NCBI GenBank assembly: GCA_050288425.1
Contig: JBNKDU010000124.1
Span: forward strand, 48,711-112,710
Origin: Desulfobacteraceae bacterium
GTDB taxonomy: Bacteria; Desulfobacterota; Desulfobacteria; Desulfobacterales; Desulfosarcinaceae
Direction of reading: 5' to 3'
DNA length: 64,000 nucleotides
A program made the position numbers and the translations under genes. The notes under the pieces are model-generated. The model had not been told where the DNA came from. It saw nothing but the letters and a program-made list of their open reading frames with translations, and made no database searches. Below, piece after piece: positions 1 through 64,000 of the stretch (position 1 is the first letter of the stretch; the number at the start of each line of letters is the position of its first letter).

Positions 1-40
1 CCTCGCGCCTTGGATAGGCCGCAACGTCTTGCAACCCGGA

Positions 41-949
41 TCATACCTTGTCGGTTTCCTTTCGTCCCAGAAGTCCGGATGGACGGAAGATCAGGATAAA
101 GACCAGAAAGAGGAAGGCGAACACATCTTCGTAGTCGCTGGAAATGTAGCCCGTGAAAAAACTCTCCGACCATCCCAGCACCAGGCTGCCCAGTACGGCG
201 CCGGGCATGCTGCCGATGCCGCCCAGCACCGCGGCCACGAACGCTTTGATGCCGGCCAGAAAGCCGATGTAATAGTTGATCTGCCCGATATGGGAGGCGA
301 TGAGAACGCCGCCCAAGGCGGCGGTGGCCGATCCGATGATGAAGGTGGTGGCAATGACGCGGTTGACGTCCACGCCCACCAGAAGCGCCATTTCGCGGTC
401 CTGGCTGGTGGCGCGCATCGCCTTGCCCATCCGGGTGAATTTGATCATGACGGTCAGGGCCACCATGACGATGGCGGTGACGGCATAGATGATGATCTCC
501 GAAGAGCGTACGATGTGCTCGACGGGTTCCAGGAATTTGAATTCGGGTACCAGGTTGGGGAAGGGCAGAAAATCGGAGGTTTGGGCCAGCAGCACGTAGT
601 TTTGCAGAAAAAGGGACATGCCGATGGCGCTGATCAGCGCGGAGAGCCGGGGTGCCTTGCGCAACGGCTTGTAGGCGATCTTCTCTATGGTCCAGCCATA
701 GGCGGCCGAATAAATCACGGCCACCACCGAGGCGATGAGCAGGATGGCCAGGGCATTCCAGTTCAACAGCGTCAGGATGCCGGCCACGATCAAGGCGGTG
801 AAAGCACCGATCATGTAGATTTCACCATGGGCGAAGTTGATCAATTCAATGATCCCGTACACCATGGTGTAGCCCAGTGCGATCAGTGCATAGATGCTCC
901 CCCGGGTCAGGCCTCCGAGAAACAATTCAAAAAAATATTCTAGATCCAT
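41..949 (-). CDS. livH: Branched-chain amino acid ABC transporter permease (LivH/BraD family)
   Basis: 302-aa ORF with ATG at 949. Very hydrophobic multi-TM protein. N-terminus MDLEYFFELFLGGLTRGSIYALIALGYTMVYG and the NFAHGE motif are typical of LivH permeases. Lies directly downstream of a Leu/Ile/Val-type binding-protein gene. Confidence 0.85.
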   Translation of the reverse strand: MDLEYFFELFLGGLTRGSIYALIALGYTMVYGIIELINFAHGEIYMIGAFTALIVAGILTLLNWNALAILLIASVVAVIYSAAYGWTIEKIAYKPLRKAPRLSALISAIGMSLFLQNYVLLAQTSDFLPFPNLVPEFKFLEPVEHIVRSSEIIIYAVTAIVMVALTVMIKFTRMGKAMRATSQDREMALLVGVDVNRVIATTFIIGSATAALGGVLIASHIGQINYYIGFLAGIKAFVAAVLGGIGSMPGAVLGSLVLGWSESFFTGYISSDYEDVFAFLFLVFILIFRPSGLLGRKETDKV

Positions 950-1013
950 AAGCGAAAAAATCAGGGAACAGGCCGTATCCGGCCTGCCCCCTGTCCGTTA
1001 GCCTGATGTCCGG

Positions 1014-2147
1014 CTACTTTAATTCTTCATACTTTCCATTTTTTACCTGATACACGGCGAAACCGACGCCGATGGCATCTCCGCGATCGTCAAACTTGAT
1101 ATTGCCCACGGGAGTGTCGGCCTCCTTGGTGCGCAGGGCAGTGACCAGTGCGTCGTAATCGGTGGATCCGGCGTTCTGGATCGCCGTCAAGAGCGCGATG
1201 CTGGCCGATACGGCATTGTCGAAGAAAGCACCCGGGTCGGATTTGAATTGGTCCTTGTGTTTCTGGGTGTATTCTTTGGTCAGCGGGTTACTGCTGACAT
1301 CTTTGGGACCGGTGGCATATACGCCTTCGGCGTATTGTTTGGCCACCTTGATAAAGGTGTCGTCTTTCACGCCGTCGTCTGAAATGAAAATGGATTTCAT
1401 TTTCTTCTTGCGCATCAGGGTGACGATCTTGGAGGCTTCGGGATGGTAACCGCCGAAGATCACCGCCTCGGCTTGGTTGCGTTTGATTTTCTGGACCACG
1501 GCGGAGTAATCCACGGCCCCGGGTGTGATGCCCTCATAAAGGACGAGTTCCGCACGCGGGTCTTTCTCGATAAAGGCCTTGGCGAATTCGGCCAACCCTT
1601 TTCCGTAGTCGCCCTTGTCATGGAGGACGGCGATCTTCTTCACCTTGAGAACGTCCAGGGCGAAATCCACTTCCAGACGGGCCTGGGCGTCATCCGAAGC
1701 GATGGTTCGGAAGAAATTGGGATAGTCGCCGCTCTGGGTCAGACCAGGGTTGGTGGCCGACGGCGACATGACCACTTTCTTGGAATCCTTGTAGATCCCC
1801 AGGGCCGCCTTGGTGGCGCCGCTGCAGATGTGCCCCAGGACCACCGCCACGTCGTCGCCGACCAGTTTGGTGGCGGTGCTGGTGGCCACTTCGGGTTTGC
1901 AGACGTCGTCTTCCACCACCAGTTCGATCTGCTTGCCCAGTACGCCGCCCTTGGCGTTCCAGTCGGCAACGACCAGCTTGGCGGCATTCACCGTGGGGAT
2001 GCCGTAGGAGGCCAGGTCACCGCTGTGGGGACCGGCCACGCCCAGTTTGATGGTGTCGGCCGCCAGGGCGGTGCCCAGGATGGCCATTGACAGGAACAGC
2101 ACCGCTGCTGTAACGGCTGACAGTCTGACGGATCGATGTTTCCTCAT
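1014..2147 (-). CDS. Branched-chain amino acid ABC transporter substrate-binding protein (LivJ/LivK type)
   Basis: The ORF track starts at a GTG (2183). I prefer the ATG at 2147, preceded by AAGGAGGG. Signal peptide MRKHRSVRLSAVTAAVLFLSMAILGTALA, then ADTIKLGVAGPHSGDLASYG, a periplasmic type-I binding-protein fold signature. Confidence 0.85.
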   Translation of the reverse strand: MRKHRSVRLSAVTAAVLFLSMAILGTALAADTIKLGVAGPHSGDLASYGIPTVNAAKLVVADWNAKGGVLGKQIELVVEDDVCKPEVATSTATKLVGDDVAVVLGHICSGATKAALGIYKDSKKVVMSPSATNPGLTQSGDYPNFFRTIASDDAQARLEVDFALDVLKVKKIAVLHDKGDYGKGLAEFAKAFIEKDPRAELVLYEGITPGAVDYSAVVQKIKRNQAEAVIFGGYHPEASKIVTLMRKKKMKSIFISDDGVKDDTFIKVAKQYAEGVYATGPKDVSSNPLTKEYTQKHKDQFKSDPGAFFDNAVSASIALLTAIQNAGSTDYDALVTALRTKEADTPVGNIKFDDRGDAIGVGFAVYQVKNGKYEELK

Positions 2148-2429
2148 GCTTTCCCTCCTTGATACCAGTTTGTGTTGAAGCACGAAAAGAACCGCTTGCT
2201 AACCTAGAGATTTGATTGTCCTAACAACGACGGCACTTTATACCTATGATTGGTCGGCCGAGTCAAGCGATTCGACCTTTCGTGCCCCCAGTGAACAGAG
2301 AATTGTCCGGAGATGGGATTGGTTGAAAACGGTGGCTCGGACGATATGGGGTTGAAGCCGGCGAATCGAGTCGTGTATAGGTGGGTACTCCGGGGAGGAC
2401 CGGATTGGTGACCGACCATCGGGGATTCC

Positions 2430-3314
2430 ATGGGAGCCCCGGCAAAGGAGCGCAGCGTGACCAAACGAATCGGGCTCGTGGTAAAGGACGATCCAAGGGT
2501 GATCGACCAGGCCGACGATCTTGAGCAGTGGCTTCGGGACCACCATTGCGGGGTGATCCGCAAGGCGGGGGCATCCTTTCAGCGCCGGCAGAAGCGGACC
2601 ACCGGCGATGCGGCGCCGGAAGACCTGTTTTGTGTGGTGGTACTGGGGGGGGACGGCACCTTCCTGGCCGCCGTGCGGTGGTTGGGGGCCAATCAGGTTC
2701 CCGTGCTGGGGGTCAAGTTCGGTGAGGTCGGTTTCATGGCCGATGCGGCGGCGGAACGGCTCTACGAAGTGGTGGAGGCGATCCTGGTTCATCCATTCGA
2801 AACCCAGCCGCGCATGCGCCTGCGGGTCGAAGTGTGGGACGGAGAAACCCTCGTGGCCGGAGAATCGATCTTGAACGACGTGGTGATCAACAAGGGAGCC
2901 CTGGCCCGGCTGGCCCATATCAAGACCTATGTGAACGATACCTTTCTCACCGACTACCGCGCCGACGGCCTGATCGTGGCCACTCCCACCGGTTCCACGG
3001 CGTATTCCCTGGCGGCCGGCGGCCCCATCATCCATCCCTCGGTGCCGGGGATCCTGGTTACCCCCATTTGCCCGTTTACCCTGACCAACCGGCCGCTGAT
3101 CGTTCCCGATTCGGCGACCATCAAGATCCGCCTGGCCCGGAAATCGGCCGATATCATGCTGACCTTCGACGGCCAGGTGGGCATGCCCCTCGACGAACAG
3201 CACACCATCCTGGTCCGCAAGGACCCCCGGCCGGTGAACATGATCGTGCTTCCCGACCGCCACTTTTTCGATGTGCTCAAAGCCAAACTCAGGTGGAGCG
3301 GCAGCCGACTCTAG
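2430..3314 (+). CDS. nadK: NAD+ kinase
   Basis: 294 aa with the GGDGTFL motif, NDVVINKGALARL, and DGLIVATPTGSTAYSLAAGGPI, all hallmark NAD kinase motifs. Confidence 0.9.
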   Translation: MGAPAKERSVTKRIGLVVKDDPRVIDQADDLEQWLRDHHCGVIRKAGASFQRRQKRTTGDAAPEDLFCVVVLGGDGTFLAAVRWLGANQVPVLGVKFGEVGFMADAAAERLYEVVEAILVHPFETQPRMRLRVEVWDGETLVAGESILNDVVINKGALARLAHIKTYVNDTFLTDYRADGLIVATPTGSTAYSLAAGGPIIHPSVPGILVTPICPFTLTNRPLIVPDSATIKIRLARKSADIMLTFDGQVGMPLDEQHTILVRKDPRPVNMIVLPDRHFFDVLKAKLRWSGSRL

Positions 3315-3327
3315 TTTTGAGCAAACC

Positions 3328-3879
3328 CTAAATCCGGCAGATGCTGTCGTCACAGGGGCAGCGGTCGTCCACTTCGTAAGCCACCAAAATGCGCGTTTCC
3401 ATGGTTTTGCGTTGCGGGTCGATCCGGGTCCAGTCGTGGCGCTGCATCCATTGCCGCAACTGGGTGATATGGGGAATATTTTCGAGCTTCGATGCCAGCA
3501 GGCGGCCGTCCGCGCCATGGAGGATATCGGCCAGTTCGCCGTTGGTCACCACCACCACGGGCACCTGGTAATCGGCCACCAGCCGTCCCATGGCCAAGGC
3601 CGGACGGTGACGGGTGACCAGGGAACCCGGGCCGTATTGTACGATCATGGCGACGCGTCCATCGACATCGATGGTATAGGTGATGGGCAGCCGGGCGCAC
3701 TTGTCCTTCGTGGCGACCTCGATAATATGCCGCGGCCGGATTTGTTCCTTCCGATATCCTCTGCCCTGAACCAGCAGACGGCCGATGCGTTGTCGCAGAC
3801 GCTCATCCAGGGTATCGTCCAGGGTATCGCCGCTGATATAGTCGGTGAGCTGCCCTAGTATAAGGTGATGTCCGCTCAT
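3328..3879 (-). CDS. HsdR-N-terminal-like (PD-(D/E)xK-type) domain protein, stand-alone
   Basis: I place the start at the ATG at 3879 (MSGHHLILGQLTDYISG...). The upstream part of the 231-aa track ORF looks non-coding. The family assignment comes from remembered resemblance to small proteins annotated as type I restriction enzyme HsdR N-terminal domain proteins. No methylase or specificity genes are nearby. Confidence 0.45.
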   Translation of the reverse strand: MSGHHLILGQLTDYISGDTLDDTLDERLRQRIGRLLVQGRGYRKEQIRPRHIIEVATKDKCARLPITYTIDVDGRVAMIVQYGPGSLVTRHRPALAMGRLVADYQVPVVVVTNGELADILHGADGRLLASKLENIPHITQLRQWMQRHDWTRIDPQRKTMETRILVAYEVDDRCPCDDSICRI

Positions 3880-4049
3880 GGGCCGTGCCTCGGTCGGGGG
3901 GACCCCCTTCGCATTTTTGCGGTTGCCTGCCCACGCGAATTGGGTTACCGTGGGTACGCTGGAAATATACCATAGCCGGGCGGCCCTGTTAACCAACAAA
4001 CCAGGATGGTGCGTCGTCCGCACCGGGTAGGCCGGCCAAGGTTGGTATC

Positions 4050-5144
4050 ATGACATCGAGTGCAGAACCAGTAGAGCTTCCCTCGTCCGCTACCCTGCGG
4101 GAAGAGTTTGAAAAGCGTGAAACCAAATTCATGTCCCCCTTCGGGTACATGAGTGCCGCCACCCGGGGGCGATCCCGGCCCGAGCCGCCTTGCCCCATCC
4201 GCACCGCCTTTCAACTGGACAAAGACCGCATTCTTTTCAGCAATGCCTTCCGGCGGCTGAAGCACAAGACCCAGGTCTTCCTGAATCCCACGGGGGATGA
4301 ATACCGTACCCGGTTGACCCATACCCTGGAGGTGGCCCAGATGGCCCGCACCATGGCGCGGGCCATGTTTTTGAACGAGGACCTGGCCGAGGCCATTGCC
4401 CTGGGACACGATCTGGGCCACACACCATTCGGACATGGCGGAGAAACCGTGCTCAAGGAGATCTTCTCGGCGGCCTTCTCCCATCAGGCCCAGAGTCTGC
4501 GGGTGGTGCAGGTTCTGGAGAACTGCGGTCAGGGTCTCAACTTGACCTGGGAGGTACGCGACGGAATTCTGCGCCACTCCAAGGGCTATGGCAAGGTCAT
4601 GCCCGACGATCCCAAGGATCAGCCGGCCACCGTCGAGGGACGGCTGGTGCGGGTGGCCGATATCATGGCCTACCTGAACCACGACCTGGATGACGCCGTA
4701 CGCTCCGGCGTGATCACGAAAGACCAGATCCCTGCCGCTTGCAACGATATCCTGGGTCGCACCCACGACCAGCGGGCCACCACCATGATGACCGATTTGA
4801 TTGCCAACACCCGGCCCGACGACGGAAAGCTGGTCCTCGATATGAGCGGCCATGTGTTCGGGGCCATGACCCAACTGCGCCAGTTTCTCTACCAGAAAGT
4901 CTACCGTTCGCCCAAGGTGCACCGGGAGTTCGTCAAGGCCAAGAAGATCATGTCCGAACTCTATACCCACCTGCTGGCAAACGAAGACTTGCTGTCCCAG
5001 GAGTTGGAGAAGATGCGCCTGCCCGCCATCGGCGCAGGACCCGCATCCAGGGAGCGCCTGGCATGCGATCTGCTGGCCTGCATGACCGATCGCTACGCCC
5101 TGTCCCTCTATGCACGCATCTTCTTCCCCGCACCCACGTTCTGA
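4050..5144 (+). CDS. dgt: dGTP triphosphohydrolase-like HD-domain phosphohydrolase
   Basis: 364 aa with RTRLTHTLEVAQMARTMA and LGHDLGHTPFGHGGE, the HD-domain metal-binding motifs of the dGTPase family. Confidence 0.85.
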   Translation: MTSSAEPVELPSSATLREEFEKRETKFMSPFGYMSAATRGRSRPEPPCPIRTAFQLDKDRILFSNAFRRLKHKTQVFLNPTGDEYRTRLTHTLEVAQMARTMARAMFLNEDLAEAIALGHDLGHTPFGHGGETVLKEIFSAAFSHQAQSLRVVQVLENCGQGLNLTWEVRDGILRHSKGYGKVMPDDPKDQPATVEGRLVRVADIMAYLNHDLDDAVRSGVITKDQIPAACNDILGRTHDQRATTMMTDLIANTRPDDGKLVLDMSGHVFGAMTQLRQFLYQKVYRSPKVHREFVKAKKIMSELYTHLLANEDLLSQELEKMRLPAIGAGPASRERLACDLLACMTDRYALSLYARIFFPAPTF

Positions 5145-5731
5145 TGACGCCTGCTCCCATGAAACTGCCGGCCCATCTATCCCGCGATCTGGATCAGCTG
5201 TTCCGGCGCATGGATCGGGCCTATCACGAAACGGCCGGGCGCGCCGGATTCGTCTGTGGGGGATGCGATGACAATTGCTGCCTCACCCGCTTCTATCACC
5301 ACACCCTGGCGGAATACCTCTTCCTGCAAGCCGGTCTTGGGCAAATGCCGACGGACCGACGGGCCGAGGTTCGCCGGCGTGCCGAAGCCGCCGTGGAGCG
5401 GTTATCCCAGGTGCCGCCCGGCGGCGAGCCGCCGCGGGTCATGTGCCCCGTTAATATCGACGGGCGCTGTTCTTTGTATGCCTGGCGCCCCATGATCTGC
5501 CGGCTGCACGGGATTCCCCATCTCCTGCAGCGGCCCGACGGACTCCGCCAGGCCGGACCGGGTTGCAACGAATTTTACGACCAGTGCATCGACTCGCCGG
5601 AGCCGCGGCTGGACCGCACACCGTCGTACGTGGCCATGGCCGCGCTGGAGCAAAAACTTCGACGGCATTTCGATTTCGCATCCAGGATCAAGATGACCAT
5701 CGCGGAGATGATCGTAAATGAAATCCATTGA
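5144..5731 (+). CDS. YkgJ-family Cys-cluster (zinc/iron-chelating, CxxCxxxCC) protein
   Basis: The ATG at 5144 overlaps the dgt stop (ATGA); an alternative ATG is at 5159. Contains FVCGGCDDNCC and CPVNIDGRCSLYAWRPMICRLHG. The track ORF from 4739 is an out-of-gene extension overlapping dgt. Confidence 0.6.
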   Translation: MTPAPMKLPAHLSRDLDQLFRRMDRAYHETAGRAGFVCGGCDDNCCLTRFYHHTLAEYLFLQAGLGQMPTDRRAEVRRRAEAAVERLSQVPPGGEPPRVMCPVNIDGRCSLYAWRPMICRLHGIPHLLQRPDGLRQAGPGCNEFYDQCIDSPEPRLDRTPSYVAMAALEQKLRRHFDFASRIKMTIAEMIVNEIH

Positions 5732-6506
5732 TCCCAAGAACCTGAAGGACCTCCCCGGTCGAAGGCTCGAGGCGGACGAAACCTTCCGTTTCCGATGCCA
5801 CGCGGCCCTTTCGTGCTTCAACCAGTGCTGCCGCAATCTCAACCTCTTTCTCTACCCCTACGACGTCCTGCGATTGAGCCGATATCTGGAGGTGACCACG
5901 GATGCCTTTCTCGAACGGCATGTCGATGTGGTGCTGCGGCCCGAACATTACTTTCCGGAAGTTCTGCTGCGCATGGCCGACAATGCGTCCCGCACCTGCC
6001 CATTTTTGACCGGGGAGGGATGCGGCGTCTATTCCGACCGGCCGGACACCTGCCGGACTTTTCCCGTGGAACAGGGCGCCCTGTTCGATGCATCCGGCGG
6101 CCGCGGCCGGACGGTCCACTTCTTCCGGCCGCCGGAGTTCTGCCTCGGCCAACACGAAGCGCCGTCATGGACACCGCGAACCTGGGCACAGGACCAGGAG
6201 GCCGAGCGCTATCATGAGATGACCCTGCGCTGGGCCGAAATCCGGCGCCTTTTCCAGGAGAACCCCTGGGGGGCGGAAGGCCCCCAGGGCGCCAAGGCCA
6301 AGATGGCTTTCATGGCCACCTACAACCTGGACCGCTTTCGCCGGTTTATCTTCGACAGCAGCTTCCTTGCGCGATACCGGATCAAGCCCGAGCTCAAGCG
6401 CAAGCTGCGGACCAACGACCGGGCCTTGCTGCTGTTCGGCTTCGATTGGGTGCGGTTCTTCGTCTGGGGGCTGCCCAGCAGGCAAATCCGGCTGATATCC
6501 CGGTAG
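5718..6506 (+). CDS. YkgJ-family Cys-cluster protein (about 260-aa subtype)
   Basis: 262 aa with FRFRCHAALSCFNQCCRNLNLFLYPYDVLRL and CPFLTGEGCGVYSDRPDTCRTFP. Clear paralogue of 7375-8106. Confidence 0.7.
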   Translation: MKSIDPKNLKDLPGRRLEADETFRFRCHAALSCFNQCCRNLNLFLYPYDVLRLSRYLEVTTDAFLERHVDVVLRPEHYFPEVLLRMADNASRTCPFLTGEGCGVYSDRPDTCRTFPVEQGALFDASGGRGRTVHFFRPPEFCLGQHEAPSWTPRTWAQDQEAERYHEMTLRWAEIRRLFQENPWGAEGPQGAKAKMAFMATYNLDRFRRFIFDSSFLARYRIKPELKRKLRTNDRALLLFGFDWVRFFVWGLPSRQIRLISR

Positions 6507-6516
6507 GGCCCATCTT

Positions 6517-7371
6517 TCAGACGACCCCTTTGGGCATGGGGGCGATTTTCTCGCCGCCCAGGACATAGCCGCCATCCAGGCGCAGGACGCTGCCGGTCAT
6601 ATAGGGGGCGTCTGAAATGATGAACCGGACGGCCTTGACCACGTCCGCCGGGATTCCGGTCCGTCCTGCCAGGGTGTGGGCGATGATCTGTCTCTTCTGC
6701 TGGGCGTTCAACAATCCCCACCCGCGGGTACCGCGGCCATGGCGGGTATCGAAGATTCCCAGCATGATCTCGTTGACCCGGACTTCCGGGGCACCCAGCC
6801 GCGCCCATGTCTCGGTGAGCAGGGAGACACCGCGGTTGGCGGCCGAATAGCCCTCGTTGAAAAGATACGACGCCGGACCGTTGCGGCCCACCAGGGCGGC
6901 GATGCTGGAAAGGTTGATGGTCACGGCGTCGCCGGCGGCCTTGAGATGAGGCAGGGCGGCTTCCCAGACCCATTGCTTGGCCCGCAGGGTGGTGGCCAGT
7001 TCCAGGTCCCACTGCCCGGTCACATAGGGGCCGTGCACCACCGGCCACCCGCCGCGTTCGATGTTGTTGATCAGAATGTCGAGGCGGCCGAAGCGTCGGA
7101 TGAGACTTGCCATCAGCCCATCCACCTCGTCCCGGTTCCTCAGGTCGACCCGGACGATCCAATGGTCGCGTCCGGTGGCGGCGGCATCTTTTTCAAGCTC
7201 CGGCAGGCTTTCGGGCCAGTCGTGGTGGGTGTAGACGACGAATGCCCCGGATCGGGCCAGGTCCAGGCCGATGGCCTTGCCGATTCCCTTGATACTGCCC
7301 AGCACCAGGGCGACTTTGCCGTCAAGGGGATACGTTTCGCCCACGGGTCGATTCCTCGATGTGTGTTTCAT
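6517..7371 (-). CDS. Short-chain dehydrogenase/reductase (SDR) family oxidoreductase
   Basis: 284 aa with a Rossmann N-terminus GKVALVLGSIKGIGKAIGLDLARSGAFVV, NNIE, and NLSSIAA...YSAAN. The catalytic YxxxK appears altered to YSAAN. Starts 3 nt after the upstream YkgJ gene ends. Confidence 0.75.
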   Translation of the reverse strand: MKHTSRNRPVGETYPLDGKVALVLGSIKGIGKAIGLDLARSGAFVVYTHHDWPESLPELEKDAAATGRDHWIVRVDLRNRDEVDGLMASLIRRFGRLDILINNIERGGWPVVHGPYVTGQWDLELATTLRAKQWVWEAALPHLKAAGDAVTINLSSIAALVGRNGPASYLFNEGYSAANRGVSLLTETWARLGAPEVRVNEIMLGIFDTRHGRGTRGWGLLNAQQKRQIIAHTLAGRTGIPADVVKAVRFIISDAPYMTGSVLRLDGGYVLGGEKIAPMPKGVV

Positions 7372-7374
7372 CGT

Positions 7375-8106
7375 TCATCCGGCCTTGCCGAACAGCCGTC
7401 GGCGAAGCCACTGCAACCCCCATGGGAGCCATGCAACCGCATCGCCTGCTTCGGGAAGATCCGGAAGCCGTGGGTCGTCGAGGCCGGTCAGCCTGCCGGC
7501 ATAGGCTTCCCGGCAGAGGGTCTCCGGTTCGTAGAGGGCCATTGCGGCCATCCGTTGGTGCTCCGCCGTCAGCGTGCCGGGCAGGATCTGGTTTTTCAGG
7601 GCGATCAGTTCCATGAGGGCGTCGTTCATGGTGAAATGATCCGCTACTTCCTGATCGGCAATCCATTGCCGTACCGTCTGGCGAGGCTCCTCTTCGAATC
7701 CAAGGCAATGAGGTTCGTGAATGATCCCGTACTGTTCGCAGAGCGTGCCGTCTTTTCGCGAGCGCCGCAGACCGCGGACCAGGGGATAGAGACGACAGGA
7801 GGTGGGGCGGTCGGCGTAGACGCGGCAGCCTTCCGGAGAGACGAAAGGGCACATGCGGTCGCGGTGGGCGTCGAATCGCAGGGAAACCACCGGCAGTCCG
7901 GTGGCCGGACCGGGGTAGAGCACCGCATAGCGCTCGAAAAATTCGTGGGCATCGACCCTCCGGTTTTGGCGCAGTCGCAGGACATCGTAGGGTGTCAGGG
8001 CCTGGTTCAGGTCCCGGCAGCAACGGTTGAAGCAGGGCACGCGACGATGGCATCCGAAGCGGAAGGCATCGTCGCGTGCCAACGGTCTGATATCGGGCTC
8101 TTTCAT
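7375..8106 (-). CDS. YkgJ-family Cys-cluster protein (paralogue of 5718-6506)
   Basis: The track start at 8112 is TTG; an ATG lies at 8106. Contains FRFGCHRRVPCFNRCCRDLNQALTPYDVLRL and CPFVSPEGCRVYADRPTSCRLYP. Confidence 0.7.
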   Translation of the reverse strand: MKEPDIRPLARDDAFRFGCHRRVPCFNRCCRDLNQALTPYDVLRLRQNRRVDAHEFFERYAVLYPGPATGLPVVSLRFDAHRDRMCPFVSPEGCRVYADRPTSCRLYPLVRGLRRSRKDGTLCEQYGIIHEPHCLGFEEEPRQTVRQWIADQEVADHFTMNDALMELIALKNQILPGTLTAEHQRMAAMALYEPETLCREAYAGRLTGLDDPRLPDLPEAGDAVAWLPWGLQWLRRRLFGKAG

Positions 8107-8413
8107 GGTCAAGGTGTCACTCCTTCGAATGGGTTTCCCTTAGACCAATTCCGGTGGCGATGCAAGTTTCACCGCCGGCTGCGACGGCGATGGTGTCGAA
8201 TCCGACGTCCGATCCAATTTGCTTTGGAGGCTCCTTGCCTGGGCCGTCCCGATACGGTGGGTCGCTTCGGGACGGATCGTCACCGGGTAATCCCGATCCT
8301 CCCGGTTTCCGTTCTACATCTTGTGGCCGAATTGTGTGCATTCTCAATATATGGCAGCGCTTGGGTGGCTGATATTGTTTTCCTTTTTTAACCCCGGGGC
8401 CGGCCGAAAATCA

Positions 8414-8442
8414 TTGACATTGGGGTGGCGGGGTGATATGCA
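8414..8442 (+). promoter_or_regulatory. Candidate sigma70-type promoter for aprBA
   Basis: TTGACA at 8414-8419, a 17-nt spacer containing TG at 8434-8435, then TATGCA at 8437-8442. This would give a 5' leader of about 230 nt before aprB. Pattern match by eye only. Confidence 0.25.
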
Positions 8443-8679
8443 CTCTATCTTGTTCTGTTTATATATGGTTGAAATCATACGCATTTTTTGGCCCAGGCTT
8501 CGATGTGGCACCCAAGGGCCAACCGAATAAAATTAAAGCAAATTATTAAATACAAGTCCGTTTTGGGAGCAGATTCGGACGACAAAGAGGAAGGGAGGTG
8601 TAAGCCAACTCAGTATCACCGTTTAACGTGCGTTTTAATCGTAGATTCTGATTTTAACTTTTTTTGGGAGGTATATTAA

Positions 8680-9111
8680 ATGCCAAGTTTTGTCATTCAG
8701 GAAAAATGTGACGGATGCAAGGGTGGCGACAAGACCGCTTGCATGTACATTTGCCCCAACGACCTGATGGTCCTCGACGCTGACGCGATGAAGGCTTACA
8801 ACCAGGAGCCGGATCAGTGTTGGGAATGCTTTTCCTGTGTAAAAATTTGCCCCACCCAGGCCATTGAAGTCCGCGGCTACGCCGACTTCGTGCCCCTGGG
8901 AAGCTCCATCATGCCGATGATGGGCACCGAAGACGTCATGTGGACCTGCAAGTTCCGCAACGGCCTCATCAAGCGCTTTAAGTTCCCCATCCGTACCACT
9001 CCCGAAGGTGCCGCCAACGCGTACGACAGCCTCAAAGGCCAGGATCTGGAAAGCGGTCTGCTGTCTACGGAAGAAGCCGACGGTTATACCATCCCGACGC
9101 CGAAAGTCTAG
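8680..9111 (+). CDS. aprB: Adenylylsulfate (APS) reductase beta subunit
   Basis: 143 aa; MPSFVIQEKCDGCKGGDKTACMYICPNDLMVLD and CWECFSCVKICP are the two [4Fe-4S] motifs. GGGAGG SD upstream. Immediately precedes aprA. Confidence 0.97.
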   Translation: MPSFVIQEKCDGCKGGDKTACMYICPNDLMVLDADAMKAYNQEPDQCWECFSCVKICPTQAIEVRGYADFVPLGSSIMPMMGTEDVMWTCKFRNGLIKRFKFPIRTTPEGAANAYDSLKGQDLESGLLSTEEADGYTIPTPKV

Positions 9112-9176
9112 TCCGGGCGGATTCCTTTACGAATCGAAATTGAAGCATATTTCAAATATCATCTTAGGAGGAAAAT

Positions 9177-11156
9177 ATGGCAATACCGAATAAACCTTTG
9201 GGTGAGCTTAAAGCCGTTCGTGACCCTGAAGTCGATGAGCGCGAAGTTGATGTCCTGATCGTAGGCGGTGGCATGGCAGCCTGCGGCGCGGCATTCGAGG
9301 TCAAAAAATGGTTGGGCGACAATCAGAGCGTCCTGCTGTGCGACAAAGCCGCCATGGAACGTTCCGGCGCCGTCGCCCAGGGCCTGTCCGCCATCAATAC
9401 CTACATCGGCGATAATGCTCCCGAGGACTATGTCCGCATGGTCCGCAACGACCTGATGGGCCTGGTTCGCGAAGACTTGATTTTCGATCTGGGTTGCCAC
9501 GTCGACGACTCCGTATACCTGTTCGAAGAGTGGGGACTGCCGGTATGGAAGAAATCCGAAGAGGGCAAGAACCTCGACGGTAAAAAAGGCCAGAAAATGG
9601 GTACCCTGAAGGGCGGCGCCCAGCCGGTACGCACCGGTAAATGGCAGATCATGATCAACGGCGAATCCTACAAGCGCATCGTGGCAGAGGCCGCCAAGAA
9701 AGCCCTCGGCGAAGACAACATCATCGAGCGCTGCTTCATCGTCGAGCTGCTGCTGGACGCCAACGTGCCCAATCAGATCGCCGGCGCCGTCGGTTTCTCC
9801 GTTCGCGAAAACAAAGTCTACATCATCAAATGCAAGACCATGATGGTAGCCTGCGGCGGCGCTGTAAACATCTATCAGCCCCGTTCGGTGGGTGAAGGCA
9901 AAGGCCGCGCCTGGTATCCGGTATGGAACGCCGGTTCCACCTACACCATGGCCATGAAAGTCGGCGCCGAACTCACCATGATGGAGAACCGTTTCACCCC
10001 GGCCCGTTTCAAAGACGGTTACGGCCCGGTGGGTGCCTGGTTCCTGCTGTTCAAAGCCAAAACCCTCAATGGCCTGGGCGAAGCCTTCGCCGGCAGCGCC
10101 GCCGCCAAGGCCGAGCTGGAGAAATACGCTCCTTACGGTACCGCCGCCATCACCCCGACCTGTCTGCGGAACCACCTGATGCTGTTCGAAATGAAAGAGG
10201 GCCGCGGCCCCATCATGATGGACACCGTCACCGCGCTGGCCGAACTGGGCAAGACCATGGACAAGAAAGAGCTCAAGCACCTCGAGTCCGAAGCCTGGGA
10301 AGACTTCCTCGACATGACCTGCGGCCAGGCCAACCTGTGGTGCGCCCAGGACTGCGAACCGGAGAAGAAAAACTCCGAGGTTATGCCCACCGAACCGTAT
10401 CTGCTGGGTTCCCACTCCGGCTGCTGCGGTCTGTGGACCTCCGGTCCGGACTTCGACTGGGTGCCGGATGACTACAAGATCAAGGCCCGCAACGGCAAGG
10501 TCTACAAGCAGATGACCACCGTCGAAGGTCTGTTCACCGCCGGCGACGGCACGGGCGGTTCCGGTCACAAGTTCTCCTCCGGTTCCCATGCCGAAGGCCG
10601 CATCGCAGCCAAGCAGATGGTTCGCTATGCCAAGGACTTCGCCGACTTCACTCCGACCCTGAAGCAGTCTGCATCCGAGCTGGTCGACCTGGTTTACAAA
10701 CCGGTTCGCACCTTCCTGGATAACAAAGACTACACCACCGCCATCAACATCAACCCCAATTACATCAAGCCCGAAGGCATGATGTACCGGCTGATGAAGG
10801 CGACCCACGAATATGGTGCCGGAACGGCCACCTACTACATGACCAGCTCCAAGAGCCTCGAGATTGTCATGGATCTGCTGGCCACCATGCGCGAAGACTG
10901 CAAGAAGATGGCAGCCGGCGACCTGCATGAGCTGATGAGAGCTTGGGAAATCGAACACCGCATCTGGACGGTGGAATCCCATCTGCGTCACATCCAGTAC
11001 CGCAAAGAGACCCGCTATCCGGGCTTCTACTATCAAGCCGATTATCCCGGACAGGATGATGAGAACTGGTTCTGCTTCGTCAACTCCAAGTACGATCCGG
11101 AAAAGGGCGAATGGGATGTGAAGAAGGTTCCCTACATCCAGATCATCCCGGCTTAG
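9177..11156 (+). CDS. aprA: Adenylylsulfate (APS) reductase alpha subunit
   Basis: 659 aa flavoprotein with FAD fold VDVLIVGGGMAACGAAFE. Length and overall sequence are characteristic of AprA. TAGGAGG SD upstream. Confidence 0.97.
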   Translation: MAIPNKPLGELKAVRDPEVDEREVDVLIVGGGMAACGAAFEVKKWLGDNQSVLLCDKAAMERSGAVAQGLSAINTYIGDNAPEDYVRMVRNDLMGLVREDLIFDLGCHVDDSVYLFEEWGLPVWKKSEEGKNLDGKKGQKMGTLKGGAQPVRTGKWQIMINGESYKRIVAEAAKKALGEDNIIERCFIVELLLDANVPNQIAGAVGFSVRENKVYIIKCKTMMVACGGAVNIYQPRSVGEGKGRAWYPVWNAGSTYTMAMKVGAELTMMENRFTPARFKDGYGPVGAWFLLFKAKTLNGLGEAFAGSAAAKAELEKYAPYGTAAITPTCLRNHLMLFEMKEGRGPIMMDTVTALAELGKTMDKKELKHLESEAWEDFLDMTCGQANLWCAQDCEPEKKNSEVMPTEPYLLGSHSGCCGLWTSGPDFDWVPDDYKIKARNGKVYKQMTTVEGLFTAGDGTGGSGHKFSSGSHAEGRIAAKQMVRYAKDFADFTPTLKQSASELVDLVYKPVRTFLDNKDYTTAININPNYIKPEGMMYRLMKATHEYGAGTATYYMTSSKSLEIVMDLLATMREDCKKMAAGDLHELMRAWEIEHRIWTVESHLRHIQYRKETRYPGFYYQADYPGQDDENWFCFVNSKYDPEKGEWDVKKVPYIQIIPA

Positions 11157-11195
11157 TCTGCGGGAGTCAATCGTGTACGCGTAGTGTGAAATCCT

Positions 11196-11229
11196 GCCTC
11201 CAGGCGTCCCAGGACGCCTGGAGGTTTTT
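11196..11229 (+). terminator. Rho-independent terminator after aprA
   Basis: A 12-13 bp GC-rich perfect stem (CCTCCAGGCGTCC / GGACGCCTGGAGG) followed by TTTTT. Confidence 0.7.
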
Positions 11230-11467
11230 ATTAATGAAAGCCGGCAACCATACGATCCGTCTCAGGCGATATCCACGGTTTCCTTCCATCGGCCACCCGG
11301 CCGACGAAGGGAGGAATCCGACGCCTTCGCCTGGAGAATGAAGCTGGCAACTGCTCCTCGGGTTGAGCAGCACCGAGCTTCAGGTTTCAGGAATACAGGA
11401 TATCGCCTGATGCCGTATGAGGCGGCAGAACAACAAATCTTCAAACTTCGATGCACGGAGGGATAGC

Positions 11468-12745
11468 ATGACGAATAAAAATACCGCCCTTACGAGCGGA
11501 AGCATCATGGTGGTCGGCGGAGGCATCAGCGGGTTGACCACCGCGCTGGAAGCGGCCGAAGTGGGGTATGAGGTGTACCTGGTGGAGAAGAATCCGTACC
11601 TGGGTGGACGTGTCGCGCAGTTGAATCAGTACTTTCCCAAGCTATGTCCACCGACCTGCGGGTTGGAGATCAATTTTCGCCGCATCAAGGACAATCCCCG
11701 CGTGAAAGTCCTCACCCTGGCGGAAGTGGAAAAAGTCGAGGGCGGTCCAGGCAACTACGATGTCACGGTCAAGGTCAAGCCGCGCTTTGTCAACGAAAAG
11801 TGCACCGCCTGCGGCGCCTGCGCCGATGCCTGCGACGCGGAAGTCAGCGATCCGTTCAATTTCGGCTTGAGCAAAAAGAAAGGCGCCCATATTCCGTTTG
11901 AGATGGCGTTTCCCGCCCGTTACATCCTCTCCCCGGAAATCGTGGGAACCGATGCCGCCCGGAAAGCCAAGGATGCCTGTAAGTACGATGCCATCGACCT
12001 GGACATGACGCCTGAGACCCTGGATCTGAATGTCGGCGCCATCGTCTGGGCCACCGGCTGGGAGCCCTATGATGCCGCCCAGATCGACAACCTGGGGTTC
12101 GGTCAGCACGACAACATCATCACCAACATGATGATGGAGCGGCTGGCCGCTCCCAACGGGCCGACCAACGGCCAGATATTGCGTCCTTCGGATGACAAGG
12201 CGCCCGAGAGCGTGGCCTTCGTCCAGTGCGCCGGGTCCCGCGACGAGAACCATCTGCCGTATTGCTCCTATATCTGCTGCATGGCTTCGTTGAAGCAGGC
12301 CACTTATGTGCGCGAGCGCTATCCGGATGCGAAGATTTACATCTTCTATATCGATCTGCGGGCGCCGGGCCAACGCTACGAGAAATTCTACCAGACCATC
12401 AAGGAAGACGAGAATGTCTTTTTCATCAAAGGCAAAGTCGCCGAAGTGATGGAGGATTCAGCCACCAACGCCGTCACCGTCGTGGCGGAAAACGCCGTCA
12501 CCGGTGAAAAAACAAAACAAACCGTGGACCTGGTCGTCCTTGCCACCGGTATGCAGCCCACCGCCGCCAACGCCAAACTGCCGGCCGATTTGAACTATAA
12601 CGCCGACGGTTTCATCATCAATGACTTCGAGAAGGGCGGCATGTTTGCAGCAGGTTGCGCCAATAAACCTGCCGACGTGGTTTCATCCAATCAGAACGCT
12701 ACCGGTATGGCCTTGAAGGCCATTCAAACCCTGGCAAGGAAGTAG
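11468..12745 (+). CDS. qmoA: Quinone-interacting membrane-bound oxidoreductase subunit A (HdrA-like flavoprotein)
   Basis: ATG at 11468 (MTNKNTALTSGSIMVVGGGISGLTTALEAAEVGYEVYLVEK). HdrA-like FAD fold. Sits between aprA and qmoB, the canonical position. Confidence 0.93.
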   Translation: MTNKNTALTSGSIMVVGGGISGLTTALEAAEVGYEVYLVEKNPYLGGRVAQLNQYFPKLCPPTCGLEINFRRIKDNPRVKVLTLAEVEKVEGGPGNYDVTVKVKPRFVNEKCTACGACADACDAEVSDPFNFGLSKKKGAHIPFEMAFPARYILSPEIVGTDAARKAKDACKYDAIDLDMTPETLDLNVGAIVWATGWEPYDAAQIDNLGFGQHDNIITNMMMERLAAPNGPTNGQILRPSDDKAPESVAFVQCAGSRDENHLPYCSYICCMASLKQATYVRERYPDAKIYIFYIDLRAPGQRYEKFYQTIKEDENVFFIKGKVAEVMEDSATNAVTVVAENAVTGEKTKQTVDLVVLATGMQPTAANAKLPADLNYNADGFIINDFEKGGMFAAGCANKPADVVSSNQNATGMALKAIQTLARK

Positions 12746-12755
12746 GAGGCGATCC

Positions 12756-15092
12756 ATGGACAAGAAATATGGTGTCTATATATGCGAAGGTTGTGGCATC
12801 GGCGAGGCCCTGGATATCGAAGCCCTCAAGGGTGTTGCCGACGAAGAGGGGTTGAACGCCAAGACCCATCCGATTTTATGCAGCCCGGAAGGCGTCGATT
12901 TTCTCAAACAGGATATCGAAGGCGGCGTCAACACCCTGGTGTTGTGCGCCTGCTCCCGGCGGGTGAATTTCGATACGTTTCGATTCGAAGGCTGTATCGT
13001 CGAACGCGTCAACCTGCGGGAAGGTGTCGTCTGGTCGCATCCGCGGTCTGAGTTTCCCGCCCTCACCGAAGAAGAGAAGGAAGACGAAGACAAGTATGAC
13101 CGCGTGCAGATGATGGCCGAAGACTATCTCAAGATGGGGATGGCCCGGGTGGCGAAAGTCAGTCTGCCCGAGCCCTACCAGTTGGAGAAATCCTCCGATA
13201 AGATCCTGGTCATCGGCGGGGGCCTCACCGGCATGTCCGCGGCCCTGGATGCCGCCAATGCCGGTTATGCCGTCACCCTGATCGAGAAAGAGGCCCGGTT
13301 GGGTGGCGCGGCGCTGAACTGGCGCAGCCAGCTGCCGGTGAGCGAACCGTATGATTCGTTGGTGCCGCCGGTGGTGGAGGCGAAGATCAAGGCCGTGGAA
13401 GCCCAGCCCGGCATCACCGTCAGGACGGAAACCGTCCTGGCCCGGCTGGCCGGTCAACCCGGCGAATTCACGGCGACCTTCAAGAAGCCGGGCGAAAAGA
13501 TCGAGTTCGACGTGCCGTACCCCCTGCCCGAAGAGATGAAGGTGGATGAGAGCGGCAAGGAACTGAACGCCGAGCAACAGTTCGAGGCCTATCAGAAATA
13601 CAACGAAGGCCGCAGGGACATCCTCAAGCTGGATCCCGACGGTGAACTTTTCGGCGCCGTCGTCCTGGCCGCAGGCTGGGTGCCGGCCTCGGTGGAAAGT
13701 GAAGCCTACGCCCACCTGGGCTATGCCGACAATGCAGACGTCATTACCAACACGGAATTCGAAGCCATCGCCAAGGCCGGCAAGATCGTGCGCCCGTCCG
13801 ATGGCAAGGCGGCCAAATCGGTGGTCTTCGTGCAGAGCCCGGGCAAGGATGAAGACGATGCCGACTTCTCCTATGCCGGTGCCGTGACCAACATGGTGGC
13901 GCTGAAACAGGCCAGGTACGTGCGCGAAGATTACGAGGACGGCAAGGCCTTCATCTTCTACCAGCACATGCGCACCCCGGGCCTGAGCGAGTACTTTTAT
14001 AAGGGCATGCAGCAGGACCCCGGCGTCTTCATGACCAAGGGCAACGTGATCCAGGTCGTCAAGAACGGCGACGGCATGGTCGTCGAGGCCACCGACACCC
14101 TGCTGGGCAAGCAGCTCAAGGTCAAGGCCGACCTGGTGGTCCTTTCCGCCGGGATGGAGCCGGCCACCAAAAAGGATCCCGTGGTCAACATGGCCTACCG
14201 CCAGGGGCCGTCCTTCCGGGATATCGGCCTGTTCGACGGCTATTGCGACTCCAACTTCATCTGCTTCCCGTACGAAACCCAGCGCACCGGCATCTATGCC
14301 GCCGGCGCCGTTCGCCGGGCCATGACTTCCGAGGAGGCCATGGAGGACGCCGCCGGCGCGACCCTGAAGGCCATTCAGAGCATCGAGTCCGCCAATCGGG
14401 GCGTGGCGGTTCACCCGCGTTCCGGCGACATGACCTTCCCGGACTTCTTCTTCCAACGCTGCACCCAGTGCAAGCGCTGCACCGAAGAGTGTCCCTTCGG
14501 CGCCCTGGATGACGACGAAAAAGGGACGCCCAAGCCCAACCCCACCCGCTGCCGCCGCTGCGGGACCTGCATGGGAGCCTGCCCCGAGCGGATCATCGGC
14601 TTTGCCGATTACAGCATCGACAGCATCGGCTCCCAGGTGAAATCCATCGGCGTGCCCAGCGAGGACGATTTTGGAGATCCGCCCATGCGCGTCCTGGGCC
14701 TGATCTGCGAGAACGATGCCTATCCGGCCCTGGACATGGTGGCCCTGAAGAAGCTGTCCTATTCCGCCGACGTACGCTTCATCCCCGTGCGCTGCCTCGG
14801 TTCGGTGAACGTGATCTGGATCAAGGACGCCCTTTCCCAGGGGATGGACGGCGTCTTTCTGCTGGGTTGCAAACATGGCGATGACTACCAGTGCCATTTC
14901 GTCAAGGGCAGTGAGCTGGCCGATATCCGGATGAAGAAAATCGGCGACGCCCTCGCCAGTCTGGCACTGGAAGAGGAGCGTGTGGCGCAGTTCCAGGTGG
15001 CCATCGACGAGTACGACAAGGTGCCCAAGATCATCAACGATTTCGTTGAAATGATCGAAGAACTGGGTCCGAACCCCTTCAAGGGATTCTAA
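12756..15092 (+). CDS. qmoB: Quinone-interacting membrane-bound oxidoreductase subunit B (HdrA-like plus MvhD-like C-terminus)
   Basis: 778 aa with FAD fold ILVIGGGLTGMSAALDAANAGY, ferredoxin motifs CTQCKRCTEECP and CRRCGTCMGACP, and an MvhD-like C-terminal part (GCKHGDDYQCHF). Confidence 0.93.
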   Translation: MDKKYGVYICEGCGIGEALDIEALKGVADEEGLNAKTHPILCSPEGVDFLKQDIEGGVNTLVLCACSRRVNFDTFRFEGCIVERVNLREGVVWSHPRSEFPALTEEEKEDEDKYDRVQMMAEDYLKMGMARVAKVSLPEPYQLEKSSDKILVIGGGLTGMSAALDAANAGYAVTLIEKEARLGGAALNWRSQLPVSEPYDSLVPPVVEAKIKAVEAQPGITVRTETVLARLAGQPGEFTATFKKPGEKIEFDVPYPLPEEMKVDESGKELNAEQQFEAYQKYNEGRRDILKLDPDGELFGAVVLAAGWVPASVESEAYAHLGYADNADVITNTEFEAIAKAGKIVRPSDGKAAKSVVFVQSPGKDEDDADFSYAGAVTNMVALKQARYVREDYEDGKAFIFYQHMRTPGLSEYFYKGMQQDPGVFMTKGNVIQVVKNGDGMVVEATDTLLGKQLKVKADLVVLSAGMEPATKKDPVVNMAYRQGPSFRDIGLFDGYCDSNFICFPYETQRTGIYAAGAVRRAMTSEEAMEDAAGATLKAIQSIESANRGVAVHPRSGDMTFPDFFFQRCTQCKRCTEECPFGALDDDEKGTPKPNPTRCRRCGTCMGACPERIIGFADYSIDSIGSQVKSIGVPSEDDFGDPPMRVLGLICENDAYPALDMVALKKLSYSADVRFIPVRCLGSVNVIWIKDALSQGMDGVFLLGCKHGDDYQCHFVKGSELADIRMKKIGDALASLALEEERVAQFQVAIDEYDKVPKIINDFVEMIEELGPNPFKGF

Positions 15093-15156
15093 TGCTGACC
15101 CCCTATACGTGGATCCGGCGGCGGCTCGCCGCCGCCGGTGAACAGGAGGAAAATAA

Positions 15157-16305
15157 ATGTCCGATGCATATCTAGTCGAACCGGATGTGGGCTTTATCAA
15201 GGACGTGGTCAATCTTGGCGGCGGTGATGTCAAAAAGTGCTTTCAATGCGCCACATGTTCGGTGGCCTGTCCCATTTCGCCGGATACCAAACCGTTTCCA
15301 CGCAAGGAGATGATCGCCACTTCCTGGGGACTGAAGGACCGTTTGATCGGCAACGGCGACATCTGGCTGTGCCACAACTGCGGCGACTGCTCCACCCGTT
15401 GCCCCCGCGGGGCCAAGCCCGCCGATGTTCTCGCCGCCGTGCGCGCCTATGCCGTCGGCGCCTACGCCGTGCCCAAGGCCCTGGCCAAAGCCGTGAACAA
15501 CCCCGGCATGCTGCCGATCCTGATGGCCATTCCGGTCATCCTCTTCCTGGTGCTGGGGGTGATCTCCAACATCGTGGGCCTCGACTGGCTGAGCTTCGCG
15601 CCGGCCGGCGATGAACTGTGGCAGCACGACTACATCAACAACCTGCTGGTGGATACCATCATGGTCCCGACCTTCTTTGCGGCCGTTGTGGTCTTCGCCC
15701 TGGGGTTGAAGCGTTTCATCGCCGACATGCATGCCAATGCCCGGCTGGAAGGCAAGACCGACAAGCAGACCATCGACCCGGTGGGCTACGTCCAGGCGCT
15801 GATCAAGGTCATCCCCACCATCTTCAAGCACAGCAAATTCAGCGAGTGCACCGAGAACACGGAACGGGCCACTTCGCACATGATGGTGCTCTTCGGCTTC
15901 ATCGGCCTGTTCATCGTCACCAACTGCTTCTTCATCGCCGAGTGGATCCTGCACATCGAAGGACCTTACTCGCAGATCAATCCGGTGAAGTGGGTGGGGA
16001 ACCTGGCCGGCATCGCCCTGATCATCGGCGGCGGCCTGATGATCGCCAAACGCATGAGCAAGGCCGATCAGGTCAGCAGCTACAAGGACTGGTACCTGCT
16101 GGGCCTGGTCATGACCCTGGGGGTCACCGGGCTGCTCACCGAATTGCTGCGCCTGGGGCACCTGTACGGCGCCATGGCCTTGTTCTACTGGCTGCACCTC
16201 ATCGCCATCTGGTCGCTGTTCGCCTATACCCCGTTCTCCAAGCTGGCCCATCTGGTCTACCGCACCGTGGCCATGGCCTACCAGGAGTACTCCGGAAGGG
16301 CCTAA
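15157..16305 (+). CDS. qmoC: Quinone-interacting membrane-bound oxidoreductase subunit C (HdrC-like FeS fused to a membrane cytochrome b)
   Basis: 382 aa. N-terminal CFQCATCSVACP and CHNCGDCSTRCP, followed by several TM helices. Confidence 0.93.
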   Translation: MSDAYLVEPDVGFIKDVVNLGGGDVKKCFQCATCSVACPISPDTKPFPRKEMIATSWGLKDRLIGNGDIWLCHNCGDCSTRCPRGAKPADVLAAVRAYAVGAYAVPKALAKAVNNPGMLPILMAIPVILFLVLGVISNIVGLDWLSFAPAGDELWQHDYINNLLVDTIMVPTFFAAVVVFALGLKRFIADMHANARLEGKTDKQTIDPVGYVQALIKVIPTIFKHSKFSECTENTERATSHMMVLFGFIGLFIVTNCFFIAEWILHIEGPYSQINPVKWVGNLAGIALIIGGGLMIAKRMSKADQVSSYKDWYLLGLVMTLGVTGLLTELLRLGHLYGAMALFYWLHLIAIWSLFAYTPFSKLAHLVYRTVAMAYQEYSGRA

Positions 16306-16340
16306 AGCCGGGCATGTCCGTCAGGCCGGAAACCAAATGA

Positions 16341-16380
16341 AAAAAGGAGCCGCTCCTCGATGGAAGCGGCTCCTTTTATT
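16341..16380. terminator. Bidirectional rho-independent terminator between convergent qmoC and the last cytochrome gene
   Basis: AAAAA-GGAGCCGCT-(loop)-AGCGGCTCC-TTTT. The A-run on one side and the T-run on the other let it serve both strands. Confidence 0.7.
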
Positions 16381-16474
16381 TCGGCGATGGCCTGCTCAAG
16401 ATTCCAAGCAATCCATCCCCCTCGGCAATCCATAAGGTTTCACGCAGAAATAATCTTACATTCATCCCTCATTC

Positions 16475-18175
16475 TTAGGGATATGTTTCGTTATTATGTC
16501 CCTCTCCGTGACAGAGCAGGGTGCAGTTGCCGGTGAAGCGGCCCTGGTCCACGAATGCGAGGGTGCCGCCGTTGGGCGCGACGATGGTGATGTCGAAATT
16601 GATCAGGTGGGTGTTGTTGACGGCGTTTCCCTGGGTGTTGCTGATGCCGTGGGGATCGTGGCAGGCCGAGCAGGGGGCGTTTTGTCCCACGATATGGAAG
16701 TTGTGCAGGCTGAAGCTGTCGTTGCCGAGAATGCTGGCGCGGCTGTGGCAGTTGTAGCACAGCGCATAGGCCGCCGCGCTTTCGGCCGTGTTATCGGCGG
16801 TCACGTAGTTGAGCTCCAGCAGGGGGGCGAAGTCGGATCCGTGGGGCCCCCGGGGACCGGCCGGATCGCTGTTGTTGTGGCAGTCTGTGCAGAAGATCAG
16901 GCTGGCGGTGGTCAAGGGAGGGATCAGGCTGGGCACGTCCGGGTTGACGCCCGGTGCGGCCACCGGATGGTAGGAAGGGTTGCCCGGATTGAATTCCAGA
17001 CGGGTGTTGAGCTGGAGGATCTGCCGGGTGATGTTCAGGACGGCGATGACATTGTTGTCCGCATGGCACTTGAAACAGATCTGGTAGAGGTCGGGCGCCG
17101 GGTCCACCTGGAGACCGGCCAGGTCGATGCCGGTCACCCCGGTGTTGCGCCCCGACACCAGGGGCGCGCCCGGCGACGGAACACCGTTGGCCTGGTGGGG
17201 GTTGTGGCAGTCGACGCACTCCACATGGTTGGAAATGGTGCCGACGGCGAAATTTTCGGCGGCATCGTGCACATCCACGGTGGCCTGAACCGGATGGCGG
17301 GAGGGGCGTGTCAGCAAGACCTCGATGTTGGTCTGGGCCACGTTTCCGTTGTGGCAGGCCAGGCAGGTATCCTCTTCGAAGCGCTGGTTGAGGATGCGCT
17401 GGGGTCTGGGCGCCGTATGGGGACGGTGGCAGGAGATACAGGCGTTCTCCGCCACGGTGGCCAGTTCGGAATTGGGCCATGGATCGACGCCCTGACCGTT
17501 CCACTGGGCGTCGGAGACGGCATGGGAGGCGGCGTTCCAGCCGATCAACTGATGGCAGGTGTTGCACAACCGGCCGAAGGTGTTGGTCATCACCAGGAAC
17601 TTGCCCAGGTCGTTGTTGTGCGGATTGTGGCAGGCGGTGCATTGCAATTGGCTGGTGTCGTCCACCTTGACCTGGGGGGGCAGCAGGGCCGGATCCACGA
17701 GTTCCCCTCGGGTTTGGGCCAATTGACTGTCGTAAATCAGGGAGATCGGGTGGTCGTCGGACAGATCGGTCCCCATCAAGGCCGGGCTGGTGCCGGGCAG
17801 CAGCCGTACACCGCCGGCGAAGGCGATCTCCTGTTCGCGGTCGAGTACGGCGCCCAGGGCGATGGTCCCGTCATGACAGCCGAGGCAAAGACGCGACGCT
17901 CCCGTGGGTTGGCCTACGGCCGCAACCAGGGTGGTGCTCTGGTAAGGGATGTAGTTGGTGGTCTGGTCTTCGCGGTTCCACAGGAAAGGTACATCGTCGC
18001 GGGCGTTGTGGGGGGTGTGGCAGAAGATGCAGATGCGCGATTCGTCCACCGCCCGAAAGGCTCCGGTGCCGCTGGTGGAAAGGTTGTGCGGGGTGGAGGC
18101 GATGTCGGCACCGGCCGTACCGGCGGTCAGCAGCGTGACCAGCATGATGATCCATGGGTTGCCGAGTTTCTTCAT
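16475..18175 (-). CDS. Secreted multiheme c-type cytochrome (11 CxxCH plus 1 Cx3CH)
   Basis: 566 aa with Sec signal MKKLGNPWIIMLVTLLTAGTAGA. Motifs: CIFCH, CLGCH, CTACH, CNTCH, CISCH, CLACH, CVDCH, CFKCH, CTDCH, CYNCH, CSACH, plus C-terminal CTLLCH. Many are CxxCHxPH pairs. The ATG overlaps the upstream NHL gene's stop (ATGA). Confidence 0.9.
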   Translation of the reverse strand: MKKLGNPWIIMLVTLLTAGTAGADIASTPHNLSTSGTGAFRAVDESRICIFCHTPHNARDDVPFLWNREDQTTNYIPYQSTTLVAAVGQPTGASRLCLGCHDGTIALGAVLDREQEIAFAGGVRLLPGTSPALMGTDLSDDHPISLIYDSQLAQTRGELVDPALLPPQVKVDDTSQLQCTACHNPHNNDLGKFLVMTNTFGRLCNTCHQLIGWNAASHAVSDAQWNGQGVDPWPNSELATVAENACISCHRPHTAPRPQRILNQRFEEDTCLACHNGNVAQTNIEVLLTRPSRHPVQATVDVHDAAENFAVGTISNHVECVDCHNPHQANGVPSPGAPLVSGRNTGVTGIDLAGLQVDPAPDLYQICFKCHADNNVIAVLNITRQILQLNTRLEFNPGNPSYHPVAAPGVNPDVPSLIPPLTTASLIFCTDCHNNSDPAGPRGPHGSDFAPLLELNYVTADNTAESAAAYALCYNCHSRASILGNDSFSLHNFHIVGQNAPCSACHDPHGISNTQGNAVNNTHLINFDITIVAPNGGTLAFVDQGRFTGNCTLLCHGEGHNNETYP

Positions 18176-19248
18176 GGCTGTAGATCCTGTGGGTTGAGCA
18201 GTTCAAATATTTGAATGCGTTTGTTGTAGGTATCCGCAACGAAGATGCGGTCATGGTCGTCGATGTGCAGTCCGGCCGGCAGCCAGAATTCGCCCGGCGC
18301 CTGGCCCGATCGTCCCAGGGCCATGAGCAGCCGGAAGCGTGCATCGAAAATCTGTATATTGTCGAAGTTGGCGTCGGCCACGTAAATACGGCCGGCGCTG
18401 TCGGCGGCCACCCCCCGGGGGCGTGAGAACCTGCCGCGGCCGTCCCCGATGCTCCCGAACCCGCCCAGCGGCCGGCCTTCCGCGGTAAAGGTCTGGACTC
18501 GGAAATTCATGGCGTCGGTGACATAAACAGTACCGTCGGCGCCGGCATACAGATGGGTGGGGAAATGCAGTTCTCCCCGTCCCGTTCCGGATCGGCCAAA
18601 GGTGCCGCGCAGCTTTCCGTCTTTCAGTCCGAAGCGCAGGATCTCGTTGCGGCGCGTGTCCACCACCAGCAGTTCCCCGCTGACGGGATTGACGGCCAGG
18701 CCCGTGGGCCGGGTCAATTGCGTCTTTCCCAGCTCGCCCACGGCGCGCCGGCCTGCCAGGTCATAGATCTTCACCACGGCTTGCTGGGAATCGGACACGT
18801 AGATCTTGCCGGTATGCGGCTCCACGGCCACGGCCACCGGCGAAAGCAATGGTTCTTCTTCCGTGGGAATCAGGCGATAGCGGCCGGCCGGCATGTCGAA
18901 CAGATGGATCTTGCGAAGATAACTGTCCACCACATAGATTCTGCCGTCCGGATCGGTGGTGACATCGTAGGGGGACACCAGCACGTCCTGCTGGCGGCCG
19001 GCCATATAGCGAAGGAAGCGGTGCATGAAGGAAGCTTGAATGCCAAGGTCTCCGGGACCGGTGATGCTCGCCAGGTAGCGGATGCGCGCCGGTGCCGACG
19101 GCGGCGGCCAGACTCGCTGCGGCTCCGGAGCCGGCGGCAGCATGCCGGGGTGCTGACAGGCGGTCACCAGTACGAGGATCGAGAGCGCCGTCGCCAGGCG
19201 CACCTGTGGGCCAATGGCTGATGATAGGCGTGTCCGCGAAATTGGCAT
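18172..19248 (-). CDS. NHL-repeat six-bladed beta-propeller lipoprotein
   Basis: 358 aa with a lipobox-like LVLVTAC. Six repeats of the type (R/K)IYV(A/V/S)D...N.RIQ.F, e.g. RIYVVDSYLRKIHLFD, TVYVTDAMNFRVQTFT, RIYVADANFDNIQIFD, RIFVADTYNKRIQIFE. Confidence 0.85.
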   Translation of the reverse strand: MPISRTRLSSAIGPQVRLATALSILVLVTACQHPGMLPPAPEPQRVWPPPSAPARIRYLASITGPGDLGIQASFMHRFLRYMAGRQQDVLVSPYDVTTDPDGRIYVVDSYLRKIHLFDMPAGRYRLIPTEEEPLLSPVAVAVEPHTGKIYVSDSQQAVVKIYDLAGRRAVGELGKTQLTRPTGLAVNPVSGELLVVDTRRNEILRFGLKDGKLRGTFGRSGTGRGELHFPTHLYAGADGTVYVTDAMNFRVQTFTAEGRPLGGFGSIGDGRGRFSRPRGVAADSAGRIYVADANFDNIQIFDARFRLLMALGRSGQAPGEFWLPAGLHIDDHDRIFVADTYNKRIQIFELLNPQDLQP

Positions 19249-19270
19249 GATAATAAGGGTCGATCTCCTT

Positions 19271-21325
19271 TTAAAACGGGATGCGGATCAATTCGACTTG
19301 CACGGTCTGGCGTGTCCGCCGGTCATCATTGGCCTCGTCATGCTCGTCAAGGTAGCTGTAGGTGATGCCGCCGGTCCAGATGCGGTACTTGAATTCGAGC
19401 TTGGCAAGGATGCCGGTATCCACCACTTCGCGTAAATCACCGCTGACGCTTTCCCAGAAACCTTCCAGGCTGAATTTGCTCCATGAGCGCAGCAGGTACT
19501 CGCCCCGCACCCGCAGACTGATCACCTGTTCGGACTGGTCCAGCTCCTTGAAATAGATGTCGGTGTAGCCGCCGGTGATGGAACCGAAGAGACGTCCGCC
19601 GGTATGTTGGCGCAAGGTCTGTTCGGCGCTCCATTGGGTAGTGGAAATCCCGCTGTCGCGCTCGCTGTCCTCCAGGGTCAGCCGGGTCTCGTACATCGGT
19701 TTGGTATAGCGCACCAGGGCCGTGTGGACCTGTTCGCCCGCCGGGCTGCTTGGATCGGGTCCGCTGGTGATGGATTGATCGGCGCGACGGTAGCGGTAGG
19801 AGAGGGTCAGGGCATCCCAGAGGAAAAACTCGAATCCGTAGCGTTGGCGTAGAATGGCATCGTCGAAGCTGGCGTCGGAGGTGAACTGATAGTCCACCAG
19901 TACGGTTTGCCCTTCGGCGATATTCCCCAGCACGGTACGGCTGATCCGGGTCTGATTGCCGATCTGCTCCAGGATGTAATCCGCGCCATTGACATAGACG
20001 ATGGTGGCGTTGCCGTTCGTAACCCGCACCGTGGCAGGATCCACATTGGGATTGTTCAGGAAGGTGACCGCGGATGTGCTCAGGGTCTGGGGTTCTGCGA
20101 TTACCTGGATCTGCAGTGCGTCCAGATTGCGGGTGGTGACGTCGTAGTTGGCGCCTGCGAACAGGTTCATGCGTCCCCACTCGATGGGTTGCCGAAAGGT
20201 GAAATCGAGCCGGCCGCGATAGATTTGCTCGTCGCCTCCGGTGAATTCATTGCCGGTGTAGCCGGCGCCGCCGGCGGTGGTCAGCCTGTCATTATACAAA
20301 TGAGTGACGCGGGCTTCCGCGTCCTGGGATTGAAATTCGGAAACGCCGGTTTCCGCGCGGCTGAAGCCCAGGTTGTAGTCGCTGCGCAGGTTGGTGCGGT
20401 GCTGCCAGTGCAGGTTTTCACGCAGCCGCAGGCTGTTGGTCTCCAAGGTTCCGAAATCGGAGCTCCGGTAATTCCAGAAGGAGTTGAGTTTCACCCGCTG
20501 GTCACGGGCCAGCATCCATTCGTTGTGCAGGTCGGAATTCAAGGTGTCGACGGTATTGGTAAATCCCTGGAGGGTGCGTTCGTTTTCGCTGTAGGTGGCG
20601 CTCAGGCGGGTCTTGCTGCGGATGGCGTTGTGGTGCGTCACCAGGTTGTATTGGTCCTGGGTCTCCTGGGAGTCGAAAAATCCGGATTGGTCCACGTCCC
20701 GGTGAACGTAACCCAGGGTGGTGGGCAGCAGGCGGTTCTTGAGGTAGATGTCGGCGCCGTATGTGTCGATCTCGGATTCGGCGCTCTGGGCAAAGGCGCT
20801 GCGAAGGGTGGTCTCCCGGCGCTGGCCGAAGAGGCGCAGGGAAACCGGTTTGGGGTCCAACAGGCGCGCCTCGGCAAAATAGGACGCCAGGGTATCGCTG
20901 GAATCGTCATTTTCTCCGGAGTCGCGGTCCTGGGTGGATTGCCGGAGCTCCGGCTCCACCCGCAATTTCAATTTCATCAGGGCCGGATGGTAGATCCATC
21001 CGTTGGTTTCCAGGACGAGCCGTTCGCGCCACTCCTGGGTGGTGTCCCGGCTGTCGCCCCGGCCTCCGCGACGTTCCTCCTCTTCGAAATGATAGGCGAG
21101 ACCCAGTCCCACCTTGGGACGTTGGAAGTAGATCCGGCCGGTTTCGCCGTCACTCTCCTTGGCCGCGGGCACGGCCCGCAGGGAAAGGGTCGCTGGAACT
21201 TCCAGCGGAATGACGGTATTTCCATCCGATTCTGGTTGCTCGGCGGCCATCGTCCGATCGTGAACGGCGAGGCTGAGGAGTAACGCGGCTGCGGCGATCC
21301 ATGTACGATATTGGCAAGCTTTCAT
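19271..21325 (-). CDS. Putative outer-membrane beta-barrel (porin-like) protein
   Basis: 684 aa. Signal peptide MKACQYRTWIAAAALLLSLAVHDRTMAAEQ. No haem or Cys motifs. Composition is rich in Y/R/T/N/D/G with alternating hydrophobic residues. The C-terminal ...VQVELIRIPF ends in Phe, like a BAM beta-signal. Size is comparable to MtrB-type barrels. No family recognised by eye. Confidence 0.6.
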   Translation of the reverse strand: MKACQYRTWIAAAALLLSLAVHDRTMAAEQPESDGNTVIPLEVPATLSLRAVPAAKESDGETGRIYFQRPKVGLGLAYHFEEEERRGGRGDSRDTTQEWRERLVLETNGWIYHPALMKLKLRVEPELRQSTQDRDSGENDDSSDTLASYFAEARLLDPKPVSLRLFGQRRETTLRSAFAQSAESEIDTYGADIYLKNRLLPTTLGYVHRDVDQSGFFDSQETQDQYNLVTHHNAIRSKTRLSATYSENERTLQGFTNTVDTLNSDLHNEWMLARDQRVKLNSFWNYRSSDFGTLETNSLRLRENLHWQHRTNLRSDYNLGFSRAETGVSEFQSQDAEARVTHLYNDRLTTAGGAGYTGNEFTGGDEQIYRGRLDFTFRQPIEWGRMNLFAGANYDVTTRNLDALQIQVIAEPQTLSTSAVTFLNNPNVDPATVRVTNGNATIVYVNGADYILEQIGNQTRISRTVLGNIAEGQTVLVDYQFTSDASFDDAILRQRYGFEFFLWDALTLSYRYRRADQSITSGPDPSSPAGEQVHTALVRYTKPMYETRLTLEDSERDSGISTTQWSAEQTLRQHTGGRLFGSITGGYTDIYFKELDQSEQVISLRVRGEYLLRSWSKFSLEGFWESVSGDLREVVDTGILAKLEFKYRIWTGGITYSYLDEHDEANDDRRTRQTVQVELIRIPF

Positions 21326-21388
21326 GCGGAACCCGATTCTTCCGTTTTTGAGGGCAAATGGCTGTAGTCGCTATCCCGATTCATGAGG

Positions 21389-22495
21389 TTACGGCCGGTT
21401 TTCCGGTGAACCGACATATTCGCCAAACCCGTATACATTGATGCGATTGGGGCCGAAGCCGGAGGCCACGTAGACCACATATTCCAGCCGAAATCCCGGA
21501 TCGACGAAGTTGGCGAAATATTGGGCGTTGGCATAATCGATATGTACGCCTGCAGGCAGGTAGAGATTGCCCGCCCCGGTGCCGCCGCCGCCGAAATAGA
21601 GCAGCATGCCGCCGGAGTCGGCATCGAAGATCTGAACATTTTCAAATGCTGCGTCGGCCACGTACAAATGGCCGCTGTGGTCCACGGCCAATCCTTTGGG
21701 ACGGGCGAACGCGCCCAGGTTGTCCCCCGGAAAACCATAGGCCTTGACAAACCGGCCTTCCCCATCGAATTGCTGCACACGGAAATTGAAGGAGTCGGTG
21801 ACGAAGAGATGGCCACGGGGATCGACGGTTAGATGGGACGGCATGCGAAAGGCCCCCGGATCGGCACCGGTGCGGCCGATGCGCTGGAGCACCCTGCCGC
21901 TTGCGCGATCGAGCACCACCACCTGGTTGCGTTTGAGATCGCAGACATAGACGCGGTTTTCATATACCGCCACGTCCACCGGCCTTTCGAAGACCTCTGC
22001 ATTGCCGTATGTCCGCAAATAGCGGTTACGGTCATCGAAGACCACCACCTGTTTGCGCCCCATGTCGGCGATGTACTTGATGTCTTCGGGCGTGACCCAG
22101 ATACCCGACGGGTTCTGAAGGGCGCCCATGCCGGAGTCGGCCAGGGAGTCGATGCGTCGTTTGGCCAGATCGATGATGCGCAGCTTCCGGGGGTTGCGGT
22201 CCAACACGTAGATCTTGCCCGGAACCGAGGCCACATCATAGGGGCGCCCGATGAGTTCGCCGGTCGGCGCCTCTCCCAGCAGAAACCGGTCCCATTTGCT
22301 GCGGCGGCGACCCAAGTCCGCTTCCGCGCTGATGGTGTGCAGGTATTGCAGCCGTGGCCGTTCCGGCGGGGGTGGGTAGAAAACGATGGGTCGCTCCGCC
22401 TGGCGGGACGGGACCGATGCGCAGCCCCCGAGAATGAGCAGGGCCAGTGCGGACGCGGCCCATGCCCGCCACGCAAGCCGGGTGCGAATTTCCAT
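21389..22495 (-). CDS. NHL-repeat six-bladed beta-propeller lipoprotein
   Basis: I prefer the ATG at 22495 (MEIRTRLAWRAWAASALALLILGGCAS, lipobox LGGC), preceded by AGGAGA. The track ORF starts at 22540. NHL blades include KIYVLDRNPRKLRIID, RVYVCDLKRNQVVVLD, HLFVTDSFNFRVQQFD, HLYVADAAFENVQIFD. Confidence 0.85.
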   Translation of the reverse strand: MEIRTRLAWRAWAASALALLILGGCASVPSRQAERPIVFYPPPPERPRLQYLHTISAEADLGRRRSKWDRFLLGEAPTGELIGRPYDVASVPGKIYVLDRNPRKLRIIDLAKRRIDSLADSGMGALQNPSGIWVTPEDIKYIADMGRKQVVVFDDRNRYLRTYGNAEVFERPVDVAVYENRVYVCDLKRNQVVVLDRASGRVLQRIGRTGADPGAFRMPSHLTVDPRGHLFVTDSFNFRVQQFDGEGRFVKAYGFPGDNLGAFARPKGLAVDHSGHLYVADAAFENVQIFDADSGGMLLYFGGGGTGAGNLYLPAGVHIDYANAQYFANFVDPGFRLEYVVYVASGFGPNRINVYGFGEYVGSPENRP

Positions 22496-22553
22496 CTTCT
22501 CCTGATGAGATCGTAGGAATGTGCTTTGCGCCATGACCATCCTGTTCTGTCGT

Positions 22554-23189
22554 CTATAGATTGTGGCAGGTCAAACAAAGGGACGAAGCCGTATTGCTCT
22601 TGCGCAAGAGAGAGACCTGACCGAACTTGTTGTGCACATCGTGACACGACGCACACTCCATGCGACTTCCGAAAAGCATGTCGCTGAGAATGGTTCCCGA
22701 GCTGCCGTCCAGACCCGAAAGCGTGGTGGCCGGATCGCGCAGGCTGCCGTCGGCCAGGGCCAGGTCGGTATTGTAGACGAAAGAGATGGGGTGATCGTTG
22801 CTCAGGTCGGTGCCTAGATTGTTGCGTCCGCTGATCAACTGGCTGCCCGGATTGCCGCCGAATGCATCGATGGCGATGGTGCCGTCATGACACGACAGGC
22901 ACAGTTTGGATGGTCCGATGGGCTGATTCAGCGACCCGGCGGTGGTGCCCGCATCGAGAGTGTCGCTTCCGTAAAGGTTATAGACGGCCGTGGAAACCGC
23001 ATGGTTCCACATGGGGACGTTTTGGACGTCCGTGGATGTGTTGTGGGGCGCATGGCACGGCAGGCAAATTTCTCCCTGGGAGAATCCCAGCCCGCTGAAA
23101 TCGTGGGCGCTGCCCGCGATTTCGGCCATGGCAGTTGCGTAAAGGGCCAATACCAGCATGGTCGTGAAGATGAATAGATTCTTTAACAT
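22554..23189 (-). CDS. Secreted tetrahaem c-type cytochrome
   Basis: ATG at 23189 (MLKNLFIFTTMLVLALYATAMA signal). Motifs CLPCH, CLSCH, CASCH, CLTCH. The sequence is colinear with the N-terminal third of the 566-aa cytochrome (SAHDF..CLPCHAPHN..CLSCHDGTIAID..GTDLSNDHPISFVYN). Confidence 0.85.
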   Translation of the reverse strand: MLKNLFIFTTMLVLALYATAMAEIAGSAHDFSGLGFSQGEICLPCHAPHNTSTDVQNVPMWNHAVSTAVYNLYGSDTLDAGTTAGSLNQPIGPSKLCLSCHDGTIAIDAFGGNPGSQLISGRNNLGTDLSNDHPISFVYNTDLALADGSLRDPATTLSGLDGSSGTILSDMLFGSRMECASCHDVHNKFGQVSLLRKSNTASSLCLTCHNL

Positions 23190-23312
23190 GGGAACACCTA
23201 TCCTAGCTGATGGGCAGCAATTGCTGCATGAAATATGGAATTCGGCTTTCGGCCATTTTCGTGACGGCGTCACGTGTTTTGTGAAGCAAGTTTGCATGGG
23301 CATGGGTTCTCC

Positions 23313-26057
23313 TTATCCCTTCCGGCGTCTGGGATCGTGGTAGTAAAGATATCGGTACAGTCCCTCGGGTCCGTGGCACGCTGCGCAGACGGTGTTTGCG
23401 CTGCCGACCCGGAGATACTTGTTGAGGATATCGTCCGATTTCAATTTTACCATCCTTGTCCCGGATGCGACACCCTGGTGGGCGTTGTGGCAGGAAGGGC
23501 AGCCCAAATCGCCCACCCGCCGCCGGCGACCCTCGGCATCGAACAGCGGGAAGCCTTCGCCCGAGTCGGGGGCTCCCGGCCGGCGGATGGTGGACAACAG
23601 CCTGCCGGTGGGGTGTCCCGCGGCTTGCGGGACGCTTCGGGCGGCAATTTTCCCAGCCGCGTGGCAGCTTCGGCACAGCATGTTTACGCCGATCTCGTCG
23701 ACGTCCGGATCGGTCAGGGGTCGCGCCCACAGCTTCAAGGATCGGGGGCTGTTGTGCACGATATGGCAACCGCCGCAAACGCCGGATTCCGTCGGCGTCT
23801 GGCCCAGGACATTGCGCGATTCGGGAGCCGATACCGTCAGGTCGTGGGTGGTGCCGTCCACCCGCGACATCTTGGGATGGCAGTCCCTGCAAAGGGAAGA
23901 GTTGGCATTGTTGGGCCGCCGGAGAAAACTGGTAGTCGTATCGCCCTCGGTATTTACGGCGCCCGGGGATTCCTTGCGGCCAGCCGCACTCCAGACATGG
24001 GCATCGTGGCAGGTGGTGCAGACCATAAGATCTTCTTCCCCCTGCGGATCCGAGTAAAGCGGCAGGGCAGCCAAACCGCCGGCTTTCGGGGACATCCAGC
24101 GATTCTTGTTCTCAACCTTGCGGCCCACCGGATGGGAATTGTCATTGACCAGCTTTTTGTCTGCCAGGCCGCCGGGCCGATGGCAACTGGCGCATCGGCG
24201 GGTAACCGGATCGCCGCCCGGCCCCGGCGCAAGACCCCATAGACGGTCCGCGGTGCCCTGGTGGGGCGCATGGCAGCCGCTGCACGGATCGCTATCGGCC
24301 CGGATACCGAGGCTGTTGGTATGATCCGGGAAGATCTGCCCGATATGATGTTCGGTCATGGACACCCGGCCGTTACGGCGATGACAACCGACACAGAGCG
24401 CGGCCCGGTCCTGGTTGGCCATGCGCAGGAAACTGCTGCCTGCGTCGCCTTCCTGTTTCGGATCCTCGCTTTTCGCCAAGGCGCCCGGCCGCCAGCGGTG
24501 AACATCATGGCAGGTGGCGCACTGCATACTGCCTGAAGTCGATATGTCGCCTTTAGGAGTAAATCCGGGCAGCAATAGGGGCGAACCCGGGGCGAGGGCC
24601 ACGTTCAACGGATGGGAGCGGCCGGTGGTTTTTCCGGGACGCCAGGGCAAATCTCCGTGGCAGCTCAAACACGTTTGGGTGGCGGGGTGGCCCTGGTCCA
24701 GTGGGCGCGCCCACAACTTCCAGCCCATTGCGTTGTGCGGCAGGTGGCAAGCGCTGCAGGGACCGGATGCGGCCGCCGTGGCCGAATGGGTGTTGCGTAT
24801 CTCCGGGGCTGTATGAACCATGTTGTGCGCCGTGTCGATGACCGTGGCCTTGTCTTGGTGGCAGTTGAGGCACAAGGCCGAATTCCTGGCGCTGGGAACA
24901 CGCAGGAAACTGTTGCCGCCGTCTCCCTGACCATTCTCGGGAGGCAGCCTGGATTCATCCTCAGGCGCCCAGCGGTGGACGTTATGGCAGGTGAAACACT
25001 GCACCTTGCCCCGGTGGGCGGACGGCCTTCCATCGGTGAGATAGAGGGGCAGACCGTCGGCCGGCGGCTTGGCCGGCCGACGGTCCACCGAGTGCGATAC
25101 CTTGCCGATTCCGCGGGCCACGCTGTCGGGACCTTCTGAATGACAACTCAGACACATCCCCGAAGCCGGATTGGAATTGCCGATGTCCCGGTTCCACAGC
25201 CGCTTGCCGTTGGCGTCGTGGGGCGAGTGACATCCGCCGCAAGTGCCCCATTTGTAAACCTTGGCGTCCTTCTTGGTTTTGGGATCCAGGCGCAGGTCAT
25301 GACGGGTGCCGACGATGGTGGTCTTTTCTGCGTGGCAGGCCGTGCAAAGCGTGGCGCTGGTGTCGGCCATGATGCTTATTTTATCTCCACGGGCACCGTG
25401 AACGCGGTGGCAGGTCTGGCAAACCAGGGTGCGGCCGTCCGGTCCGATTTTGCTGCCGGCGGTCCGCAGCAATGCCGGCAGCTTGCGCGGCAGGGGTTTC
25501 AACGGGTGTCCGTTGGTGCGCTGAAAGTCGGCCTTGTCCTGATGGCACATGGCGCACAAGGTGACGGTAGGATTGCTGGTCCGCAGGAAGGAAGTAATTT
25601 CCAGCGGAATTTCGGCAGATTCCTCGGGACCGGTGTGGGGGGTATGGCAGGTGCCGCAGTAGAGTTCATCTTTCCGGCTCAGCGGCAGCGACGCAGGTAC
25701 GCTGACCTTTCGGCTGGGTTTGATCATGGAGGGATGAGATTTGCCCTTCCAGGCCACGGCGCGCGAGTCGCGAACGTAGCCATCGTGACAGGTGTAGCAA
25801 CTATCCTCGGAAGAGACCACCCCCTGGGTATTTTTCATCAGGACATTGCCCGGCTGCCAGGGAATCAACGTTTCCTGGGTGCTGCGGAACTCATCCAGCC
25901 ACATCACATGGCAGATCGCACAATCTCTCTTGGAAGATTGTTCCCTGGCGTCTACCGGAGATGCCAGCAGGAAGAGGATGGCCAGCAGGACCGGCCATCC
26001 GGCCGGCGCCGGGATCCTGGCAATTGGATAACGGGATATGGTCCGGTTCGGGTTCAT
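23313..26057 (-). CDS. Giant modular multiheme c-type cytochrome (22 CxxCH)
   Basis: 914 aa; signal ...GWPVLLAILFLLASPVDA. 22 CxxCH motifs counted: a 6-haem N-terminal region followed by four tandem modules of about 150 aa and 4 haems each. Conserved C-terminus CAACHGPEGLYRYLYYHD. Confidence 0.9.
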   Translation of the reverse strand: MNPNRTISRYPIARIPAPAGWPVLLAILFLLASPVDAREQSSKRDCAICHVMWLDEFRSTQETLIPWQPGNVLMKNTQGVVSSEDSCYTCHDGYVRDSRAVAWKGKSHPSMIKPSRKVSVPASLPLSRKDELYCGTCHTPHTGPEESAEIPLEITSFLRTSNPTVTLCAMCHQDKADFQRTNGHPLKPLPRKLPALLRTAGSKIGPDGRTLVCQTCHRVHGARGDKISIMADTSATLCTACHAEKTTIVGTRHDLRLDPKTKKDAKVYKWGTCGGCHSPHDANGKRLWNRDIGNSNPASGMCLSCHSEGPDSVARGIGKVSHSVDRRPAKPPADGLPLYLTDGRPSAHRGKVQCFTCHNVHRWAPEDESRLPPENGQGDGGNSFLRVPSARNSALCLNCHQDKATVIDTAHNMVHTAPEIRNTHSATAAASGPCSACHLPHNAMGWKLWARPLDQGHPATQTCLSCHGDLPWRPGKTTGRSHPLNVALAPGSPLLLPGFTPKGDISTSGSMQCATCHDVHRWRPGALAKSEDPKQEGDAGSSFLRMANQDRAALCVGCHRRNGRVSMTEHHIGQIFPDHTNSLGIRADSDPCSGCHAPHQGTADRLWGLAPGPGGDPVTRRCASCHRPGGLADKKLVNDNSHPVGRKVENKNRWMSPKAGGLAALPLYSDPQGEEDLMVCTTCHDAHVWSAAGRKESPGAVNTEGDTTTSFLRRPNNANSSLCRDCHPKMSRVDGTTHDLTVSAPESRNVLGQTPTESGVCGGCHIVHNSPRSLKLWARPLTDPDVDEIGVNMLCRSCHAAGKIAARSVPQAAGHPTGRLLSTIRRPGAPDSGEGFPLFDAEGRRRRVGDLGCPSCHNAHQGVASGTRMVKLKSDDILNKYLRVGSANTVCAACHGPEGLYRYLYYHDPRRRKG

Positions 26058-26067
26058 CGGAATTCCA

Positions 26068-27018
26068 TCAATGCCGCAATTGGATACGGCGAATGCGGTT
26101 GGCCCGCATCTCCACTACGTGAATGTCCGTTCCGTTTCCGGCGGCGATCAGACCCACCGGCGTTTTCAACCGATAAACACTGCCGCTGTCGCATACAACG
26201 CCCAGCAAGCGGCCCATATCGGAGAATACCTGGATCACCCCCATATAGCTGTCGCTGATATAAACGCGGTCCTGGTTATCCACCGACACGCCTTTGGGCC
26301 GGACCAGTCTTCCCGGCGTGACCCCCCAGCCGCCGATGGTGTTCAGAAAATTGCCGAAGGGATCGAATTTCTGGATCCGGGTATTGAGCACATCCACCAC
26401 CAACAGCTCGTTGAGGCTGTTCTTCGCCAGCATGGCTGGATAGCGGAATTGGCCGTTGGCCTCGCCATATCCCCCCCAGGCAGTCTGAAATCGGCCCTGC
26501 TGATCGAAGACCTTTATTTTATGGTTGTCGTTGTCCACCACATAAATCCGATTCTTCAGCCCCGAAGCCAGCACATCCACCGGGTCGGCCGGTTTTTCAC
26601 CGGCCGCAGTGGGCACATCGAATTGGGATCGATATTTCCCATTCAAATCAAATACTTGAATGCGCCGATTGCCGCTGTCGGCAATGTAAACGCGTCCCTG
26701 GGCGATATCGATGCCCAGGGGCAGTTGAAATTCTCCCGGCCCCTGGCCGGGGGAACCGAAAGCGGACACCATGTTGCCTTCGGCGTCGATCACCGCCACC
26801 CGGTGGTTGACCCCGTCCACGAGATAGTAGTTGCCGTTGGGTGCCACGGCCACATCGCTGGGTTGATCCACATCCAAATTCCACGACGTTTGCGCACTGA
26901 TTTCGATGCACTCCATGGCCGCGGCCGGCCGGTCCGTGGATAGTGCGGCGAGCAGAATCCATCCTGCGATCAACCCCCCGCGAGTCCACAGCCGTAGGAT
27001 TTGCCGCAGGGTCATCAT
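26068..27018 (-). CDS. NHL-repeat six-bladed beta-propeller protein (secreted)
   Basis: The ATG at 27018 overlaps the upstream gene's stop (ATGA). The track ORF start at 27201 is an extension. Signal MMTLRQILRLWTRGGLIAGWILLAALS. Blades include NYYLVDGVNHRVAVID, RVYIADSGNRRIQVFD, RIYVVDNDNHKIKVFD, ELLVVDVLNTRIQKFD, RVYISDSYMGVIQVF. Confidence 0.85.
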   Translation of the reverse strand: MMTLRQILRLWTRGGLIAGWILLAALSTDRPAAAMECIEISAQTSWNLDVDQPSDVAVAPNGNYYLVDGVNHRVAVIDAEGNMVSAFGSPGQGPGEFQLPLGIDIAQGRVYIADSGNRRIQVFDLNGKYRSQFDVPTAAGEKPADPVDVLASGLKNRIYVVDNDNHKIKVFDQQGRFQTAWGGYGEANGQFRYPAMLAKNSLNELLVVDVLNTRIQKFDPFGNFLNTIGGWGVTPGRLVRPKGVSVDNQDRVYISDSYMGVIQVFSDMGRLLGVVCDSGSVYRLKTPVGLIAAGNGTDIHVVEMRANRIRRIQLRH

Positions 27019-27890
27019 TTGGGCGAATCCTTTCCATCCGCAGGTTTTCCACCGGCCCGGGTATCGGATAATAGATCCGGCAGGTACCAGCTTTCGTATT
27101 TGGCCAACATACCGGTGATATTCAAATGGACCAGATCGGCGATGCGTTTTTCGCTGAAATCGAGGGTGCGGTAGTCGAGGATTCCGTTCTCGGCATGGCA
27201 AGCTTGGCAGTCGGGCCCCTTCGCCTGCGTGTCGGTGTGGAATTGTGCCGCCGCTGCCTTGCGTTCATCGTCGCCCAACTGCCCGCGGGCACGCAAAAAA
27301 TCCCGCGCCGATTGGCGCCGGGCATCTGCCGTCGCCGATGGGGGCCCGTCCGGCAAGGCAGGATCGACGGGCGTAATTTTGGAGAAGGCATCGTCAACCA
27401 TGGCCAGATACCCGGTTTTGTCATCGTAACGCGTACCGGCAAATGGGCCTTCGGGGGCCGGATCGATGGGGCTGGCCCAGCGGAAGACGACGCGATGATG
27501 ATCCTCCGTCTTTATATGACAGCTTTGGCAGGCCAAGTATTGGGTGTGCATATTCAGCAGGGCCCGAATCCGCTTGCTCTTGTTGTGGGGCATTTCCGAA
27601 TGGCAGATCAGGCACAGGGGTTGCTGCGACTCAGACAGCCCGGGGTAGCGGACCAGGTTGTGGAAATGACGGTGGCGGTCCAGTTTGGCCTGGCGCTGTT
27701 CAGCGGTCAAGACCGGCGCACCGGGAGCCGCATGCCGTCCGATCAGCGGTCGCAACAGCCCCGGGCCGTGATGCGAGAGGGTCAGATGATAAATAACGCC
27801 GGCACCCACGCACAGGGACATGGCCAGAAAAATCAGCCCGAGGATATAGGCCAGCAGGGGATGGTTTTTGGGGTGCTGCTCGTTTGTCAA
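27015..27890 (-). CDS. Membrane-anchored trihaem c-type cytochrome
   Basis: 291 aa. TTG start at 27890 with GGGAG 9 nt upstream; there is no ATG before the TM helix. N-terminal TM helix LLAYILGLIFLAMSLCVGAGVIY. Motifs CLICH, CQSCH, CQACH. Confidence 0.75.
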   Translation of the reverse strand: MTNEQHPKNHPLLAYILGLIFLAMSLCVGAGVIYHLTLSHHGPGLLRPLIGRHAAPGAPVLTAEQRQAKLDRHRHFHNLVRYPGLSESQQPLCLICHSEMPHNKSKRIRALLNMHTQYLACQSCHIKTEDHHRVVFRWASPIDPAPEGPFAGTRYDDKTGYLAMVDDAFSKITPVDPALPDGPPSATADARRQSARDFLRARGQLGDDERKAAAAQFHTDTQAKGPDCQACHAENGILDYRTLDFSEKRIADLVHLNITGMLAKYESWYLPDLLSDTRAGGKPADGKDSPK

Positions 27891-27896
27891 TCTAGA

Positions 27897-28907
27897 TTAC
27901 TCCCTATGGCCGCCCGGAATTCCGGCATCTTCCGCTGCAGCTTCTTCCCTGTCCTTTTCGGCGTCTTTCCTATTGGCGGCTACATCCCGTTGCCGATCTT
28001 CGAGTCCGACCAGCAAGCGCCTCATGTAAGCCCGCTCTTCCGGCATCTCTTCCAGATTGCGGATATATTCCAGGAAATGTTCCTCGATCTGGTGTTCCCG
28101 GGTAATCTTGCCGGTGAGAAACGTCCATTGCACGGGAAAGCGGCCCGGAACGAAGTGGACGTTGCCCCAGTGCCAGAAGGCAAGAACAATCAGAGCCATG
28201 ACAGCCTCGTCGGCGTGCATCAACCTGGCCAGGTCCTGAATCAGACCTGGGGCCGTGCGGCTGACTTCAGGATCTCCCAAAAGCACATCCGCGATGCTTC
28301 TGGGGATCACGCCGGACAATTGGTCCGGCAGCAGCAATGCCAATCCGGCAATGGTAAGGACCGCCGTACCCCAGATAATGGCCAGGTAGTGAATCTTCTG
28401 CTTGTACATGAATTTTTCCATCATGGGCCGCTGGGGCGTCCTTCCCAAGAAATATTGGATGTCCTGGAAAATATCTTTGAGATCTTGCAGCCGGGGCAAT
28501 TGCGTGCGCCGGTAGTCGAAACGACCCTGGATCAGTTGCAGGCCGGTTCCGCCGAGAATGGTGAGAATATGGTAGGCCGAGGCGAACATCATGACATAGG
28601 CGCCGATTCTGTGGATGGCCATGGCGTTGTCGATGCCGCCGTACAGGGCGATCACATAGGGGGACCAGAACTCGTCGCTGAAGTAAAGCGGCACCCCCGT
28701 GGATGCCAGCACGAGGAAGCTGACGAATACCAGAAGATGCTGAATGACGATATGAGGAGAATAACGGGGCAGGTCCCCATAGGGATTGGAGGCGACATGT
28801 TTATAGATATCCCTGGGAACGAAACCGACCCCCTCGACGAAAAATCCGCCCTGCGGCCGCGTTGTGCCTTCCCCGGTGCCATCGGTGGTGAGGATTGTTT
28901 CCGTCAT
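27897..28907 (-). CDS. Integral-membrane dihaem cytochrome b (FdnI/PhsC/CbcB-like)
   Basis: The ATG at 28907 overlaps the upstream cytochrome c gene's stop (ATGA). About four TM helices carry conserved His: HIVIQHLLVF, AIHRIGAYVMMFASAYHIL, and MHADEAVMALIVLAFWHW. Ends in a charged C-terminal tail. Confidence 0.75.
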   Translation of the reverse strand: MTETILTTDGTGEGTTRPQGGFFVEGVGFVPRDIYKHVASNPYGDLPRYSPHIVIQHLLVFVSFLVLASTGVPLYFSDEFWSPYVIALYGGIDNAMAIHRIGAYVMMFASAYHILTILGGTGLQLIQGRFDYRRTQLPRLQDLKDIFQDIQYFLGRTPQRPMMEKFMYKQKIHYLAIIWGTAVLTIAGLALLLPDQLSGVIPRSIADVLLGDPEVSRTAPGLIQDLARLMHADEAVMALIVLAFWHWGNVHFVPGRFPVQWTFLTGKITREHQIEEHFLEYIRNLEEMPEERAYMRRLLVGLEDRQRDVAANRKDAEKDREEAAAEDAGIPGGHRE

Positions 28908-29986
28908 GATGGATTGTCTCCCGCGGAGGATGGGTGCCCTCGCCATGAGGACCCCTGATACAGCACGAATCGGATGCCGTTTCGCTTGCGGCCAAAGGTT
29001 TCCAACAACAGCAGGCCCATCAGGCCTCCCATGGTCCCGTACAATACCAGACGCAACATCAGGTTGATGATGTAGATAACCGGATTTTCATCTTTGCCGG
29101 TTTCCGGGTGCACCGCCACGTTGACGAACCAGTCGTTGGTCCGCTGGTGGCACTGCCGGCAGGTGGTCCGCAGATTGTTGGCGTTGATGGAGGCCCGGGG
29201 ATCTTCCTTGGCAAAGATATCGTGCAAGGCATTGCTGGCATGGCAACTGAGGCAATCGGCGGTCCTCTCCGATCCCAGCATGATGGCCTGGCCGTGTATG
29301 CTGCGGGAATAGGTGGCCACTGCTTTCATCGATCTTGGACTCAGCTGGAAAGGCGCCAACAGCCGCTGGTCGGCATGGCAGTCGGCACACAGGCGATCGA
29401 TTTCCACCGGCAAACGCGTGGTTTTTTTGCGCAGGCGGTGGGTGACATGCATGTACGCGCGGGTTACTCCCTCCTGCTGGTGGCAATTGAGGCAGCGTTT
29501 CAACGTCCGTTCGTAAGAGATCCGTTCTTCCAGGGGTCTGGCCAGCAGGGGGTTGAGATGGCAGTATTTGCAGTCCGGTCGGGCCTGGCGCATTTCCGGC
29601 GTATCCTCCGGTTTGGGGGCATGCACGCTGCTGTTGAACAGGTCCGCGATTTTGCGGTGGGAGAAGACATCGTCGGCAAAGGGGGGTCTGACATGGCAGG
29701 CCGTGGCGCAATCGACGTTTTGGCTGATCGGATCGTGGGGTATCTTGCGGATCGAGGTGTGGCACTCGCGGCAACCGACGCTGCGGTGGACGCTATGGGC
29801 GTACATGGTAGGGTCGACATGATAGGTGATCCGCCGGCCCGTTTCATCCATTCTTCCCAGGTACGGGTATTTGTGGCACATCAGGCAGTTCTCCTTGTCC
29901 GCACCGACTGCCCAAACCGGCGAGAAGTTGGATAACAGGCCCCATAGGATTGCCGCAGCGATCGATATTTTGAGACGCGAATCCAT
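28904..29986 (-). CDS. Multiheme c-type cytochrome with C-terminal membrane anchor (7 CxxCH plus 1 Cx3CH; CbcA-like)
   Basis: 360 aa. Signal MDSRLKISIAAAILWGLLSNFSPVWA. Motifs CLMCH, CRECH, CATACH, CKYCH, CLNCH, CADCH, CLSCH, CRQCH. C-terminal TM helix VIYIINLMLRLVLYGTMGGLMGLLLL. Confidence 0.85.
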   Translation of the reverse strand: MDSRLKISIAAAILWGLLSNFSPVWAVGADKENCLMCHKYPYLGRMDETGRRITYHVDPTMYAHSVHRSVGCRECHTSIRKIPHDPISQNVDCATACHVRPPFADDVFSHRKIADLFNSSVHAPKPEDTPEMRQARPDCKYCHLNPLLARPLEERISYERTLKRCLNCHQQEGVTRAYMHVTHRLRKKTTRLPVEIDRLCADCHADQRLLAPFQLSPRSMKAVATYSRSIHGQAIMLGSERTADCLSCHASNALHDIFAKEDPRASINANNLRTTCRQCHQRTNDWFVNVAVHPETGKDENPVIYIINLMLRLVLYGTMGGLMGLLLLETFGRKRNGIRFVLYQGSSWRGHPSSAGDNPS

Positions 29987-30030
29987 GAATTTCGTTCACC
30001 TATCGGTTAATTCATAACCGGTCCGCCCAC

Positions 30031-30954
30031 CTATAAGCGATGGCATTCGATGCACAACCGGCCGGGCAGGCGGTGCCGGTATTTGGAACCGGCACCTTTT
30101 GCGCTGGGCCGTGACGCAGGGATAATGCCTTGGTCGTGGGGGTTGTGGCAGGTGATGCAAGTCAATTTGCCTTCGGCGTCCAACGGCAGAATGATGTCGA
30201 ACTTGGCTTCCATCTTTTTCATGACCCCCAGCATCTTTTCCGAAGGCTTAACCAGGTGGTTGAAATTGCCGGAATGTCTGCCTTCGATTCGATGACACCG
30301 TTGGCAGATCATTTCCAGATCGCCGACATATTCCAGCGAGGCGTACGTGTCGGTTTCGGTGTTCGGCACGGAGGCATGGCAGTAGAGGCAGGTTTGCTCC
30401 TTAATTTCACCGGATTCTAATTTCTGCAGGTGAGGATTAAAGGCCTGGTAAATATCGGGGTTGTGGCAACGAAAGCAAATTCCCGTGCGGTTGGCATAGG
30501 GTGCCCCGCGCACCGAGTTTTTCTCAAAATCCCGCCGCGAGCATTGGTAGTGGATATCGTGGCAGGTCAGGCAGGTGATTTTCCCTTTTTCCAACGGAAA
30601 CTCCCGGGGAATTCTCGCTGCCAGGGCATTGGACGGCACAATCCCCACCGGGTGTACATAACGTTGGGGGTCATGACATTTGCACAGCAGATTGTAGTCC
30701 CCCTTGTATTTGAGCTGGCTATCGCTTTTTCCTGCGGGAACGCGGACGTGACAGGCCTTGCAGTACTGTCCGGTATAATGAAAGGGGCCCTGGGTCCAAC
30801 CGTCCCAGTCTTCTTGCGATGCGGCGTGACAGACTGTCTTGGCGATAAGGATTACCAGGACCAGAGCAACGAGACTCAGCACCCTTCCCATGGTTTGGGG
30901 GATGCTCTTCTCGACTCCGGTGGACCGGTGGAGTATGAGGCGAGAAGGAACCAT
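30031..30954 (-). CDS. Secreted heptahaem c-type cytochrome
   Basis: Motifs CKACH, CLTCH, CFRCH, CLYCH, CQRCH, CITCH, CIECH. Hydrophobic signal GRVLSLVALVLVILIAKTVCHA. The start is uncertain: ATG at 30954 or 30891. The track start at 31083 is TTG and adds an implausible 64-aa extension. Confidence 0.8.
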   Translation of the reverse strand: MVPSRLILHRSTGVEKSIPQTMGRVLSLVALVLVILIAKTVCHAASQEDWDGWTQGPFHYTGQYCKACHVRVPAGKSDSQLKYKGDYNLLCKCHDPQRYVHPVGIVPSNALAARIPREFPLEKGKITCLTCHDIHYQCSRRDFEKNSVRGAPYANRTGICFRCHNPDIYQAFNPHLQKLESGEIKEQTCLYCHASVPNTETDTYASLEYVGDLEMICQRCHRIEGRHSGNFNHLVKPSEKMLGVMKKMEAKFDIILPLDAEGKLTCITCHNPHDQGIIPASRPSAKGAGSKYRHRLPGRLCIECHRL

Positions 30955-31079
30955 CGTCTTTTCAACCCTTCCATCAATCATGGGGTTTGGCAATAGCTTT
31001 CTCCTGATCCTCCTCTCATCGGGAGGCAATTCCTGCAATTGCGCAAAATGCGATAACGCGCATCGTGAAGACGGACAAA

Positions 31080-33362
31080 TCAATTCACCTTATGTTGTCC
31101 AGGGGGCCCTGGACGGCGCCACAGTTCGCGTTTTTCAGTGTCGTGAAAATAGAGATACCGAAACAGACTATCGATACCATGGCAATCCATACAGAGGATT
31201 TCACTGCTCGAGTTGCGCAGGAAACGAAATCGCACTTGCACCGGGTAAGGATCGGCGGGGTGCGGCGCGGCAGCGGGCAAATGTCCGTTGTGGCATGTTG
31301 GACAACCGATATCGCCAACCCGCGTGCGATGTCCGAGATCGTCGAAAACGGGCGTGGACTTTTCCCTGCCCCGGGTGGGGTCTGCATGGCCGGCGACCAA
31401 TTTGCCGGCTGGGTGGCTGGCGATGGCCGGAATTCTTTTCTCGGCTGGTTTGCCCCTGGCGTGGCAGCTGGTGCACAATCCGCCGATGGGATTTACGTTT
31501 TCGGATAGCGGTCCATACTCGCGGGCCCACAGCCGCATGGAGTTGGGGCTGTTGTGGGGCAGATGGCAGGCGCCGCAAAGACCGGAGGATTGAACGGTCT
31601 GGCCCGCCAGGTTAGTCGCTTCCGGCGCTGTGTTTCTCAGGTCGTGGGAGGATCCCGCCATGTTGGCCTGGGCCATGTGGCAACTTTTGCACAGATCCGG
31701 TTCCGGCGCGTTGGCGATGCGCAGAAAGCTGTCGGCGGCCGTGCCCTCGACATTTGCGGAGTATGAATCGGCGTCGGGAGAGGACCGCCGGCTCCAGATA
31801 TGTGGTTCGTGACAGGTCAGGCAGACCATATTCCGGTCGGGATTCCGGTTCCCCTTGTCATCGTACCGCGGCAGGGTCGGGGCGATGTCCCCGCCACCCG
31901 GCCGCAGGGCGGCCAGGGAAACATGGATCGGGTGGTCGTTGCCGCCCACCAGTTTGTTTTTGGCGGATCCCCGGGCGTTATGGCATGAGGTACAAACCTG
32001 GGAGGCCCAATCCTCATCGGCTGTCAGCGGTCTGGCCCACAGGCGTCTCTGCGCGGCGTGATGCGGCACGTGGCAGGTGCTGCAGGGGCCTGCATTCTCC
32101 GGGGTCATCGATAGCGCGTTCTTCTCCAGGGGGGCCGTGATCCCAAGATTGTGGTCGGAGGTGAGCAGAGGTCGTTTGTCCGAGTGGCAGGTGACGCAGA
32201 GCGCGGAAGTGCCGTCGTTGGCTATTCTGAGAAAACTGTTGCCTGCGTCCCCATCCACCTTTACGTCGCCTCCATTGGCGGTGGCGTTCGGGTCCCAGCG
32301 ATGCACGTTATGGCAGGAGAAGCATTGCACGCTTCCGGTGGGTGTTTTGACGCCATTGGCGGAAAACAACGGCAGGTGGACGCCGCCGGCATATCGATCC
32401 TTCGGTCTTACGTTCACCGGATGGTTGTATTGTCCGAGACGTTTGGCTTGCAGTTCGCCATTCTCGCCATGACAGGTGAGGCACATCTGCTTGGCCGGCG
32501 GGTCGCCCGTCAAGGGACGGGCCCAGATTTTATTGCCGGCGGCATGATGGGGTACATGGCAGACGCCGCAGGGGCCTGATTTCACCGGCGTCTGGTGGCG
32601 GATGTTTTTGAGGTTGGGGAACTGCGCGCGCATGTCGTGTCTGGAATTCAGGAGACCGGCCTGCTCCTGGTGGCAGGTCAGACACAACGCGGATTTGGCT
32701 GTGGACGCTGTCAGAGCGCGCTTTCCGTGTGCCTGGTGGCAGGATTGACAGATCATCTCTCCTGCCGGACTGAATTTCGCACCCAGCTCGGCCGCTTTAA
32801 TTCTCGATTGCGCCTTGACGACTCTCAGCACCGGATGGCTGGCGCCCTCCTTTCGGCCGGTCCGGTTTCCGTGACAGGCGACGCACAGCTGGGATTTATC
32901 GTTGTCCATGCGCATGAACGCCGTACTGCCCACCTGGGCACTGTCTTTGAAATCGTGCAGCGTGTGGCAAGTGCCGCAGTAGATCTCGTTGTCGCTGTCC
33001 AGCCGCAGGATATCCGGGAGCTTCAGATTTTCCGGCACCTTCTTGAGCAGATGATGGGGATTGTCGGCCTCCACGGTGAGCCGGCTGTCGACCACATAGC
33101 CGTCATGACAGGTGATGCACATGGATTCGGTGGAGACCAGGCCGGTGGAACCGGCCACCACGATGGGCGATGCGGTTTCGGGCACCAGGGTCGCCTGGTG
33201 GGTCTGAACGGCGTCGAACCACGACACATGGCATAGCAGGCACTCTTTGTCGGCACGTCGGGTCAGGGCCTGGGCCGGCGCCGCCGTGAGCAGCCAGCCG
33301 CAGAGCAGCAAAAGGGACCATGCCCATGAAAGCGTTTTTTTATGGACGTGAATGGGGATCAT
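31080..33362 (-). CDS. Giant modular multiheme c-type cytochrome (18 CxxCH), paralogue of 23313-26057
   Basis: 760 aa; signal LSWAWSLLLLCGWLLTAAPAQA; GAAGGAAG SD. 18 CxxCH: the same 6-haem N-terminal region plus three 4-haem modules. C-terminus CMDCHGIDSLFRYLYFHD matches the paralogue. Confidence 0.9.
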   Translation of the reverse strand: MIPIHVHKKTLSWAWSLLLLCGWLLTAAPAQALTRRADKECLLCHVSWFDAVQTHQATLVPETASPIVVAGSTGLVSTESMCITCHDGYVVDSRLTVEADNPHHLLKKVPENLKLPDILRLDSDNEIYCGTCHTLHDFKDSAQVGSTAFMRMDNDKSQLCVACHGNRTGRKEGASHPVLRVVKAQSRIKAAELGAKFSPAGEMICQSCHQAHGKRALTASTAKSALCLTCHQEQAGLLNSRHDMRAQFPNLKNIRHQTPVKSGPCGVCHVPHHAAGNKIWARPLTGDPPAKQMCLTCHGENGELQAKRLGQYNHPVNVRPKDRYAGGVHLPLFSANGVKTPTGSVQCFSCHNVHRWDPNATANGGDVKVDGDAGNSFLRIANDGTSALCVTCHSDKRPLLTSDHNLGITAPLEKNALSMTPENAGPCSTCHVPHHAAQRRLWARPLTADEDWASQVCTSCHNARGSAKNKLVGGNDHPIHVSLAALRPGGGDIAPTLPRYDDKGNRNPDRNMVCLTCHEPHIWSRRSSPDADSYSANVEGTAADSFLRIANAPEPDLCKSCHMAQANMAGSSHDLRNTAPEATNLAGQTVQSSGLCGACHLPHNSPNSMRLWAREYGPLSENVNPIGGLCTSCHARGKPAEKRIPAIASHPAGKLVAGHADPTRGREKSTPVFDDLGHRTRVGDIGCPTCHNGHLPAAAPHPADPYPVQVRFRFLRNSSSEILCMDCHGIDSLFRYLYFHDTEKRELWRRPGPPGQHKVN

Positions 33363-33368
33363 CTTCCT

Positions 33369-34316
33369 TCACTGCAACGCATACACACTGACCATGTTCA
33401 GCGTCGATTGGACGACATAGAGCCGCTTATCCGAGTCGATGGCAATTCCCAGCGGTGTGACCAGCCGCAGGTGGCCGGGGCCGTCCGGCGAAGCCAATAT
33501 GCCACGGAACCGTCCCGTGGGTTCGAACACCTGAATCACTCCGGTGTAGCTGTCGGATATGTAGACGCCGCCGTCGCCGTCCAGGGCGATCCCTTTGGGG
33601 CGATAGAGCTGGCCGGGCAGCACGCCCAGTTGCGAGATTTGCCGCGGGTTCCCGCCGCCGGCATCGAACACCTGGACACGTCCGTTCAAAATATCGACGA
33701 CATAGAGATCGTCGCCGTCACGGGCGGCCATCATGCCGGGGAACCGCAGTTGTCCTTTCTGGTTTCCCATGCGGCCCCATCGGGCCGTCAGACTGCCGTC
33801 GGCCGCAAATACCATCACCTGGTGGTTGCGGGCGTCGCTGACGTAGATCCGCTTACCGCCCTGCCGGGCTTCCACCTCCACCGGCCGCGATTGCCAGGGT
33901 TTCAGGTCGATCTGGCGCTGGAACTTGCCGGTGCGGCCGAAAATCTGGATGCGCTGGTTCCCGGTATCCGCCACGTAGATCCGGCCCGCTTCGTCGATAT
34001 CGATGCCCACGGGGCTGTGGAATTGGCCCGCCTCCCGGCCCTGGCGGCCGATGGCGCCGATGTAGCGCCATTTGGCGTCGAACATTTTGACCTGGTGGTT
34101 GGCGCCGTCCAGCACATAGAGCCGGCTGTCCGGACCCACGGCGACTTCCGTGGGTTGATTGAAATCCTGTCGGATATCGGCGAGATGTTTCACCTGGATG
34201 GGTCGAACGGTTTCGCCGACGGCCGGCTGGGCAGTGGCGATGCCCGCACCGCCGATGGTCAGGCAAAGCCAGACCCACAAACCCGAGGTGATCTTGGCAA
34301 GACGGTTTTCGATCAT
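33369..34316 (-). CDS. NHL-repeat six-bladed beta-propeller protein (secreted)
   Basis: 315 aa. The ATG overlaps the upstream gene's stop (ATGA). Signal SGLWVWLCLTIGGAGIATA. Blades include RLYVLDGANHQVKMFD, RIYVADTGNQRIQIFG, RIYVSDARNHQVMVFA, DLYVVDILNGRVQVFD, GVYISDSYTGVIQVFE, RLYVVQSTLNMVSVY. Confidence 0.85.
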   Translation of the reverse strand: MIENRLAKITSGLWVWLCLTIGGAGIATAQPAVGETVRPIQVKHLADIRQDFNQPTEVAVGPDSRLYVLDGANHQVKMFDAKWRYIGAIGRQGREAGQFHSPVGIDIDEAGRIYVADTGNQRIQIFGRTGKFQRQIDLKPWQSRPVEVEARQGGKRIYVSDARNHQVMVFAADGSLTARWGRMGNQKGQLRFPGMMAARDGDDLYVVDILNGRVQVFDAGGGNPRQISQLGVLPGQLYRPKGIALDGDGGVYISDSYTGVIQVFEPTGRFRGILASPDGPGHLRLVTPLGIAIDSDKRLYVVQSTLNMVSVYALQ

Positions 34317-35284
34317 CGATTCTTGTCCGAAGTCGCCCGCGGCGGCATCCCGGTTTTCTGGCCGGCCGCCGACTCGATTTGCTCTTTCAGCCTGGAGATG
34401 ATCCGGTTCACACTGTCCCGGTTCGCCGGGTCCGTATCGAACAGGCCCGGCTCGAGCGCCTGTTTCACCTTCTCGCGGATCTGGTTGTTGCGGATCCCGA
34501 AGGCCATGGAAATGATGATGGAGTTTTGTTCCTCTTCTCTCCGGGAGGCCAGGTGGGAGACAAACACCTTGGGAGCGGTGAGAAACATGTCCACGAACAT
34601 ATGCGATAAATACTCGGCGGGAAAACCATAGGCGTTGGTGGAATAATCGAACAATGCCTGGAGGATGGTTTCGTCCTGCCGGTAGGCGAACAGGTCTGCC
34701 AGGTAGGAGAGAAAGTTCATGATATCGATGATCGCCTGGGAGGCCTCCACCGCCTGGGTCGGGTCCGCATTGCCGTCGTATTGCGGCAGAACCCGCAGCA
34801 GGAAGTCGCGGTTTTGTTCGTACCGGAACCCCCGTCTGGCCGCCATGAAGGCCAGCAGCGCCTTCTCCCGGTTCTCCCAGCCGCTTTGTTGGTTCAGGTT
34901 GTCGATCAGTCGATTGGCCACCGGCAGGTCGTGCTCGTCCAGCAGGCGCAAGGCGTCGCAGATGGTTTCCGTGCGGGTAAAGTAGTCGAATCGCGTGCGG
35001 GCGTGGATGGCGTCGCGGTCTTTTAGGATCTTCTGCAGCACATCGATGCGGTTCTTGGTGTCGAAACGCATGCCGATGTTGTCCAGGGCGATGATATCGG
35101 TGCGGTCCAGGGGGTAGCCGATCTTGATCAGGTTTCGAATCAAATTGCGGGTGTTGTAGTTCTGGGCCTGCGCTTCAGGGGGTACGATGCCGGACAGGGC
35201 GATCGTGAACAGCACCACCGCGCAGGCGATGGCGGCGGGCAGAAGCATGAGCCTCCGGTTCCGGACGTCGTGGATCCGGCCCAT
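34313..35284 (-). CDS. Hypothetical exported or membrane-anchored protein, no recognisable family
   Basis: ATG at 35284, preceded by GAGGGA; the track start at 35308 is TTG. N-terminal hydrophobic segment LMLLPAAIACAVVLFTIALSG, then about 300 aa of apparently helical, haem-motif-free sequence. Translationally coupled to the downstream NHL gene. Confidence 0.55.
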   Translation of the reverse strand: MGRIHDVRNRRLMLLPAAIACAVVLFTIALSGIVPPEAQAQNYNTRNLIRNLIKIGYPLDRTDIIALDNIGMRFDTKNRIDVLQKILKDRDAIHARTRFDYFTRTETICDALRLLDEHDLPVANRLIDNLNQQSGWENREKALLAFMAARRGFRYEQNRDFLLRVLPQYDGNADPTQAVEASQAIIDIMNFLSYLADLFAYRQDETILQALFDYSTNAYGFPAEYLSHMFVDMFLTAPKVFVSHLASRREEEQNSIIISMAFGIRNNQIREKVKQALEPGLFDTDPANRDSVNRIISRLKEQIESAAGQKTGMPPRATSDKNR

Positions 35285-35304
35285 GGTTTCCCTCGTATCG
35301 GAAT

Positions 35305-36726
35305 TCAATCGATACCCCCCGCCGATGGCCGCTCCCTATATTGCGGTTCGTGATACCCGCGCTCGCTCAGGAACCCCTTGGCCTTGCGTCCGAGGATCTT
35401 CCTGACTTCGGGGATGAATTCCAGGTAGTAACGATCGGCCACCTCCTGCAGCCCCTTGCTCCAGGCGTAGGCGGGGCCCATCATGGCGGCGCCGTGCCGG
35501 GCCCGCCGTCCCTCGTGGTATACCAGCTTCACATAGATTCTGTCCAATGGCTCGTCATGGAAACCGGCGGTGGACTTGCCCTGTTTGATCAGGTCGTCAC
35601 GAATCCGGGTCGCCGGCTCGGCAATGGTTTGGTTGTAGCGTTCGACGAAGTCGTCGAATTGGGTGTAGAACTGCTTGATGAAATCGTCGGCGTGGCATTG
35701 CCGACAGACATGTTGCATGGTTTTCCGCCGCGACTCCCAGTTCTCCTGTTTGAAGGCGATGGGTTTGCGCAGGTTCCACGACAATCGCAGACCGACATCG
35801 TGGTTGACACCCAGATCGATTCTCTTGTCGGCTTGCGGCGGGGGCAGCAGTGCTTTATACACCTCGTTGTCCGTTCCGGACAATACCGTCTTCAATGCTT
35901 CCTCCAACCGACGGTCGGCATCCTTGACGTCCCGTTGGGGCGGCACATCGCCCATGTGACAGCCGGCGCAGGTCGGACCGTGGAAGTAATCCACTCCGGC
36001 CCGCCAGCGGCGGCGGTCCATGTTCAGGCGATCCTGGTAGGCGGCATAGGTCATGCCGTGCTTGCTGCCCCGGTAGATCTCGATGTGCGGGTTTTCCGGT
36101 CCGTTGTGGCAGCGGCCGCAGGTATCCGGCCTGCGGGACTGCTCCGTGGAGAAGAGATGGCGGGGATGGCATGCGGTGCAGGCCCCCTTGCTGCCGTCCA
36201 GATTGATCCTGCCGATGCCCGTGTTGGGCCAAGTGTCGGGGTCCAGCCGTCCGCTGCCGTCCTTTTGCAATTTGACCACCGTGCCGTGGCAGGCTTCGCA
36301 GCCTTTGTACTGGTCTTCGATGCCCCACATGGCCTGTCCCAGAAAATTGTCGATGCTTTCGAGGGTCTGAATGGCATCGGCGTGATGGGAGTTGGTGTAT
36401 TGACCGTATTCCTTCTCATGGCACTGGCCGCAGTCCTTGGGGGTGGGTACGATGGCGATGCGCTCCTTGTGTTCGTATCCGTCGGCGTCCTCGGCGCCGG
36501 CCTTGTGGCAGTCGTAGCAATTGACACCGGCCTGACCCATGGCGCTCTGGTTCCACTGGTTGTAAATTCCCGGCGTGACTTCGCGGTGACATACCACGCA
36601 GACATCTCCCCTGGAATCGCCGTACTTGTCCGGGGGGACATAATAGGCTTCCGCGATACCGGTACAGAACAGGCACACGGTCAAAACGAGAAGTAGTGCT
36701 TTCCAGCAAGATTCTGATTGCGGCAT
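35305..36726 (-). CDS. Octahaem c-type cytochrome of the hydroxylamine-oxidoreductase (HAO) family
   Basis: ATG at 36726, preceded by AAGGAG; signal CWKALLLVLTVCLFCTGIAEA. 8 CxxCH. Stretches colinear with HAO as I remember the Nitrosomonas sequence: CTACHPRHLFSTEQSRRPDTCGRCHNGPENPHIEIYRGSKHG, GPTCAGCHMG, CRQCHADDFIKQFY. Confidence 0.8.
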   Translation of the reverse strand: MPQSESCWKALLLVLTVCLFCTGIAEAYYVPPDKYGDSRGDVCVVCHREVTPGIYNQWNQSAMGQAGVNCYDCHKAGAEDADGYEHKERIAIVPTPKDCGQCHEKEYGQYTNSHHADAIQTLESIDNFLGQAMWGIEDQYKGCEACHGTVVKLQKDGSGRLDPDTWPNTGIGRINLDGSKGACTACHPRHLFSTEQSRRPDTCGRCHNGPENPHIEIYRGSKHGMTYAAYQDRLNMDRRRWRAGVDYFHGPTCAGCHMGDVPPQRDVKDADRRLEEALKTVLSGTDNEVYKALLPPPQADKRIDLGVNHDVGLRLSWNLRKPIAFKQENWESRRKTMQHVCRQCHADDFIKQFYTQFDDFVERYNQTIAEPATRIRDDLIKQGKSTAGFHDEPLDRIYVKLVYHEGRRARHGAAMMGPAYAWSKGLQEVADRYYLEFIPEVRKILGRKAKGFLSERGYHEPQYRERPSAGGID

Positions 36727-36803
36727 GACGGCTCCTTTCCCCAACCCCTCGGCAAGCGCTCTGTCCATGGCCCGTTTGCCATCCTTCTTATGCGGCGTTC
36801 GGG

Positions 36804-38102
36804 TCAGGACACCCTTGGCAGCTCGTTAATGGAAACATCCACGGCCCCGACCGATTCCCGGGGAACGGAAGGTTCTTTTTTTTCTTCAGGCCCGGCTCCC
36901 GCAACCCGCAGTTCTCCGGTTTCGATGGGAATGGCGATTTTCAAGGCCAGGGTGTAAATCAACAGGCCGATGCCCAGTACGCCGATGGAAATCATGATCT
37001 CCGGCGTTTTCGGTGAGTATTCCCAGATTTCGCCCATGGGGGAAGGCACGAACCCGGGCACGATGAAGCCCAGGCCTTTCTCCAGCCAGACGCCGACGAT
37101 GATCAGCACGCAGGCCAGGTTCAGGGTGATGAAGTTCTTCTTGGTCCAGGGGATCAGGAAGAGAAGGAAGGCCGTGATATTGAACGTGATGGCCGTCCAG
37201 ATCCAGGGTACCAGGCCGCTATGGCCGTGCAATCCGACGAAGAGATATATGATGGGCGCCTTGTGCCAGCTGTCGGTGTAGAGTTCCTTGAAGACTTCGG
37301 CTCCCAGAAACAGCAGGTTGATGCCCATGGCGATACAGACCATCTCGGCGATCTTGAACAGCGCCGCGTCCTTGACTTTGAACCTGGTGAATCTGCGGAT
37401 CACCTGAAAGATAATGATGCAAAGGGACGGGCCGGAACAGAAGGCCGAAGCCAGAAACCGCGGCGCCAGGATGGCCGTGTTCCAGAACGGACGCGCCCCC
37501 AATCCATTATACAGGTAGGCCGTGACGGTATGGATGCCCACCGCCCAGGGAATGGAGAGCAGCACCAAAGGCATGTAGACCCATTTATTGGCCTCCTTCT
37601 GCAGGTAGATCATGGTCAACAGGTAGAGAGAGACGGCCATGTTGATGAACAGGTACCCGTTCAATACCAGGATGTCCCAGTCCAGCATGGAGGCCGGGAA
37701 ATTGGGCCTGCCGACGAATGGGAGCAGGTGCCATATTCGTTCCGGATGTCCCAGGTCCAGGGTCACGAAGAGCATGGCCATGAGCAGGGCGCTGACGGCC
37801 AGGATTTCTCCCAGTACGGTGATCTCCTTAATGGGCCCGAAATCATAGACATAGGCCGGGATGACCAGCAATACGGCGGCGGCGGCGACTCCGACCAGAT
37901 AGGTGAAGTTGCCGATATAGAATCCCCAGGAGACCTGGTCCACCATGCCGGTGACCGCCAGTCCGGATGCAAATTGATAGGAGTAGCCCCGCAGGCCGAT
38001 GGCGATCATGCCCAGGATAACGATGATCCAGGCATAGTAGATGGGCGGTCCCTCGATCCATCGGCTGCTGACCTGGCGGATAAAATGGATGGCTTTTTGC
38101 AT
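36804..38102 (-). CDS. NrfD/PsrC-family integral-membrane quinone-interacting subunit
   Basis: ATG at 38102; the track start at 38123 is TTG. About 430 aa and highly hydrophobic with many TM helices. N-terminus ...PPIYYAWIIVILGMIAIGLRGYSYQFASGLAVTGMVDQVSWGFYIGNFTYLVG is typical of NrfD-like proteins. Follows a NrfC-like FeS gene. Confidence 0.8.
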   Translation of the reverse strand: MQKAIHFIRQVSSRWIEGPPIYYAWIIVILGMIAIGLRGYSYQFASGLAVTGMVDQVSWGFYIGNFTYLVGVAAAAVLLVIPAYVYDFGPIKEITVLGEILAVSALLMAMLFVTLDLGHPERIWHLLPFVGRPNFPASMLDWDILVLNGYLFINMAVSLYLLTMIYLQKEANKWVYMPLVLLSIPWAVGIHTVTAYLYNGLGARPFWNTAILAPRFLASAFCSGPSLCIIIFQVIRRFTRFKVKDAALFKIAEMVCIAMGINLLFLGAEVFKELYTDSWHKAPIIYLFVGLHGHSGLVPWIWTAITFNITAFLLFLIPWTKKNFITLNLACVLIIVGVWLEKGLGFIVPGFVPSPMGEIWEYSPKTPEIMISIGVLGIGLLIYTLALKIAIPIETGELRVAGAGPEEKKEPSVPRESVGAVDVSINELPRVS

Positions 38103-38139
38103 GAATGCGATTCCTTCTTCCAACCCGACGATGGCCGGA

Positions 38140-39057
38140 CTAAAGCGAAAAGAAATAGAAGAACTTGGGCTGCGTATTCAAATCTTCTTTCAGCTTGAAT
38201 ACCCGCTGGTGTTCCAGCACCTTGCTGATCTCGCTGTCGGGATCGAGAAGGTTGCCGAATTTGCGCGCGCCCACCGGGCAGGCTTCCACACATGCCGGGT
38301 AGCGTCCCTTGCGGGTGCGCTGCACACAGAACGTGCATTTCTCCACGACGCCCCGGTGGCGGGGGCGGTTGCCCAGGTAGTGTACGTTGGTGTTCAACTC
38401 CTCTCGCGGAATGTACGGATCGGCAAAATTGAACCGCCTGGCCCAGTAGGGACAGGCCGCCATGCAGTAGCGGCAGCCGATACACCAGTTATAATCGATG
38501 ACGACGATCCCGTCCTCATCCTTCCAAGTCGCCTGGGTGGGGCAGACCTTCACGCATGGCGGGTTTTCGCATTGCTGGCATTGTACCGGCATCGTGTAGG
38601 TTCCTTCCGTGGGTACCATGCCGGCCTCGTAGTAATGTTCGGACTCTTCGAAATTCATGGTGCCTTTTTCGAACCGCAACACGCGGATCCATTGAATTTG
38701 CGGTTTGCGGCTCTGGTTGTTCTCCTTTACGCAGGCATAGACGCAGCGCCGGCAACCGATACAGCGAGAAAGATCCAGGGCATAGCCGAAGAGCACATTG
38801 GGATACGGTGGTTCGCTACCCAGGATAAAATCACGGCCGTATTTTTCTTTGTACTGCTTTTGCAGCCGTGATTTTACGCGCTGGAGCTCTTCCGGACTCA
38901 TCTCTTCGAAATGGCTTTGGATATACTCATCCAGCTTTTCCCCGGGCACCGCGCCACCGAGGCCGCAACCTCCGAGGGCCAGCGACGCCGAAGCGACTCC
39001 CGCGGTCTGCAGGAAAGTTCTGCGACTCACGTGTTTGGCAAATTTGGGTTTCATCAT
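38140..39057 (-). CDS. Tat-exported 4x[4Fe-4S] ferredoxin-type subunit (NrfC/PsrB/HybA/QrcC-like)
   Basis: Twin-arginine signal MMKPKFAKHVSRRTFLQTAGVASASLALGG. Cys clusters CIGCRRCVYAC, CQQCENPPCVKVCP, CIGCRYCMAACP, CTFC...CVEACP. Confidence 0.85.
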   Translation of the reverse strand: MMKPKFAKHVSRRTFLQTAGVASASLALGGCGLGGAVPGEKLDEYIQSHFEEMSPEELQRVKSRLQKQYKEKYGRDFILGSEPPYPNVLFGYALDLSRCIGCRRCVYACVKENNQSRKPQIQWIRVLRFEKGTMNFEESEHYYEAGMVPTEGTYTMPVQCQQCENPPCVKVCPTQATWKDEDGIVVIDYNWCIGCRYCMAACPYWARRFNFADPYIPREELNTNVHYLGNRPRHRGVVEKCTFCVQRTRKGRYPACVEACPVGARKFGNLLDPDSEISKVLEHQRVFKLKEDLNTQPKFFYFFSL

Positions 39058-39102
39058 GCGTTCCTGTGATCGGTCTGGCAATTTATACATTGTGGGCCGA
39101 AA

Positions 39103-39723
39103 TCAATGGCCGGGAGAAGCTTCCTGCGCCGATTCCCAGCGGCCGTAGCCGGGAGGTTTCGGTGGTTCCTGCGCCATGAGCTTCCGGAATCTGGGGCTGT
39201 GCGGATCATGGCAGTGGGCGCAGAGCAGATAGAGTTTGTCACCGTTCCATTGCCCCACGCGACGGCCGTGAATGCCCATCTTCCAGTCGTTGTAAATCTG
39301 GCCGTGGCATTGGCCGCAAAGGCGGTAGGATTGTTCGAAGGGAATCTTTTCCCCGGTGATCAGTTTCAGGGAGTTGCGTTCCTCGAGGTCGTGGCAATTG
39401 AGGCACCATTGCCAGTCGGCGTGTTTGAGCTCGATGTCCTGATGCATCTGCACCAGCAGGCGCGGCGTGGGATCGGGCGCATGGTAGAACCGGCCGAGAA
39501 AGGACGGTCCGAGGCCCTCGCGGTCATCCGGGCCGCCGGCATCCCGGCGGTGGCACGCCTGGCAAGGAAACAACCCCTGGTAGACCAGGGGCGGCGGGAC
39601 CGGATAGAGGGTTTCATCCGCCGGGGAAGGCTGGCCGGCAAGGATTTTTCCAGGCGCCAGCGTCAACGCCGCCATCAGCAGGATGAGCAGGGCGGCTGAT
39701 TTTCGAGGTTTGGCGATGGACAT
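39103..39723 (-). CDS. Secreted tetrahaem c-type cytochrome (first gene of the cluster)
   Basis: ATG at 39723, preceded by a perfect AAGGAGGA. Signal MSIAKPRKSAALLILLMAALTLAPG. Motifs CQACH, CLNCH, CGQCH, CAHCH. The upstream 105 codons of the track ORF look non-coding. Confidence 0.85.
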   Translation of the reverse strand: MSIAKPRKSAALLILLMAALTLAPGKILAGQPSPADETLYPVPPPLVYQGLFPCQACHRRDAGGPDDREGLGPSFLGRFYHAPDPTPRLLVQMHQDIELKHADWQWCLNCHDLEERNSLKLITGEKIPFEQSYRLCGQCHGQIYNDWKMGIHGRRVGQWNGDKLYLLCAHCHDPHSPRFRKLMAQEPPKPPGYGRWESAQEASPGH

Positions 39724-40067
39724 GGTCCTCCTTCTTGCTTTGGAACGAAAGGCGGCTCTCCGGACAGTGGTGAGTCGGGATCGTCTGCCGGTCCGGTTCG
39801 GGAGCAAAATCCACTTGGAGGACAACGCGCGGCGCAGCAACCATAAGGGCGACATCTGTTCGCAGCTCTTCACGGGGATGGGGGGATTTCGGCAATCCGA
39901 CCCTCGTGAGATTATTTGACCAATCCAATTTGTTTTTGGCAATAGTTTTTTTGGGAATGAAGTCACAAACCCCGGAACGGGGGATGCGCCGGTGGACAAA
40001 CCCCGGGATGGGGAATGAATGGGAAGGCGTGCTGGCACAGGAGTTGGCGGATATGACGAGAGGGGAA

Positions 40068-40105
40068 ATAAAAAGGGGGAGACGCGACCGGCGCATCTCC
40101 CCCCT
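40068..40105 (-). terminator. Rho-independent terminator downstream of sat
   Basis: On the - strand: GGGGGAGA-(13-nt loop)-TCTCCCCC followed by TTTTTATTT. Separates sat from the cytochrome cluster promoter region. Confidence 0.65.
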
Positions 40106-40133
40106 GGAATGTCGGATGGTGACTTCCGTGCGG

Positions 40134-41405
40134 TTAATCGCCCGTGGCGGCCTTGTGAGTTTTGATGGTTACTTTTTCGGTCAGGCCTTCGTAGTACTTG
40201 CGCAGGATGGCAACGACTTCATCGCGTCCGAAGTGATCCGGCAGCTCGCCGCCTTCGCTGAGCATCTTGCGCAGCATGGTGCCGGAGAGCAGCACGCGGT
40301 CTTCCTTCTTGTGCGGGCAGGTGCGCAGGGAGGCCATGCCGTCGCATTTATAGCAGTAAAATGTCCAGTCGATCTTGAGCGGCTGGCACAGCAGGGCTTT
40401 GCCGCCTTCGGGGGAGGGGATCTTGTCGAAGATCGTCTGGGCTTCGAACATGCCGTAGAAGTCACCCACGCCGGCATGGTCGCGGCCGATGATCATCTTG
40501 GAGCAGCCATAGTTCTGGCGGAAGGTTGCATGCAGCAGGCCTTCGCGCGGTCCGGCGTAGCGCATGTCCAAAGGATATCCGCCCTGAACCACGTTCGCCT
40601 CTACGAAGTAGTTTTTCACCAGGGCATCGATGCATTTGACGCGCACGTCGGCGGGAATGTCGCCGGGTTTCAGGTTGCCCACCAGCGAGTGGATGTATAC
40701 GCCGTCACAGACTTCCACGGCGATCTTGCACAGGTATTCGTGGGAACGGTGCATGGGATTGCGCAGCTGCAGCGCAGCCACTTCGCTCCAGCCTTTTCCT
40801 TCGAAGATCTTGCGGGCCTCTGCGGGGCGGTGGTAGACACCGGCGTACTTGGTCGGATAATCGCCTTCGCTGAGCACTTTGACGTTGCCGGCGAGGTTGA
40901 CCGGCCCCTGTTTCATGACCATCTGGACGCCCGGGTGATCCTCTTCGGCGATTTTCCAGAACTCCTCGGATGTGGGTGTGCCTTCGCCCATGTAAACCTT
41001 TTCACATTCCCACTTTTTCTCTTCTTCGCTGATTTCCCACTTTTCATCGACCTTGATGGTGGCCATGATCTCATCGCCATCGGGATCATACAGGGCCACT
41101 TCGTCGCCTACGCTGATCTCGGCGGCTTCTGCGGCAGTGATGTCCAGGCACACCGGCACCGGCCAGAAGGTGCCATCGGCCAGCAGGAAATTTTCGCAGA
41201 TGCCTTTCCAGTCGGCCTTGGTGTTGAATCCGGTCAGCGGGCTGAAACCACCGTTGCCGATCATGATCAGGTCGCCTTTGACGCGTGGAGAGATGTTGAC
41301 CTTCATCAGTCCGGCGGCCTTGGCTTTTTCTGCCTCAAGCGCGGCACCTTCCAGCAGGCAAACGGTCAGACCTTTGCCGCCATGGGGAGGAATAAGTTGT
41401 GACAT
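40134..41405 (-). CDS. sat: Sulfate adenylyltransferase (ATP sulfurylase)
   Basis: 423 aa. [13 protein letters not shown] (QxRNPxHxxH) and GRDHAGVG motifs. AAGGAGA SD. Confidence 0.95.
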
Positions 41406-41704
41406 GTTCGGTTCTCCTTTCAGGGTTTGTTGATATGTCTTGGCAAACTGCCTTTTGTTGGTGGATTCGCTGAGTGAAGAATCAAGAGGCTATCATTATT
41501 CGGCACGGCCTGATTTGTCAAGGGTAATTGCAGCGGTGTGCAGGGCGTTTCGAGCCTGCAAAATCAAGGATCGACGATGGTTTGCCGGCACTGTCCAACC
41601 GGATTTTCCGGCCCCGGCCTCAAGCCCGGTGTCGTTGAATCCGATAATGGTTTCGGCTCGCCTTTTCGCGGGTTGTGCATTGATTTCCTCTGGAGGGTAA
41701 TGTT

Positions 41705-42247
41705 ATGAATGTTCACGCTGTTTGCAAGGTGCATGCATGCAAGGAGGCCGTTGCCATGCCCAGCGCTAAAAAATACAAGGGCGACGTCGATATCATTGAA
41801 AAAATCAAGACGTTGCCGGCCCTCGAATCCTTTGAGGAAAAGGATCTCAAGGAACTGCTGCGGATCAGCAAGATCGTTCAATATGAACCGGGTGATCTGA
41901 TCGTCGATGAGAGCAGCTATGACGGCTGGATCTACTACCTGATTTCCGGCCGCGTCCGCATCGTCAAGTCGGGAAATGAGTTGGCCGTACTGCAACGCAC
42001 CGGCGATGTGTTCGGCCAGGTGGGCGGCATGGGCAGCGGTGAGCTGTCCGTTTCGGTGTTCGCCCTGGATGCGGCCACCTGCCTGAAAATCGACATCTCC
42101 AGCGTGGATGGCCTGCCCAATGAGAACCGCTATGTATTCCGCTACGTCATCTTCCGGGGGTTTGCCGAGGTGCTGGCCAAGCGCCTGCGGATCATCACCG
42201 AAAAATTCATGGCCGCCAAGGAGGAGTTGGATAAGTTGAATCGTTAA
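41705..42247 (+). CDS. Single-domain cyclic-nucleotide-binding (cNMP/CAP-effector-like) protein
   Basis: 180 aa. The beta-roll region DLIVDESSYDGWIYYLISGRVRIVKSGNELAVLQRTGDVFGQ has cNMP-binding-domain character, and there is no DNA-binding or other output domain. Alternative start at 41756; both ATGs have good SD sequences. Confidence 0.65.
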   Translation: MNVHAVCKVHACKEAVAMPSAKKYKGDVDIIEKIKTLPALESFEEKDLKELLRISKIVQYEPGDLIVDESSYDGWIYYLISGRVRIVKSGNELAVLQRTGDVFGQVGGMGSGELSVSVFALDAATCLKIDISSVDGLPNENRYVFRYVIFRGFAEVLAKRLRIITEKFMAAKEELDKLNR

Positions 42248-42362
42248 ATGGTTGAATGGTAAAAATGGGTACATCACCGCCCAAGCCAGAGCAGTGCCGC
42301 ATAGCAAGGCCGATACCTCAAGTCCAAAATAACAAATTAACGAATCGACCAAATCAACAAAA

Positions 42363-42389
42363 AAGCCCGACCGAACGGTCGGGCTTTTT
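42363..42389. terminator. Bidirectional hairpin terminator (after the cNMP gene on + and after tRNA-Ser on -)
   Basis: AAAA-GCCCGACC-GAAC-GGTCGGGC-TTTTT. Confidence 0.65.
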
Positions 42390-42392
42390 AAC

Positions 42393-42486
42393 TGGCGGAG
42401 AGAGAGGGATTCGAACCCTCGGTGGGGCTTTACACCCCACACTCGCTTAGCAGGCGAGCGCCTTCAGCCGGCTCGGCCATCTCTCC
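42393..42486 (-). tRNA. tRNA-Ser (anticodon GCU)
   Basis: 94 nt including an encoded CCA. The reverse complement reads GGAGAGATGGCCGAG...; anticodon stem CTCGC/GCGAG with loop CTGCTAA; long variable arm; T-arm GGTTCGAATCC. Confidence 0.93.
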
Positions 42487-42491
42487 GGGGT

Positions 42492-42599
42492 TTGATAATT
42501 GGTTGATTAGTTGATTTGTTCATTCGGGCGACGCTGTCGATTTCAATCGAAGGGGTCGACGGCGCAGGCGGCCGAATCAACCAATCAACTAATTATCAA
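42492..42599. repeat. 25-nt imperfect inverted repeat (23/25) bracketing the tRNA-tRNA spacer
   Basis: TTGATAATTGGTTGATTAGTTGATT (42492-42516) versus AATCAACCAATCAACTAATTATCAA (42575-42599). The centre holds a small palindrome TCGATT-TC-AATCGA. Confidence 0.7.
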
Positions 42600-42603
42600 A
42601 AGC

Positions 42604-42689
42604 TGGCGGAGGGAGTAGGATTCGAACCCACGGAGCTTTCACTCAACGGTTTTCAAGACCGCCGCCTTAAACCACTCGGCCATCCCTCC
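42604..42689 (-). tRNA. tRNA-Ser (anticodon UGA)
   Basis: 86 nt including an encoded CCA. The reverse complement reads GGAGGGATGGCCGAGTGGTTTAAGGCG...; anticodon loop CTTGAAA; long variable arm; T-arm GGTTCGAATCC. Confidence 0.93.
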
Positions 42690-42853
42690 CGAAAAAACGG
42701 TTCCGTTTTGTAGCACCATGTCCCTTTGGGGTCAATAAGTTTATGCAACCCACCGTGGATTAAAGGGAATTGGGAGTTGACTTTGATGGATATTGGTGAT
42801 TAGTTCAGCCCCAAAAATCGCCCATCCGCGATCCTGGTTTGAGGAGAAGCCAA

Positions 42854-43318
42854 ATGAAACAAAAATATGCCATCATTCGCGACGACGGTCAGAGGACGCT
42901 GATCGTGAGGGAATATGCAGAGCTGGATAAAGAGATGATGTCGCTGTTGTGTGAAGAGTCCTATCCCCTGGACACCATGGCATCCGCCGTCGAGGCCGGA
43001 CATCAGGCGGTCATCGATGCCATCCGAACCAACAACATGTATCCACCCAATGTCTTTGCCGGCCCCATCGCCTCGGCCATCGAGGGGCTGTTTCAGGAAG
43101 GGGGCAACCTCTCCGCTGAATTGTTCTTTGACGACAAGGAACTGTTCACCAAGGCGGGAGAGGAACCGGCGCCCGAGGAAGAAGAGTCGGACGAAGATGT
43201 GGATGTCGATGATCTGCTGGACGATGACGAGATCGAGGACGATGTCGATGACGAAAAGGTCCTCAAGAGTCTGAAATCGAGTCTGCAGGTCGCCGATGAC
43301 GACGGCGACGTCGACTGA
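42854..43318 (+). CDS. Hypothetical protein with a strongly acidic C-terminal tail
   Basis: ATG at 42854, preceded by GAGGAG; the track start at 42839 is TTG. 154 aa. The C-terminal 50 aa are dominated by D/E (EEEESDEDVDVDDLLDDDEIEDDVDDE...DDDGDVD). Confidence 0.55.
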   Translation: MKQKYAIIRDDGQRTLIVREYAELDKEMMSLLCEESYPLDTMASAVEAGHQAVIDAIRTNNMYPPNVFAGPIASAIEGLFQEGGNLSAELFFDDKELFTKAGEEPAPEEEESDEDVDVDDLLDDDEIEDDVDDEKVLKSLKSSLQVADDDGDVD

Positions 43319-43361
43319 TCCGGCAACCCTGGCGATCCAGAATTTACCAGACGATTTTTCC

Positions 43362-43390
43362 AACGCCCATCCTTGGATGGGCGTTTTGTA
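43362..43390. terminator. Hairpin terminator between convergent genes
   Basis: AACGCCCATCC-TT-GGATGGGCGTT followed by TTGTATT. Lies between the ends of 42854-43318 (+) and 43402-43965 (-). Confidence 0.55.
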
Positions 43391-43401
43391 TTGCGGGAAC
43401 C

Positions 43402-43965
43402 CTATTGCGTCCCGACACCGGTGGATCGCTCCAATAGATCCTCGATCTTTTTTTCGATGAAGCGGCGGGGGTGACGGCCCGGTATCGTTTCCAACCTGCG
43501 CCCCCCCCGGATGGTCATGATGGTGGGGATACCGGCGATCCGGTAGTGCTGTGTGGCCGCGGGACCGGCCCAGTAGACGGGAAACGGGATCTTCAATTCA
43601 TCCACCAGCGGCTGGATCTCCCTGGGGCCGCCGCTGTCAATCCCCACGGCCACGATACGAATGCCCCTGTCCCGGTAGGCAGCGTATAGTTCGGCCAGGT
43701 CGGGCAACTCCTCCCGGCAGGGCCGGCACCAGGCCGCCATGATTACCACCAAGCCGTTGAAATCCGGATTGCCCATCAGTCGGTCCAGGGCCGCGATATC
43801 GATGGTGCGAACCGGATTGCCCACCGGCGGCGGTGGATCGCATTGCATGGTGCCCGCCGAGAGGACGGCCAGCAGGCAAACCAGGACGATGGGTCGTTTG
43901 AATATGCCGGGGATCGACAGAATCGGCTCCTTTGCCAAAGGGATTATCTGGTTCGGCACTCCCAT
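43402..43965 (-). CDS. TlpA/ResA-like thiol:disulfide oxidoreductase (thioredoxin fold, WCRPC)
   Basis: Motif VVIMAAWCRPCREELPDL in a thioredoxin-like fold; hydrophobic anchor IVLVCLLAVLSAG. The start is uncertain: I chose the ATG at 43965, whereas the track ORF extends to 44133. Confidence 0.65.
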   Translation of the reverse strand: MGVPNQIIPLAKEPILSIPGIFKRPIVLVCLLAVLSAGTMQCDPPPPVGNPVRTIDIAALDRLMGNPDFNGLVVIMAAWCRPCREELPDLAELYAAYRDRGIRIVAVGIDSGGPREIQPLVDELKIPFPVYWAGPAATQHYRIAGIPTIMTIRGGRRLETIPGRHPRRFIEKKIEDLLERSTGVGTQ

Positions 43966-44291
43966 TCCATCGGGAGACCATATCTCATACAACGCCAATT
44001 CGGCGTGCGGTGCAACCCCGGATTGGGTATCCGGAAACTTCCCGCCGGAACCGAGCCCGTCCCGGATGACGATGCCCGGATCTGCTGTACCGGCTCCTTG
44101 CGTGCCAGGTTGTTTGGTGGTAGGTTCCATCATCCTTTGTGCCGGAGCCTTCCGGAGTTACTGGAAAATTCCCGTCTTCCCCGACCGCCTCGAGGATGGC
44201 CTGCCACGGGTGACGGCGCACGACCCCCGCTTGGGACCGGCCACCGAAATATTCGCGGCCGGACCCAGCGGATTCCTGGCCAAGGAGACCC

Positions 44292-44789
44292 ATGGGACGA
44301 CAGATCTGGGTCGTCGGCCTTTTCCTGCTACTGGTATCCGCCTGTGGCGCCAGGGATGAAGCCGACGTCATACGAAATATGATCCGCGAAAGCGCCGGCA
44401 TGGCCGAAGCCAAGCAGGTGGGGGCGCTCATGCGGCAGACCGGCCGGGGATTCGTGGCCCTGCCGGGAAGACGGAATGCCGATGAAGTCAAACCGATCCT
44501 GTTTGCCGCATTCATGCACTACGGTCGCTTCGAGATTCAATATCCCAGGCCGGAGGTGCATATCGCGCCGGAAGGCCGCCAGGCCCAATCCACCGTCTAC
44601 TTCATCATCCTGCGCAAGGATCAGCCGTTGCCGGGGCTGCGCAAATTATATGAAAACCCGCGCAAATGGCTGGCAATGGCCGGCGAGAAAGCCGATCTCT
44701 ACCAGTTGAAGCTCGAACTGGAGAAAAAAGAGAAGCAATGGGTGGTCATGCAGGCTCACCTGGAAGGGTTCAAGGGGCTCCATTTCTAA
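44292..44789 (+). CDS. Hypothetical lipoprotein
   Basis: 165 aa, AAGGAGA SD, signal plus lipobox MGRQIWVVGLFLLLVSAC. No family recognised. Confidence 0.55.
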   Translation: MGRQIWVVGLFLLLVSACGARDEADVIRNMIRESAGMAEAKQVGALMRQTGRGFVALPGRRNADEVKPILFAAFMHYGRFEIQYPRPEVHIAPEGRQAQSTVYFIILRKDQPLPGLRKLYENPRKWLAMAGEKADLYQLKLELEKKEKQWVVMQAHLEGFKGLHF

Positions 44790-44915
44790 TGGATCGGCCG
44801 GAGAATGACGGAACCATTCCGTAGTCGCCCGAATCCCCATTTCCGTCGGCATCGGGAGCCGTCTTGCGATCCGTTGTCGATGCAACCGAAACGATACCGA
44901 CGCCTAGGAGCAAGG

Positions 44916-45860
44916 ATGCATAAGAAAGAACTCGTTGATCGCGTACTGGCCGGGGAGGAAGTCGAACGGCCACCGATTTCCTTTTGGTACCACTTCGGGG
45001 TGCAACACGGCAGTGGTGAAGCGTTCGCCCGGATCGTCCTGGATTACTTCCGGCACTACGATCTCGATTTTCTCAAGGTTATGAACGACCATTTCTACCC
45101 CCTGCCGGAGGGGCTCGAGGCCATCCGTACCCGGGAAGACCTGCAGCGACTGGCTCCTTTCGACCCCGCAGACACCCCCTGGCGGGAGCAGTTCAAGGCG
45201 CTGGAGATCCTGCAGGCGGCCCTCGCAGAGGAGGCCTACTTCCTCGATACGGTCTTCGATCCCTGGCAAAGCCTGAATCGAGCACTGGCCGCCGAGAACC
45301 TGGCCCATCTGATGCGCAACGAGCCGAAAGCCCTGCTGGCCGCACTGGACGTGGTGACCGACAATCTGATCGCTTATTGCCGGCAGTCGTTGCAGCGTGG
45401 TACGGCCGGGATTTTTCTCTCGATTCCGGCCGGGGCCGAGATCATCGGCCACCGGGATTTCCTTACCTTCGTAAAACCTTTCGTGGCCCGGCTGCTAACC
45501 GCCATCCAGGGGCTGGGCCCCATGACCACCCTGCATGTGCATGGCAAGAACCTCTATTTCGAGGATGTCATCGACTTGCCGGCTCCCATTTTCAACTGGT
45601 GGGATCGAGGCCCCACGGGACCGTCCCTGGCTTCGGTCCGCGACCGGATTCCGGGATGCGTAATGGGCGGTATCGATCAGACCCTCGTGGCCCGGCGCAC
45701 TCCGTCCTTTCTGCGCGATCATGTGCATGAAGCCGTGAAAATGGGCTGCGGATCGCGGTTTTTCCTGGCCAACGGGTGCAGCATCGACACCTGGGTGTCT
45801 CCCGAGGCGGTAAAGACCATGGTGGCGGCGGCAAGGAAAACCGCGCCGCAGCGGTTGTAG
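44916..45860 (+). CDS. Uroporphyrinogen-decarboxylase (URO-D) family protein
   Basis: ATG at 44916, preceded by AGGAGCAAGG. MHKKELVDRVLAGEEVERPPISFWYHF...DLDFLKVMND resembles URO-D/MtaA-like family proteins as I remember them. Function not assignable. Confidence 0.55.
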   Translation: MHKKELVDRVLAGEEVERPPISFWYHFGVQHGSGEAFARIVLDYFRHYDLDFLKVMNDHFYPLPEGLEAIRTREDLQRLAPFDPADTPWREQFKALEILQAALAEEAYFLDTVFDPWQSLNRALAAENLAHLMRNEPKALLAALDVVTDNLIAYCRQSLQRGTAGIFLSIPAGAEIIGHRDFLTFVKPFVARLLTAIQGLGPMTTLHVHGKNLYFEDVIDLPAPIFNWWDRGPTGPSLASVRDRIPGCVMGGIDQTLVARRTPSFLRDHVHEAVKMGCGSRFFLANGCSIDTWVSPEAVKTMVAAARKTAPQRL

Positions 45861-45870
45861 GCGGGCGCCC

Positions 45871-46263
45871 TTAGCAGGTCAGATGAAAGCAAGCCGCCAC
45901 GCGGCGCCCCTGTTCTGATAACTGGTTATAGAGGCTTGCCGCCTCCTTGGTCCAGGCCGATTGCATTTCGATCCGGCGGCTTTTCAGGTAGGGTTCGATG
46001 TCATTGTCGATACGCATCCGGCCGTAAATCCCCGTTCCCACCACCAGCACCTCCGGCCGGGTGGCAACCAGGGAGGCGATGTCCTCGCGGTGCAGGCGAT
46101 GCCCGTCCTTGCGCCACCAGCCGTCCTGGATGCTTCCATCCGGCAGAATCCACAAATCGGAGCCGAAACTGCGACCGGCCACCACCATTCCTCCAAATTC
46201 GCAGCTGTCAATCATCATCCGACCCCCATGCCCGAGGGAAGTTTCGTTCCTGTTTCCGCTCAT
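45871..46263 (-). CDS. Mth938-like (DUF498) domain protein
   Basis: The core MMIDSCEFGGMVVAGRSFGSDLWILPDGSI...PEVLVVGTGIYGRMRI matches my memory of the Mth938/NDUFAF3-like domain. The start is ambiguous: ATG at 46263, 46218 or 46215. Confidence 0.5.
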   Translation of the reverse strand: MSGNRNETSLGHGGRMMIDSCEFGGMVVAGRSFGSDLWILPDGSIQDGWWRKDGHRLHREDIASLVATRPEVLVVGTGIYGRMRIDNDIEPYLKSRRIEMQSAWTKEAASLYNQLSEQGRRVAACFHLTC

Positions 46264-46438
46264 GGTAATGCCTCTCATCGCAGGTTGCAAACGGGCTTGA
46301 CCCGCCGGCCCCATGTGGTTACCCGGACCGACACCCAAGGTTCCGGCGGCGGCGATGCTCAAGTATCGCCGCCGGGTGCCGATATACCGGCCAGGGTGAT
46401 CACCACCCCTGAATATCCGATGACAAGGAACCTCGTGA

Positions 46439-46963
46439 ATGCCTGCCGCTGATTCCGACAATCGCATCTACGCCGGCCTCGCGGCCATGCCCAAAGTCGA
46501 CCTGACCGTCCTGGAGAAGAGCAACCTGATCGACGGCACCCAATGGGCCGATGAATTCAGTTTCGCCCAGGTCAAAATCCTGGCGGCCTACATGGATGTC
46601 CACCAGGTCCCCAAGGAATCGGTCCTCTTTTTCGAAGGCGACAAAACCCCATATCTGGTACTGATCGTCAACGGCCGGGTACACGTGGTCAAATACGATT
46701 CCCAACGGACCCCCAAACGAATCGCCACCCTGGGGCCCGGCAAAACCATCGGCGAAATGACCATTATCGACGGCGAGCCCCGCTCCGCCTCGGCAGTGAC
46801 CGCCACCCAGGCCACGCTGATGACCATGACCGCCGAAAAATTCAATTGTCTGGTGAACGACCGCCCCCGGGTGGCCGTGATCCTGGTGCTGAAAATCGCC
46901 AAGTTGATGAGCCAGTACCTGCGCCAGACCAGCGGCCGGCTCATCGATCATCTCGGCGGGTAG
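46439..46963 (+). CDS. Single-domain cyclic-nucleotide-binding protein
   Basis: 174 aa. FFEGDKTPYLVLIVNGRVHVVKYD...LGPGKTIGEMTIIDGEPRSASAVA is a typical cNMP-binding beta-roll with the GE...R(S/T)A phosphate-binding cassette. No output domain. Confidence 0.7.
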   Translation: MPAADSDNRIYAGLAAMPKVDLTVLEKSNLIDGTQWADEFSFAQVKILAAYMDVHQVPKESVLFFEGDKTPYLVLIVNGRVHVVKYDSQRTPKRIATLGPGKTIGEMTIIDGEPRSASAVTATQATLMTMTAEKFNCLVNDRPRVAVILVLKIAKLMSQYLRQTSGRLIDHLGG

Positions 46964-47046
46964 CCTCGCCGGGTCGTTTTGACTTCCCCGGATATTTAAG
47001 TATATAAATCGGAATAGCTACCAACCGACATGCCCCGGCGAGTCTT

Positions 47047-47979
47047 ATGCACACTTCACGTCTGTTGCCATGGATATCGATGGCCCTTCTTTTGCTGGGC
47101 TGCAGCTCCACCCCACTTCCGGAACGGATGCCGTCTTACCTTCGGCAAAGCATTCGCCACTTGAACAAGGGCACGCAGTACTACACCAAGGGATGCTACC
47201 CGCTTGCGTTGCGCCAGTTCCAGGAATCCCATGAGCGCTATGTGGCGGCGGACCATCTGCCGGGTACGGCCGCCAGCCTCAACAGCCTGGCCAATACGTA
47301 TTACCGCATGAAAGATTTCGAAGGCGCGCTGGCCGTCTACGACGAGGCCATCGCGTTGTACCGGCAGCTTGAAGATCGTCCCGGGCTGACATTGGCCCTT
47401 GCCAACAAAGCCGCCGCTTTGATCGCCACCGGTCAGATGGAATCGGCCGGTTTGCATTTGGACGAGGCGGACCGGGTGGCCGGCGATGAGGCCCTGATGG
47501 CCAGTCAACGATTGCGAACGCGTGCGATCTGGCTGATGCGGAGGGGCGATCCGGGGCAGGCGGAGAAGCTGCTCAGACAAGCCTTACGCCTCACGCCGGA
47601 TTCGGCGCAGGCGCAAATTGCCGCCGTACAGTATGCCCTGGGTCGTTTGTTTATGGATTCCCGGCGTCCCGCCCAAGGATTGTCTCATCTCGAAGCCGCC
47701 CTGGAAGCCGATCGAAAATTGGGGGCTTTCCACGGCATTGCCCTTGATCTGGCGGCATTGGGAGACTCCCGGGCGCGGCTGAACCGTCACGATCTGGCGG
47801 TTTCCTATTTTAAGCGCAGCATGAAGATTTTTGCCTTGTTGGGGGACGCCCCCATGGTGGATGAGATTCGTACCCGGCTGGTGGCCAGCGGCCGTAGTGC
47901 GGATGTCGATATCCTTGCGTCGTTGCAATGGGTCGATCGCTGGCTGGCCGGCGATCGGACTGCCAACATCTGCCGGTAA
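47047..47979 (+). CDS. Tetratricopeptide-repeat (TPR) lipoprotein
   Basis: 310 aa. Signal plus lipobox WISMALLLLGCSS. Repeated A/L/Y-rich 34-mer-like helices, e.g. AASLNSLANTYYRMKDFEGALAVYDEAIALY. Confidence 0.7.
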   Translation: MHTSRLLPWISMALLLLGCSSTPLPERMPSYLRQSIRHLNKGTQYYTKGCYPLALRQFQESHERYVAADHLPGTAASLNSLANTYYRMKDFEGALAVYDEAIALYRQLEDRPGLTLALANKAAALIATGQMESAGLHLDEADRVAGDEALMASQRLRTRAIWLMRRGDPGQAEKLLRQALRLTPDSAQAQIAAVQYALGRLFMDSRRPAQGLSHLEAALEADRKLGAFHGIALDLAALGDSRARLNRHDLAVSYFKRSMKIFALLGDAPMVDEIRTRLVASGRSADVDILASLQWVDRWLAGDRTANICR

Positions 47980-48743
47980 TCCCGACCTCCGGCTCCCTTT
48001 CTCAACTCTGCCCGGAAGCGATTCAAATTCTCCTGGCTGTCCAATGCACCGGCCAAACAAAAGGGACGGCTAATCGTTTTGCGATTAGCCGTTTAGGAGG
48101 AGAACAGATGAAAAAATTATTGGGTTTGGCGTTTTATGATAATGCAATAAGGCTGCCAAAATCCTTAAAAAACATGCGTGTGCGTGAAATTTTTTATATT
48201 TTAATAATTTAAGTAGGTTATATGCATGGTAGCCGATGCCTGACAGCGGCGGATGCGCTGCTCGCAGGAGGTCGGAGTGGGGGCATCGGTTCAAAATAAT
48301 GAACCCATTAAGGCGAAAAAATATATATCACTTTGTAATTATTGATTAAAAAAACTTTATGCCATGGTTCATGATTATAAACTGTCATGGCCGGCTATCG
48401 GCACGCATCGCTTTAGTATCTGAAATCAAATCATATTTTACGGGTTTGCAGTTTTGAACGCCGGTGTGGCAAGGGAACCGAACCTCTTCATCCGGGCGCC
48501 GCGAGCCTGGCATGCGGTCCCGGAATCGGAAGATGTCGGGAGGATCGCGGCAGTTTGATCGATAAGCGTGTTGAGTCGTTGGATACCTTAACTTTCCGGA
48601 CCGTCGACCGATATCAGGTTCATGGCCGTCAGGGTCTGAATGGTGGATATCCAACCGCATCGGCGGTCAGGGTGCCCAATTCTTTTCATATGGTTTTACA
48701 AAGTGATCGTTTGCGGAGGTTCAGGGAGGACGTGATTACGGAA

Positions 48744-49751
48744 ATGAAGGTCAATGCCAGATGGGTCCCATGGTTTCTGGTGGCGGCGGCTTTGGGCCTG
48801 TTTGCCGCCGAACCGGCTATCGGCCGTGTCCTGATTCTGCACAGCTACCATGCAGAGTTTGACTGGGTGCAGGGAATCAATGATGAACTGATGCCCTCCC
48901 TGGAAGCTGCCGGCATCCCCTTTCGGACATTCTACATGGATACCAAGCGCCGATCCGGTATGGCCTGGAAAAAGGAATCCGCGCGCCTGGCCAAGGAAAT
49001 CATCGACACCTACGCGCCGGATGTGGTGATTGCCGTGGATGACAATGCCCAGGAACATGTCGTGCGCGACTATTGCGGCCGCAGCCCGATCCAGTTCGTC
49101 TTTGCCGGTGTCAATGCCGATCCGGAAACTTATGGCTATCCCGCCCCCAATGTCACCGGTATCCTCGAGCGGACCTATCCCGGCCAAACCCTGAATCTGC
49201 TGAAAATAATGCTGGCCAAACCCGTCCATCTGGTCTGGATCAGCGACGACAGCGCCACATCCAGTCAGATCCTGCAACGGGTGCGTCCCAAGGCTGAAAA
49301 GGGTCAATTGCCCCTGCCGGTCGATGCATTCGAACGGCCGTCCACCTTCCGTCAGTGGAAAACCGCCATCGGCAAATACGATGACGATCCCCACATCGGT
49401 GGTTTTCTCATACCCCTCTACCATACGGTTCGGACCCATGCCGATGGACCCAGCATGGAACCGGCCAAGGTGATGCAATGGACCGTCGCCCACACCCGCA
49501 AGCCCGTCGTCGGTCTTTGGCGCTTTGGGGTGGATGACGGTGCGGTGGGCGCCGTCGTGGTGGATCCCAAGGAACACGGCAAGGTGGCCGGCTTGATGGC
49601 CAGGCAGATTCATGCCGGCAAAAAAGCGGCGGAGATGCCCCTGGTGACCAACCGTGAAGGGTTTGTGATCATCAATATCGCCGCCGCCGGCCGGCTGGGG
49701 ATCGAGGTCCCGTTCGAAGTCCTGCTGAGCGCGGATAAGATCATCGAATGA
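48744..49751 (+). CDS. Periplasmic substrate-binding-like protein (ABC_sub_bind-type), probable sensor partner
   Basis: ATG at 48744 (MKVNARWVPWFLVAAALGLFAAEPAIG signal), then RVLILHSYHAEFDWVQGINDEL. Lies immediately upstream of a hybrid histidine kinase. Family assignment from memory. Confidence 0.55.
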   Translation: MKVNARWVPWFLVAAALGLFAAEPAIGRVLILHSYHAEFDWVQGINDELMPSLEAAGIPFRTFYMDTKRRSGMAWKKESARLAKEIIDTYAPDVVIAVDDNAQEHVVRDYCGRSPIQFVFAGVNADPETYGYPAPNVTGILERTYPGQTLNLLKIMLAKPVHLVWISDDSATSSQILQRVRPKAEKGQLPLPVDAFERPSTFRQWKTAIGKYDDDPHIGGFLIPLYHTVRTHADGPSMEPAKVMQWTVAHTRKPVVGLWRFGVDDGAVGAVVVDPKEHGKVAGLMARQIHAGKKAAEMPLVTNREGFVIINIAAAGRLGIEVPFEVLLSADKIIE

Positions 49752-49839
49752 CGCCGGCTGCGCGATCGGGGCAGGCGGGACGAACTCCGTTCATCGTCCT
49801 TGCAATCACCGGCAGGACCGGCCGGACGATCGGAAAATT

Positions 49840-52800
49840 ATGAGAAAGAGCCTCAAGGGTCGTTTTCTGCTCACCATTGCCGCCATGATTACCATCGGTA
49901 TGAGCCTGGCGACCATCGCCTCTTATATCAACAGCCGGAAGGCCGTGGAACATGAAGCGACCATGCGGCTGTTGCAGGTGCGCGATACCAGCGTACGGCT
50001 GATCTCCACTTGGTTTCAACACCAGGAAGTCAATCTGGTCAACTGGGCCTCCCAGAAACTATTCCAGATCGCCCTCGATGAGGGCTTCATCGGGCGTGCG
50101 GCCCGTCGCAGCGCCAACGGTGAACTCGACCGCCAATTGGTCAACTATCCATATTATGAATTGTTGGGCGTGGCCGACGGCGAAGGTCGGGTGGTGGCCT
50201 CATCCACTTTTTACGAGAACACGTGGCGGGACGTCCACGACCGGCAATTCTTTATCGAGAGCATCGACGGCAATATCGCCTACAGTCGAATTTTCAAGAG
50301 CCCCAAGACAGCCGCCTGGGTATTTGCCATCAGCATGCCCATCAAAGGGCCGGAGCTGGAGATCAAAGGCGTCTTATTCGTCTTGATCCGCCTGTCGGAT
50401 TTCAACGAGATGTTCGTCAACCCGCTGCACATGGGGGAGAGCGGTTTCGCCTTCGTCTACGATGATCGCGGACAGATCCTCTCCCATCCGGACCGCCGGC
50501 TGGTGATGCAGGAGAAGATCGACCGGTTCGATTTCGGCAGGCAGATGCTCGCCACCCACACCGGCATTCAGGAATGCGACTGGCAGGGAGCCCGGCGGAT
50601 CATTGCCTATGGCCTGCTGCCGCCGGTCAACTGGCACATCGGAATCGTGGCCTCGACCCGGGAATTCCTGGCGCCGGCGCGGCGCATGGGCTTGATCAAT
50701 GTAGGGATCATCATTCTCGTGAACCTGATCGCCGTGGTACTGGTCTTCTTCTTATACCGCCGATTGATCGCGGCGCCGCTCCAGCAATTGCTGGAGGGGA
50801 TCGACCGTTTCGGCAGGCAGGGCTTGCGTCAGCCCATCGAAATGGAGCGCCAGGATGAATTCGGCCTCATGGCCACCGCTTTCAATGACATGGCATCCAG
50901 TCTCAAGAAATCCACCGTCTCCATCAAGGAACTGGAGAAATCCCAGCGCCGCTTCCAGGATGTCGTCGAGAATACGGGCGATTGGATCTGGGAAATCGAC
51001 TTCCAGGGAAACTGTTCCTATTCCAGCCCGGCGGTGGAAAAGATTCTGGGATTTCGACCCGAAGAGATTCAAGGAACCCGGCTCTACGACTATTTCGAGG
51101 ACCCTCCGCGCGACGATATGATCCGTTTTTTCGAAACCCACTTCCAGAGCGGGCTTTCCTTCGCCGGCAAAGTCATGCCCATCCACCACCGCAGCGGCGC
51201 CATCGTCCAGTTGGAGGCCAGCGGCGTGGCGATTTCCGACGGTTCGGGCAGGGTGATTGGATTCCGGGGGGGAAGTCGCGATATCACCCAACGCATCGAG
51301 GCGGAAAAGGCGTTGAAGCTGGCCATGGAGGAGGCCGAATCCGCCAACCGATCCAAGAGTGCCTTCGTGGCCAACATGAGCCACGAAATCCGGACCCCGA
51401 TGAACGGCATCATCGGGATGGCCAACTTCCTGCTCGACACCGACCTTACCCATGAGCAGCGCGAATATGCCCAGATCGTCGCCCACAGCGCGGACAGCCT
51501 GTTGATGATCCTCAATGACATTCTCGATTTTTCCAAGATCGAAGCCGGAAAGCTGGAATTTGAAACCATCGATTTCAATATGCGCAGCGCCATCGAAGAG
51601 ACCGCCCAACTCATCGCCCACAAGGCACATGAGAAGCAGTTGGAACTGGTGTGCATGGTGGACCCCCAGGTTCCGTCCCTGCTGCGGGGGGATCCCGGAC
51701 GGCTGCGGCAGGTGCTGACCAACCTGGCCGACAACGCCATCAAATTCACCAGTCAGGGGGAAGTGTCCATCACGGTCAAGCTGGAACAGGAACTCGACAG
51801 GAGCGTGGAACTGCGCTTCGAAATCAAGGACACGGGCATCGGCATTCCCGCGGACCGCATGGACCGCCTGTTCAAATCTTTCTCTCAGGTGGACGCTTCC
51901 ACCACACGGCGGTACGGCGGAACAGGGCTCGGGCTGGCGATTTGCAAGCGGCTCATCGAGATGATGGACGGAAAAATCGGTGTCAAAAGCCGGGAGGGAG
52001 AAGGGGCCACCTTCTGGTTCACCGCCCGGTTCCAGTGTCAGTCGCTGACTGAGGATCTGCAGAACGGAATCCCGGGGCTTTTCAAGAACAAGCGCATTCT
52101 CATCGTGGACGACAACCGTTCCAATCGGGAAGTACTCAGTACCTACCTGCGCGGGTGGGGCTGCCTGCACAGTTCCGCCGCCAGCGCCCCCGAGGCACTG
52201 CAGCTGCTGCATGAGGCCCGGGACGCCGACAGGCCCTTCGATCTGGCCATCATCGACCAGCGGATGCCCGATATGGACGGCAAAGCCCTGGGGATGGCCA
52301 TCAAGGCGAGTCCCAGCCTCTCCGCCACCCTGATGGTGCTCTTGACCTCGGGCGGCATGCAGGGCGATGCATTTCGCATGAAGGAAATCGGTTTCAGCGC
52401 CTACCTGCGGAAACCGGTGAAGCAGTCGATGATTTACGATTGTCTGGTCACTGTTTTCGGCGATCCCGGTCACGAGGAAGAGGTCGGTCTTGCGGAAGAG
52501 GACCCGGTGACCCGGCACAGCCTGCGCGAGGCCCGGCGCAAGCAGATCCGGGTACTGCTGGTGGAAGACAACCCCATCAACCGCAAAGTGGCCTTGAAGA
52601 TGTTGGAGAGTTTTGGTATTCCGGCCGATACCGCCAACAACGGCGAAGAGGCCCTCCAGCGGCTGCAGGAGAAGCATTACGATTTGGCATTGATGGATGT
52701 CCAGATGCCGGAGATGGATGGTTTCGAAGCCACCCGCCGCATCCGGGAGTCGTCCGCGGATGGGCGCTTCAAGGACCTCTTCATCATCGCCATGACGGCC

Positions 52801-52953
52801 AACGCCATGAAGGGCGACCGCGAGAAATGTCTCCGGGTGGGCATGGACGATTATATATCCAAGCCGGTGGACGCCGAGGAGTTGCTGGCCAAACTGGATC
52901 ACTGGATCTCGAAAACCACCCATTCATCGCCCATCAAGCCCATCGTCAATTAG
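49840..52953 (+). CDS. Hybrid sensor histidine kinase/response regulator (periplasmic Cache-like sensor, HAMP, PAS, HisKA-HATPase, two REC domains)
   Basis: 1037 aa. Two TM segments flank a sensor domain of about 270 aa. H-box [15 protein letters not shown]-box [13 protein letters not shown]-box [21 protein letters not shown]1 ILIVDDN...[11 protein letters not shown]; REC2 VLLVEDN...[11 protein letters not shown]...DDYISKP. Confidence 0.9.
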
Positions 52954-53005
52954 GGGAGCCGGAGGCACCCCTTCCATCCTTGGATGAACTACGGGAAGGC
53001 ATGTC

Positions 53006-54676
53006 ATGACCTCATCCCATCGCATTCTGATCGTCGGCGGGGTAGCCGGAGGAGCCTCTTGCGCCGCCCGCTGCCGCCGCCTGTCGGAGCAGGCCGAAAT
53101 CATCATGTTCGACCGGGGCCCCTACGTCTCCTTCGCCAATTGCGGATTGCCCTATTACGTGGGCGACGTGATCAAGAAGGAGTCCCATCTCCTGGTGGCC
53201 TCCCCGGAACTGTTTCGCGACCGGTTCAATATCGAAGTCCGTCTCCACTCGGACGTCGTCGGCATCGATCGGGAACGCCGGACCCTCCGGATCCGGGACC
53301 TGGCCTCCCAAAGGCAATATGAGGAAGCCTACGATACCCTGGTACTCTCACCGGGTGCGCAGCCCGTACGTCCGGAACTGCCCGGCATCGATCTGCCCGG
53401 TATCTTTTCGTTGCGCACCATTCCGGACAGCCGTCAGATCCGCCGTTGGATCGAAGACCGACAGGCGACCAGCGCCGTGGTGGTTGGCGGCGGCTATATC
53501 GGCATGGAGATGACCGAGAACCTGCACCGACGGGGGCTGAAGGTGACGGTGGTTGAGATGCAAAACCAGGTAATGCCCATCCTGGATGCGGAGATGGTGG
53601 CCGCCGTTCACGAAACGTTGAAAAAACACGGAGTCGACCTGCTGCTCCAAGAGCGCGTCGAACGGTTCGACAACGGCCGGGGGCATGCCCTGGGGCTGCA
53701 GCTGGCGTCGGGGCGTCGTCTGGACGCGGACCTGGTGGTCCTGTGCATCGGTGTACGACCGGAAACCGGACTGGCCCGGTCGGCCGGCCTGGAGATCGGC
53801 GAGAGCGGCGGTATTCGTGTGGATACCCGCATGTACACCAGCGATCCCCATATCCTGGCCGTGGGGGATGCCGTCGAGATCGATGAGGTGGTCACCGGTG
53901 AGAAGAGCGTGATTCCCCTGGCCGGTCCGGCCAACCGCCAGGGACGCATCGCGGCCAACGTCATCATGGGGCGGCAGGATGCGTTTCGCGGCGCCCAGGG
54001 AACGTCGATCGTGGGGGTCCTCGACCAGGTGGCGGCCATCACCGGTCCCAGCGAAAAGAGACTACGGACGTTGGGGCGGTGGCAGGGGAAGGAGAAGATC
54101 TACCTGCATCCGGGGCATCACGCCAATTACTATCCCGGCGCCACCCCCATCAGCCTGAAGCTGATTTTCGAGAAGACCGGCGGACGCATCATCGGCGCCC
54201 AGGCCGTGGGCCGGGCCGGGGTGGCCAAACGCATCGATGTGATTTCCATGGCCATTCAGAAAGGAGCCACGGTCTTCGATCTGGAAGAGGCCGAACTATG
54301 CTACGCGCCCCAGTTCGGATCGGCCAAGGATCCGGTCAACGTGGCCGGCATGATCGCCGCCAATGTGGTCCGCGGCGATGTCGAGCTGGTTCATTGGGAG
54401 GATGTGTCCGGCGCCCGTGCCCGGGTATTCGACGTGCGCGGGCCCAAGGAGTACGCCCGCGGACACATCGAAGGCGCGCAGAACCTGCCCCTGGACGATA
54501 TCCGCGGCCGCATGGCCGAATTGCCCAGGGAGGAAGAGATCTGGACCTATTGCTTCGTGGGGCAGCGTTCGTACTATGCCGCCCGGGCGATGGCCCAGCA
54601 CGGCTTTAACGTGAAGAACATCAGCGGCGGATATAAAACCCATTTGCTGCATCGGGCCGTGGCCGATGACCAATAG
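53006..54676 (+). CDS. CoA-disulfide reductase-family FAD/NAD(P) oxidoreductase fused to a C-terminal rhodanese domain
   Basis: 556 aa. ILIVGGVAGGASCAAR (FAD), SFANCGLPYY (redox-active Cys), VVVGGGYIGMEMTE (NAD(P)). C-terminal rhodanese with active-site loop YCFVGQRSYYAA. Confidence 0.85.
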   Translation: MTSSHRILIVGGVAGGASCAARCRRLSEQAEIIMFDRGPYVSFANCGLPYYVGDVIKKESHLLVASPELFRDRFNIEVRLHSDVVGIDRERRTLRIRDLASQRQYEEAYDTLVLSPGAQPVRPELPGIDLPGIFSLRTIPDSRQIRRWIEDRQATSAVVVGGGYIGMEMTENLHRRGLKVTVVEMQNQVMPILDAEMVAAVHETLKKHGVDLLLQERVERFDNGRGHALGLQLASGRRLDADLVVLCIGVRPETGLARSAGLEIGESGGIRVDTRMYTSDPHILAVGDAVEIDEVVTGEKSVIPLAGPANRQGRIAANVIMGRQDAFRGAQGTSIVGVLDQVAAITGPSEKRLRTLGRWQGKEKIYLHPGHHANYYPGATPISLKLIFEKTGGRIIGAQAVGRAGVAKRIDVISMAIQKGATVFDLEEAELCYAPQFGSAKDPVNVAGMIAANVVRGDVELVHWEDVSGARARVFDVRGPKEYARGHIEGAQNLPLDDIRGRMAELPREEEIWTYCFVGQRSYYAARAMAQHGFNVKNISGGYKTHLLHRAVADDQ

Positions 54677-54697
54677 ATTACCGGTGCCCGGGTTTTC

Positions 54698-55735
54698 TTA
54701 CGAATCGGCGGCCCTGGTGTCGATCCAGCGGGTCAGCTCTTCGATGGCGATATCCTTTACGACCGCCTTGCCGATGCCATCCAGGAGAACGAATTTTATC
54801 AGGTCGCTGTGACGTTTCTTGTCCTTGCCCACGGCATCGATGACCGCCCGGGGATTGAATTCGATCCGGGTGGGCAGGTTCAGGCGGGTCAGCAGTTCCT
54901 GAATGCGCCGGGACTGCTCATCCGATAGCAGTCCATGTTCCCGCGACAGATCGGCGGCCAGCACCATGCCCGCGCTGACGGCGGCGCCATGGGAGAGCCC
55001 CAATGTCTTCTCCAGTGCATGTCCGACGGTATGGCCGAAGTTGAGCTTGCGCCGTTCGCCGGCCTCCTGTTCATCCTTGTTGACCACATCGGCCTTGATG
55101 ACCACCGAATCATGGACCAGCTTGTGGATCACCTCCGGATCGAGGCGTTGGATGGCGTCGGCATGATGTTCGATGAACTCGAAATAGCCGGCATCGGCAA
55201 TGCAGGCGTGTTTGACGATCTCTGCCAGACCACAGGCCAATTCTTCTTTCGGCAGGGTCGCCAGCAGCTGGATATCGGCGATGACGAACTGGGGCTGGTT
55301 GAAGACGCCCACCATATTCTTATAGCCTTTGAAATTGACGCCGTTTTTGCCGCCCACGCTGGCATCCACCTGGGCCAGCAGCGTGGTGGCCACGAACCCG
55401 AATCCCAGTCCGCGCATATAGGTGGAGGCGGCGAAGCCGGTAATGTCGCCGACGATGCCGCCGCCGATGCCCACAATGAAGGTGGCGCGGTCGGCTTCCA
55501 TGGAGATGAGTTGGGCGAAGATTTCTTCCAGCGTGGCCAGGGTCTTGATTCTTTCCCCCATGCCGATGGTGATGATATCCCCGCCGGGAAGCTGGTCTTT
55601 GTAGAGGCGGGCGACATTCTCATCGGTGATGATCACCGTCCGGCCGGGGGGCAGATGGTTGCCCAGGTTGGCCAGGGTCTCGCCGATCATGATATGGGAG
55701 CGGCCGGTCTGGCCTTCTACGACAATGGATTGCAT
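54698..55735 (-). CDS. aroB: 3-dehydroquinate synthase
   Basis: ATG at 55735 (MQSIVVEGQTGRSHIMIG). GGGIVGDITGFAASTYMRGL, KNGVN, and FGHTVGHALE motifs. Confidence 0.9.
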   Translation of the reverse strand: MQSIVVEGQTGRSHIMIGETLANLGNHLPPGRTVIITDENVARLYKDQLPGGDIITIGMGERIKTLATLEEIFAQLISMEADRATFIVGIGGGIVGDITGFAASTYMRGLGFGFVATTLLAQVDASVGGKNGVNFKGYKNMVGVFNQPQFVIADIQLLATLPKEELACGLAEIVKHACIADAGYFEFIEHHADAIQRLDPEVIHKLVHDSVVIKADVVNKDEQEAGERRKLNFGHTVGHALEKTLGLSHGAAVSAGMVLAADLSREHGLLSDEQSRRIQELLTRLNLPTRIEFNPRAVIDAVGKDKKRHSDLIKFVLLDGIGKAVVKDIAIEELTRWIDTRAADS

Positions 55736-55740
55736 GGGAA

Positions 55741-56757
55741 TCACCTGATGGTTGAATGTTCCAGTGCATGTATCGCCTTGGCGTACTTGCACAAGGCCGT
55801 GAACTGTTCGGGATAGAGGGATTGGGCCCCGTCGCTCAACGCCGTCTCCGGTGCATGGTGGACTTCCACCATCAGGCCGTGGGCTCCCACGGCCACCGCG
55901 GCCCGGCTCAATGGGATCACCTGGTCACGGTGTCCGGATGCGTGACTGGGGTCGATGACGATGGGCAAATGGCTTTCCCGGCGGATCACCGGCACGGCGG
56001 AGAGATCCAGGGTGTTGCGACTGTGGCGTGCGAAGGTGCGCACGCCGCGTTCGCACAAGATGACCTGCGGATTGCCCTCGGACAGGATATATTCGGCAGC
56101 CATCAACCACTCGTCCAGGGTGGCCGACATGCCCCGTTTGAGCAATACGGGTCGCTTTGACTGGCCGGCGCGTTTCAACAGGCTGTAGTTCTGCATGTTG
56201 CGGGTGCCGATCTGCAGGATGTCGGCGTAGGCCTCCACCAGGTCGAAGGTTTCGGTGTCCATGACTTCCGTGACCACCGGCAGGCCGAACGTGTCGCGAA
56301 CCTTGGCCAGGATCCTGAGGCCGTCTTCGCCCATGCCTTGAAAGGTGTAAGGCGATGTACGCGGCTTGAATGCACCTCCGCGGAACAGGTTGGCACCGGC
56401 GGTCTTCACCTTTTCGGCGATGGTCATGGCCTGCTCCTCGCTTTCGATGGCGCAGGGTCCGGCGATGAGGGCCAGCTCTCCCCCGCCGATGGTAACGCCT
56501 CCCACACGCACCCGGGTGTCCTCGGGTTTGACCTCCCGACTCACCAACTTGTAGGGCCGGGTCACCGGAATGGCTTCCTTGACTCCGGGCAGTCCCATGA
56601 ACAGGGTCTGATCCACCGGCCCCTTGTTATTGAGGATTCCGATGGAGACCCGGTCGCCTCCGGGGATCGGCCGGGCGGTCATGCCCCGGGCTTCGATTGT
56701 CTGCACGACCATGTCGATCTGTTCGGGGGTCGCCTCCCGATTCATCACCACCAGCAT
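55741..56757 (-). CDS. aroF: 3-deoxy-7-phosphoheptulonate (DAHP) synthase, type I-beta with an N-terminal regulatory domain
   Basis: 338 aa. N-terminal ferredoxin-like domain MLVVMNREATPEQIDMVVQTIEARG, then GPCAIESEEQ, KPRTSPYTFQG, LCERG, and DPSHASG. Confidence 0.88.
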   Translation of the reverse strand: MLVVMNREATPEQIDMVVQTIEARGMTARPIPGGDRVSIGILNNKGPVDQTLFMGLPGVKEAIPVTRPYKLVSREVKPEDTRVRVGGVTIGGGELALIAGPCAIESEEQAMTIAEKVKTAGANLFRGGAFKPRTSPYTFQGMGEDGLRILAKVRDTFGLPVVTEVMDTETFDLVEAYADILQIGTRNMQNYSLLKRAGQSKRPVLLKRGMSATLDEWLMAAEYILSEGNPQVILCERGVRTFARHSRNTLDLSAVPVIRRESHLPIVIDPSHASGHRDQVIPLSRAAVAVGAHGLMVEVHHAPETALSDGAQSLYPEQFTALCKYAKAIHALEHSTIR

Positions 56758-56867
56758 ATTACGTCCTCCTTGGTATGAGTTGTTCTATCCACTTTAAAAC
56801 GAAACAATCAAATAAAAAAAACCTTGACGATGGTCCCATTCTATTCGTAAAGGAGTGGTTCAAAAGG

Positions 56868-56966
56868 ATGATCAATATGCTGATTCAACAAAAACTACGG
56901 ATTCGAAACGGATGGTGGCGCTGGTGGCCCGGGTGCGCCTTGGGAGCCTTGCCGTCTGATCGATAA
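56868..56966 (+). CDS. Candidate trp-operon leader peptide (32 aa, four Trp codons)
   Basis: ATG at 56868, with an in-frame ATG at 56877, after AAGGAG (56850-56855). Encodes MINMLIQQKLRIRNGWWRWWPGCALGALPSDR, with TGG TGG CGC TGG TGG at 56913-56927 and stop TAA at 56964-56966. Lies 180 nt upstream of trpE and is followed by terminator-like hairpins. Confidence 0.6.
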   Translation: MINMLIQQKLRIRNGWWRWWPGCALGALPSDR

Positions 56967-56981
56967 ATCGCAGAATGTTTC

Positions 56982-57058
56982 AAGGACCGTGGGCGCACAT
57001 CATATGCCCCGGTCCTTTTCGTTGAGGGTCGTGGGTAAGTCGCCGCGACCCTTTTTGC
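56982..57058 (+). promoter_or_regulatory. Candidate transcription attenuator: two tandem terminator-like hairpins before trpE
   Basis: Hairpin A: AAGGACCG(T)GGGC...GCCCCGGTCCTT followed by TTCGTT (56982-57020). Hairpin B: AGGGTCGTGG-GTAAGTCG-CCGCGACCCT followed by TTTTGCG (57025-57058). No + strand gene other than the leader ORF ends upstream of them. Confidence 0.5.
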
Positions 57059-57145
57059 GTTCTGGCTCGCTGCTTCCCATTTTATGCCGCCGCCGCGTCT
57101 GTCTGCGGCGACTGCCTTGATGAAGACCGAACAAAGGAGCAATCG

Positions 57146-58645
57146 ATGTTGATTCGCAAATTTCCCGACCGTGAACGCTTCGAAGAGTTGTCCCGGGATC
57201 ACAATGTGGTGCCGGTCTGCGTGGAGATCCTGGCCGATATGGAAACGCCGGTATCGCTGCTCGCCAAGCTTTACCGAAACCAGGGGCCCCTGTTTCTGCT
57301 GGAGAGCGTGGAGGGGGGGGAAAAATGGGGCCGTTACAGCTTCCTGGGCACATCGGCCCGGGCCTCGGTGGAGATTTTCCAGGATACCGTGGTCCTGGAT
57401 TCCAACGGACGCCGGGAGACCGTCGCCCATGATCAGGATCCGCTGGGCGTGCTGAAATCTTTCATGGAACGCTACAAGGCGGTCCAGTTGCCGGAGCTTC
57501 CCCGCTTCTGGGGCGGCCTGGTGGGCTACCTGACCTATGAAATGGTCTCCTTTTTCGAACGCATCCCCAATCCATTGCCCGCCGATCGCCCCATGGCCCG
57601 ATTTGTTCTGCCTGAGGAGCTCCTGATTTTCGACAACATCCAGAATACGCTGATGTGCATTGCCGTCGGCTTTCTGGATGGCCCGGATTCGGCCGGCGAG
57701 GTTTATGATGCTGCCTGCCGGCGCCTGGAGCGGTTGCAGGCCCTGATCAATACGCCGTTGGCCGAAGGCCAGAGCGCCCTGTCCACCAGCGGGCATACGG
57801 TCCGCTCGCCCATCGGCGAGGAAGCCTTCCGGAAGAAGGTGGTCAAGGTAAAGGAATATATTCGGGAAGGCGACATCATCCAGGCCGTGATTTCCCAGCC
57901 GTTCCGTTGCCCGGCCCCGGAAGATGTCCTGGCCCTCTACCGGGCCCAGCGCTACATCAACCCGTCGCCCTACCTCTTCTTCATGCACCTGGGCGACACG
58001 GCCCTGGCCGGCTCCTCGCCGGAAACCATGGTGCGTCTGGAAAACAACGTGGCCACCCTGCGGCCCATCGCCGGCACCCGTCCGCGGGGTTCCTCCGAGC
58101 AGCAGGACCGCGATCTGGCCGACGAAATGCTGGGCGATGAAAAGGAGCGCGCCGAACACCTGATGCTGGTGGATCTGGGGCGCAACGACCTGGGCCGTGT
58201 GGCGCGAACCGGTACGGTGCAGGTCACCGATCTCATGGTGGTGGAGCGCTACTCCCACGTGATGCACCTGGTATCCAACATCATCTGCGATCTCAAGCCC
58301 GAGCATGACGCCTGGGACCTGCTCCGGGCCACTTTCCCCGCCGGCACCCTTTCGGGAGCGCCGAAAGTGCGGGCCATGGAGATCATCGCCGAGATGGAGG
58401 AATCTCCGCGCGGTCCCTACGGCGGCGCCGTGGGGTACATCTCCTTCACCGGCAACATGGATCTGGCCATCACCATCCGCACGGCCATCGTAGAGGACGG
58501 CCTTCTCACCGTGCGCGCTGGCGCCGGCATCGTGGCCGATTCCGACCCCGAGCGCGAGCGTCAGGAAACGGTGAACAAGGCCAAATCGGTTCAAAAAGCG
58601 CTGCAATTGTCACAGGCTCCGCAGGACAAGGAGGTGGCGTCATGA
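57146..58645 (+). CDS. trpE: Anthranilate synthase component I
   Basis: 499 aa. LLESVEGGEKWGRYSF, IAGTRPRG, LSGAPKVRAMEII, and RGPYGGAVGY. Confidence 0.95.
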   Translation: MLIRKFPDRERFEELSRDHNVVPVCVEILADMETPVSLLAKLYRNQGPLFLLESVEGGEKWGRYSFLGTSARASVEIFQDTVVLDSNGRRETVAHDQDPLGVLKSFMERYKAVQLPELPRFWGGLVGYLTYEMVSFFERIPNPLPADRPMARFVLPEELLIFDNIQNTLMCIAVGFLDGPDSAGEVYDAACRRLERLQALINTPLAEGQSALSTSGHTVRSPIGEEAFRKKVVKVKEYIREGDIIQAVISQPFRCPAPEDVLALYRAQRYINPSPYLFFMHLGDTALAGSSPETMVRLENNVATLRPIAGTRPRGSSEQQDRDLADEMLGDEKERAEHLMLVDLGRNDLGRVARTGTVQVTDLMVVERYSHVMHLVSNIICDLKPEHDAWDLLRATFPAGTLSGAPKVRAMEIIAEMEESPRGPYGGAVGYISFTGNMDLAITIRTAIVEDGLLTVRAGAGIVADSDPERERQETVNKAKSVQKALQLSQAPQDKEVAS

Positions 58646-59238
58646 TTCTGATGCTCGACAACTACGATTCCTTTACCTATAACCTGGTTCAGTATATCGA
58701 AGAGATCGGCCGGCCGGTGCGCGTGGTGCGCAACGACGTCATGACCGTCGATGAACTGGAGGCCTTGCATCCCGGCGCCCTGGTCATTTCACCGGGGCCG
58801 GGGCGCCCCGAAGATGCCGGCGTTACCATAGAAGCCATCCGGCACTTCGCGGGCAAGCTGCCCATCCTGGGCGTCTGCCTGGGGCATCAGGCCATTGCCC
58901 AGGCGTACGGCGGCAGGATCGTGGGGGCCGCACGCCTGATGCACGGCAAGACCTCATCGGTGGAGAGCGACGGCCGGGGGGTCTTCCAGGGGGTGAAGAA
59001 AGCCTTCCAGGCCATGCGCTACCATTCACTGGTGGTGGCGCGGGACGGCCTGCCCGACGATTTGATGATCACCGCGACCTCGGACGACGGCGAGATCATG
59101 GGACTGCGGCACAAAACCCATGTCATCGAAGGCATCCAGTTTCACCCCGAGTCCATCATGACCACCATCGGCAAGCGGCTGCTGCGCAATTTCGTGAACA
59201 TGATGGATGGTGAACAAAAGAACCCGGGAACAGAATAA
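58642..59238 (+). CDS. trpG: Anthranilate synthase component II (glutamine amidotransferase)
   Basis: 198 aa. ATGA overlap with trpE. LGVCLGHQAI (catalytic Cys) and FHPES. Confidence 0.93.
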   Translation: MILMLDNYDSFTYNLVQYIEEIGRPVRVVRNDVMTVDELEALHPGALVISPGPGRPEDAGVTIEAIRHFAGKLPILGVCLGHQAIAQAYGGRIVGAARLMHGKTSSVESDGRGVFQGVKKAFQAMRYHSLVVARDGLPDDLMITATSDDGEIMGLRHKTHVIEGIQFHPESIMTTIGKRLLRNFVNMMDGEQKNPGTE

Positions 59239-59248
59239 GGAGATTGTC

Positions 59249-60265
59249 ATGTTTCGCGACCTATTGTCCCAGATCATCCAGCGCCAGAATCTTTCCGAAT
59301 CCCAGATGGCCGACATGATGAATATCGTGCTCACCGGCCAGGCCACCGAAGCCCAGATCGGCGCCATGATGGCGGCTTTGGCCACCAAAGGGGAGACCTT
59401 TGCCGAACTGGCCGGGGCGGCGCGTGCCATGCGGAACAACGCCCGCCGCATCCAGGCCACGGGAACGCCGGTGGTGGACACCTGCGGCACCGGGGGCGAC
59501 GGAGCCCAGACCTTCAACATCTCCACCACCACCGCCTTCGTCGTGGCCGGCGCCGGTGTCACGGTGGCCAAGCACGGTAACCGCAGCGTTTCCAGCAAAT
59601 GCGGCAGCGCCGATGTGCTCGAAGCCCTGGGGGTCAAGCTCGACACGCCGCCGGAAATCGTCGAGGAGGCCATCCAGGAAATCGGCATCGGGTTCATGTT
59701 CGCGCCCCTCTATCACAGCGCCATGAAGTATGCCGTCAAACCACGCAAAGAGCTGGCCGTGCGGTCCATATTCAATATGCTGGGTCCCCTGACCAATCCG
59801 GCTTCGGCCGGTTGTCAGCTGTTGGGGGTGTTCGCCCCCCAGCTTACCGAGATGTTCGCCGAGGCCCTCAAACTGCTGGGCGGCCACTCCGCCATGGTGG
59901 TTCATGGCCATGACGGCCTGGACGAGATCAGCGTCTGCGCCCCGACCCGGGTGAGTGAACTCAAAGACGGGACGGTGCGCACCTATGACATCGATCCTGC
60001 GCAGTACTTCGGCGGCCTGGCCGCCGCCGGGGATCTGGCCGGCGGAGATGTCGAGGAAAACGCCGCCATCATCCGGGATATCCTCGACGGCCGGCCCGGT
60101 GCGAGGCGCGATGTGGTTCTGATCAATGCCGGCGCCGCGCTCATGGCCGCGGGCAAGGCCCGGGACCTGAAAACCGGCATCGAAATGGCCTCGGAATCCA
60201 TCGAAGAGGGCCGGGCCCGGGAGAAGCTGGCGGCGCTCGTCGACTATACCCGGGAAAACGGATAG
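59249..60265 (+). CDS. trpD: Anthranilate phosphoribosyltransferase
   Basis: ATG at 59249 after AAGGAG. DTCGTGGDGAQTFNISTT and KHGNRSVSSKCGSADVLEALG. Confidence 0.93.
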   Translation: MFRDLLSQIIQRQNLSESQMADMMNIVLTGQATEAQIGAMMAALATKGETFAELAGAARAMRNNARRIQATGTPVVDTCGTGGDGAQTFNISTTTAFVVAGAGVTVAKHGNRSVSSKCGSADVLEALGVKLDTPPEIVEEAIQEIGIGFMFAPLYHSAMKYAVKPRKELAVRSIFNMLGPLTNPASAGCQLLGVFAPQLTEMFAEALKLLGGHSAMVVHGHDGLDEISVCAPTRVSELKDGTVRTYDIDPAQYFGGLAAAGDLAGGDVEENAAIIRDILDGRPGARRDVVLINAGAALMAAGKARDLKTGIEMASESIEEGRAREKLAALVDYTRENG

Positions 60266-60309
60266 CGCCTTCCCATCGCCTCGCCGGATTCACGAGGAGC
60301 GCCCGTACC

Positions 60310-61107
60310 ATGACCATACTCGATCGCATCGTCGCCGACAAAAGGGCCGAAGTGGCCGACAACCGAAAGCGCGTCCCCCTGGAGCGGTTGCAGGCCTACA
60401 TCGCGACCACCCCCTGGGCGGCGCGCGGCTTTTATGGCCGCTTGATGACCCCGGGGCCGGGAGGGGCGAACGTCATCGCCGAAGTAAAGCGGGCATCCCC
60501 CTCCAAGGGGATGATCTGCGAAGACCTGCAGGCCGGAATTTGCGCCGCTTCCTATGAGGCCGGCGGTGCGGCCGCAATCTCGGTACTCACCGATGGACCC
60601 TATTTCCGGGGCTCCCTGGCCGACTTGCGACAGGTACGCCGGAGTGTGGATCTGCCGGTCCTGCGCAAGGAGTTCATCATCGACGAATACCAGGTCTTCG
60701 AATCGCGGGCCGCCGGCGCGGATGCCATCTTGCTCATCGCCCGCATTCTCGAACCCGGACTCCTGTCGGATCTGCTCGCCCTGACCCACGAGCAGGGGAT
60801 GGATGCCCTGGTGGAGATCCACGACACCGCGGATTACGATGCGGCCCACCGGGCCGGCGCCCGGTTGATCGGAATCAACAACCGCAACCTGGCTACCTTC
60901 GACACCGACATCGGCACGGCCATGACCCTGGCCGAAATGCTCCAACCCGGTGAAGTTCCGGTGGCGGCCAGCGGCATCGGCAGCCGCGAAGATGTCGAAC
61001 GCAATCTGCGTAAAGGGGTTTTCAATTTCCTCATCGGCGAAAGCCTGGTGCGGTCCGATAACCGTGCGGCCATGCTGCGCCGGCTGATTCATGGCGAGGA
61101 AGGATGA
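60310..61107 (+). CDS. trpC: Indole-3-glycerol-phosphate synthase
   Basis: 265 aa. IAEVKRASPSKG, LRKEFIIDEYQ, GINNRNLATF. Confidence 0.92.
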   Translation: MTILDRIVADKRAEVADNRKRVPLERLQAYIATTPWAARGFYGRLMTPGPGGANVIAEVKRASPSKGMICEDLQAGICAASYEAGGAAAISVLTDGPYFRGSLADLRQVRRSVDLPVLRKEFIIDEYQVFESRAAGADAILLIARILEPGLLSDLLALTHEQGMDALVEIHDTADYDAAHRAGARLIGINNRNLATFDTDIGTAMTLAEMLQPGEVPVAASGIGSREDVERNLRKGVFNFLIGESLVRSDNRAAMLRRLIHGEEG

Positions 61108-61120
61108 TCGCGGGAGGCGG

Positions 61121-61807
61121 ATGAGAACTGACCCTGAACATCCCCAGATCAAGGTGTGCGGGCTGACCCAGCCGGACGAGGCCCGGGCCGTGGCCGACCT
61201 CGGCGCCGATGCCGTCGGACTGGTCTTCTACCCCAGGAGCCCACGCAACGTGACCGTTGACCGGGCCGCCGCCATTGCGGCCGCCCTGCCGGCCAGCGTG
61301 GCGGCGGTGGCCGTGGTCGTCGATCCCACGCTGGAGCGCCTGGTGCGGATCGTGGGCGAGTGCGGCGTGAAGACGATCCAGCTTCACGGCTCGGAGGCCC
61401 CCGGCTTCATTGCCGCGGCAAAGGAGACCCTGGACGTGCGCGTGGTCAAGGTCCTCTTTACCCACCGGACCCCCACCTTGGCCGAAGCCGACGATTATGC
61501 CGTGGACGCCTATCTGGTGGAGTGTGGCCGGGGAAGTCTGCCCGGCGGCAATGCGGCTGTCTGGGACTGGTCCCTCACCAAGGGCTTTGCCCGGTCCCAT
61601 CCCATGGCCCTGGCCGGCGGCCTGGATCCGGCCAACGTGACCGAGGCGATTTCCGCCTGCCTGCCCGCGGCCGTGGATGCCAGCTCTGGCCTGGAAGCCG
61701 CTCCGGGGCGCAAGGACCTGGCCAAGGTGGAGCGCTTCATCGCCCGGGTGCGATCCACTGCGCACCTGTATGAAGATCGATGGGGAGTGGTCCAACCGGT
61801 ATTCTGA
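61121..61807 (+). CDS. trpF: Phosphoribosylanthranilate isomerase
   Basis: ATG at 61121 after GGGAGG. IKVCGLTQPDEA, GADAVGLVFYPRSPR, LAGGL. Confidence 0.88.
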   Translation: MRTDPEHPQIKVCGLTQPDEARAVADLGADAVGLVFYPRSPRNVTVDRAAAIAAALPASVAAVAVVVDPTLERLVRIVGECGVKTIQLHGSEAPGFIAAAKETLDVRVVKVLFTHRTPTLAEADDYAVDAYLVECGRGSLPGGNAAVWDWSLTKGFARSHPMALAGGLDPANVTEAISACLPAAVDASSGLEAAPGRKDLAKVERFIARVRSTAHLYEDRWGVVQPVF

Positions 61808-61904
61808 TGGTTCCTTTTCCGAGGACCATATGCTTTGCCTTTGGCGGACCCCTATAGTATGATGCCGCCAATCCATCGTTAATGACCCGAATCGCGGAGT
61901 CGCC

Positions 61905-62420
61905 ATGAGCGCAGAGAAAAAAGAACACGCATCCATCGAGATTTTGAAGGAAGCCATCCTGCTGGAGCGGCGCGGCCACGCATTTTATCGCAAGGTGGCC
62001 GAGGAGGCCGCCGACAATTCGGTGCGTGAGTTCTTTGATACCATGGCCCGGGAAGAGCTCCAGCATATCGAAATTCTGGAAACCCAGTTCAGCGCCTTTG
62101 TCCAGAGCAATGAATTCGAATCCATCGATCCCCGGCCCATCGAAACTCCGCCCCAGGTCCACCCGGTCTTGAACGACGCCGTAAAAAAACGCATCGCGGC
62201 GGCCGATTTCGAAGCCGCGGCCATCTCGGCCGCCATGCTCATGGAGGAGCGGGCCATTGCCCTTTACAGTCAGCGGGCCGACGCCGCCACGGATCCGGCG
62301 GAAGAAGTACTCTACCGCTGGCTGGCCGAGTGGGAGCAGAATCACCTGGCCTCCTTGGTCTCCCTGGACAAGGAGATCAAGGAGGCCATCTGGAACGATC
62401 AGCAGTTCTGGCCGTTTTAG
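61905..62420 (+). CDS. Ferritin-like/rubrerythrin-type di-iron domain protein
   Basis: 171 aa. ILLERRGHAFYRKVAEEA and REELQHIEILE (ExxH), plus a second half with MLMEERAIALY...WLAEWEQNH. Confidence 0.65.
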   Translation: MSAEKKEHASIEILKEAILLERRGHAFYRKVAEEAADNSVREFFDTMAREELQHIEILETQFSAFVQSNEFESIDPRPIETPPQVHPVLNDAVKKRIAAADFEAAAISAAMLMEERAIALYSQRADAATDPAEEVLYRWLAEWEQNHLASLVSLDKEIKEAIWNDQQFWPF

Positions 62421-62468
62421 GGCCCGCGCAAAAATAACTTCCCGTTTTCAAGCGCCGAGGCACCACCT

Positions 62469-62609
62469 TCATTCCGGCCGGCGGCATGCTTCCCGGCATA
62501 CTCGCAAGGCTTCGATGCCCCCCGCCCGTTTACGGGCCGTATAGCGGATAAAGGCCGTTTCGCACGCCTCTTTGCATTGCCCTGCGGTATGGTTGGTATC
62601 CTTCGACAT
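62469..62609 (-). CDS. Possible small Cys-motif protein (46 aa), low confidence
   Basis: ATG at 62609, preceded by GGAGAGG (5-nt spacing). Encodes MSKDTNHTAGQCKEACETAFIRYTARKRAGGIEALRVCREACRRPE, with two Cx3C motifs. Too short for the supplied ORF track; found by hand translation. Confidence 0.3.
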   Translation of the reverse strand: MSKDTNHTAGQCKEACETAFIRYTARKRAGGIEALRVCREACRRPE

Positions 62610-62918
62610 AACGACCTCTCCATGGCTGGTGGGTAAATTCCGAACTGACTAACACTAACCATCGGTGCGATTTCGACAATGCCCTGGATACTCCGAAACC
62701 GGAACGGGCGGGACGACACCGGCCCCCTGCCCGCTTCGCCGGCTACTTCGTTGGGCTGCTTGTAATTGTCCTGCTCCGACCCCGATGAGGGGGTTGACCC
62801 TGCCAAAGGGATCGCCTATATAAGATCATTTTTACCGCTGATGCCGTCGAGACGGCGCGGAAAGCGCATTCAAGGCCCATTGCGCCGATGGGCCGCAGAA
62901 ACAAATTGGGAGAAGGAA

Positions 62919-64000
62919 ATGAGCAAGACCTATCGAATTGCAGTGATTCCCGGTGACGGCACCGGACCGGAAGTCGTCGACGAAGGGCGCAAGGCCCTCA
63001 ACGCCGCAGCCGCCAAATTCGGTTTCAAACTGGACATGACCGATTTCGACTTCGGAGGCGACCGATACCTGCGCACCGGCGAAGTGCTGCCCGATTCCGC
63101 CGGTGACGATCTCAAACAATTTGACGCCATCTATCTGGGCGCCATCGGTCATCCGGATGTCAAACCGGGAATTCTGGAGAAGGGGATCCTGCTGCGGTTG
63201 CGGTTCGAACTCGATCAATACATCAACCTGCGGCCGGTGCGCCTCTATCCGGGCGTGGCCACGCCCCTGAAGGACAAGGGACCCGCGCAGGTCGATTACG
63301 CCGTGATCCGGGAGAACTCCGGCGGCATCTATACGGGCACCGGGGGCATATCCATGAAAGGCACGCCCCACGAAGTGGCCGTGCAGAGCATGGTCTACAA
63401 CCGCCATCAGGTGGAACGCTGCCTGCGCTACGCTTTCGAATATGCCCGCAAGTTCGGCAAGAAGGCCCGCGGCAAAGGCGACGCCAACACCCTGGGGCTG
63501 GTGGGCAAGACCAATGTGCTGACCTATGTCTTCGATCTCTGGGAACGCGCTTTCCACGAGATCGGCGAGACGGACTATCCCGATGTCCGGCGCGAATACT
63601 ACCACGTGGACGCCACCTGCATGTGGATGGTCAAGAGTCCGGAATGGTTCGACGTCCTGGTGACCAGCAACATGTTCGGCGACATCATCACCGACCTGGG
63701 GGCCGAGACCCAGGGCGGCATGGGCATTGCCGCCGGCGGCAACATCAACCCCCTGGGGGTGAGCATGTTCGAGCCCATCGGCGGATCGGCGCCCAAATAT
63801 ACCGGCATGAACATCATCAATCCCCTGGCGGCCATTTGTGCCGGGGCCATGATGCTGGAAACCCTGGGAGAGACAGACGCCGCGTTGGCCGTCGAAGACG
63901 CGGTCAAGGATGTCACCGCGACCAAGATCAAGAGCCTGTCCGCCGGCAAGATGGGATACACCACCTCCGAGGTCGGCGACCTGGTGGCCGAGCGGGTGTA
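62919..64000 (+). CDS. Isocitrate/isopropylmalate dehydrogenase-family enzyme (probably 3-isopropylmalate dehydrogenase), 3'-partial
   Basis: Hand-translated; it is absent from the ORF track because no stop falls in the window. ATG at 62919 after GGGAGAAGGA. MSKTYRIAVIPGDGTGPEVV..., IRENSGGIY, SNMFGDIITDLGAE, GGSAPKY. Runs off the window end. Confidence 0.85.
   Translation, partial: MSKTYRIAVIPGDGTGPEVVDEGRKALNAAAAKFGFKLDMTDFDFGGDRYLRTGEVLPDSAGDDLKQFDAIYLGAIGHPDVKPGILEKGILLRLRFELDQYINLRPVRLYPGVATPLKDKGPAQVDYAVIRENSGGIYTGTGGISMKGTPHEVAVQSMVYNRHQVERCLRYAFEYARKFGKKARGKGDANTLGLVGKTNVLTYVFDLWERAFHEIGETDYPDVRREYYHVDATCMWMVKSPEWFDVLVTSNMFGDIITDLGAETQGGMGIAAGGNINPLGVSMFEPIGGSAPKYTGMNIINPLAAICAGAMMLETLGETDAALAVEDAVKDVTATKIKSLSAGKMGYTTSEVGDLVAERV

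Follow-up and report, generated by a model that had tools for sequence, protein, structure and literature searches.

Giant multihaem cytochromes built from tandem OmcE-type modules as candidate periplasmic haem wires in a Desulfobacterales bacterium

The stretch of DNA analysed here (the window, 64,000 nucleotides of contig JBNKDU010000124.1) harbors two genes encoding giant c-type cytochromes, A914 and B760, both of which were confirmed on the minus strand at the coordinates given by an earlier reading of the letters alone (hereafter the sequence-only reading). The coordinates of their sub-parts, checked by translation, are as follows.

23313-26057, minus strand: A914, giant cytochrome of 914 aa and 22 haems; a signal peptide and a 6-haem head precede four OmcE-type tetrahaem modules, and a His-bearing tail closes the protein
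25332-26057, minus strand: A914 signal peptide and 6-haem head (aa 1-242)
24858-25331, minus strand: A914 module 1, class 1 (aa 243-400)
24381-24857, minus strand: A914 module 2, the extra module, a chimera (aa 401-559)
23877-24380, minus strand: A914 module 3, class 2 (aa 560-727)
23373-23876, minus strand: A914 module 4, class 3, the terminal module (aa 728-895)
23313-23372, minus strand: A914 C-terminal tail (GPEGLYRYLYYHD...), whose His lies at +12 from the last CxxCH His
31080-33362, minus strand: B760, giant cytochrome of 760 aa and 18 haems; a signal peptide and a 6-haem head precede three OmcE-type modules, and a His-bearing tail closes the protein
32670-33362, minus strand: B760 signal peptide and 6-haem head (aa 1-231)
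32184-32669, minus strand: B760 module 1, class 1 (aa 232-393)
31677-32183, minus strand: B760 module 2, class 2 (aa 394-562)
31179-31676, minus strand: B760 module 3, class 3 (aa 563-728)
31080-31178, minus strand: B760 C-terminal tail (GIDSLFRYLYFHD...), with His740 12 residues past His728

All Cys residues of A914 (44/44) lie inside its 22 CxxCH motifs, and B760 has 18 such motifs and 37 Cys, the sole Cys outside the motifs being in the signal peptide. The first CxxCH of the giants is located about 10 residues past the predicted cleavage site with no His ahead of it, and one head haem has no invariant His partner. Every motif string quoted in the sequence-only reading for the head, the module and the C-terminus was found in the two proteins, including those of a proposed common C-terminus, but the CxxCH of the latter belongs to haem 4 of the last module rather than to a separate element. 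Identical proteins in the same gene order were recovered in an independent assembly (Logan SRR36185847), indicating that the arrangement is no assembly artefact.

Each giant is directly preceded by a gene encoding an NHL beta-propeller and, further upstream, by genes of an inner-membrane module, forming two cassettes of different types.

26068-27201, minus strand: NHL beta-propeller directly upstream of A914, no lipobox (a 316-aa product in the public annotation)
27015-31083, minus strand: inner-membrane module of the A914 cassette
27015-27890, minus strand: 3-haem protein with an N-terminal anchor (A914 cassette)
27897-28946, minus strand: cytochrome b (A914 cassette)
28904-29986, minus strand: c6, 7-haem, with a C-terminal hydrophobic helix (A914 cassette)
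30031-31083, minus strand: c5, 7-haem (A914 cassette)
33369-34316, minus strand: NHL beta-propeller directly upstream of B760, no lipobox
34313-35308, minus strand: 331-aa protein without a family match (B760 cassette)
35305-36768, minus strand: octahaem cytochrome (B760 cassette)
36804-40038, minus strand: inner-membrane quinone module of the B760 cassette
36804-38123, minus strand: DsrP/NrfD-type membrane protein (B760 cassette)
38140-39090, minus strand: TAT-exported 4Fe-4S DsrO-like protein (B760 cassette)
39103-40038, minus strand: 4-haem cytochrome (B760 cassette)

These arrangements are widely conserved. In other loci 74 of 76 giants have an NHL gene as their direct upstream neighbor, the NHL proteins adjoining giants lack a lipobox in 76 of 78 cases, and the order c6-CYTB-c8-NHL-giant was detected for 54 of the 62 giants with enough upstream sequence. 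The octahaem cytochrome/331-aa protein order of the B760 cassette is repeated in four loci (L029, L059, L074 and L080). Giants in cytochrome b cassettes carry 18, 20, 22, 24 or 38 haems, haem number not following cassette type, and 14 of the 16 loci with several giants pair an 18-haem with a 20-haem protein. The multihaem c6 protein with its C-terminal helix and the neighboring cytochrome b presumably resemble the inner-membrane cytochrome bc-type quinone oxidoreductases CbcBA and CbcL of Geobacter, although the module here, unlike these, is always followed by the 3-haem anchored protein, the NHL propeller and the giant.

Downstream of A914, a set of genes with the features of an outer-membrane module was identified.

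22554-23303, minus strand: OmcE homologue resembling a tetrahaem nanowire subunit, matched over its full length (7TFS, E = 1e-22; 9YUQ, E = 1.8e-24)
21389-22540, minus strand: NHL beta-propeller lipoprotein (lipobox LGGC)
19271-21325, minus strand: putative outer-membrane beta-barrel, 684 aa, with a signal peptide and a C-terminal Phe, no family match
18172-19248, minus strand: NHL beta-propeller lipoprotein (lipobox VTAC)
16475-18175, minus strand: 11-haem UetJ-like cytochrome, the N-terminal ~200 aa of which are an OmcE-type unit

The 684-aa protein showed no match in PDB, Pfam or NCBIfam, and jackhmmer detected no barrel homologues in 80 genome loci; its position in clusters of the OmcE/Uet type suggests that it is an outer-membrane barrel. 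The minimal OmcE gene cluster consists of two multihaem cytochromes, two beta-propeller lipoproteins, OmcE and a large beta-barrel (Petersen et al. 2025), and these six gene types lie adjacent to each other at 16475-26057, with the 684-aa protein as the barrel candidate and with the 11-haem protein and A914 in the role of the two cytochromes. The Uet cluster (uetABCDEFGHIJ) of 'Ca. Tenderia electrophaga' also shares the components found at 16475-23303, in a comparable arrangement: a UetA-like protein with four haems, a UetJ-like one with 11, a pair of NHL proteins and a large barrel. Only the UetA, UetC, UetH/I and UetJ types were present, whereas the UetB isomerase, the UetDEG trihaem c7 proteins and the UetF cupredoxin had no matches among the 20 cluster proteins of the window, and the published description of the Uet cluster contains no giant of the A914/B760 family. 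Directly upstream of a UetA-like gene, MAGs of Thiohalophilus and Chromatiales also contain a giant cassette. Moreover, independent metagenome contigs repeat the order NHL-giant-OmcE-NHL-(5-haem protein)-barrel-NHL-11-haem, with one additional small cytochrome that is absent from the window. Across the family, an OmcE/Uet-like cytochrome was found within 4 kb downstream of only 11 of 60 giants, and in most loci, in particular the tandem cassettes of Nitrospirota, neither an OmcE nor a barrel gene could be recognised within 10 kb.

The central claims of the sequence-only reading, namely that the giants are built from homologous tandem 4-haem modules, are colinear and differ by exactly one module, were all borne out. 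BLASTP aligned A914 and B760 at 36% identity in two registers one module apart (both E ~ 1e-125), and a module HMM detected the complete module four times in A914 (at 130-160 bits) and three times in B760 (at 135-180 bits). The global alignment contained a single gap of 161 columns, in B760; the extra unit of A914 is 159 aa long and the total length difference is 154 aa. The haem period is four, with a CxxCH spacing of 38/~30/~53/~42 and a module of ~160 aa. As a control for homology beyond this spacing, all Cys and His were masked and the remaining residues shuffled with the Cys/His positions fixed; most module pairs gave z = 3-43, and the heads of A914 and B760 gave z = 12 against each other. 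The exception was modules 3 and 4 of A914 (z = 0.7), both of which are linked via the B760 modules. The four CxxCH motifs, H11, H41, H83 and R148 are invariant in the module alignment, H123 is invariant in 36 modules and at least 90% conserved in 68, and W49 and L147 vary little or not at all. Haems 3-6 of the head were also considered as a degenerate fifth or fourth module, as hinted by the second BLASTP register and by weak HMM matches (25-35 bits). The masked z values lay between -0.8 and 2.7, the likeness residing only in motif order, and these haems are thus not claimed as a module because the similarity vanishes once Cys and His are masked.

Judged by its profile, the module is homologous over its whole length to OmcE, the tetrahaem subunit of a nanowire, a relationship that is new here. 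The best three PDB matches of the module profile were OmcE of Geobacter sulfurreducens (7TFS, 1.2e-10), OmcE of Desulfuromonas soudanensis (9YUQ, 9.8e-10) and OmcS (3e-7), the remaining multihaem proteins following at 1e-4 or worse. Comparison with 24 OmcE/UetA-type units by hhalign gave a probability of 99.6% and E = 1e-23, with module columns 3-163 aligned to columns 1-188 of 192 in the OmcE/UetA-type family. One module is the equivalent of one whole mature OmcE, sharing the N-terminal His, the four CxxCH and three further distal His in the same order, as well as the W, HP, PLF/Y and FLR landmarks. AlphaFold2 predicted a single module (pLDDT 85) with about 15% helix and otherwise mostly coil, and OmcE has likewise been described as mostly coil with little helix. 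A Foldseek search of this haem-free model against the PDB returned no match, 7TFS included; the same failure has been published for OmcE and OmcS, and the result is therefore uninformative rather than contradictory. The full-length AlphaFold2 model of B760, computed haem-free from 25 homologues, was unusable (mean pLDDT 41.8). Taken with the role of OmcE as a nanowire subunit, this homology lends independent support to the haem wire proposed from the sequence.

The giants depart from OmcE in how the units are joined and closed. Monomers of OmcE, ~200 aa long, polymerise by a His-haem bond between subunits, the interfacial haem of the filament being ligated by two neighboring subunits with one His apiece, whereas the giants consist of covalently joined units (three in B760, four in A914 and at least eight in some family members) between a head of 6 or 8 haems, 6 in A914 and B760, and the closing His-bearing tail. 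At 384 of 390 junctions the first His of the next unit follows the His of the fourth haem at a distance of 11 residues, and the distance from the last haem His to the tail His is 12 residues in 111 of 115 family members. Four CxxCH and four further invariant His per unit would suffice for four bis-His haems, and we infer that the first His of each unit may ligate the last haem of the preceding unit, as across the OmcE subunit interface, with the tail His as the equivalent, putative cap ligand of the very last haem. Under this ligation pattern the chain would be self-capped and should not polymerise. An end-capping OmcE unit has been stated to need "nine histidines and four hemes", and the last module plus the tail supply exactly these. 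In addition, neither giant has the free N-terminal His arm and the unsatisfied last haem of a polymerising subunit; g11 and g15, the OmcE-type proteins of the window, do have the arm.

A914 and B760 are members of a family of giant c-type cytochromes that is widespread and uncharacterised; it comprises 5057 representatives at 50% identity from several phyla, so far exclusively in uncultured genomes. A search of the literature on NHL proteins with multihaem cytochromes and porins, on Thermodesulfovibrionia and on OmcE-like proteins, which covered few papers from subscription journals, uncovered no description of cytochromes with tandem OmcE units. A survey of homologues for module number did reveal variation, from one to at least eight modules and from 7 to 48 haems, with 18, 20, 22, 24, 28, 32, 38 and 48 haems built from the same unit. 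Recent duplication of the gene pair, which had been raised as a possibility, was contradicted by the 36-40% identity between A914 and B760, by the closer relatives of each in other genomes (66-69% and 59.5% for A914, 50-52% for B760) and by the differing cassette types; by this degree of divergence the two are old paralogues.

Relatives at 50-60% identity include pairs that differ by exactly one module. The extra module of the 22-haem proteins is a class-2/class-1 chimera, the first ~40 columns of A914 module 2 being class-2-like and the remainder class-1-like, which is the signature expected of unequal crossover, and module number probably shifts through unequal recombination between repeats. 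P0004, the closest 18-haem relative of A914, has no counterpart of A914 module 3. A single origin of the 22-haem form was not supported by a neighbor-joining tree of head and last module, which, drawn without support values, gives up to eight 22-haem clades and at least 18 haem-number changes, while the chimeric breakpoint common to the 22-haem proteins points rather to one gain with subsequent losses. Of the idea that wire length is tuned by module duplication or deletion, the gain and loss of whole modules thus stands as a trait of the family; the adaptive sense of "tuned" does not, since nothing shows selection acting on length rather than on redox or partner specificity.

Assignments to MtrC domain II/IV, Cytochrome_C7, NrfB-like and DmsE proteins were rejected as motif-driven or below cut-off, the scores against the MtrA/DmsE decahaem family (NCBIfam TIGR03508) being 58.3 and 56.5 bits versus a cut-off of 192 bits. 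The c7-type proteins GSU1996 and GSU0592, proposed as a periplasmic wire or store, are likewise single polypeptides of tandem small multihaem units, but their unit is a trihaem c7 domain, whereas the giants have a four-haem period and an OmcE-type unit. The PCC3 porin-cytochrome clusters of Gallionellaceae encode a periplasmic cytochrome with 21, 24 or 27 haems, which has been proposed to span the periplasm, and an extracellular one with 10-35. Compared by published haem counts, they resemble the giants as long linear cytochromes of variable haem number; they differ in their haem steps of three rather than four, in the gene set and in the lineages. Likened by gene content, clusters of multihaem cytochromes and NHL beta-propellers in another sulfate reducer, Desulfovibrio ferrophilus IS5 (DFE_0448-0451 and DFE_0461-0465), are similar to the window. 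They are induced under electron-donor starvation, deletion of their cytochromes left Fe(III) oxide reduction unimpaired, and the related high-haem proteins are predicted to be extracellular.

Considering the putatively capped ends and the linkage to inner-membrane modules, which again sets the giants apart from OmcE, the best-supported reading is that they are self-capped, single-chain OmcE-type haem wires bridging the periplasm, to which we assign a probability of roughly 0.6. The giants would act as fixed-length wires in the periplasm, about 15 nm long with 18 haems and 19 nm with 22 at the OmcE rise of 34 Å per unit. Each, paired with its soluble NHL beta-propeller, would take electrons from or give them to its own inner-membrane quinone module, that of A914 consisting of cytochrome b and haem proteins and that of B760 of a DsrOP-like module and the octahaem protein. 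The far end may reach the OmcE/Uet-type outer-membrane module with its tetrahaem subunit, two propeller lipoproteins, large barrel and 11-haem protein. A broader proposal, which we advance tentatively at somewhat less than even odds, holds that the giants are self-terminated single-chain OmcE nanowires, that filament subunits and giants form one evolutionary unit, and that the giants are the missing periplasmic link. The junction His would then reproduce the inter-subunit His-haem bond of the filament, with the tail His as a built-in stopper; subunits and giants may have been interconverted by gene fission or fusion and unequal crossover, and giants could link quinol oxidoreductases to OmcE/Uet machines in sulfate reducers, Nitrospirota, sulfur-oxidising Gammaproteobacteria and Marinimicrobia.

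OmcE itself is extracellular, which speaks against a periplasmic location, and the giants could alternatively be secreted or surface-exposed wires that leave the cell via the large barrel, as pre-assembled nanowire stubs or the base of a filament. Homology of the module to an extracellular filament subunit, the conserved position of A914 directly upstream of the OmcE-like gene and barrel, the predicted extracellular members of the D. ferrophilus clusters and the variable haem number of extracellular PCC3 cytochromes are all consistent with export. Nevertheless, we consider it unlikely, given that the giants are tightly linked to inner-membrane quinone modules and non-lipoprotein NHL proteins, that barrel genes are absent from the vicinity of B760 and of most family members, and that the missing His arm and the capped end would prevent them both from giving a filament a His and from receiving one. 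Less likely still is a role in electron storage (as a capacitor or redox buffer) or in parallel routes specialised by potential, with module number reflecting capacity or potential range. Two giants of unlike haem number recur side by side with their own quinone modules, resembling the potential-specific inner-membrane cytochromes ImcH, CbcL and CbcBA of Geobacter, and some other large multihaem cytochromes have been proposed to work as capacitors; such functions are compatible with a wire, and homology to a linear, insulated haem chain favors conduction along the chain. Finally, although multihaem proteins often yield spurious motif-driven similarity, as do the generic Pfam matches Paired_CXXCH_1 and Cytochrome_C7 here, the view that the repeats reflect coincident CxxCH spacing only, or a recent within-genome duplication with a one-module indel, is already refuted by the Cys/His-masked z-scores, by position-specific module classes kept across more than 100 proteins and by the identities and cassette types described above.

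How electrons cross a periplasm on the 20-nm scale to outer-membrane conduits or nanowires, and how OmcE filaments are anchored, started and terminated, are unsettled, and as periplasmic wires the giants provide a concrete, testable candidate for the periplasmic link. The 18-48-haem series built from one unit represents a natural experiment in wire length, in which conduction could be related to haem number, and could guide the design of fixed-length protein wires, as the packing of the unit is known from cryo-EM. Moreover, the window connects OmcE-type machinery with the core locus of sulfate reduction in a Desulfobacterales bacterium, which bears on electron uptake, corrosion and syntrophy.

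The two giant cytochromes of the window, A914 (914 aa, 22 haems) and B760 (760 aa, 18 haems), are best explained as fixed-length, self-capped periplasmic haem wires with OmcE-type packing. Features of the window are as follows.

9177-16305, plus strand: aprA-qmoABC
16475-18175, minus strand: 11-haem UetJ-like cytochrome
19271-21325, minus strand: 684-aa protein, presumed outer-membrane barrel
22554-23303, minus strand: OmcE homologue
23313-26057, minus strand: A914
31080-33362, minus strand: B760
35305-36768, minus strand: octahaem cytochrome
36804-40038, minus strand: DsrP-type and DsrO-like pair behind a 4-haem, not trihaem DsrJ-like, cytochrome
40134-41405, minus strand: sat

The coordinates of all sub-parts were confirmed by translation, and identical proteins and a matching contig were present in an independent assembly. 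Both ORFs lie exactly where the sequence-only reading had placed them, and its counts of 22 and 18 CxxCH motifs were borne out; all 44 Cys of A914 fall inside its motifs, and the single additional Cys of B760 is located in the signal peptide. Past the 6-haem head, CxxCH spacing is periodic in both proteins (38, ~30, ~53, and ~42 residues), and cutting after each fourth CxxCH yields units of 158-169 aa, four in A914 and three in B760, which are 28-45% identical to one another and have the non-haem landmarks H..P, PH, LWARP, HP, LP..G, HxW, and SFLR in common. The same reading had claimed four and three module copies, respectively, and an HMM trained on 390 family modules scored four complete copies in A914 at 130-160 bits each and three in B760 at 135-180 bits. 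Homology of the modules beyond CxxCH spacing also held, as most module pairs retained z = 3-43 when all Cys and His were masked and the other residues shuffled with Cys/His positions fixed; the exception was modules 3 and 4 of A914 (z = 0.7), a pair linked via the B760 modules. Head haems 3-6 were likewise considered as a worn module on account of their similar motif order, and this was rejected since the similarity was not significant after Cys/His masking; each protein is accordingly described as a head, n modules, and a tail. Moreover, the proposed colinearity was evident in BLASTP, which aligned A914 and B760 in two registers shifted by a single module (36% identity, each with E~1e-125). 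Given that they are only 36-40% identical and that each is nearer to proteins of other genomes, A914 and B760 are old paralogues and not the products of a recent local duplication.

A word-indexed search with A914 returned 637 proteins at E<=1e-10, and the best 120 of these differed in haem number as tabulated below.

CxxCH motifs in the best 120 of 637 A914 relatives
18 motifs: 83 proteins
22 motifs: 18 proteins
28 motifs: 12 proteins
17 motifs (motif loss): 4 proteins
31, 32, and 34 motifs: 1 protein each

Two head types, told apart by motif spacing, occur in the family: the 6-haem head gives 18 (6+3x4) and 22 (6+4x4) haems, and the 8-haem head gives 20, 24, 28, and 32 haems with 3, 4, 5, and 6 modules, respectively. 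When 1.84 billion cluster representatives were searched exhaustively with an HMM, the module was found in 5057 proteins (345 at E<=1e-30), in which full modules number from 1 to at least 8 and CxxCH motifs reach 48. Among the large members are P0243 (2047 aa, 48 CxxCH), P0245 (2427 aa, 37 CxxCH), and a 1639-aa protein with 38 CxxCH at positions 8291-13210 of locus L063, in which a dihaem unit plus two modules is internally duplicated.

The extra length of A914 relative to B760 proved to be one whole module, as had been proposed, and whole-module differences also separate close relatives: A914 is 59.5% identical to the 18-haem P0004, the difference being A914 module 3, and B760 is 50-52% identical to the 22-haem P0028 and P0026, differing by 161-162 columns. 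Class HMMs made from modules 1, 2, and 3 of 18-haem proteins assigned the four modules of every 22-haem protein tested (18 in all) to class 1, class 1 (or intermediate), class 2, and class 3 in that order, and by this classification the modules are position-specific. Furthermore, the second module of the 22-haem proteins is chimeric, both in the average over these 18 proteins and in A914 alone, with its first ~40 columns class-2-like and the remainder class-1-like, as expected had modules 1 and 2 undergone unequal crossover. A rough neighbour-joining tree spread the 22-haem proteins across several clades, which may reflect either one gain with several losses or repeated gains.

Searches of Pfam and NCBIfam with the giants gave only generic multihaem matches or scores below cut-off. 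When a profile of 36 modules was compared with all PDB sequences, the best match was OmcE of G. sulfurreducens (7TFS, E=1.2e-10), followed by OmcE of D. soudanensis (9YUQ, E=9.8e-10) and OmcS (6EF8, E=3e-7), with the remaining multihaem proteins at E 1e-4 or worse. In hhalign, a 68-module profile matched 24 OmcE/UetA-type tetrahaem units from the window and related loci with 99.6% probability (E=1e-23), covering module columns 3-163 and OmcE-unit positions 1-188 of 192, and thus one module corresponds, end to end, to one mature OmcE. The four CxxCH motifs and H11, H41, and H83 are invariant, and H123 is invariant across the 36-module alignment and >=90% conserved across the 68-module alignment; this set, which agrees with the published description of OmcE homologues, would suffice for four bis-His haems. 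AlphaFold2 modelled one module from the 68-sequence alignment with pLDDT 85 and pTM 0.77, as ~15% helix and mostly coil otherwise, and OmcE is likewise described as low-helix and mostly coil. Foldseek found no match to this model in the PDB, which is uninformative because the same failure has been published for OmcE and OmcS themselves.

In the OmcE filament, adjacent subunits each contribute one His to ligate the haem at their interface, and in the OmcE-type proteins of the window the corresponding His lies 7-8 residues past the predicted signal cleavage site. Measured over 115 family proteins, the distance from the His of the fourth CxxCH to the first His of the next unit is exactly 11 residues in 384 of 390 junctions, and from the last CxxCH His to a His in the conserved tail motif (F/Y)RY.Y(F/Y)H it is 12 residues in 111 of 115 proteins. 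We infer that the junction His takes the inter-subunit role of OmcE inside one chain and that the tail His completes the ligation of the last haem, in which case the last module plus tail would reach the count of "nine histidines and four hemes" suggested for a filament stopper by Petersen et al. As the giants also lack a free N-terminal His arm, they are expected to be closed wires that should not polymerise. Only 17 non-motif His are invariant for 18 haems, and a head Met that is nearly invariant in the family (Met74 in A914, window ~25836-25838) may be the missing ligand, giving one His/Met head haem. B760 has Val at the equivalent position (aa 69), with His55 close by instead; a terminal haem may thus be ligated differently, and have a different potential, in A914 and B760. 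Electron storage or potential specialisation is a live alternative for the giants, albeit one compatible with conduction.

A914 and B760 belong to an island of 17 genes running from 40038 to 16475, all on the minus strand and separated by gaps of <=64 bases or short overlaps, which comprises three blocks.

Block (a), B760 cassette: 4-haem protein, TAT-exported 4Fe-4S protein, 10-helix membrane protein, octahaem protein, 331-aa protein, NHL propeller, B760
Block (b), A914 cassette: 7-haem protein, 7-haem protein with C-terminal hydrophobic helix, cytochrome b, 3-haem protein with N-terminal anchor, NHL propeller, A914
Block (c), outer-membrane module: OmcE homologue, NHL lipoprotein, 684-aa protein, second NHL lipoprotein, 11-haem protein

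In block (a), the 4Fe-4S protein scored at the cut-off of NCBIfam DsrO (199.8 bits, cut-off 200) and the membrane protein above that of DsrP (402 bits, cut-off 350); DsrMK genes are not adjacent to this pair. The octahaem cytochrome matched Pfam Multi-haem_cyto and Cytochrome_C554 and, weakly, a hydrazine dehydrogenase model (63 bits, cut-off 900), and the 331-aa protein had no family match. In block (c), the OmcE homologue is full-length (E=1e-22 to 7TFS, 1.8e-24 to 9YUQ), ends directly past its fourth CxxCH, and has its conserved His 7 residues beyond the point where the signal peptide is predicted to be cleaved; its true start is probably later than that of the 249-aa ORF, as a separate gene call makes the protein 211 aa long. 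The 684-aa protein has a signal peptide, ends in Phe, and matched nothing in Pfam, NCBIfam, or the PDB; it presumably represents the large outer-membrane barrel found in OmcE/Uet-type clusters, and both flanking NHL proteins carry lipoboxes. The first ~200 aa of the 11-haem protein are an OmcE unit with an N-terminal His arm (E=4e-28), and an internal His lies 10 residues past the fourth CxxCH, so that this unit has "nine His, four haems"; another 7 haems come after it. The protein is a candidate stopper or adaptor of an OmcE-type filament, encoded within the same cluster; Petersen et al. (2025) sought a stopper, and the only one they identified was encoded elsewhere. Block (c) corresponds to the minimal OmcE cluster described in the literature, which consists of OmcE, a large beta-barrel, and two each of multihaem cytochromes and beta-propeller lipoproteins, and it resembles the Uet cluster of "Ca. 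Tenderia".

The gene context of giants was compared over 80 loci from species-representative genomes, all MAGs or uncultured bacteria, of phyla including Nitrospirota/Thermodesulfovibrionia, Desulfobacterota, Gammaproteobacteria (e.g., Thiohalophilus), Marinimicrobia, Lentisphaeria, and Deferribacteres. An NHL gene lies directly upstream of 74 of 76 giants, and a c6-cytochrome b-c8 cassette (in the window, c6 is the 7-haem cytochrome with C-terminal helix and c8 the 3-haem anchored protein) precedes the giant in 54 of 62. A second cassette of the block (a) type (the trio of 4-haem, DsrO-like, and DsrP-type proteins, octahaem protein, unknown of the 331-aa type, NHL propeller, and 18-haem giant) is conserved in L029, L059, L074, and L080. 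Two giants occur in 16 loci, 14 of which combine an 18-haem and a 20-haem giant, each with its own cassette; L012 has an 18+19 pair, its second giant having lost one motif. Tandem c6-cytochrome b-c8-NHL-giant cassettes, in which the 18-haem giant (6-haem head) comes first and the 20-haem giant (8-haem head; 19 haems in L012) second, were noted in L007, L012, L016, L017, L020, L022, L025, L028, L033, L037, L042, L051, L055, and L071, and Nitrospirota are among the bearers of such 18+20 tandems. Pairing of unequal wires is therefore a common theme, of which the 18+22 pair is the window's version. In L049, L050, and L053 (Thiohalophilus/Chromatiales MAGs, about 12500-22000), a UetA-like tetrahaem gene directly follows the 18-haem giant cassette, with several unassigned ORFs (one ~580 aa) and two NHL genes beyond it, and thus the giant cassette abuts a uet-like cluster in Tenderiales relatives, Gammaproteobacteria of the sulfur-oxidiser type.

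The putative barrel had only nine homologues in 5.8 billion proteins; those examined, from independent metagenomes (L083 9489-11867 and L085 9238-11589), lie in the order NHL-giant (20 haems)-OmcE-NHL-(5-haem protein)-barrel-NHL-11-haem and end in Trp where the window protein ends in Phe. Export of the giants to the cell surface through this barrel is plausible, in that OmcE itself is extracellular and A914 abuts the OmcE and barrel genes, but it is disfavoured, since the giants are tightly linked to inner-membrane modules, barrels are absent near most family members, the chain ends appear closed, and the giant-adjacent propeller is not a lipoprotein (lipobox absent from 76 of 78).

In the periplasmic wire reading, the location, haem ligation, length, and electron-flow direction of the giants are all inferred. 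The helical rise of OmcE is 34 Å per four haems. Applied to the giants, this rise would give wires spanning ~15 nm (18 haems) and ~19 nm (22 haems). A span of 15-19 nm is of the order of the Gram-negative periplasm. Modular wire cytochromes such as the c7-type polymer GSU1996 are already known, as are haem-number variation in PCC3 porin-cytochrome clusters and cytochrome plus NHL clusters in D. ferrophilus and Uet. An incomplete literature search, which may have passed over an earlier mention, found no description of a family with the OmcE filament subunit as a repeated, covalently linked unit, of its conserved His junctions and His tail, or of conserved giant cassettes with quinone modules.

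Flanking the ~24-kb cytochrome island are sat and aprA-qmoABC, core genes of dissimilatory sulfate reduction, and AprA shares 89% identity with its Desulfococcus multivorans counterpart, so that a sulfate reducer of the Desulfobacterales is the most likely host. In such a host, one end of each wire would exchange electrons with the dedicated inner-membrane quinone module of that giant and the opposite end would reach the OmcE/Uet-type outer-membrane machine, with the soluble NHL propeller as an obligate partner in the role of scaffold or chaperone, and the host could either donate electrons to minerals or partners or take electrons up.

Follow-up and report, generated by a model that had tools for sequence, protein, structure and literature searches.

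Described systems of related architecture

It has been reported that Geobacter CbcBA is a quinone-linked bc cytochrome made of a four-helix cytochrome b and a C-terminally anchored multihaem cytochrome c of the periplasm, that three of its b-haem histidines come from the b subunit and one from the CbcA helix, and that CbcL is without sequence homology to CbcBA (Joshi et al., 10.1101/2021.04.15.440034). The CbcBA operon is characterized by 7 haems, a regulator of the BccR/sigma-54 type and a terminator behind cbcB. CbcBA running in reverse has been proposed in Seep-SRB2 (PMC10553843). In CbcL (Cbc1) and other c-b fusions, multihaem c and dihaem b domains are described as parts of one polypeptide with extra helices. 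In E. coli formate dehydrogenase-N (1KQF), the b subunit FdnI is N-in/C-in, and one C-terminal helix, that of FdnH, fixes its periplasmic partner beside the bundle. As far as the available descriptions of the clusters extend, Desulfovibrio ferrophilus IS5 and Ca. Tenderia (Uet) carry multihaem cytochromes beside NHL beta-propellers, with or without a barrel, and electron exchange with solids has been proposed for these clusters (PMC5815863; 10.1101/2022.05.06.490989). Qrc of sulfate reducers, as summarised in PMC10553843, is a functional analogue, for which electrogenic reduction of menaquinone by periplasmic cytochromes c, upstream of Qmo/Dsr, is proposed.

A preliminary description of the window (the whole 64,000-nucleotide stretch of Desulfobacteraceae DNA analysed) had proposed a "CbcBA-like" inner-membrane module with an extra trihaem cytochrome. 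Compared by description, the likeness to CbcBA (Cbc5, GSU0593/GSU0594) stands for the architecture: in both, the gene for a multihaem cytochrome c directly precedes that for a four-helix cytochrome b of the PF01292 type, a C-terminal helix anchors the periplasmic c subunit, and the presumed role in extracellular electron transfer is to pass electrons between menaquinone and cytochromes of the periplasm. It does not extend to the haem number (8 instead of 7, the extra haem being a CxxxCH insertion), to the ligands (the b subunit supplies all four axial His and the c anchor helix supplies none), to the regulator (the window contains none of the BccR type, and only 5/84 loci have one nearby) or to the operon end, as the module has no transcription stop after the b gene. 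In addition, the module always has a third, anchored trihaem subunit, which is sometimes fused, and Geobacter CbcC (12 haems) and CbcD (HAMP with 2 haems) are unrelated to its trihaem and NHL genes. It would seem that the module is a widespread variant of the CbcBA kind that has not been described before, the likeness being one of architecture and description.

The octahaem, cytochrome b and trihaem genes

The three genes proposed earlier were confirmed as minus-strand ORFs at 28904–29986, 27897–28907 and 27015–27890, and public gene calls on the same contig have identical lengths (360, 336 and 291 aa, followed by 316 aa for the next gene). They belong to a string of 19 genes that share one direction, are spaced by −4 to 95 nt and carry 86 c-haem motifs; in the six-frame translation of the window, 86 CxxCH motifs are found on the minus strand and 0 on the plus strand. 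Homologues of all three proteins in other genomes show 40–79% identity.

The CbcA-like octahaem cytochrome c (28904–29986, minus strand, 360 aa) has an N-terminal signal peptide, CxxCH motifs at residues 34, 72, 139, 165, 200, 245 and 276, a CATACH motif at residue 93, and a single C-terminal hydrophobic helix (~306–330) followed by a conserved basic cytoplasmic tail, so that the seven-plus-one haem count and the C-terminal helix first read from the letters were borne out by motif and helix scans. Residue shuffles of this protein gave a mean of 0.036 CxxCH and a maximum of 2, against the 7 observed. Homologues with at least 80% query coverage have 8 haem motifs (7+1, 6+2 or 6+1+1), except for three with 7 and two with 11, and the CxxxCH segment is an insertion relative to heptahaem relatives. 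Eight non-motif histidines are conserved (67, 84, 110, 122, 180, 231, 255 and 293), which is enough for bis-His ligation of 8 haems; the conservation analysis of homologues found no His in the C-terminal helix.

The dihaem cytochrome b of the FdnI/HydC/PhsC type (27897–28907, minus strand, 336 aa) is translationally coupled to the octahaem gene, its ATG overlapping the octahaem stop (ATGA), with GGGAGA 8 nt upstream of the start. A 349-aa ORF from 28946 is also available but is unnecessary, and the ATG of the overlap was taken as the start. The protein matches Pfam PF01292 with 34.9 bits (cut-off 30.1) and has four hydrophobic transmembrane helices in an N-in/C-in arrangement, with long conserved cytoplasmic N- and C-terminal segments; K+R counts are 4, 10 and 14 in the cytoplasmic segments and 0 and 2 in the periplasmic loops. 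Its AlphaFold model, of moderate confidence (pLDDT 70), has FdnI (1kqf_C) as the top Foldseek match in the PDB (probability 1.00), while comparison of the sequence with PDB chains gave no match at the sequence level, even by profile search. The presence of four axial His had been set beforehand as a test, and all four (His57, His99, His231 and His246) are present and invariant: His57, 99, 113, 231, 246 and 251 are invariant in 111 sequences, and the axial four are kept in the full-length b sequences among 150 cluster representatives, with one exception. In the hhalign profile alignment, which spans helices 1–3 and not helix 4, His57 pairs with FdnI His18 and His99 with FdnI His57; both proteins have two His in helix 4, and the His231–His246 spacing is 15 residues, not 14. 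The cytochrome b is therefore a dihaem four-helix bundle of the FdnI type, judged by its anatomy, His conservation and fold. It differs from FdnI in that its periplasmic partners are multihaem cytochromes c rather than an FeS/molybdenum enzyme, in having a second partner with an N-terminal anchor, and in its much longer cytoplasmic extensions. These segments (~24–54 and 251–300) rank with the best-conserved regions of the protein and contain long stretches that are invariant across phyla. His113 and His251, two further invariant histidines beyond the axial set, are positioned towards the cytoplasmic side.

The trihaem cytochrome c (27015–27890, minus strand, 291 aa) begins with a TTG, 6 nt past the TAA stop of the b gene and 9 nt downstream of an AGGGAG, and the consensus of its homologues starts at the same place. 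It consists of one N-terminal signal-anchor helix (12–34) and a periplasmic haem domain with CxxCH at 93, 121 and 228; shuffles gave a mean of 0.005 CxxCH against 3 observed, and exactly 3 CxxCH occur in 82/82 homologues. Its Pfam and NCBIfam matches are sub-threshold only, of which the one to the octahaem tetrathionate reductase family is local and weak (33.7 bits, cut-off 375), and no significant PDB relative was found, the match to 1sp3_A being weak (E 0.006). Its structure model is poor (pLDDT 62.7) and gave no fold match.

One complex and its conserved neighbours

The octahaem-b-trihaem triplet is complete in 76/80 related genomes by automatic count and in two more on inspection, the other two being cut by contig ends, and the trihaem gene follows the b gene at all related loci with enough flank. 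Natural fusions occur: the octahaem and b parts form one chain in P0123, and P0124 joins octahaem, b and trihaem (E 8e-82, 3e-78 and 6e-30, respectively), with the trihaem as its C-terminal part. The domain order of P0124 works only if b is N-in/C-in and both c domains lie outside, which, together with the positive-inside counts, places the c-haem domains in the periplasm and not in the cytoplasm. These fusions indicate that the three proteins form one complex with an N-in/C-in b subunit, and the ATGA overlap, the 6-nt gap and the constant haem numbers of 8 and 3 speak for it as well; judged from sequence, the three genes encode one inner-membrane complex of a dihaem b, an anchored octahaem and an anchored trihaem c. 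Although the trihaem protein had been regarded as an extra, conserved synteny and fusion make it the obligatory third member of the unit. The relatives that exist as fusions recall CbcL, while the parts of the module itself are separate genes. Fusion proteins of c and b parts with 540–950 aa form a large family in Calditrichota, Acidobacteriota, Armatimonadota and others.

Usually the conserved unit extends beyond the three genes, into an NHL propeller and a 22-haem cytochrome. The trihaem stop overlaps the ATG (ATGA) of a translationally coupled NHL-repeat beta-propeller gene (26068–27018, minus strand; 316 aa, signal peptide, Pfam NHL 86 bits), after which lies a 22-haem cytochrome c (23313–26057, minus strand; 914 aa, signal peptide), the usual last gene of the cassette. 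An NHL gene follows the trihaem gene at 51/64 loci with room, a large multihaem homologue follows the NHL gene at 45/47 loci with room, and propeller plus large cytochrome (17–22 haems) lie downstream of the triplet in about 80% of loci. Upstream, a heptahaem cytochrome c (30031–31083, minus strand) is often, not always, the first cassette gene: it precedes the octahaem gene at 25/66 loci with room, and in L085, the closest relative, it opens the cassette after an intergenic gap. Its ORF has 350 aa, and the true start is probably an internal Met ahead of a hydrophobic segment at residues 68–86.

Two further cassettes were found on the same strand. The downstream cassette (16475–23303) encodes a 4-haem cytochrome, an NHL lipoprotein, a 684-aa candidate outer-membrane barrel, another NHL lipoprotein and a 12-haem cytochrome; its five genes come after the module in L027, L043 and L085 and before it in L074, L075 and L083, and it is probably the outer part of the electron path of the module. 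In the available descriptions of the IS5 and Uet clusters, no cytochrome b or anchored octahaem/trihaem triplet is given as a part (PMC5815863; 10.1101/2022.05.06.490989), and Uet differs further in its c7-type trihaems, cupredoxin and undecahaem (10.1101/2022.05.06.490989). The upstream cassette (34313–40038) encodes a tetrahaem cytochrome, an NrfC-like FeS protein (Fer4 domains, TAT signal), an NrfD-like membrane protein (PF03916, 131 bits), an HAO/IhOCC-type octahaem (4qo5_A, E 9e-40) and an unknown 331-aa protein, and these five genes are also together in L036. The preliminary description saw in NrfCD a second general gateway to the quinone pool; it belongs instead to this separate conserved cassette and may serve the octahaem enzyme encoded there. 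The whole cluster sits between aprBA-qmoABC and sat, with a strong terminator-like hairpin between sat and the cluster; the apr/qmo/sat neighbourhood is absent from L085.

The carriers of the module are uncultured Desulfobacterales, with which the closest homologues are affiliated, Thermodesulfovibrionia, and sulfur-oxidising Gammaproteobacteria including Thiogranum and Thiohalophilus; there is no Geobacter among them, and the best 80 carriers include no isolates.

Proposed mechanism and direction of electron flow

We consider it reasonably likely that the module is a quinone:cytochrome c oxidoreductase at the inner-membrane base of an extracellular electron-transfer system, with inward flow favoured. 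The complex would hold two b haems and eleven c haems. In the cytochrome b, the haem near the periplasm would be carried by His99 and His231 and that near the cytoplasm by His57 and His246; the octahaem on its C-terminal helix and the trihaem on its N-terminal helix would lie in the periplasm, and the two anchor helices would pack on the b bundle to give six helices in total. Quinone reactivity is assigned by analogy with the family, and we infer the position of the quinone site, the partners, the direction and the energy conservation; by analogy with FdnI, the site would be near the cytoplasmic-side haem. The complex may trade electrons between the membrane quinones and the periplasmic multihaem network with its outer part (NHL propeller, 22-haem cytochrome and candidate porin cassette), probably connecting this large network with the quinones of an uncultured sulfate reducer. 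With quinone exchange of this kind and a site as in FdnI, it would be the inner-membrane gate of an extracellular electron-transfer system.

That the cluster is bordered by aprBA-qmoABC on one side and sat on the other favours, with low certainty, inward flow, in which electrons from outside would pass to menaquinone and then to Qmo and APS reductase, as the charge-separating half of a redox loop. The lack of this neighbourhood in L085 and the hairpin before sat count against this reading. This role would resemble that of Qrc, which consists of entirely different proteins (NrfCD-type subunits, a molybdopterin-like subunit and a hexahaem cytochrome). We expect the complex to be reversible, and the sequence does not fix the direction, the same cassette being found in sulfur-oxidising Gammaproteobacteria. 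It is thus possible, but rather doubtful, that the same complex runs outward as a menaquinol oxidase like CbcBA, the only genetically studied system of this architecture, which runs so; quinol would be oxidised near the cytoplasmic side, the membrane potential would help push electrons out to the multihaem network, from which they would reach Fe(III), Mn(IV), a partner cell or an electrode, and the organism could respire such acceptors or oxidise sulfide via reversed Sat/Apr/Qmo. The gammaproteobacterial carriers speak for this direction, as does the reversibility of Apr/Qmo/Sat in some Desulfobacterota, but an FdnI-type layout would then dissipate proton-motive force, which would be costly as a main route, and the sulfate-reduction genes beside the cluster and the Desulfobacterales homologues fit, as a plausibility argument, a sulfate reducer dependent on periplasmic donors for reducing its quinone.

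The b family also anchors formate dehydrogenase, hydrogenase and thiosulfate reductase, and the b subunit with its two c partners could be the anchor and electron supply of a periplasmic enzyme acting on a soluble substrate, such as an oxyanion of sulfur or nitrogen, much as FdnI, PhsC or NrfH are and with no extracellular route. The HAO/IhOCC-type octahaem in the same gene string and the weak tetrathionate reductase match of the trihaem point this way, yet such a role is improbable: the closest homologues are never beside formate dehydrogenase or thiosulfate reductase catalytic genes and in every case have the same two cytochromes on their flanks, genes for catalytic molybdo- or NiFe subunits are absent from the surroundings of every annotated homologue (three annotated contexts contain no molybdopterin or hydrogenase genes), and the HAO-like gene travels with NrfCD and not with the triplet. 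Moreover, the conserved distal His for all eight octahaem haems leave no obvious open catalytic haem, and the constant neighbours, NHL propellers and 17–22-haem cytochromes, are typical of electron wires. Very improbable, in turn, is a role independent of quinone, in which the complex would be a transmembrane wire carrying electrons from the haems in the periplasm across both b haems and on to a partner in the cytoplasm docked on the b segments and the octahaem tail. The conservation of these segments across phyla and of the tail, and the invariant His113 and His251, would suit such docking, but the cytoplasmic segments have no Cys clusters or cofactor motifs and the cassette contains no conserved cytoplasmic redox gene. 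The simplest view is that the cytoplasmic segments shape the quinone pocket; in FdnI, a cytoplasmic helix forms part of the quinone site.

Gene structure and predicted architecture of the triplet

The open reading frame check placed the three minus-strand genes where the preliminary description had put them, and public gene calls (GCA_050287185.1, JBNKBK010000197.1) list proteins of 360, 336, and 291 aa and, next in line, a gene for 316 aa. The octahaem cytochrome c (28904-29986, 360 aa) carries CxxCH motifs at residues 34, 72, 139, 165, 200, 245, and 276, an eighth haem motif, CATACH, at residue 93, a signal peptide, and one C-terminal hydrophobic helix (306-330) with a basic tail. The cytochrome b gene (27897-28907, 336 aa) starts with an ATG that overlaps the octahaem stop codon (ATGA) and is preceded by GGGAGA; its product has four hydrophobic helices and matches Pfam PF01292 with 34.9 bits, above the curated cut-off of 30.1. 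No transcription stop follows the b gene, and the trihaem gene (27015-27890, 291 aa) begins 6 nt past its stop codon with a TTG start, preceded by AGGGAG, at the point where the consensus of its homologues also begins; the product has one N-terminal helix and three CxxCH motifs. Shuffled octahaem sequences contain on average 0.036 CxxCH motifs compared with the seven observed, and the six-frame translation of the window contains 86 on the minus strand and 0 on the plus strand, clustered in ten cytochrome genes (16475-40038).

The octahaem subunit has eight conserved histidines outside the haem motifs, enough for eight bis-His haems; its anchor helix contains no histidine, and His293 has to serve as distal ligand of the eighth c haem, so the b haems would be ligated by the b subunit alone. 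By sequence, the octahaem protein finds only a weak match in the PDB (cytochrome c 28pb_A, E 0.002), and the trihaem protein only 1sp3_A (E 0.006). The AlphaFold model of the trihaem subunit is poor (pLDDT 62.7), Foldseek with this model gave no fold match (best probability 0.06), and Pfam yields only sub-threshold c7/c3 matches. The quinol dehydrogenases of the NapC/NirT/NrfH/CymA type have an N-terminal helix, four haems, and a PF03264 domain; such an identity was rejected for the trihaem protein, which lacks PF03264 and has exactly three CxxCH motifs in 82/82 homologues counted. A distant homologue of 427 aa, P0327, has PF03264 (NapC/NirT) in addition.

The four axial histidines expected of the b-type protein are present as His57, His99, His231, and His246. 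Together with His113 and His251 they are invariant across 111 orthologues and paralogues, and among the 150 most similar representatives a single full-length sequence lacks the full set of four. The only confident PDB match of the AlphaFold model of cytochrome b (pLDDT 70) is E. coli FdnI (1kqf_C), with probability 1.00 and a TM score of 0.58 on the target. In the alignment with FdnI that had been proposed, made by hhalign with a profile and an FdnI sequence, the helix-1 and helix-2 histidines appear to pair up (His57 with FdnI His18, His99 with FdnI His57), helix 4 lying outside the alignment; His231 and His246, both in helix 4, are 15 residues apart, compared with 14 in FdnI. The outer haem is thus probably held by His99/His231 and the inner haem by His57/His246, as in FdnI. 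PDB sequence searches with the b protein alone and with a 26-sequence profile gave no meaningful match; the family is remote from its solved relatives. His113 and His251 are two invariant histidines in the 111 sequences beyond the four expected ligands, and a third b haem on this pair was considered; His113 is nearly always kept among the 150 representatives, and His251 is replaced in about 10% of this wider family. The cytoplasmic N- and C-terminal segments of the b protein (residues 24-54 and 251-300) are also unusually conserved, for example in MEKFMYKQK and ITREHQIEEHF.

As the preliminary description expected, the c-haem domains are predicted to be periplasmic. Lysine and arginine number 4 at the N-terminus, 10 in the helix 2-3 loop, and 14 at the C-terminus of the b subunit, compared with 0 and 2 in the other two loops, and the domain order of the natural fusions P0123 and P0124 agrees with these counts; in P0124, the only possible topology is N-in/C-in for the b domain with both c domains in the periplasm. 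The module would accordingly be a six-helix complex with two b and eleven c haems on an FdnI-type core, as predicted from sequence.

Unity of the subunits and distribution of the module

The trihaem cytochrome had been described as an extra component, a view that the relatives do not bear out. An exhaustive search found 1469 cluster representatives related to the b protein, and 51 of the top 150 clusters are long haem-bearing fusions. P0123 joins the octahaem and b domains, while P0124 (878 aa) carries octahaem, b, and trihaem domains in a single chain, with BLASTP E-values of 8e-82, 3e-78, and 6e-30 against the window octahaem, b, and trihaem proteins, respectively. The constant order of the triplet, the fixed haem numbers, and these fusions make the trihaem protein a core subunit; judged from such sequence evidence, all three must function as a single complex. 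Multihaem c domains with 7, 8, or 19 haems are joined to a b domain in P0123, P0124, P0135, P0149, P0185, and P0192, and c+b fusions of 540-950 aa form a large family in Calditrichota, Acidobacteriota, Armatimonadota, and others.

Metagenomes contain more than 1000 relatives of the cytochrome b, the best of which are 57-79% identical and, where named, are annotated as the gamma subunit of formate dehydrogenase or the b subunit of thiosulfate reductase. When one genome per species was scanned with two very specific peptide patterns, 180 species had a b relative; in the best 80 loci, ORFs were called and compared with all proteins encoded in the window cluster. These 80 genomes, all metagenome-derived and uncultured, belong to Desulfobacterales/"Deltaproteobacteria" (35), Nitrospirota/Thermodesulfovibrionia (26), Gammaproteobacteria including Thiogranum and Thiohalophilus (12), and other or unnamed groups (7); no Geobacter or Desulfuromonadales locus is among them. 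The full order octahaem, b, trihaem was scored in 76/80 loci; the triplet is also present on inspection in L035 and L036, and contig ends interrupt it in the last two loci. Of the 64 loci with room for a further gene, 51 have an NHL propeller next, and after the propeller comes a large multihaem cytochrome in 45/47; a heptahaem gene stands ahead of the triplet in 25/66. Of the 100 octahaem homologues counted, all but five carry eight motifs (7+1, 6+2, or 6+1+1). The signature of the module is an octahaem cytochrome with one CxxxCH, a b subunit with MEKFMYK and ITREHQIE, and an anchored trihaem cytochrome, and it extends over at least 180 species-level genomes in three or more phyla. On sequence and gene order, the module is a conserved three-subunit bc unit at the base of a recurrent NHL/multihaem cassette of uncultured sulfur-cycling bacteria.

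In 29 loci (L006, L024-L026, L028, L033, L035, L037-L039, L042, L044, L045, L052, L054-L058, L060, L063, L067-L069, L072, L073, and L076-L078), one or two further paralogous triplets lie adjacent to the orthologous one, some with their own NHL and large cytochrome genes. The b proteins of these extra triplets reach only 26-32% identity, and the arrays indicate an old tandem duplication of the whole module.

Comparison with known electron-transfer systems

The preliminary description had called the module CbcBA-like, and in architecture this holds: as in Geobacter CbcBA, a multihaem c gene lies directly upstream of a PF01292 four-helix b gene, and the periplasmic c subunit ends in a membrane helix. 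However, several defining features differ. It has been reported that Geobacter CbcA has seven haems (Joshi et al., 10.1101/2021.04.15.440034), whereas the c subunit here has eight, and the extra CxxxCH segment is exactly the part that heptahaem relatives do not have. Geobacter CbcB has three conserved b-haem histidines, and CbcA supplies the fourth from its C-terminal domain (Joshi et al., 10.1101/2021.04.15.440034), whereas all four axial histidines lie in the b subunit of the present module. The Geobacter system has the BccR regulator; the window contains no GAFTGA-type activator and no sigma-54 site (TGGCA-N5-TTGC), and an activator-like ORF is found nearby in only 5/84 loci. The Geobacter operon has a terminator behind cbcB, whereas here the trihaem gene follows the b gene with no such stop between them. 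Geobacter CbcC is a 12-haem cytochrome and CbcD a HAMP dihaem protein, in place of which the module has the trihaem cytochrome and an NHL propeller. Starting from a heptahaem+b fusion, a protein search yielded fusions from other phyla only, with none from Geobacter, and tblastn against plasmids gave no match. The preliminary interpretation thus holds in kind but not in detail, the module being set beside CbcBA (GSU0593/GSU0594) by architecture and published description only.

Geobacter CbcL (Cbc1) joins a nine-haem c domain and a six-helix b domain in a single polypeptide, whereas here three separate genes encode cytochromes of 8 and 3 haems and a four-helix b protein. With the FdnI/HydC/PhsC type the module shares an N-in/C-in b subunit and a periplasmic partner anchored by one helix, but its partners are cytochromes c and not a molybdo-enzyme or NiFe hydrogenase: the b neighbors are cytochromes c in all 80 loci, and neither enzyme family occurs in the annotated contexts. 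NHL/multihaem clusters are known from D. ferrophilus (PMC5815863) and, as the Uet cluster, from Ca. Tenderia (10.1101/2022.05.06.490989); in the parts of these sources consulted, neither a b cytochrome nor an anchored octahaem/trihaem triplet is described. Identity with the Uet and PCC3 systems was rejected because gene composition differs. The limited literature searched contained no published description of an octahaem-b-trihaem triplet, a weak negative; what it did yield were CbcBA of Seep-SRB2, the NHL clusters of D. ferrophilus, Uet, PCC3, and Slit_1321-1324.

Genomic surroundings and possible direction of electron flow

The triplet sits within 19 co-directional minus-strand genes (16475-41405) separated by -4 to 95 nt. 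The 23.5-kb cytochrome cluster has apr/qmo genes on one side and sat on the other: aprB, aprA, qmoA, qmoB, and qmoC (8680-16305, plus strand) end 170 nt from it, and downstream of sat (40134-41405, minus strand) comes a strong terminator-like hairpin (40105-40073). The genes aprB, aprA, qmoABC, and sat mark the host as a bacterium of the dissimilatory sulfur cycle, most likely one that reduces sulfate. Co-transcription of the module with sat, apr, or qmo was rejected on account of the sat hairpin, the convergent qmoC, and the unconserved neighborhood; in the closest relative, L085 (79% b identity), the module and its downstream cassette lie in an unrelated neighborhood. That the cluster lies between qmo and sat is no more than a suggestive context.

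The module's own downstream genes encode an NHL propeller and a 22-haem cytochrome. A further cassette (16475-23303, minus strand) encodes a 4-haem cytochrome, an NHL lipoprotein (lipobox LGGC), a 684-aa protein, a second NHL lipoprotein (VTAC), and a 12-haem cytochrome, a five-gene block conserved in L027, L043, L074, L075, L083, and L085. No Pfam family matches the 684-aa protein, which has a signal peptide and the C-terminal sequence VELIRIPF and looks like a candidate outer-membrane barrel. On the other side of the triplet, the NrfCD cassette (34313-40038, minus strand) consists of a tetrahaem cytochrome, an NrfC-like FeS protein with a TAT signal, an NrfD-like protein, an octahaem cytochrome, and an unknown 331-aa protein, and is followed by an NHL propeller and then an 18-haem cytochrome. 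An NrfCD module is therefore present in the cluster, as had been noted, but its proposed role as a second general gateway to the quinone pool is doubtful: the best PDB relative of its octahaem protein is of the IhOCC/HAO type (4qo5_A, E 9e-40), all five genes occur together also in L036, and the NrfCD genes may serve this HAO-like octahaem. The cassette looks like a quinol-linked octahaem enzyme system and not a general electron gate.

In formate dehydrogenase-N, electrons flow from the periplasm to quinone with movement of charge across the membrane and uptake of cytoplasmic protons. If, as the family suggests, the quinone site of the module lies near the cytoplasmic-side haem, flow from periplasm to quinone would likewise move charge and take up cytoplasmic protons, while outward flow would be driven by the membrane potential and would dissipate it. 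The low-yield phenotype reported for Geobacter CbcBA (Joshi et al., 10.1101/2021.04.15.440034) fits outward flow that dissipates membrane potential. In a host with Apr, Qmo, and Sat, inward flow is favored, with low certainty; electrons would pass from outer cytochromes through the octahaem and trihaem subunits and the b haems to menaquinone and Qmo, the inward role for which a reversed CbcBA has been proposed in Seep-SRB2 (PMC10553843). Outward flow through the module carries substantial weight, since the cassette is also found in sulfur-oxidizing Gammaproteobacteria and sequence leaves the direction unfixed. Relative to the octahaem subunit, the trihaem subunit may be a proximal relay or may offer another exit toward a different partner.

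It is possible, though this is a tentative reading, that the c8-b2-c3 unit is an undescribed and widespread inner-membrane gate of NHL-propeller/multihaem systems in uncultured sulfur-cycling Desulfobacterales, Thermodesulfovibrionia, and sulfur-oxidizing Gammaproteobacteria, and that in sulfate reducers it forms the inward, energy-conserving arm of a redox loop passing extracellular electrons to Qmo and APS reductase. How electrons taken up from minerals, metal, electrodes, or archaeal partners cross the inner membrane into sulfate reduction is unsettled, the published proposals being Qrc or, in one clade, reversed CbcBA; the module would be a concrete and recognizable candidate for this step in sulfate reducers. 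The module is of value chiefly because its part in the inner-membrane step of extracellular electron exchange in sulfate reducers can be tested, and the natural triple fusion P0124 offers a ready-made single-chain construct for expression and structural work, and its constant pairing with NHL/multihaem genes ties these poorly understood clusters to the quinone pool. Were it only a divergent CbcBA, the smaller gain would be a better marker and a corrected subunit composition.

Elsewhere in the window, a plus-strand gene at 53006-54676 encodes a pyridine-nucleotide disulfide oxidoreductase that resembles CoA-disulfide reductase and carries a rhodanese domain at its C-terminus, and the adjoining gene (49840-52953, plus strand) encodes a hybrid sensor kinase of 1037 aa that has dCache, HAMP, and PAS domains and two receiver domains.
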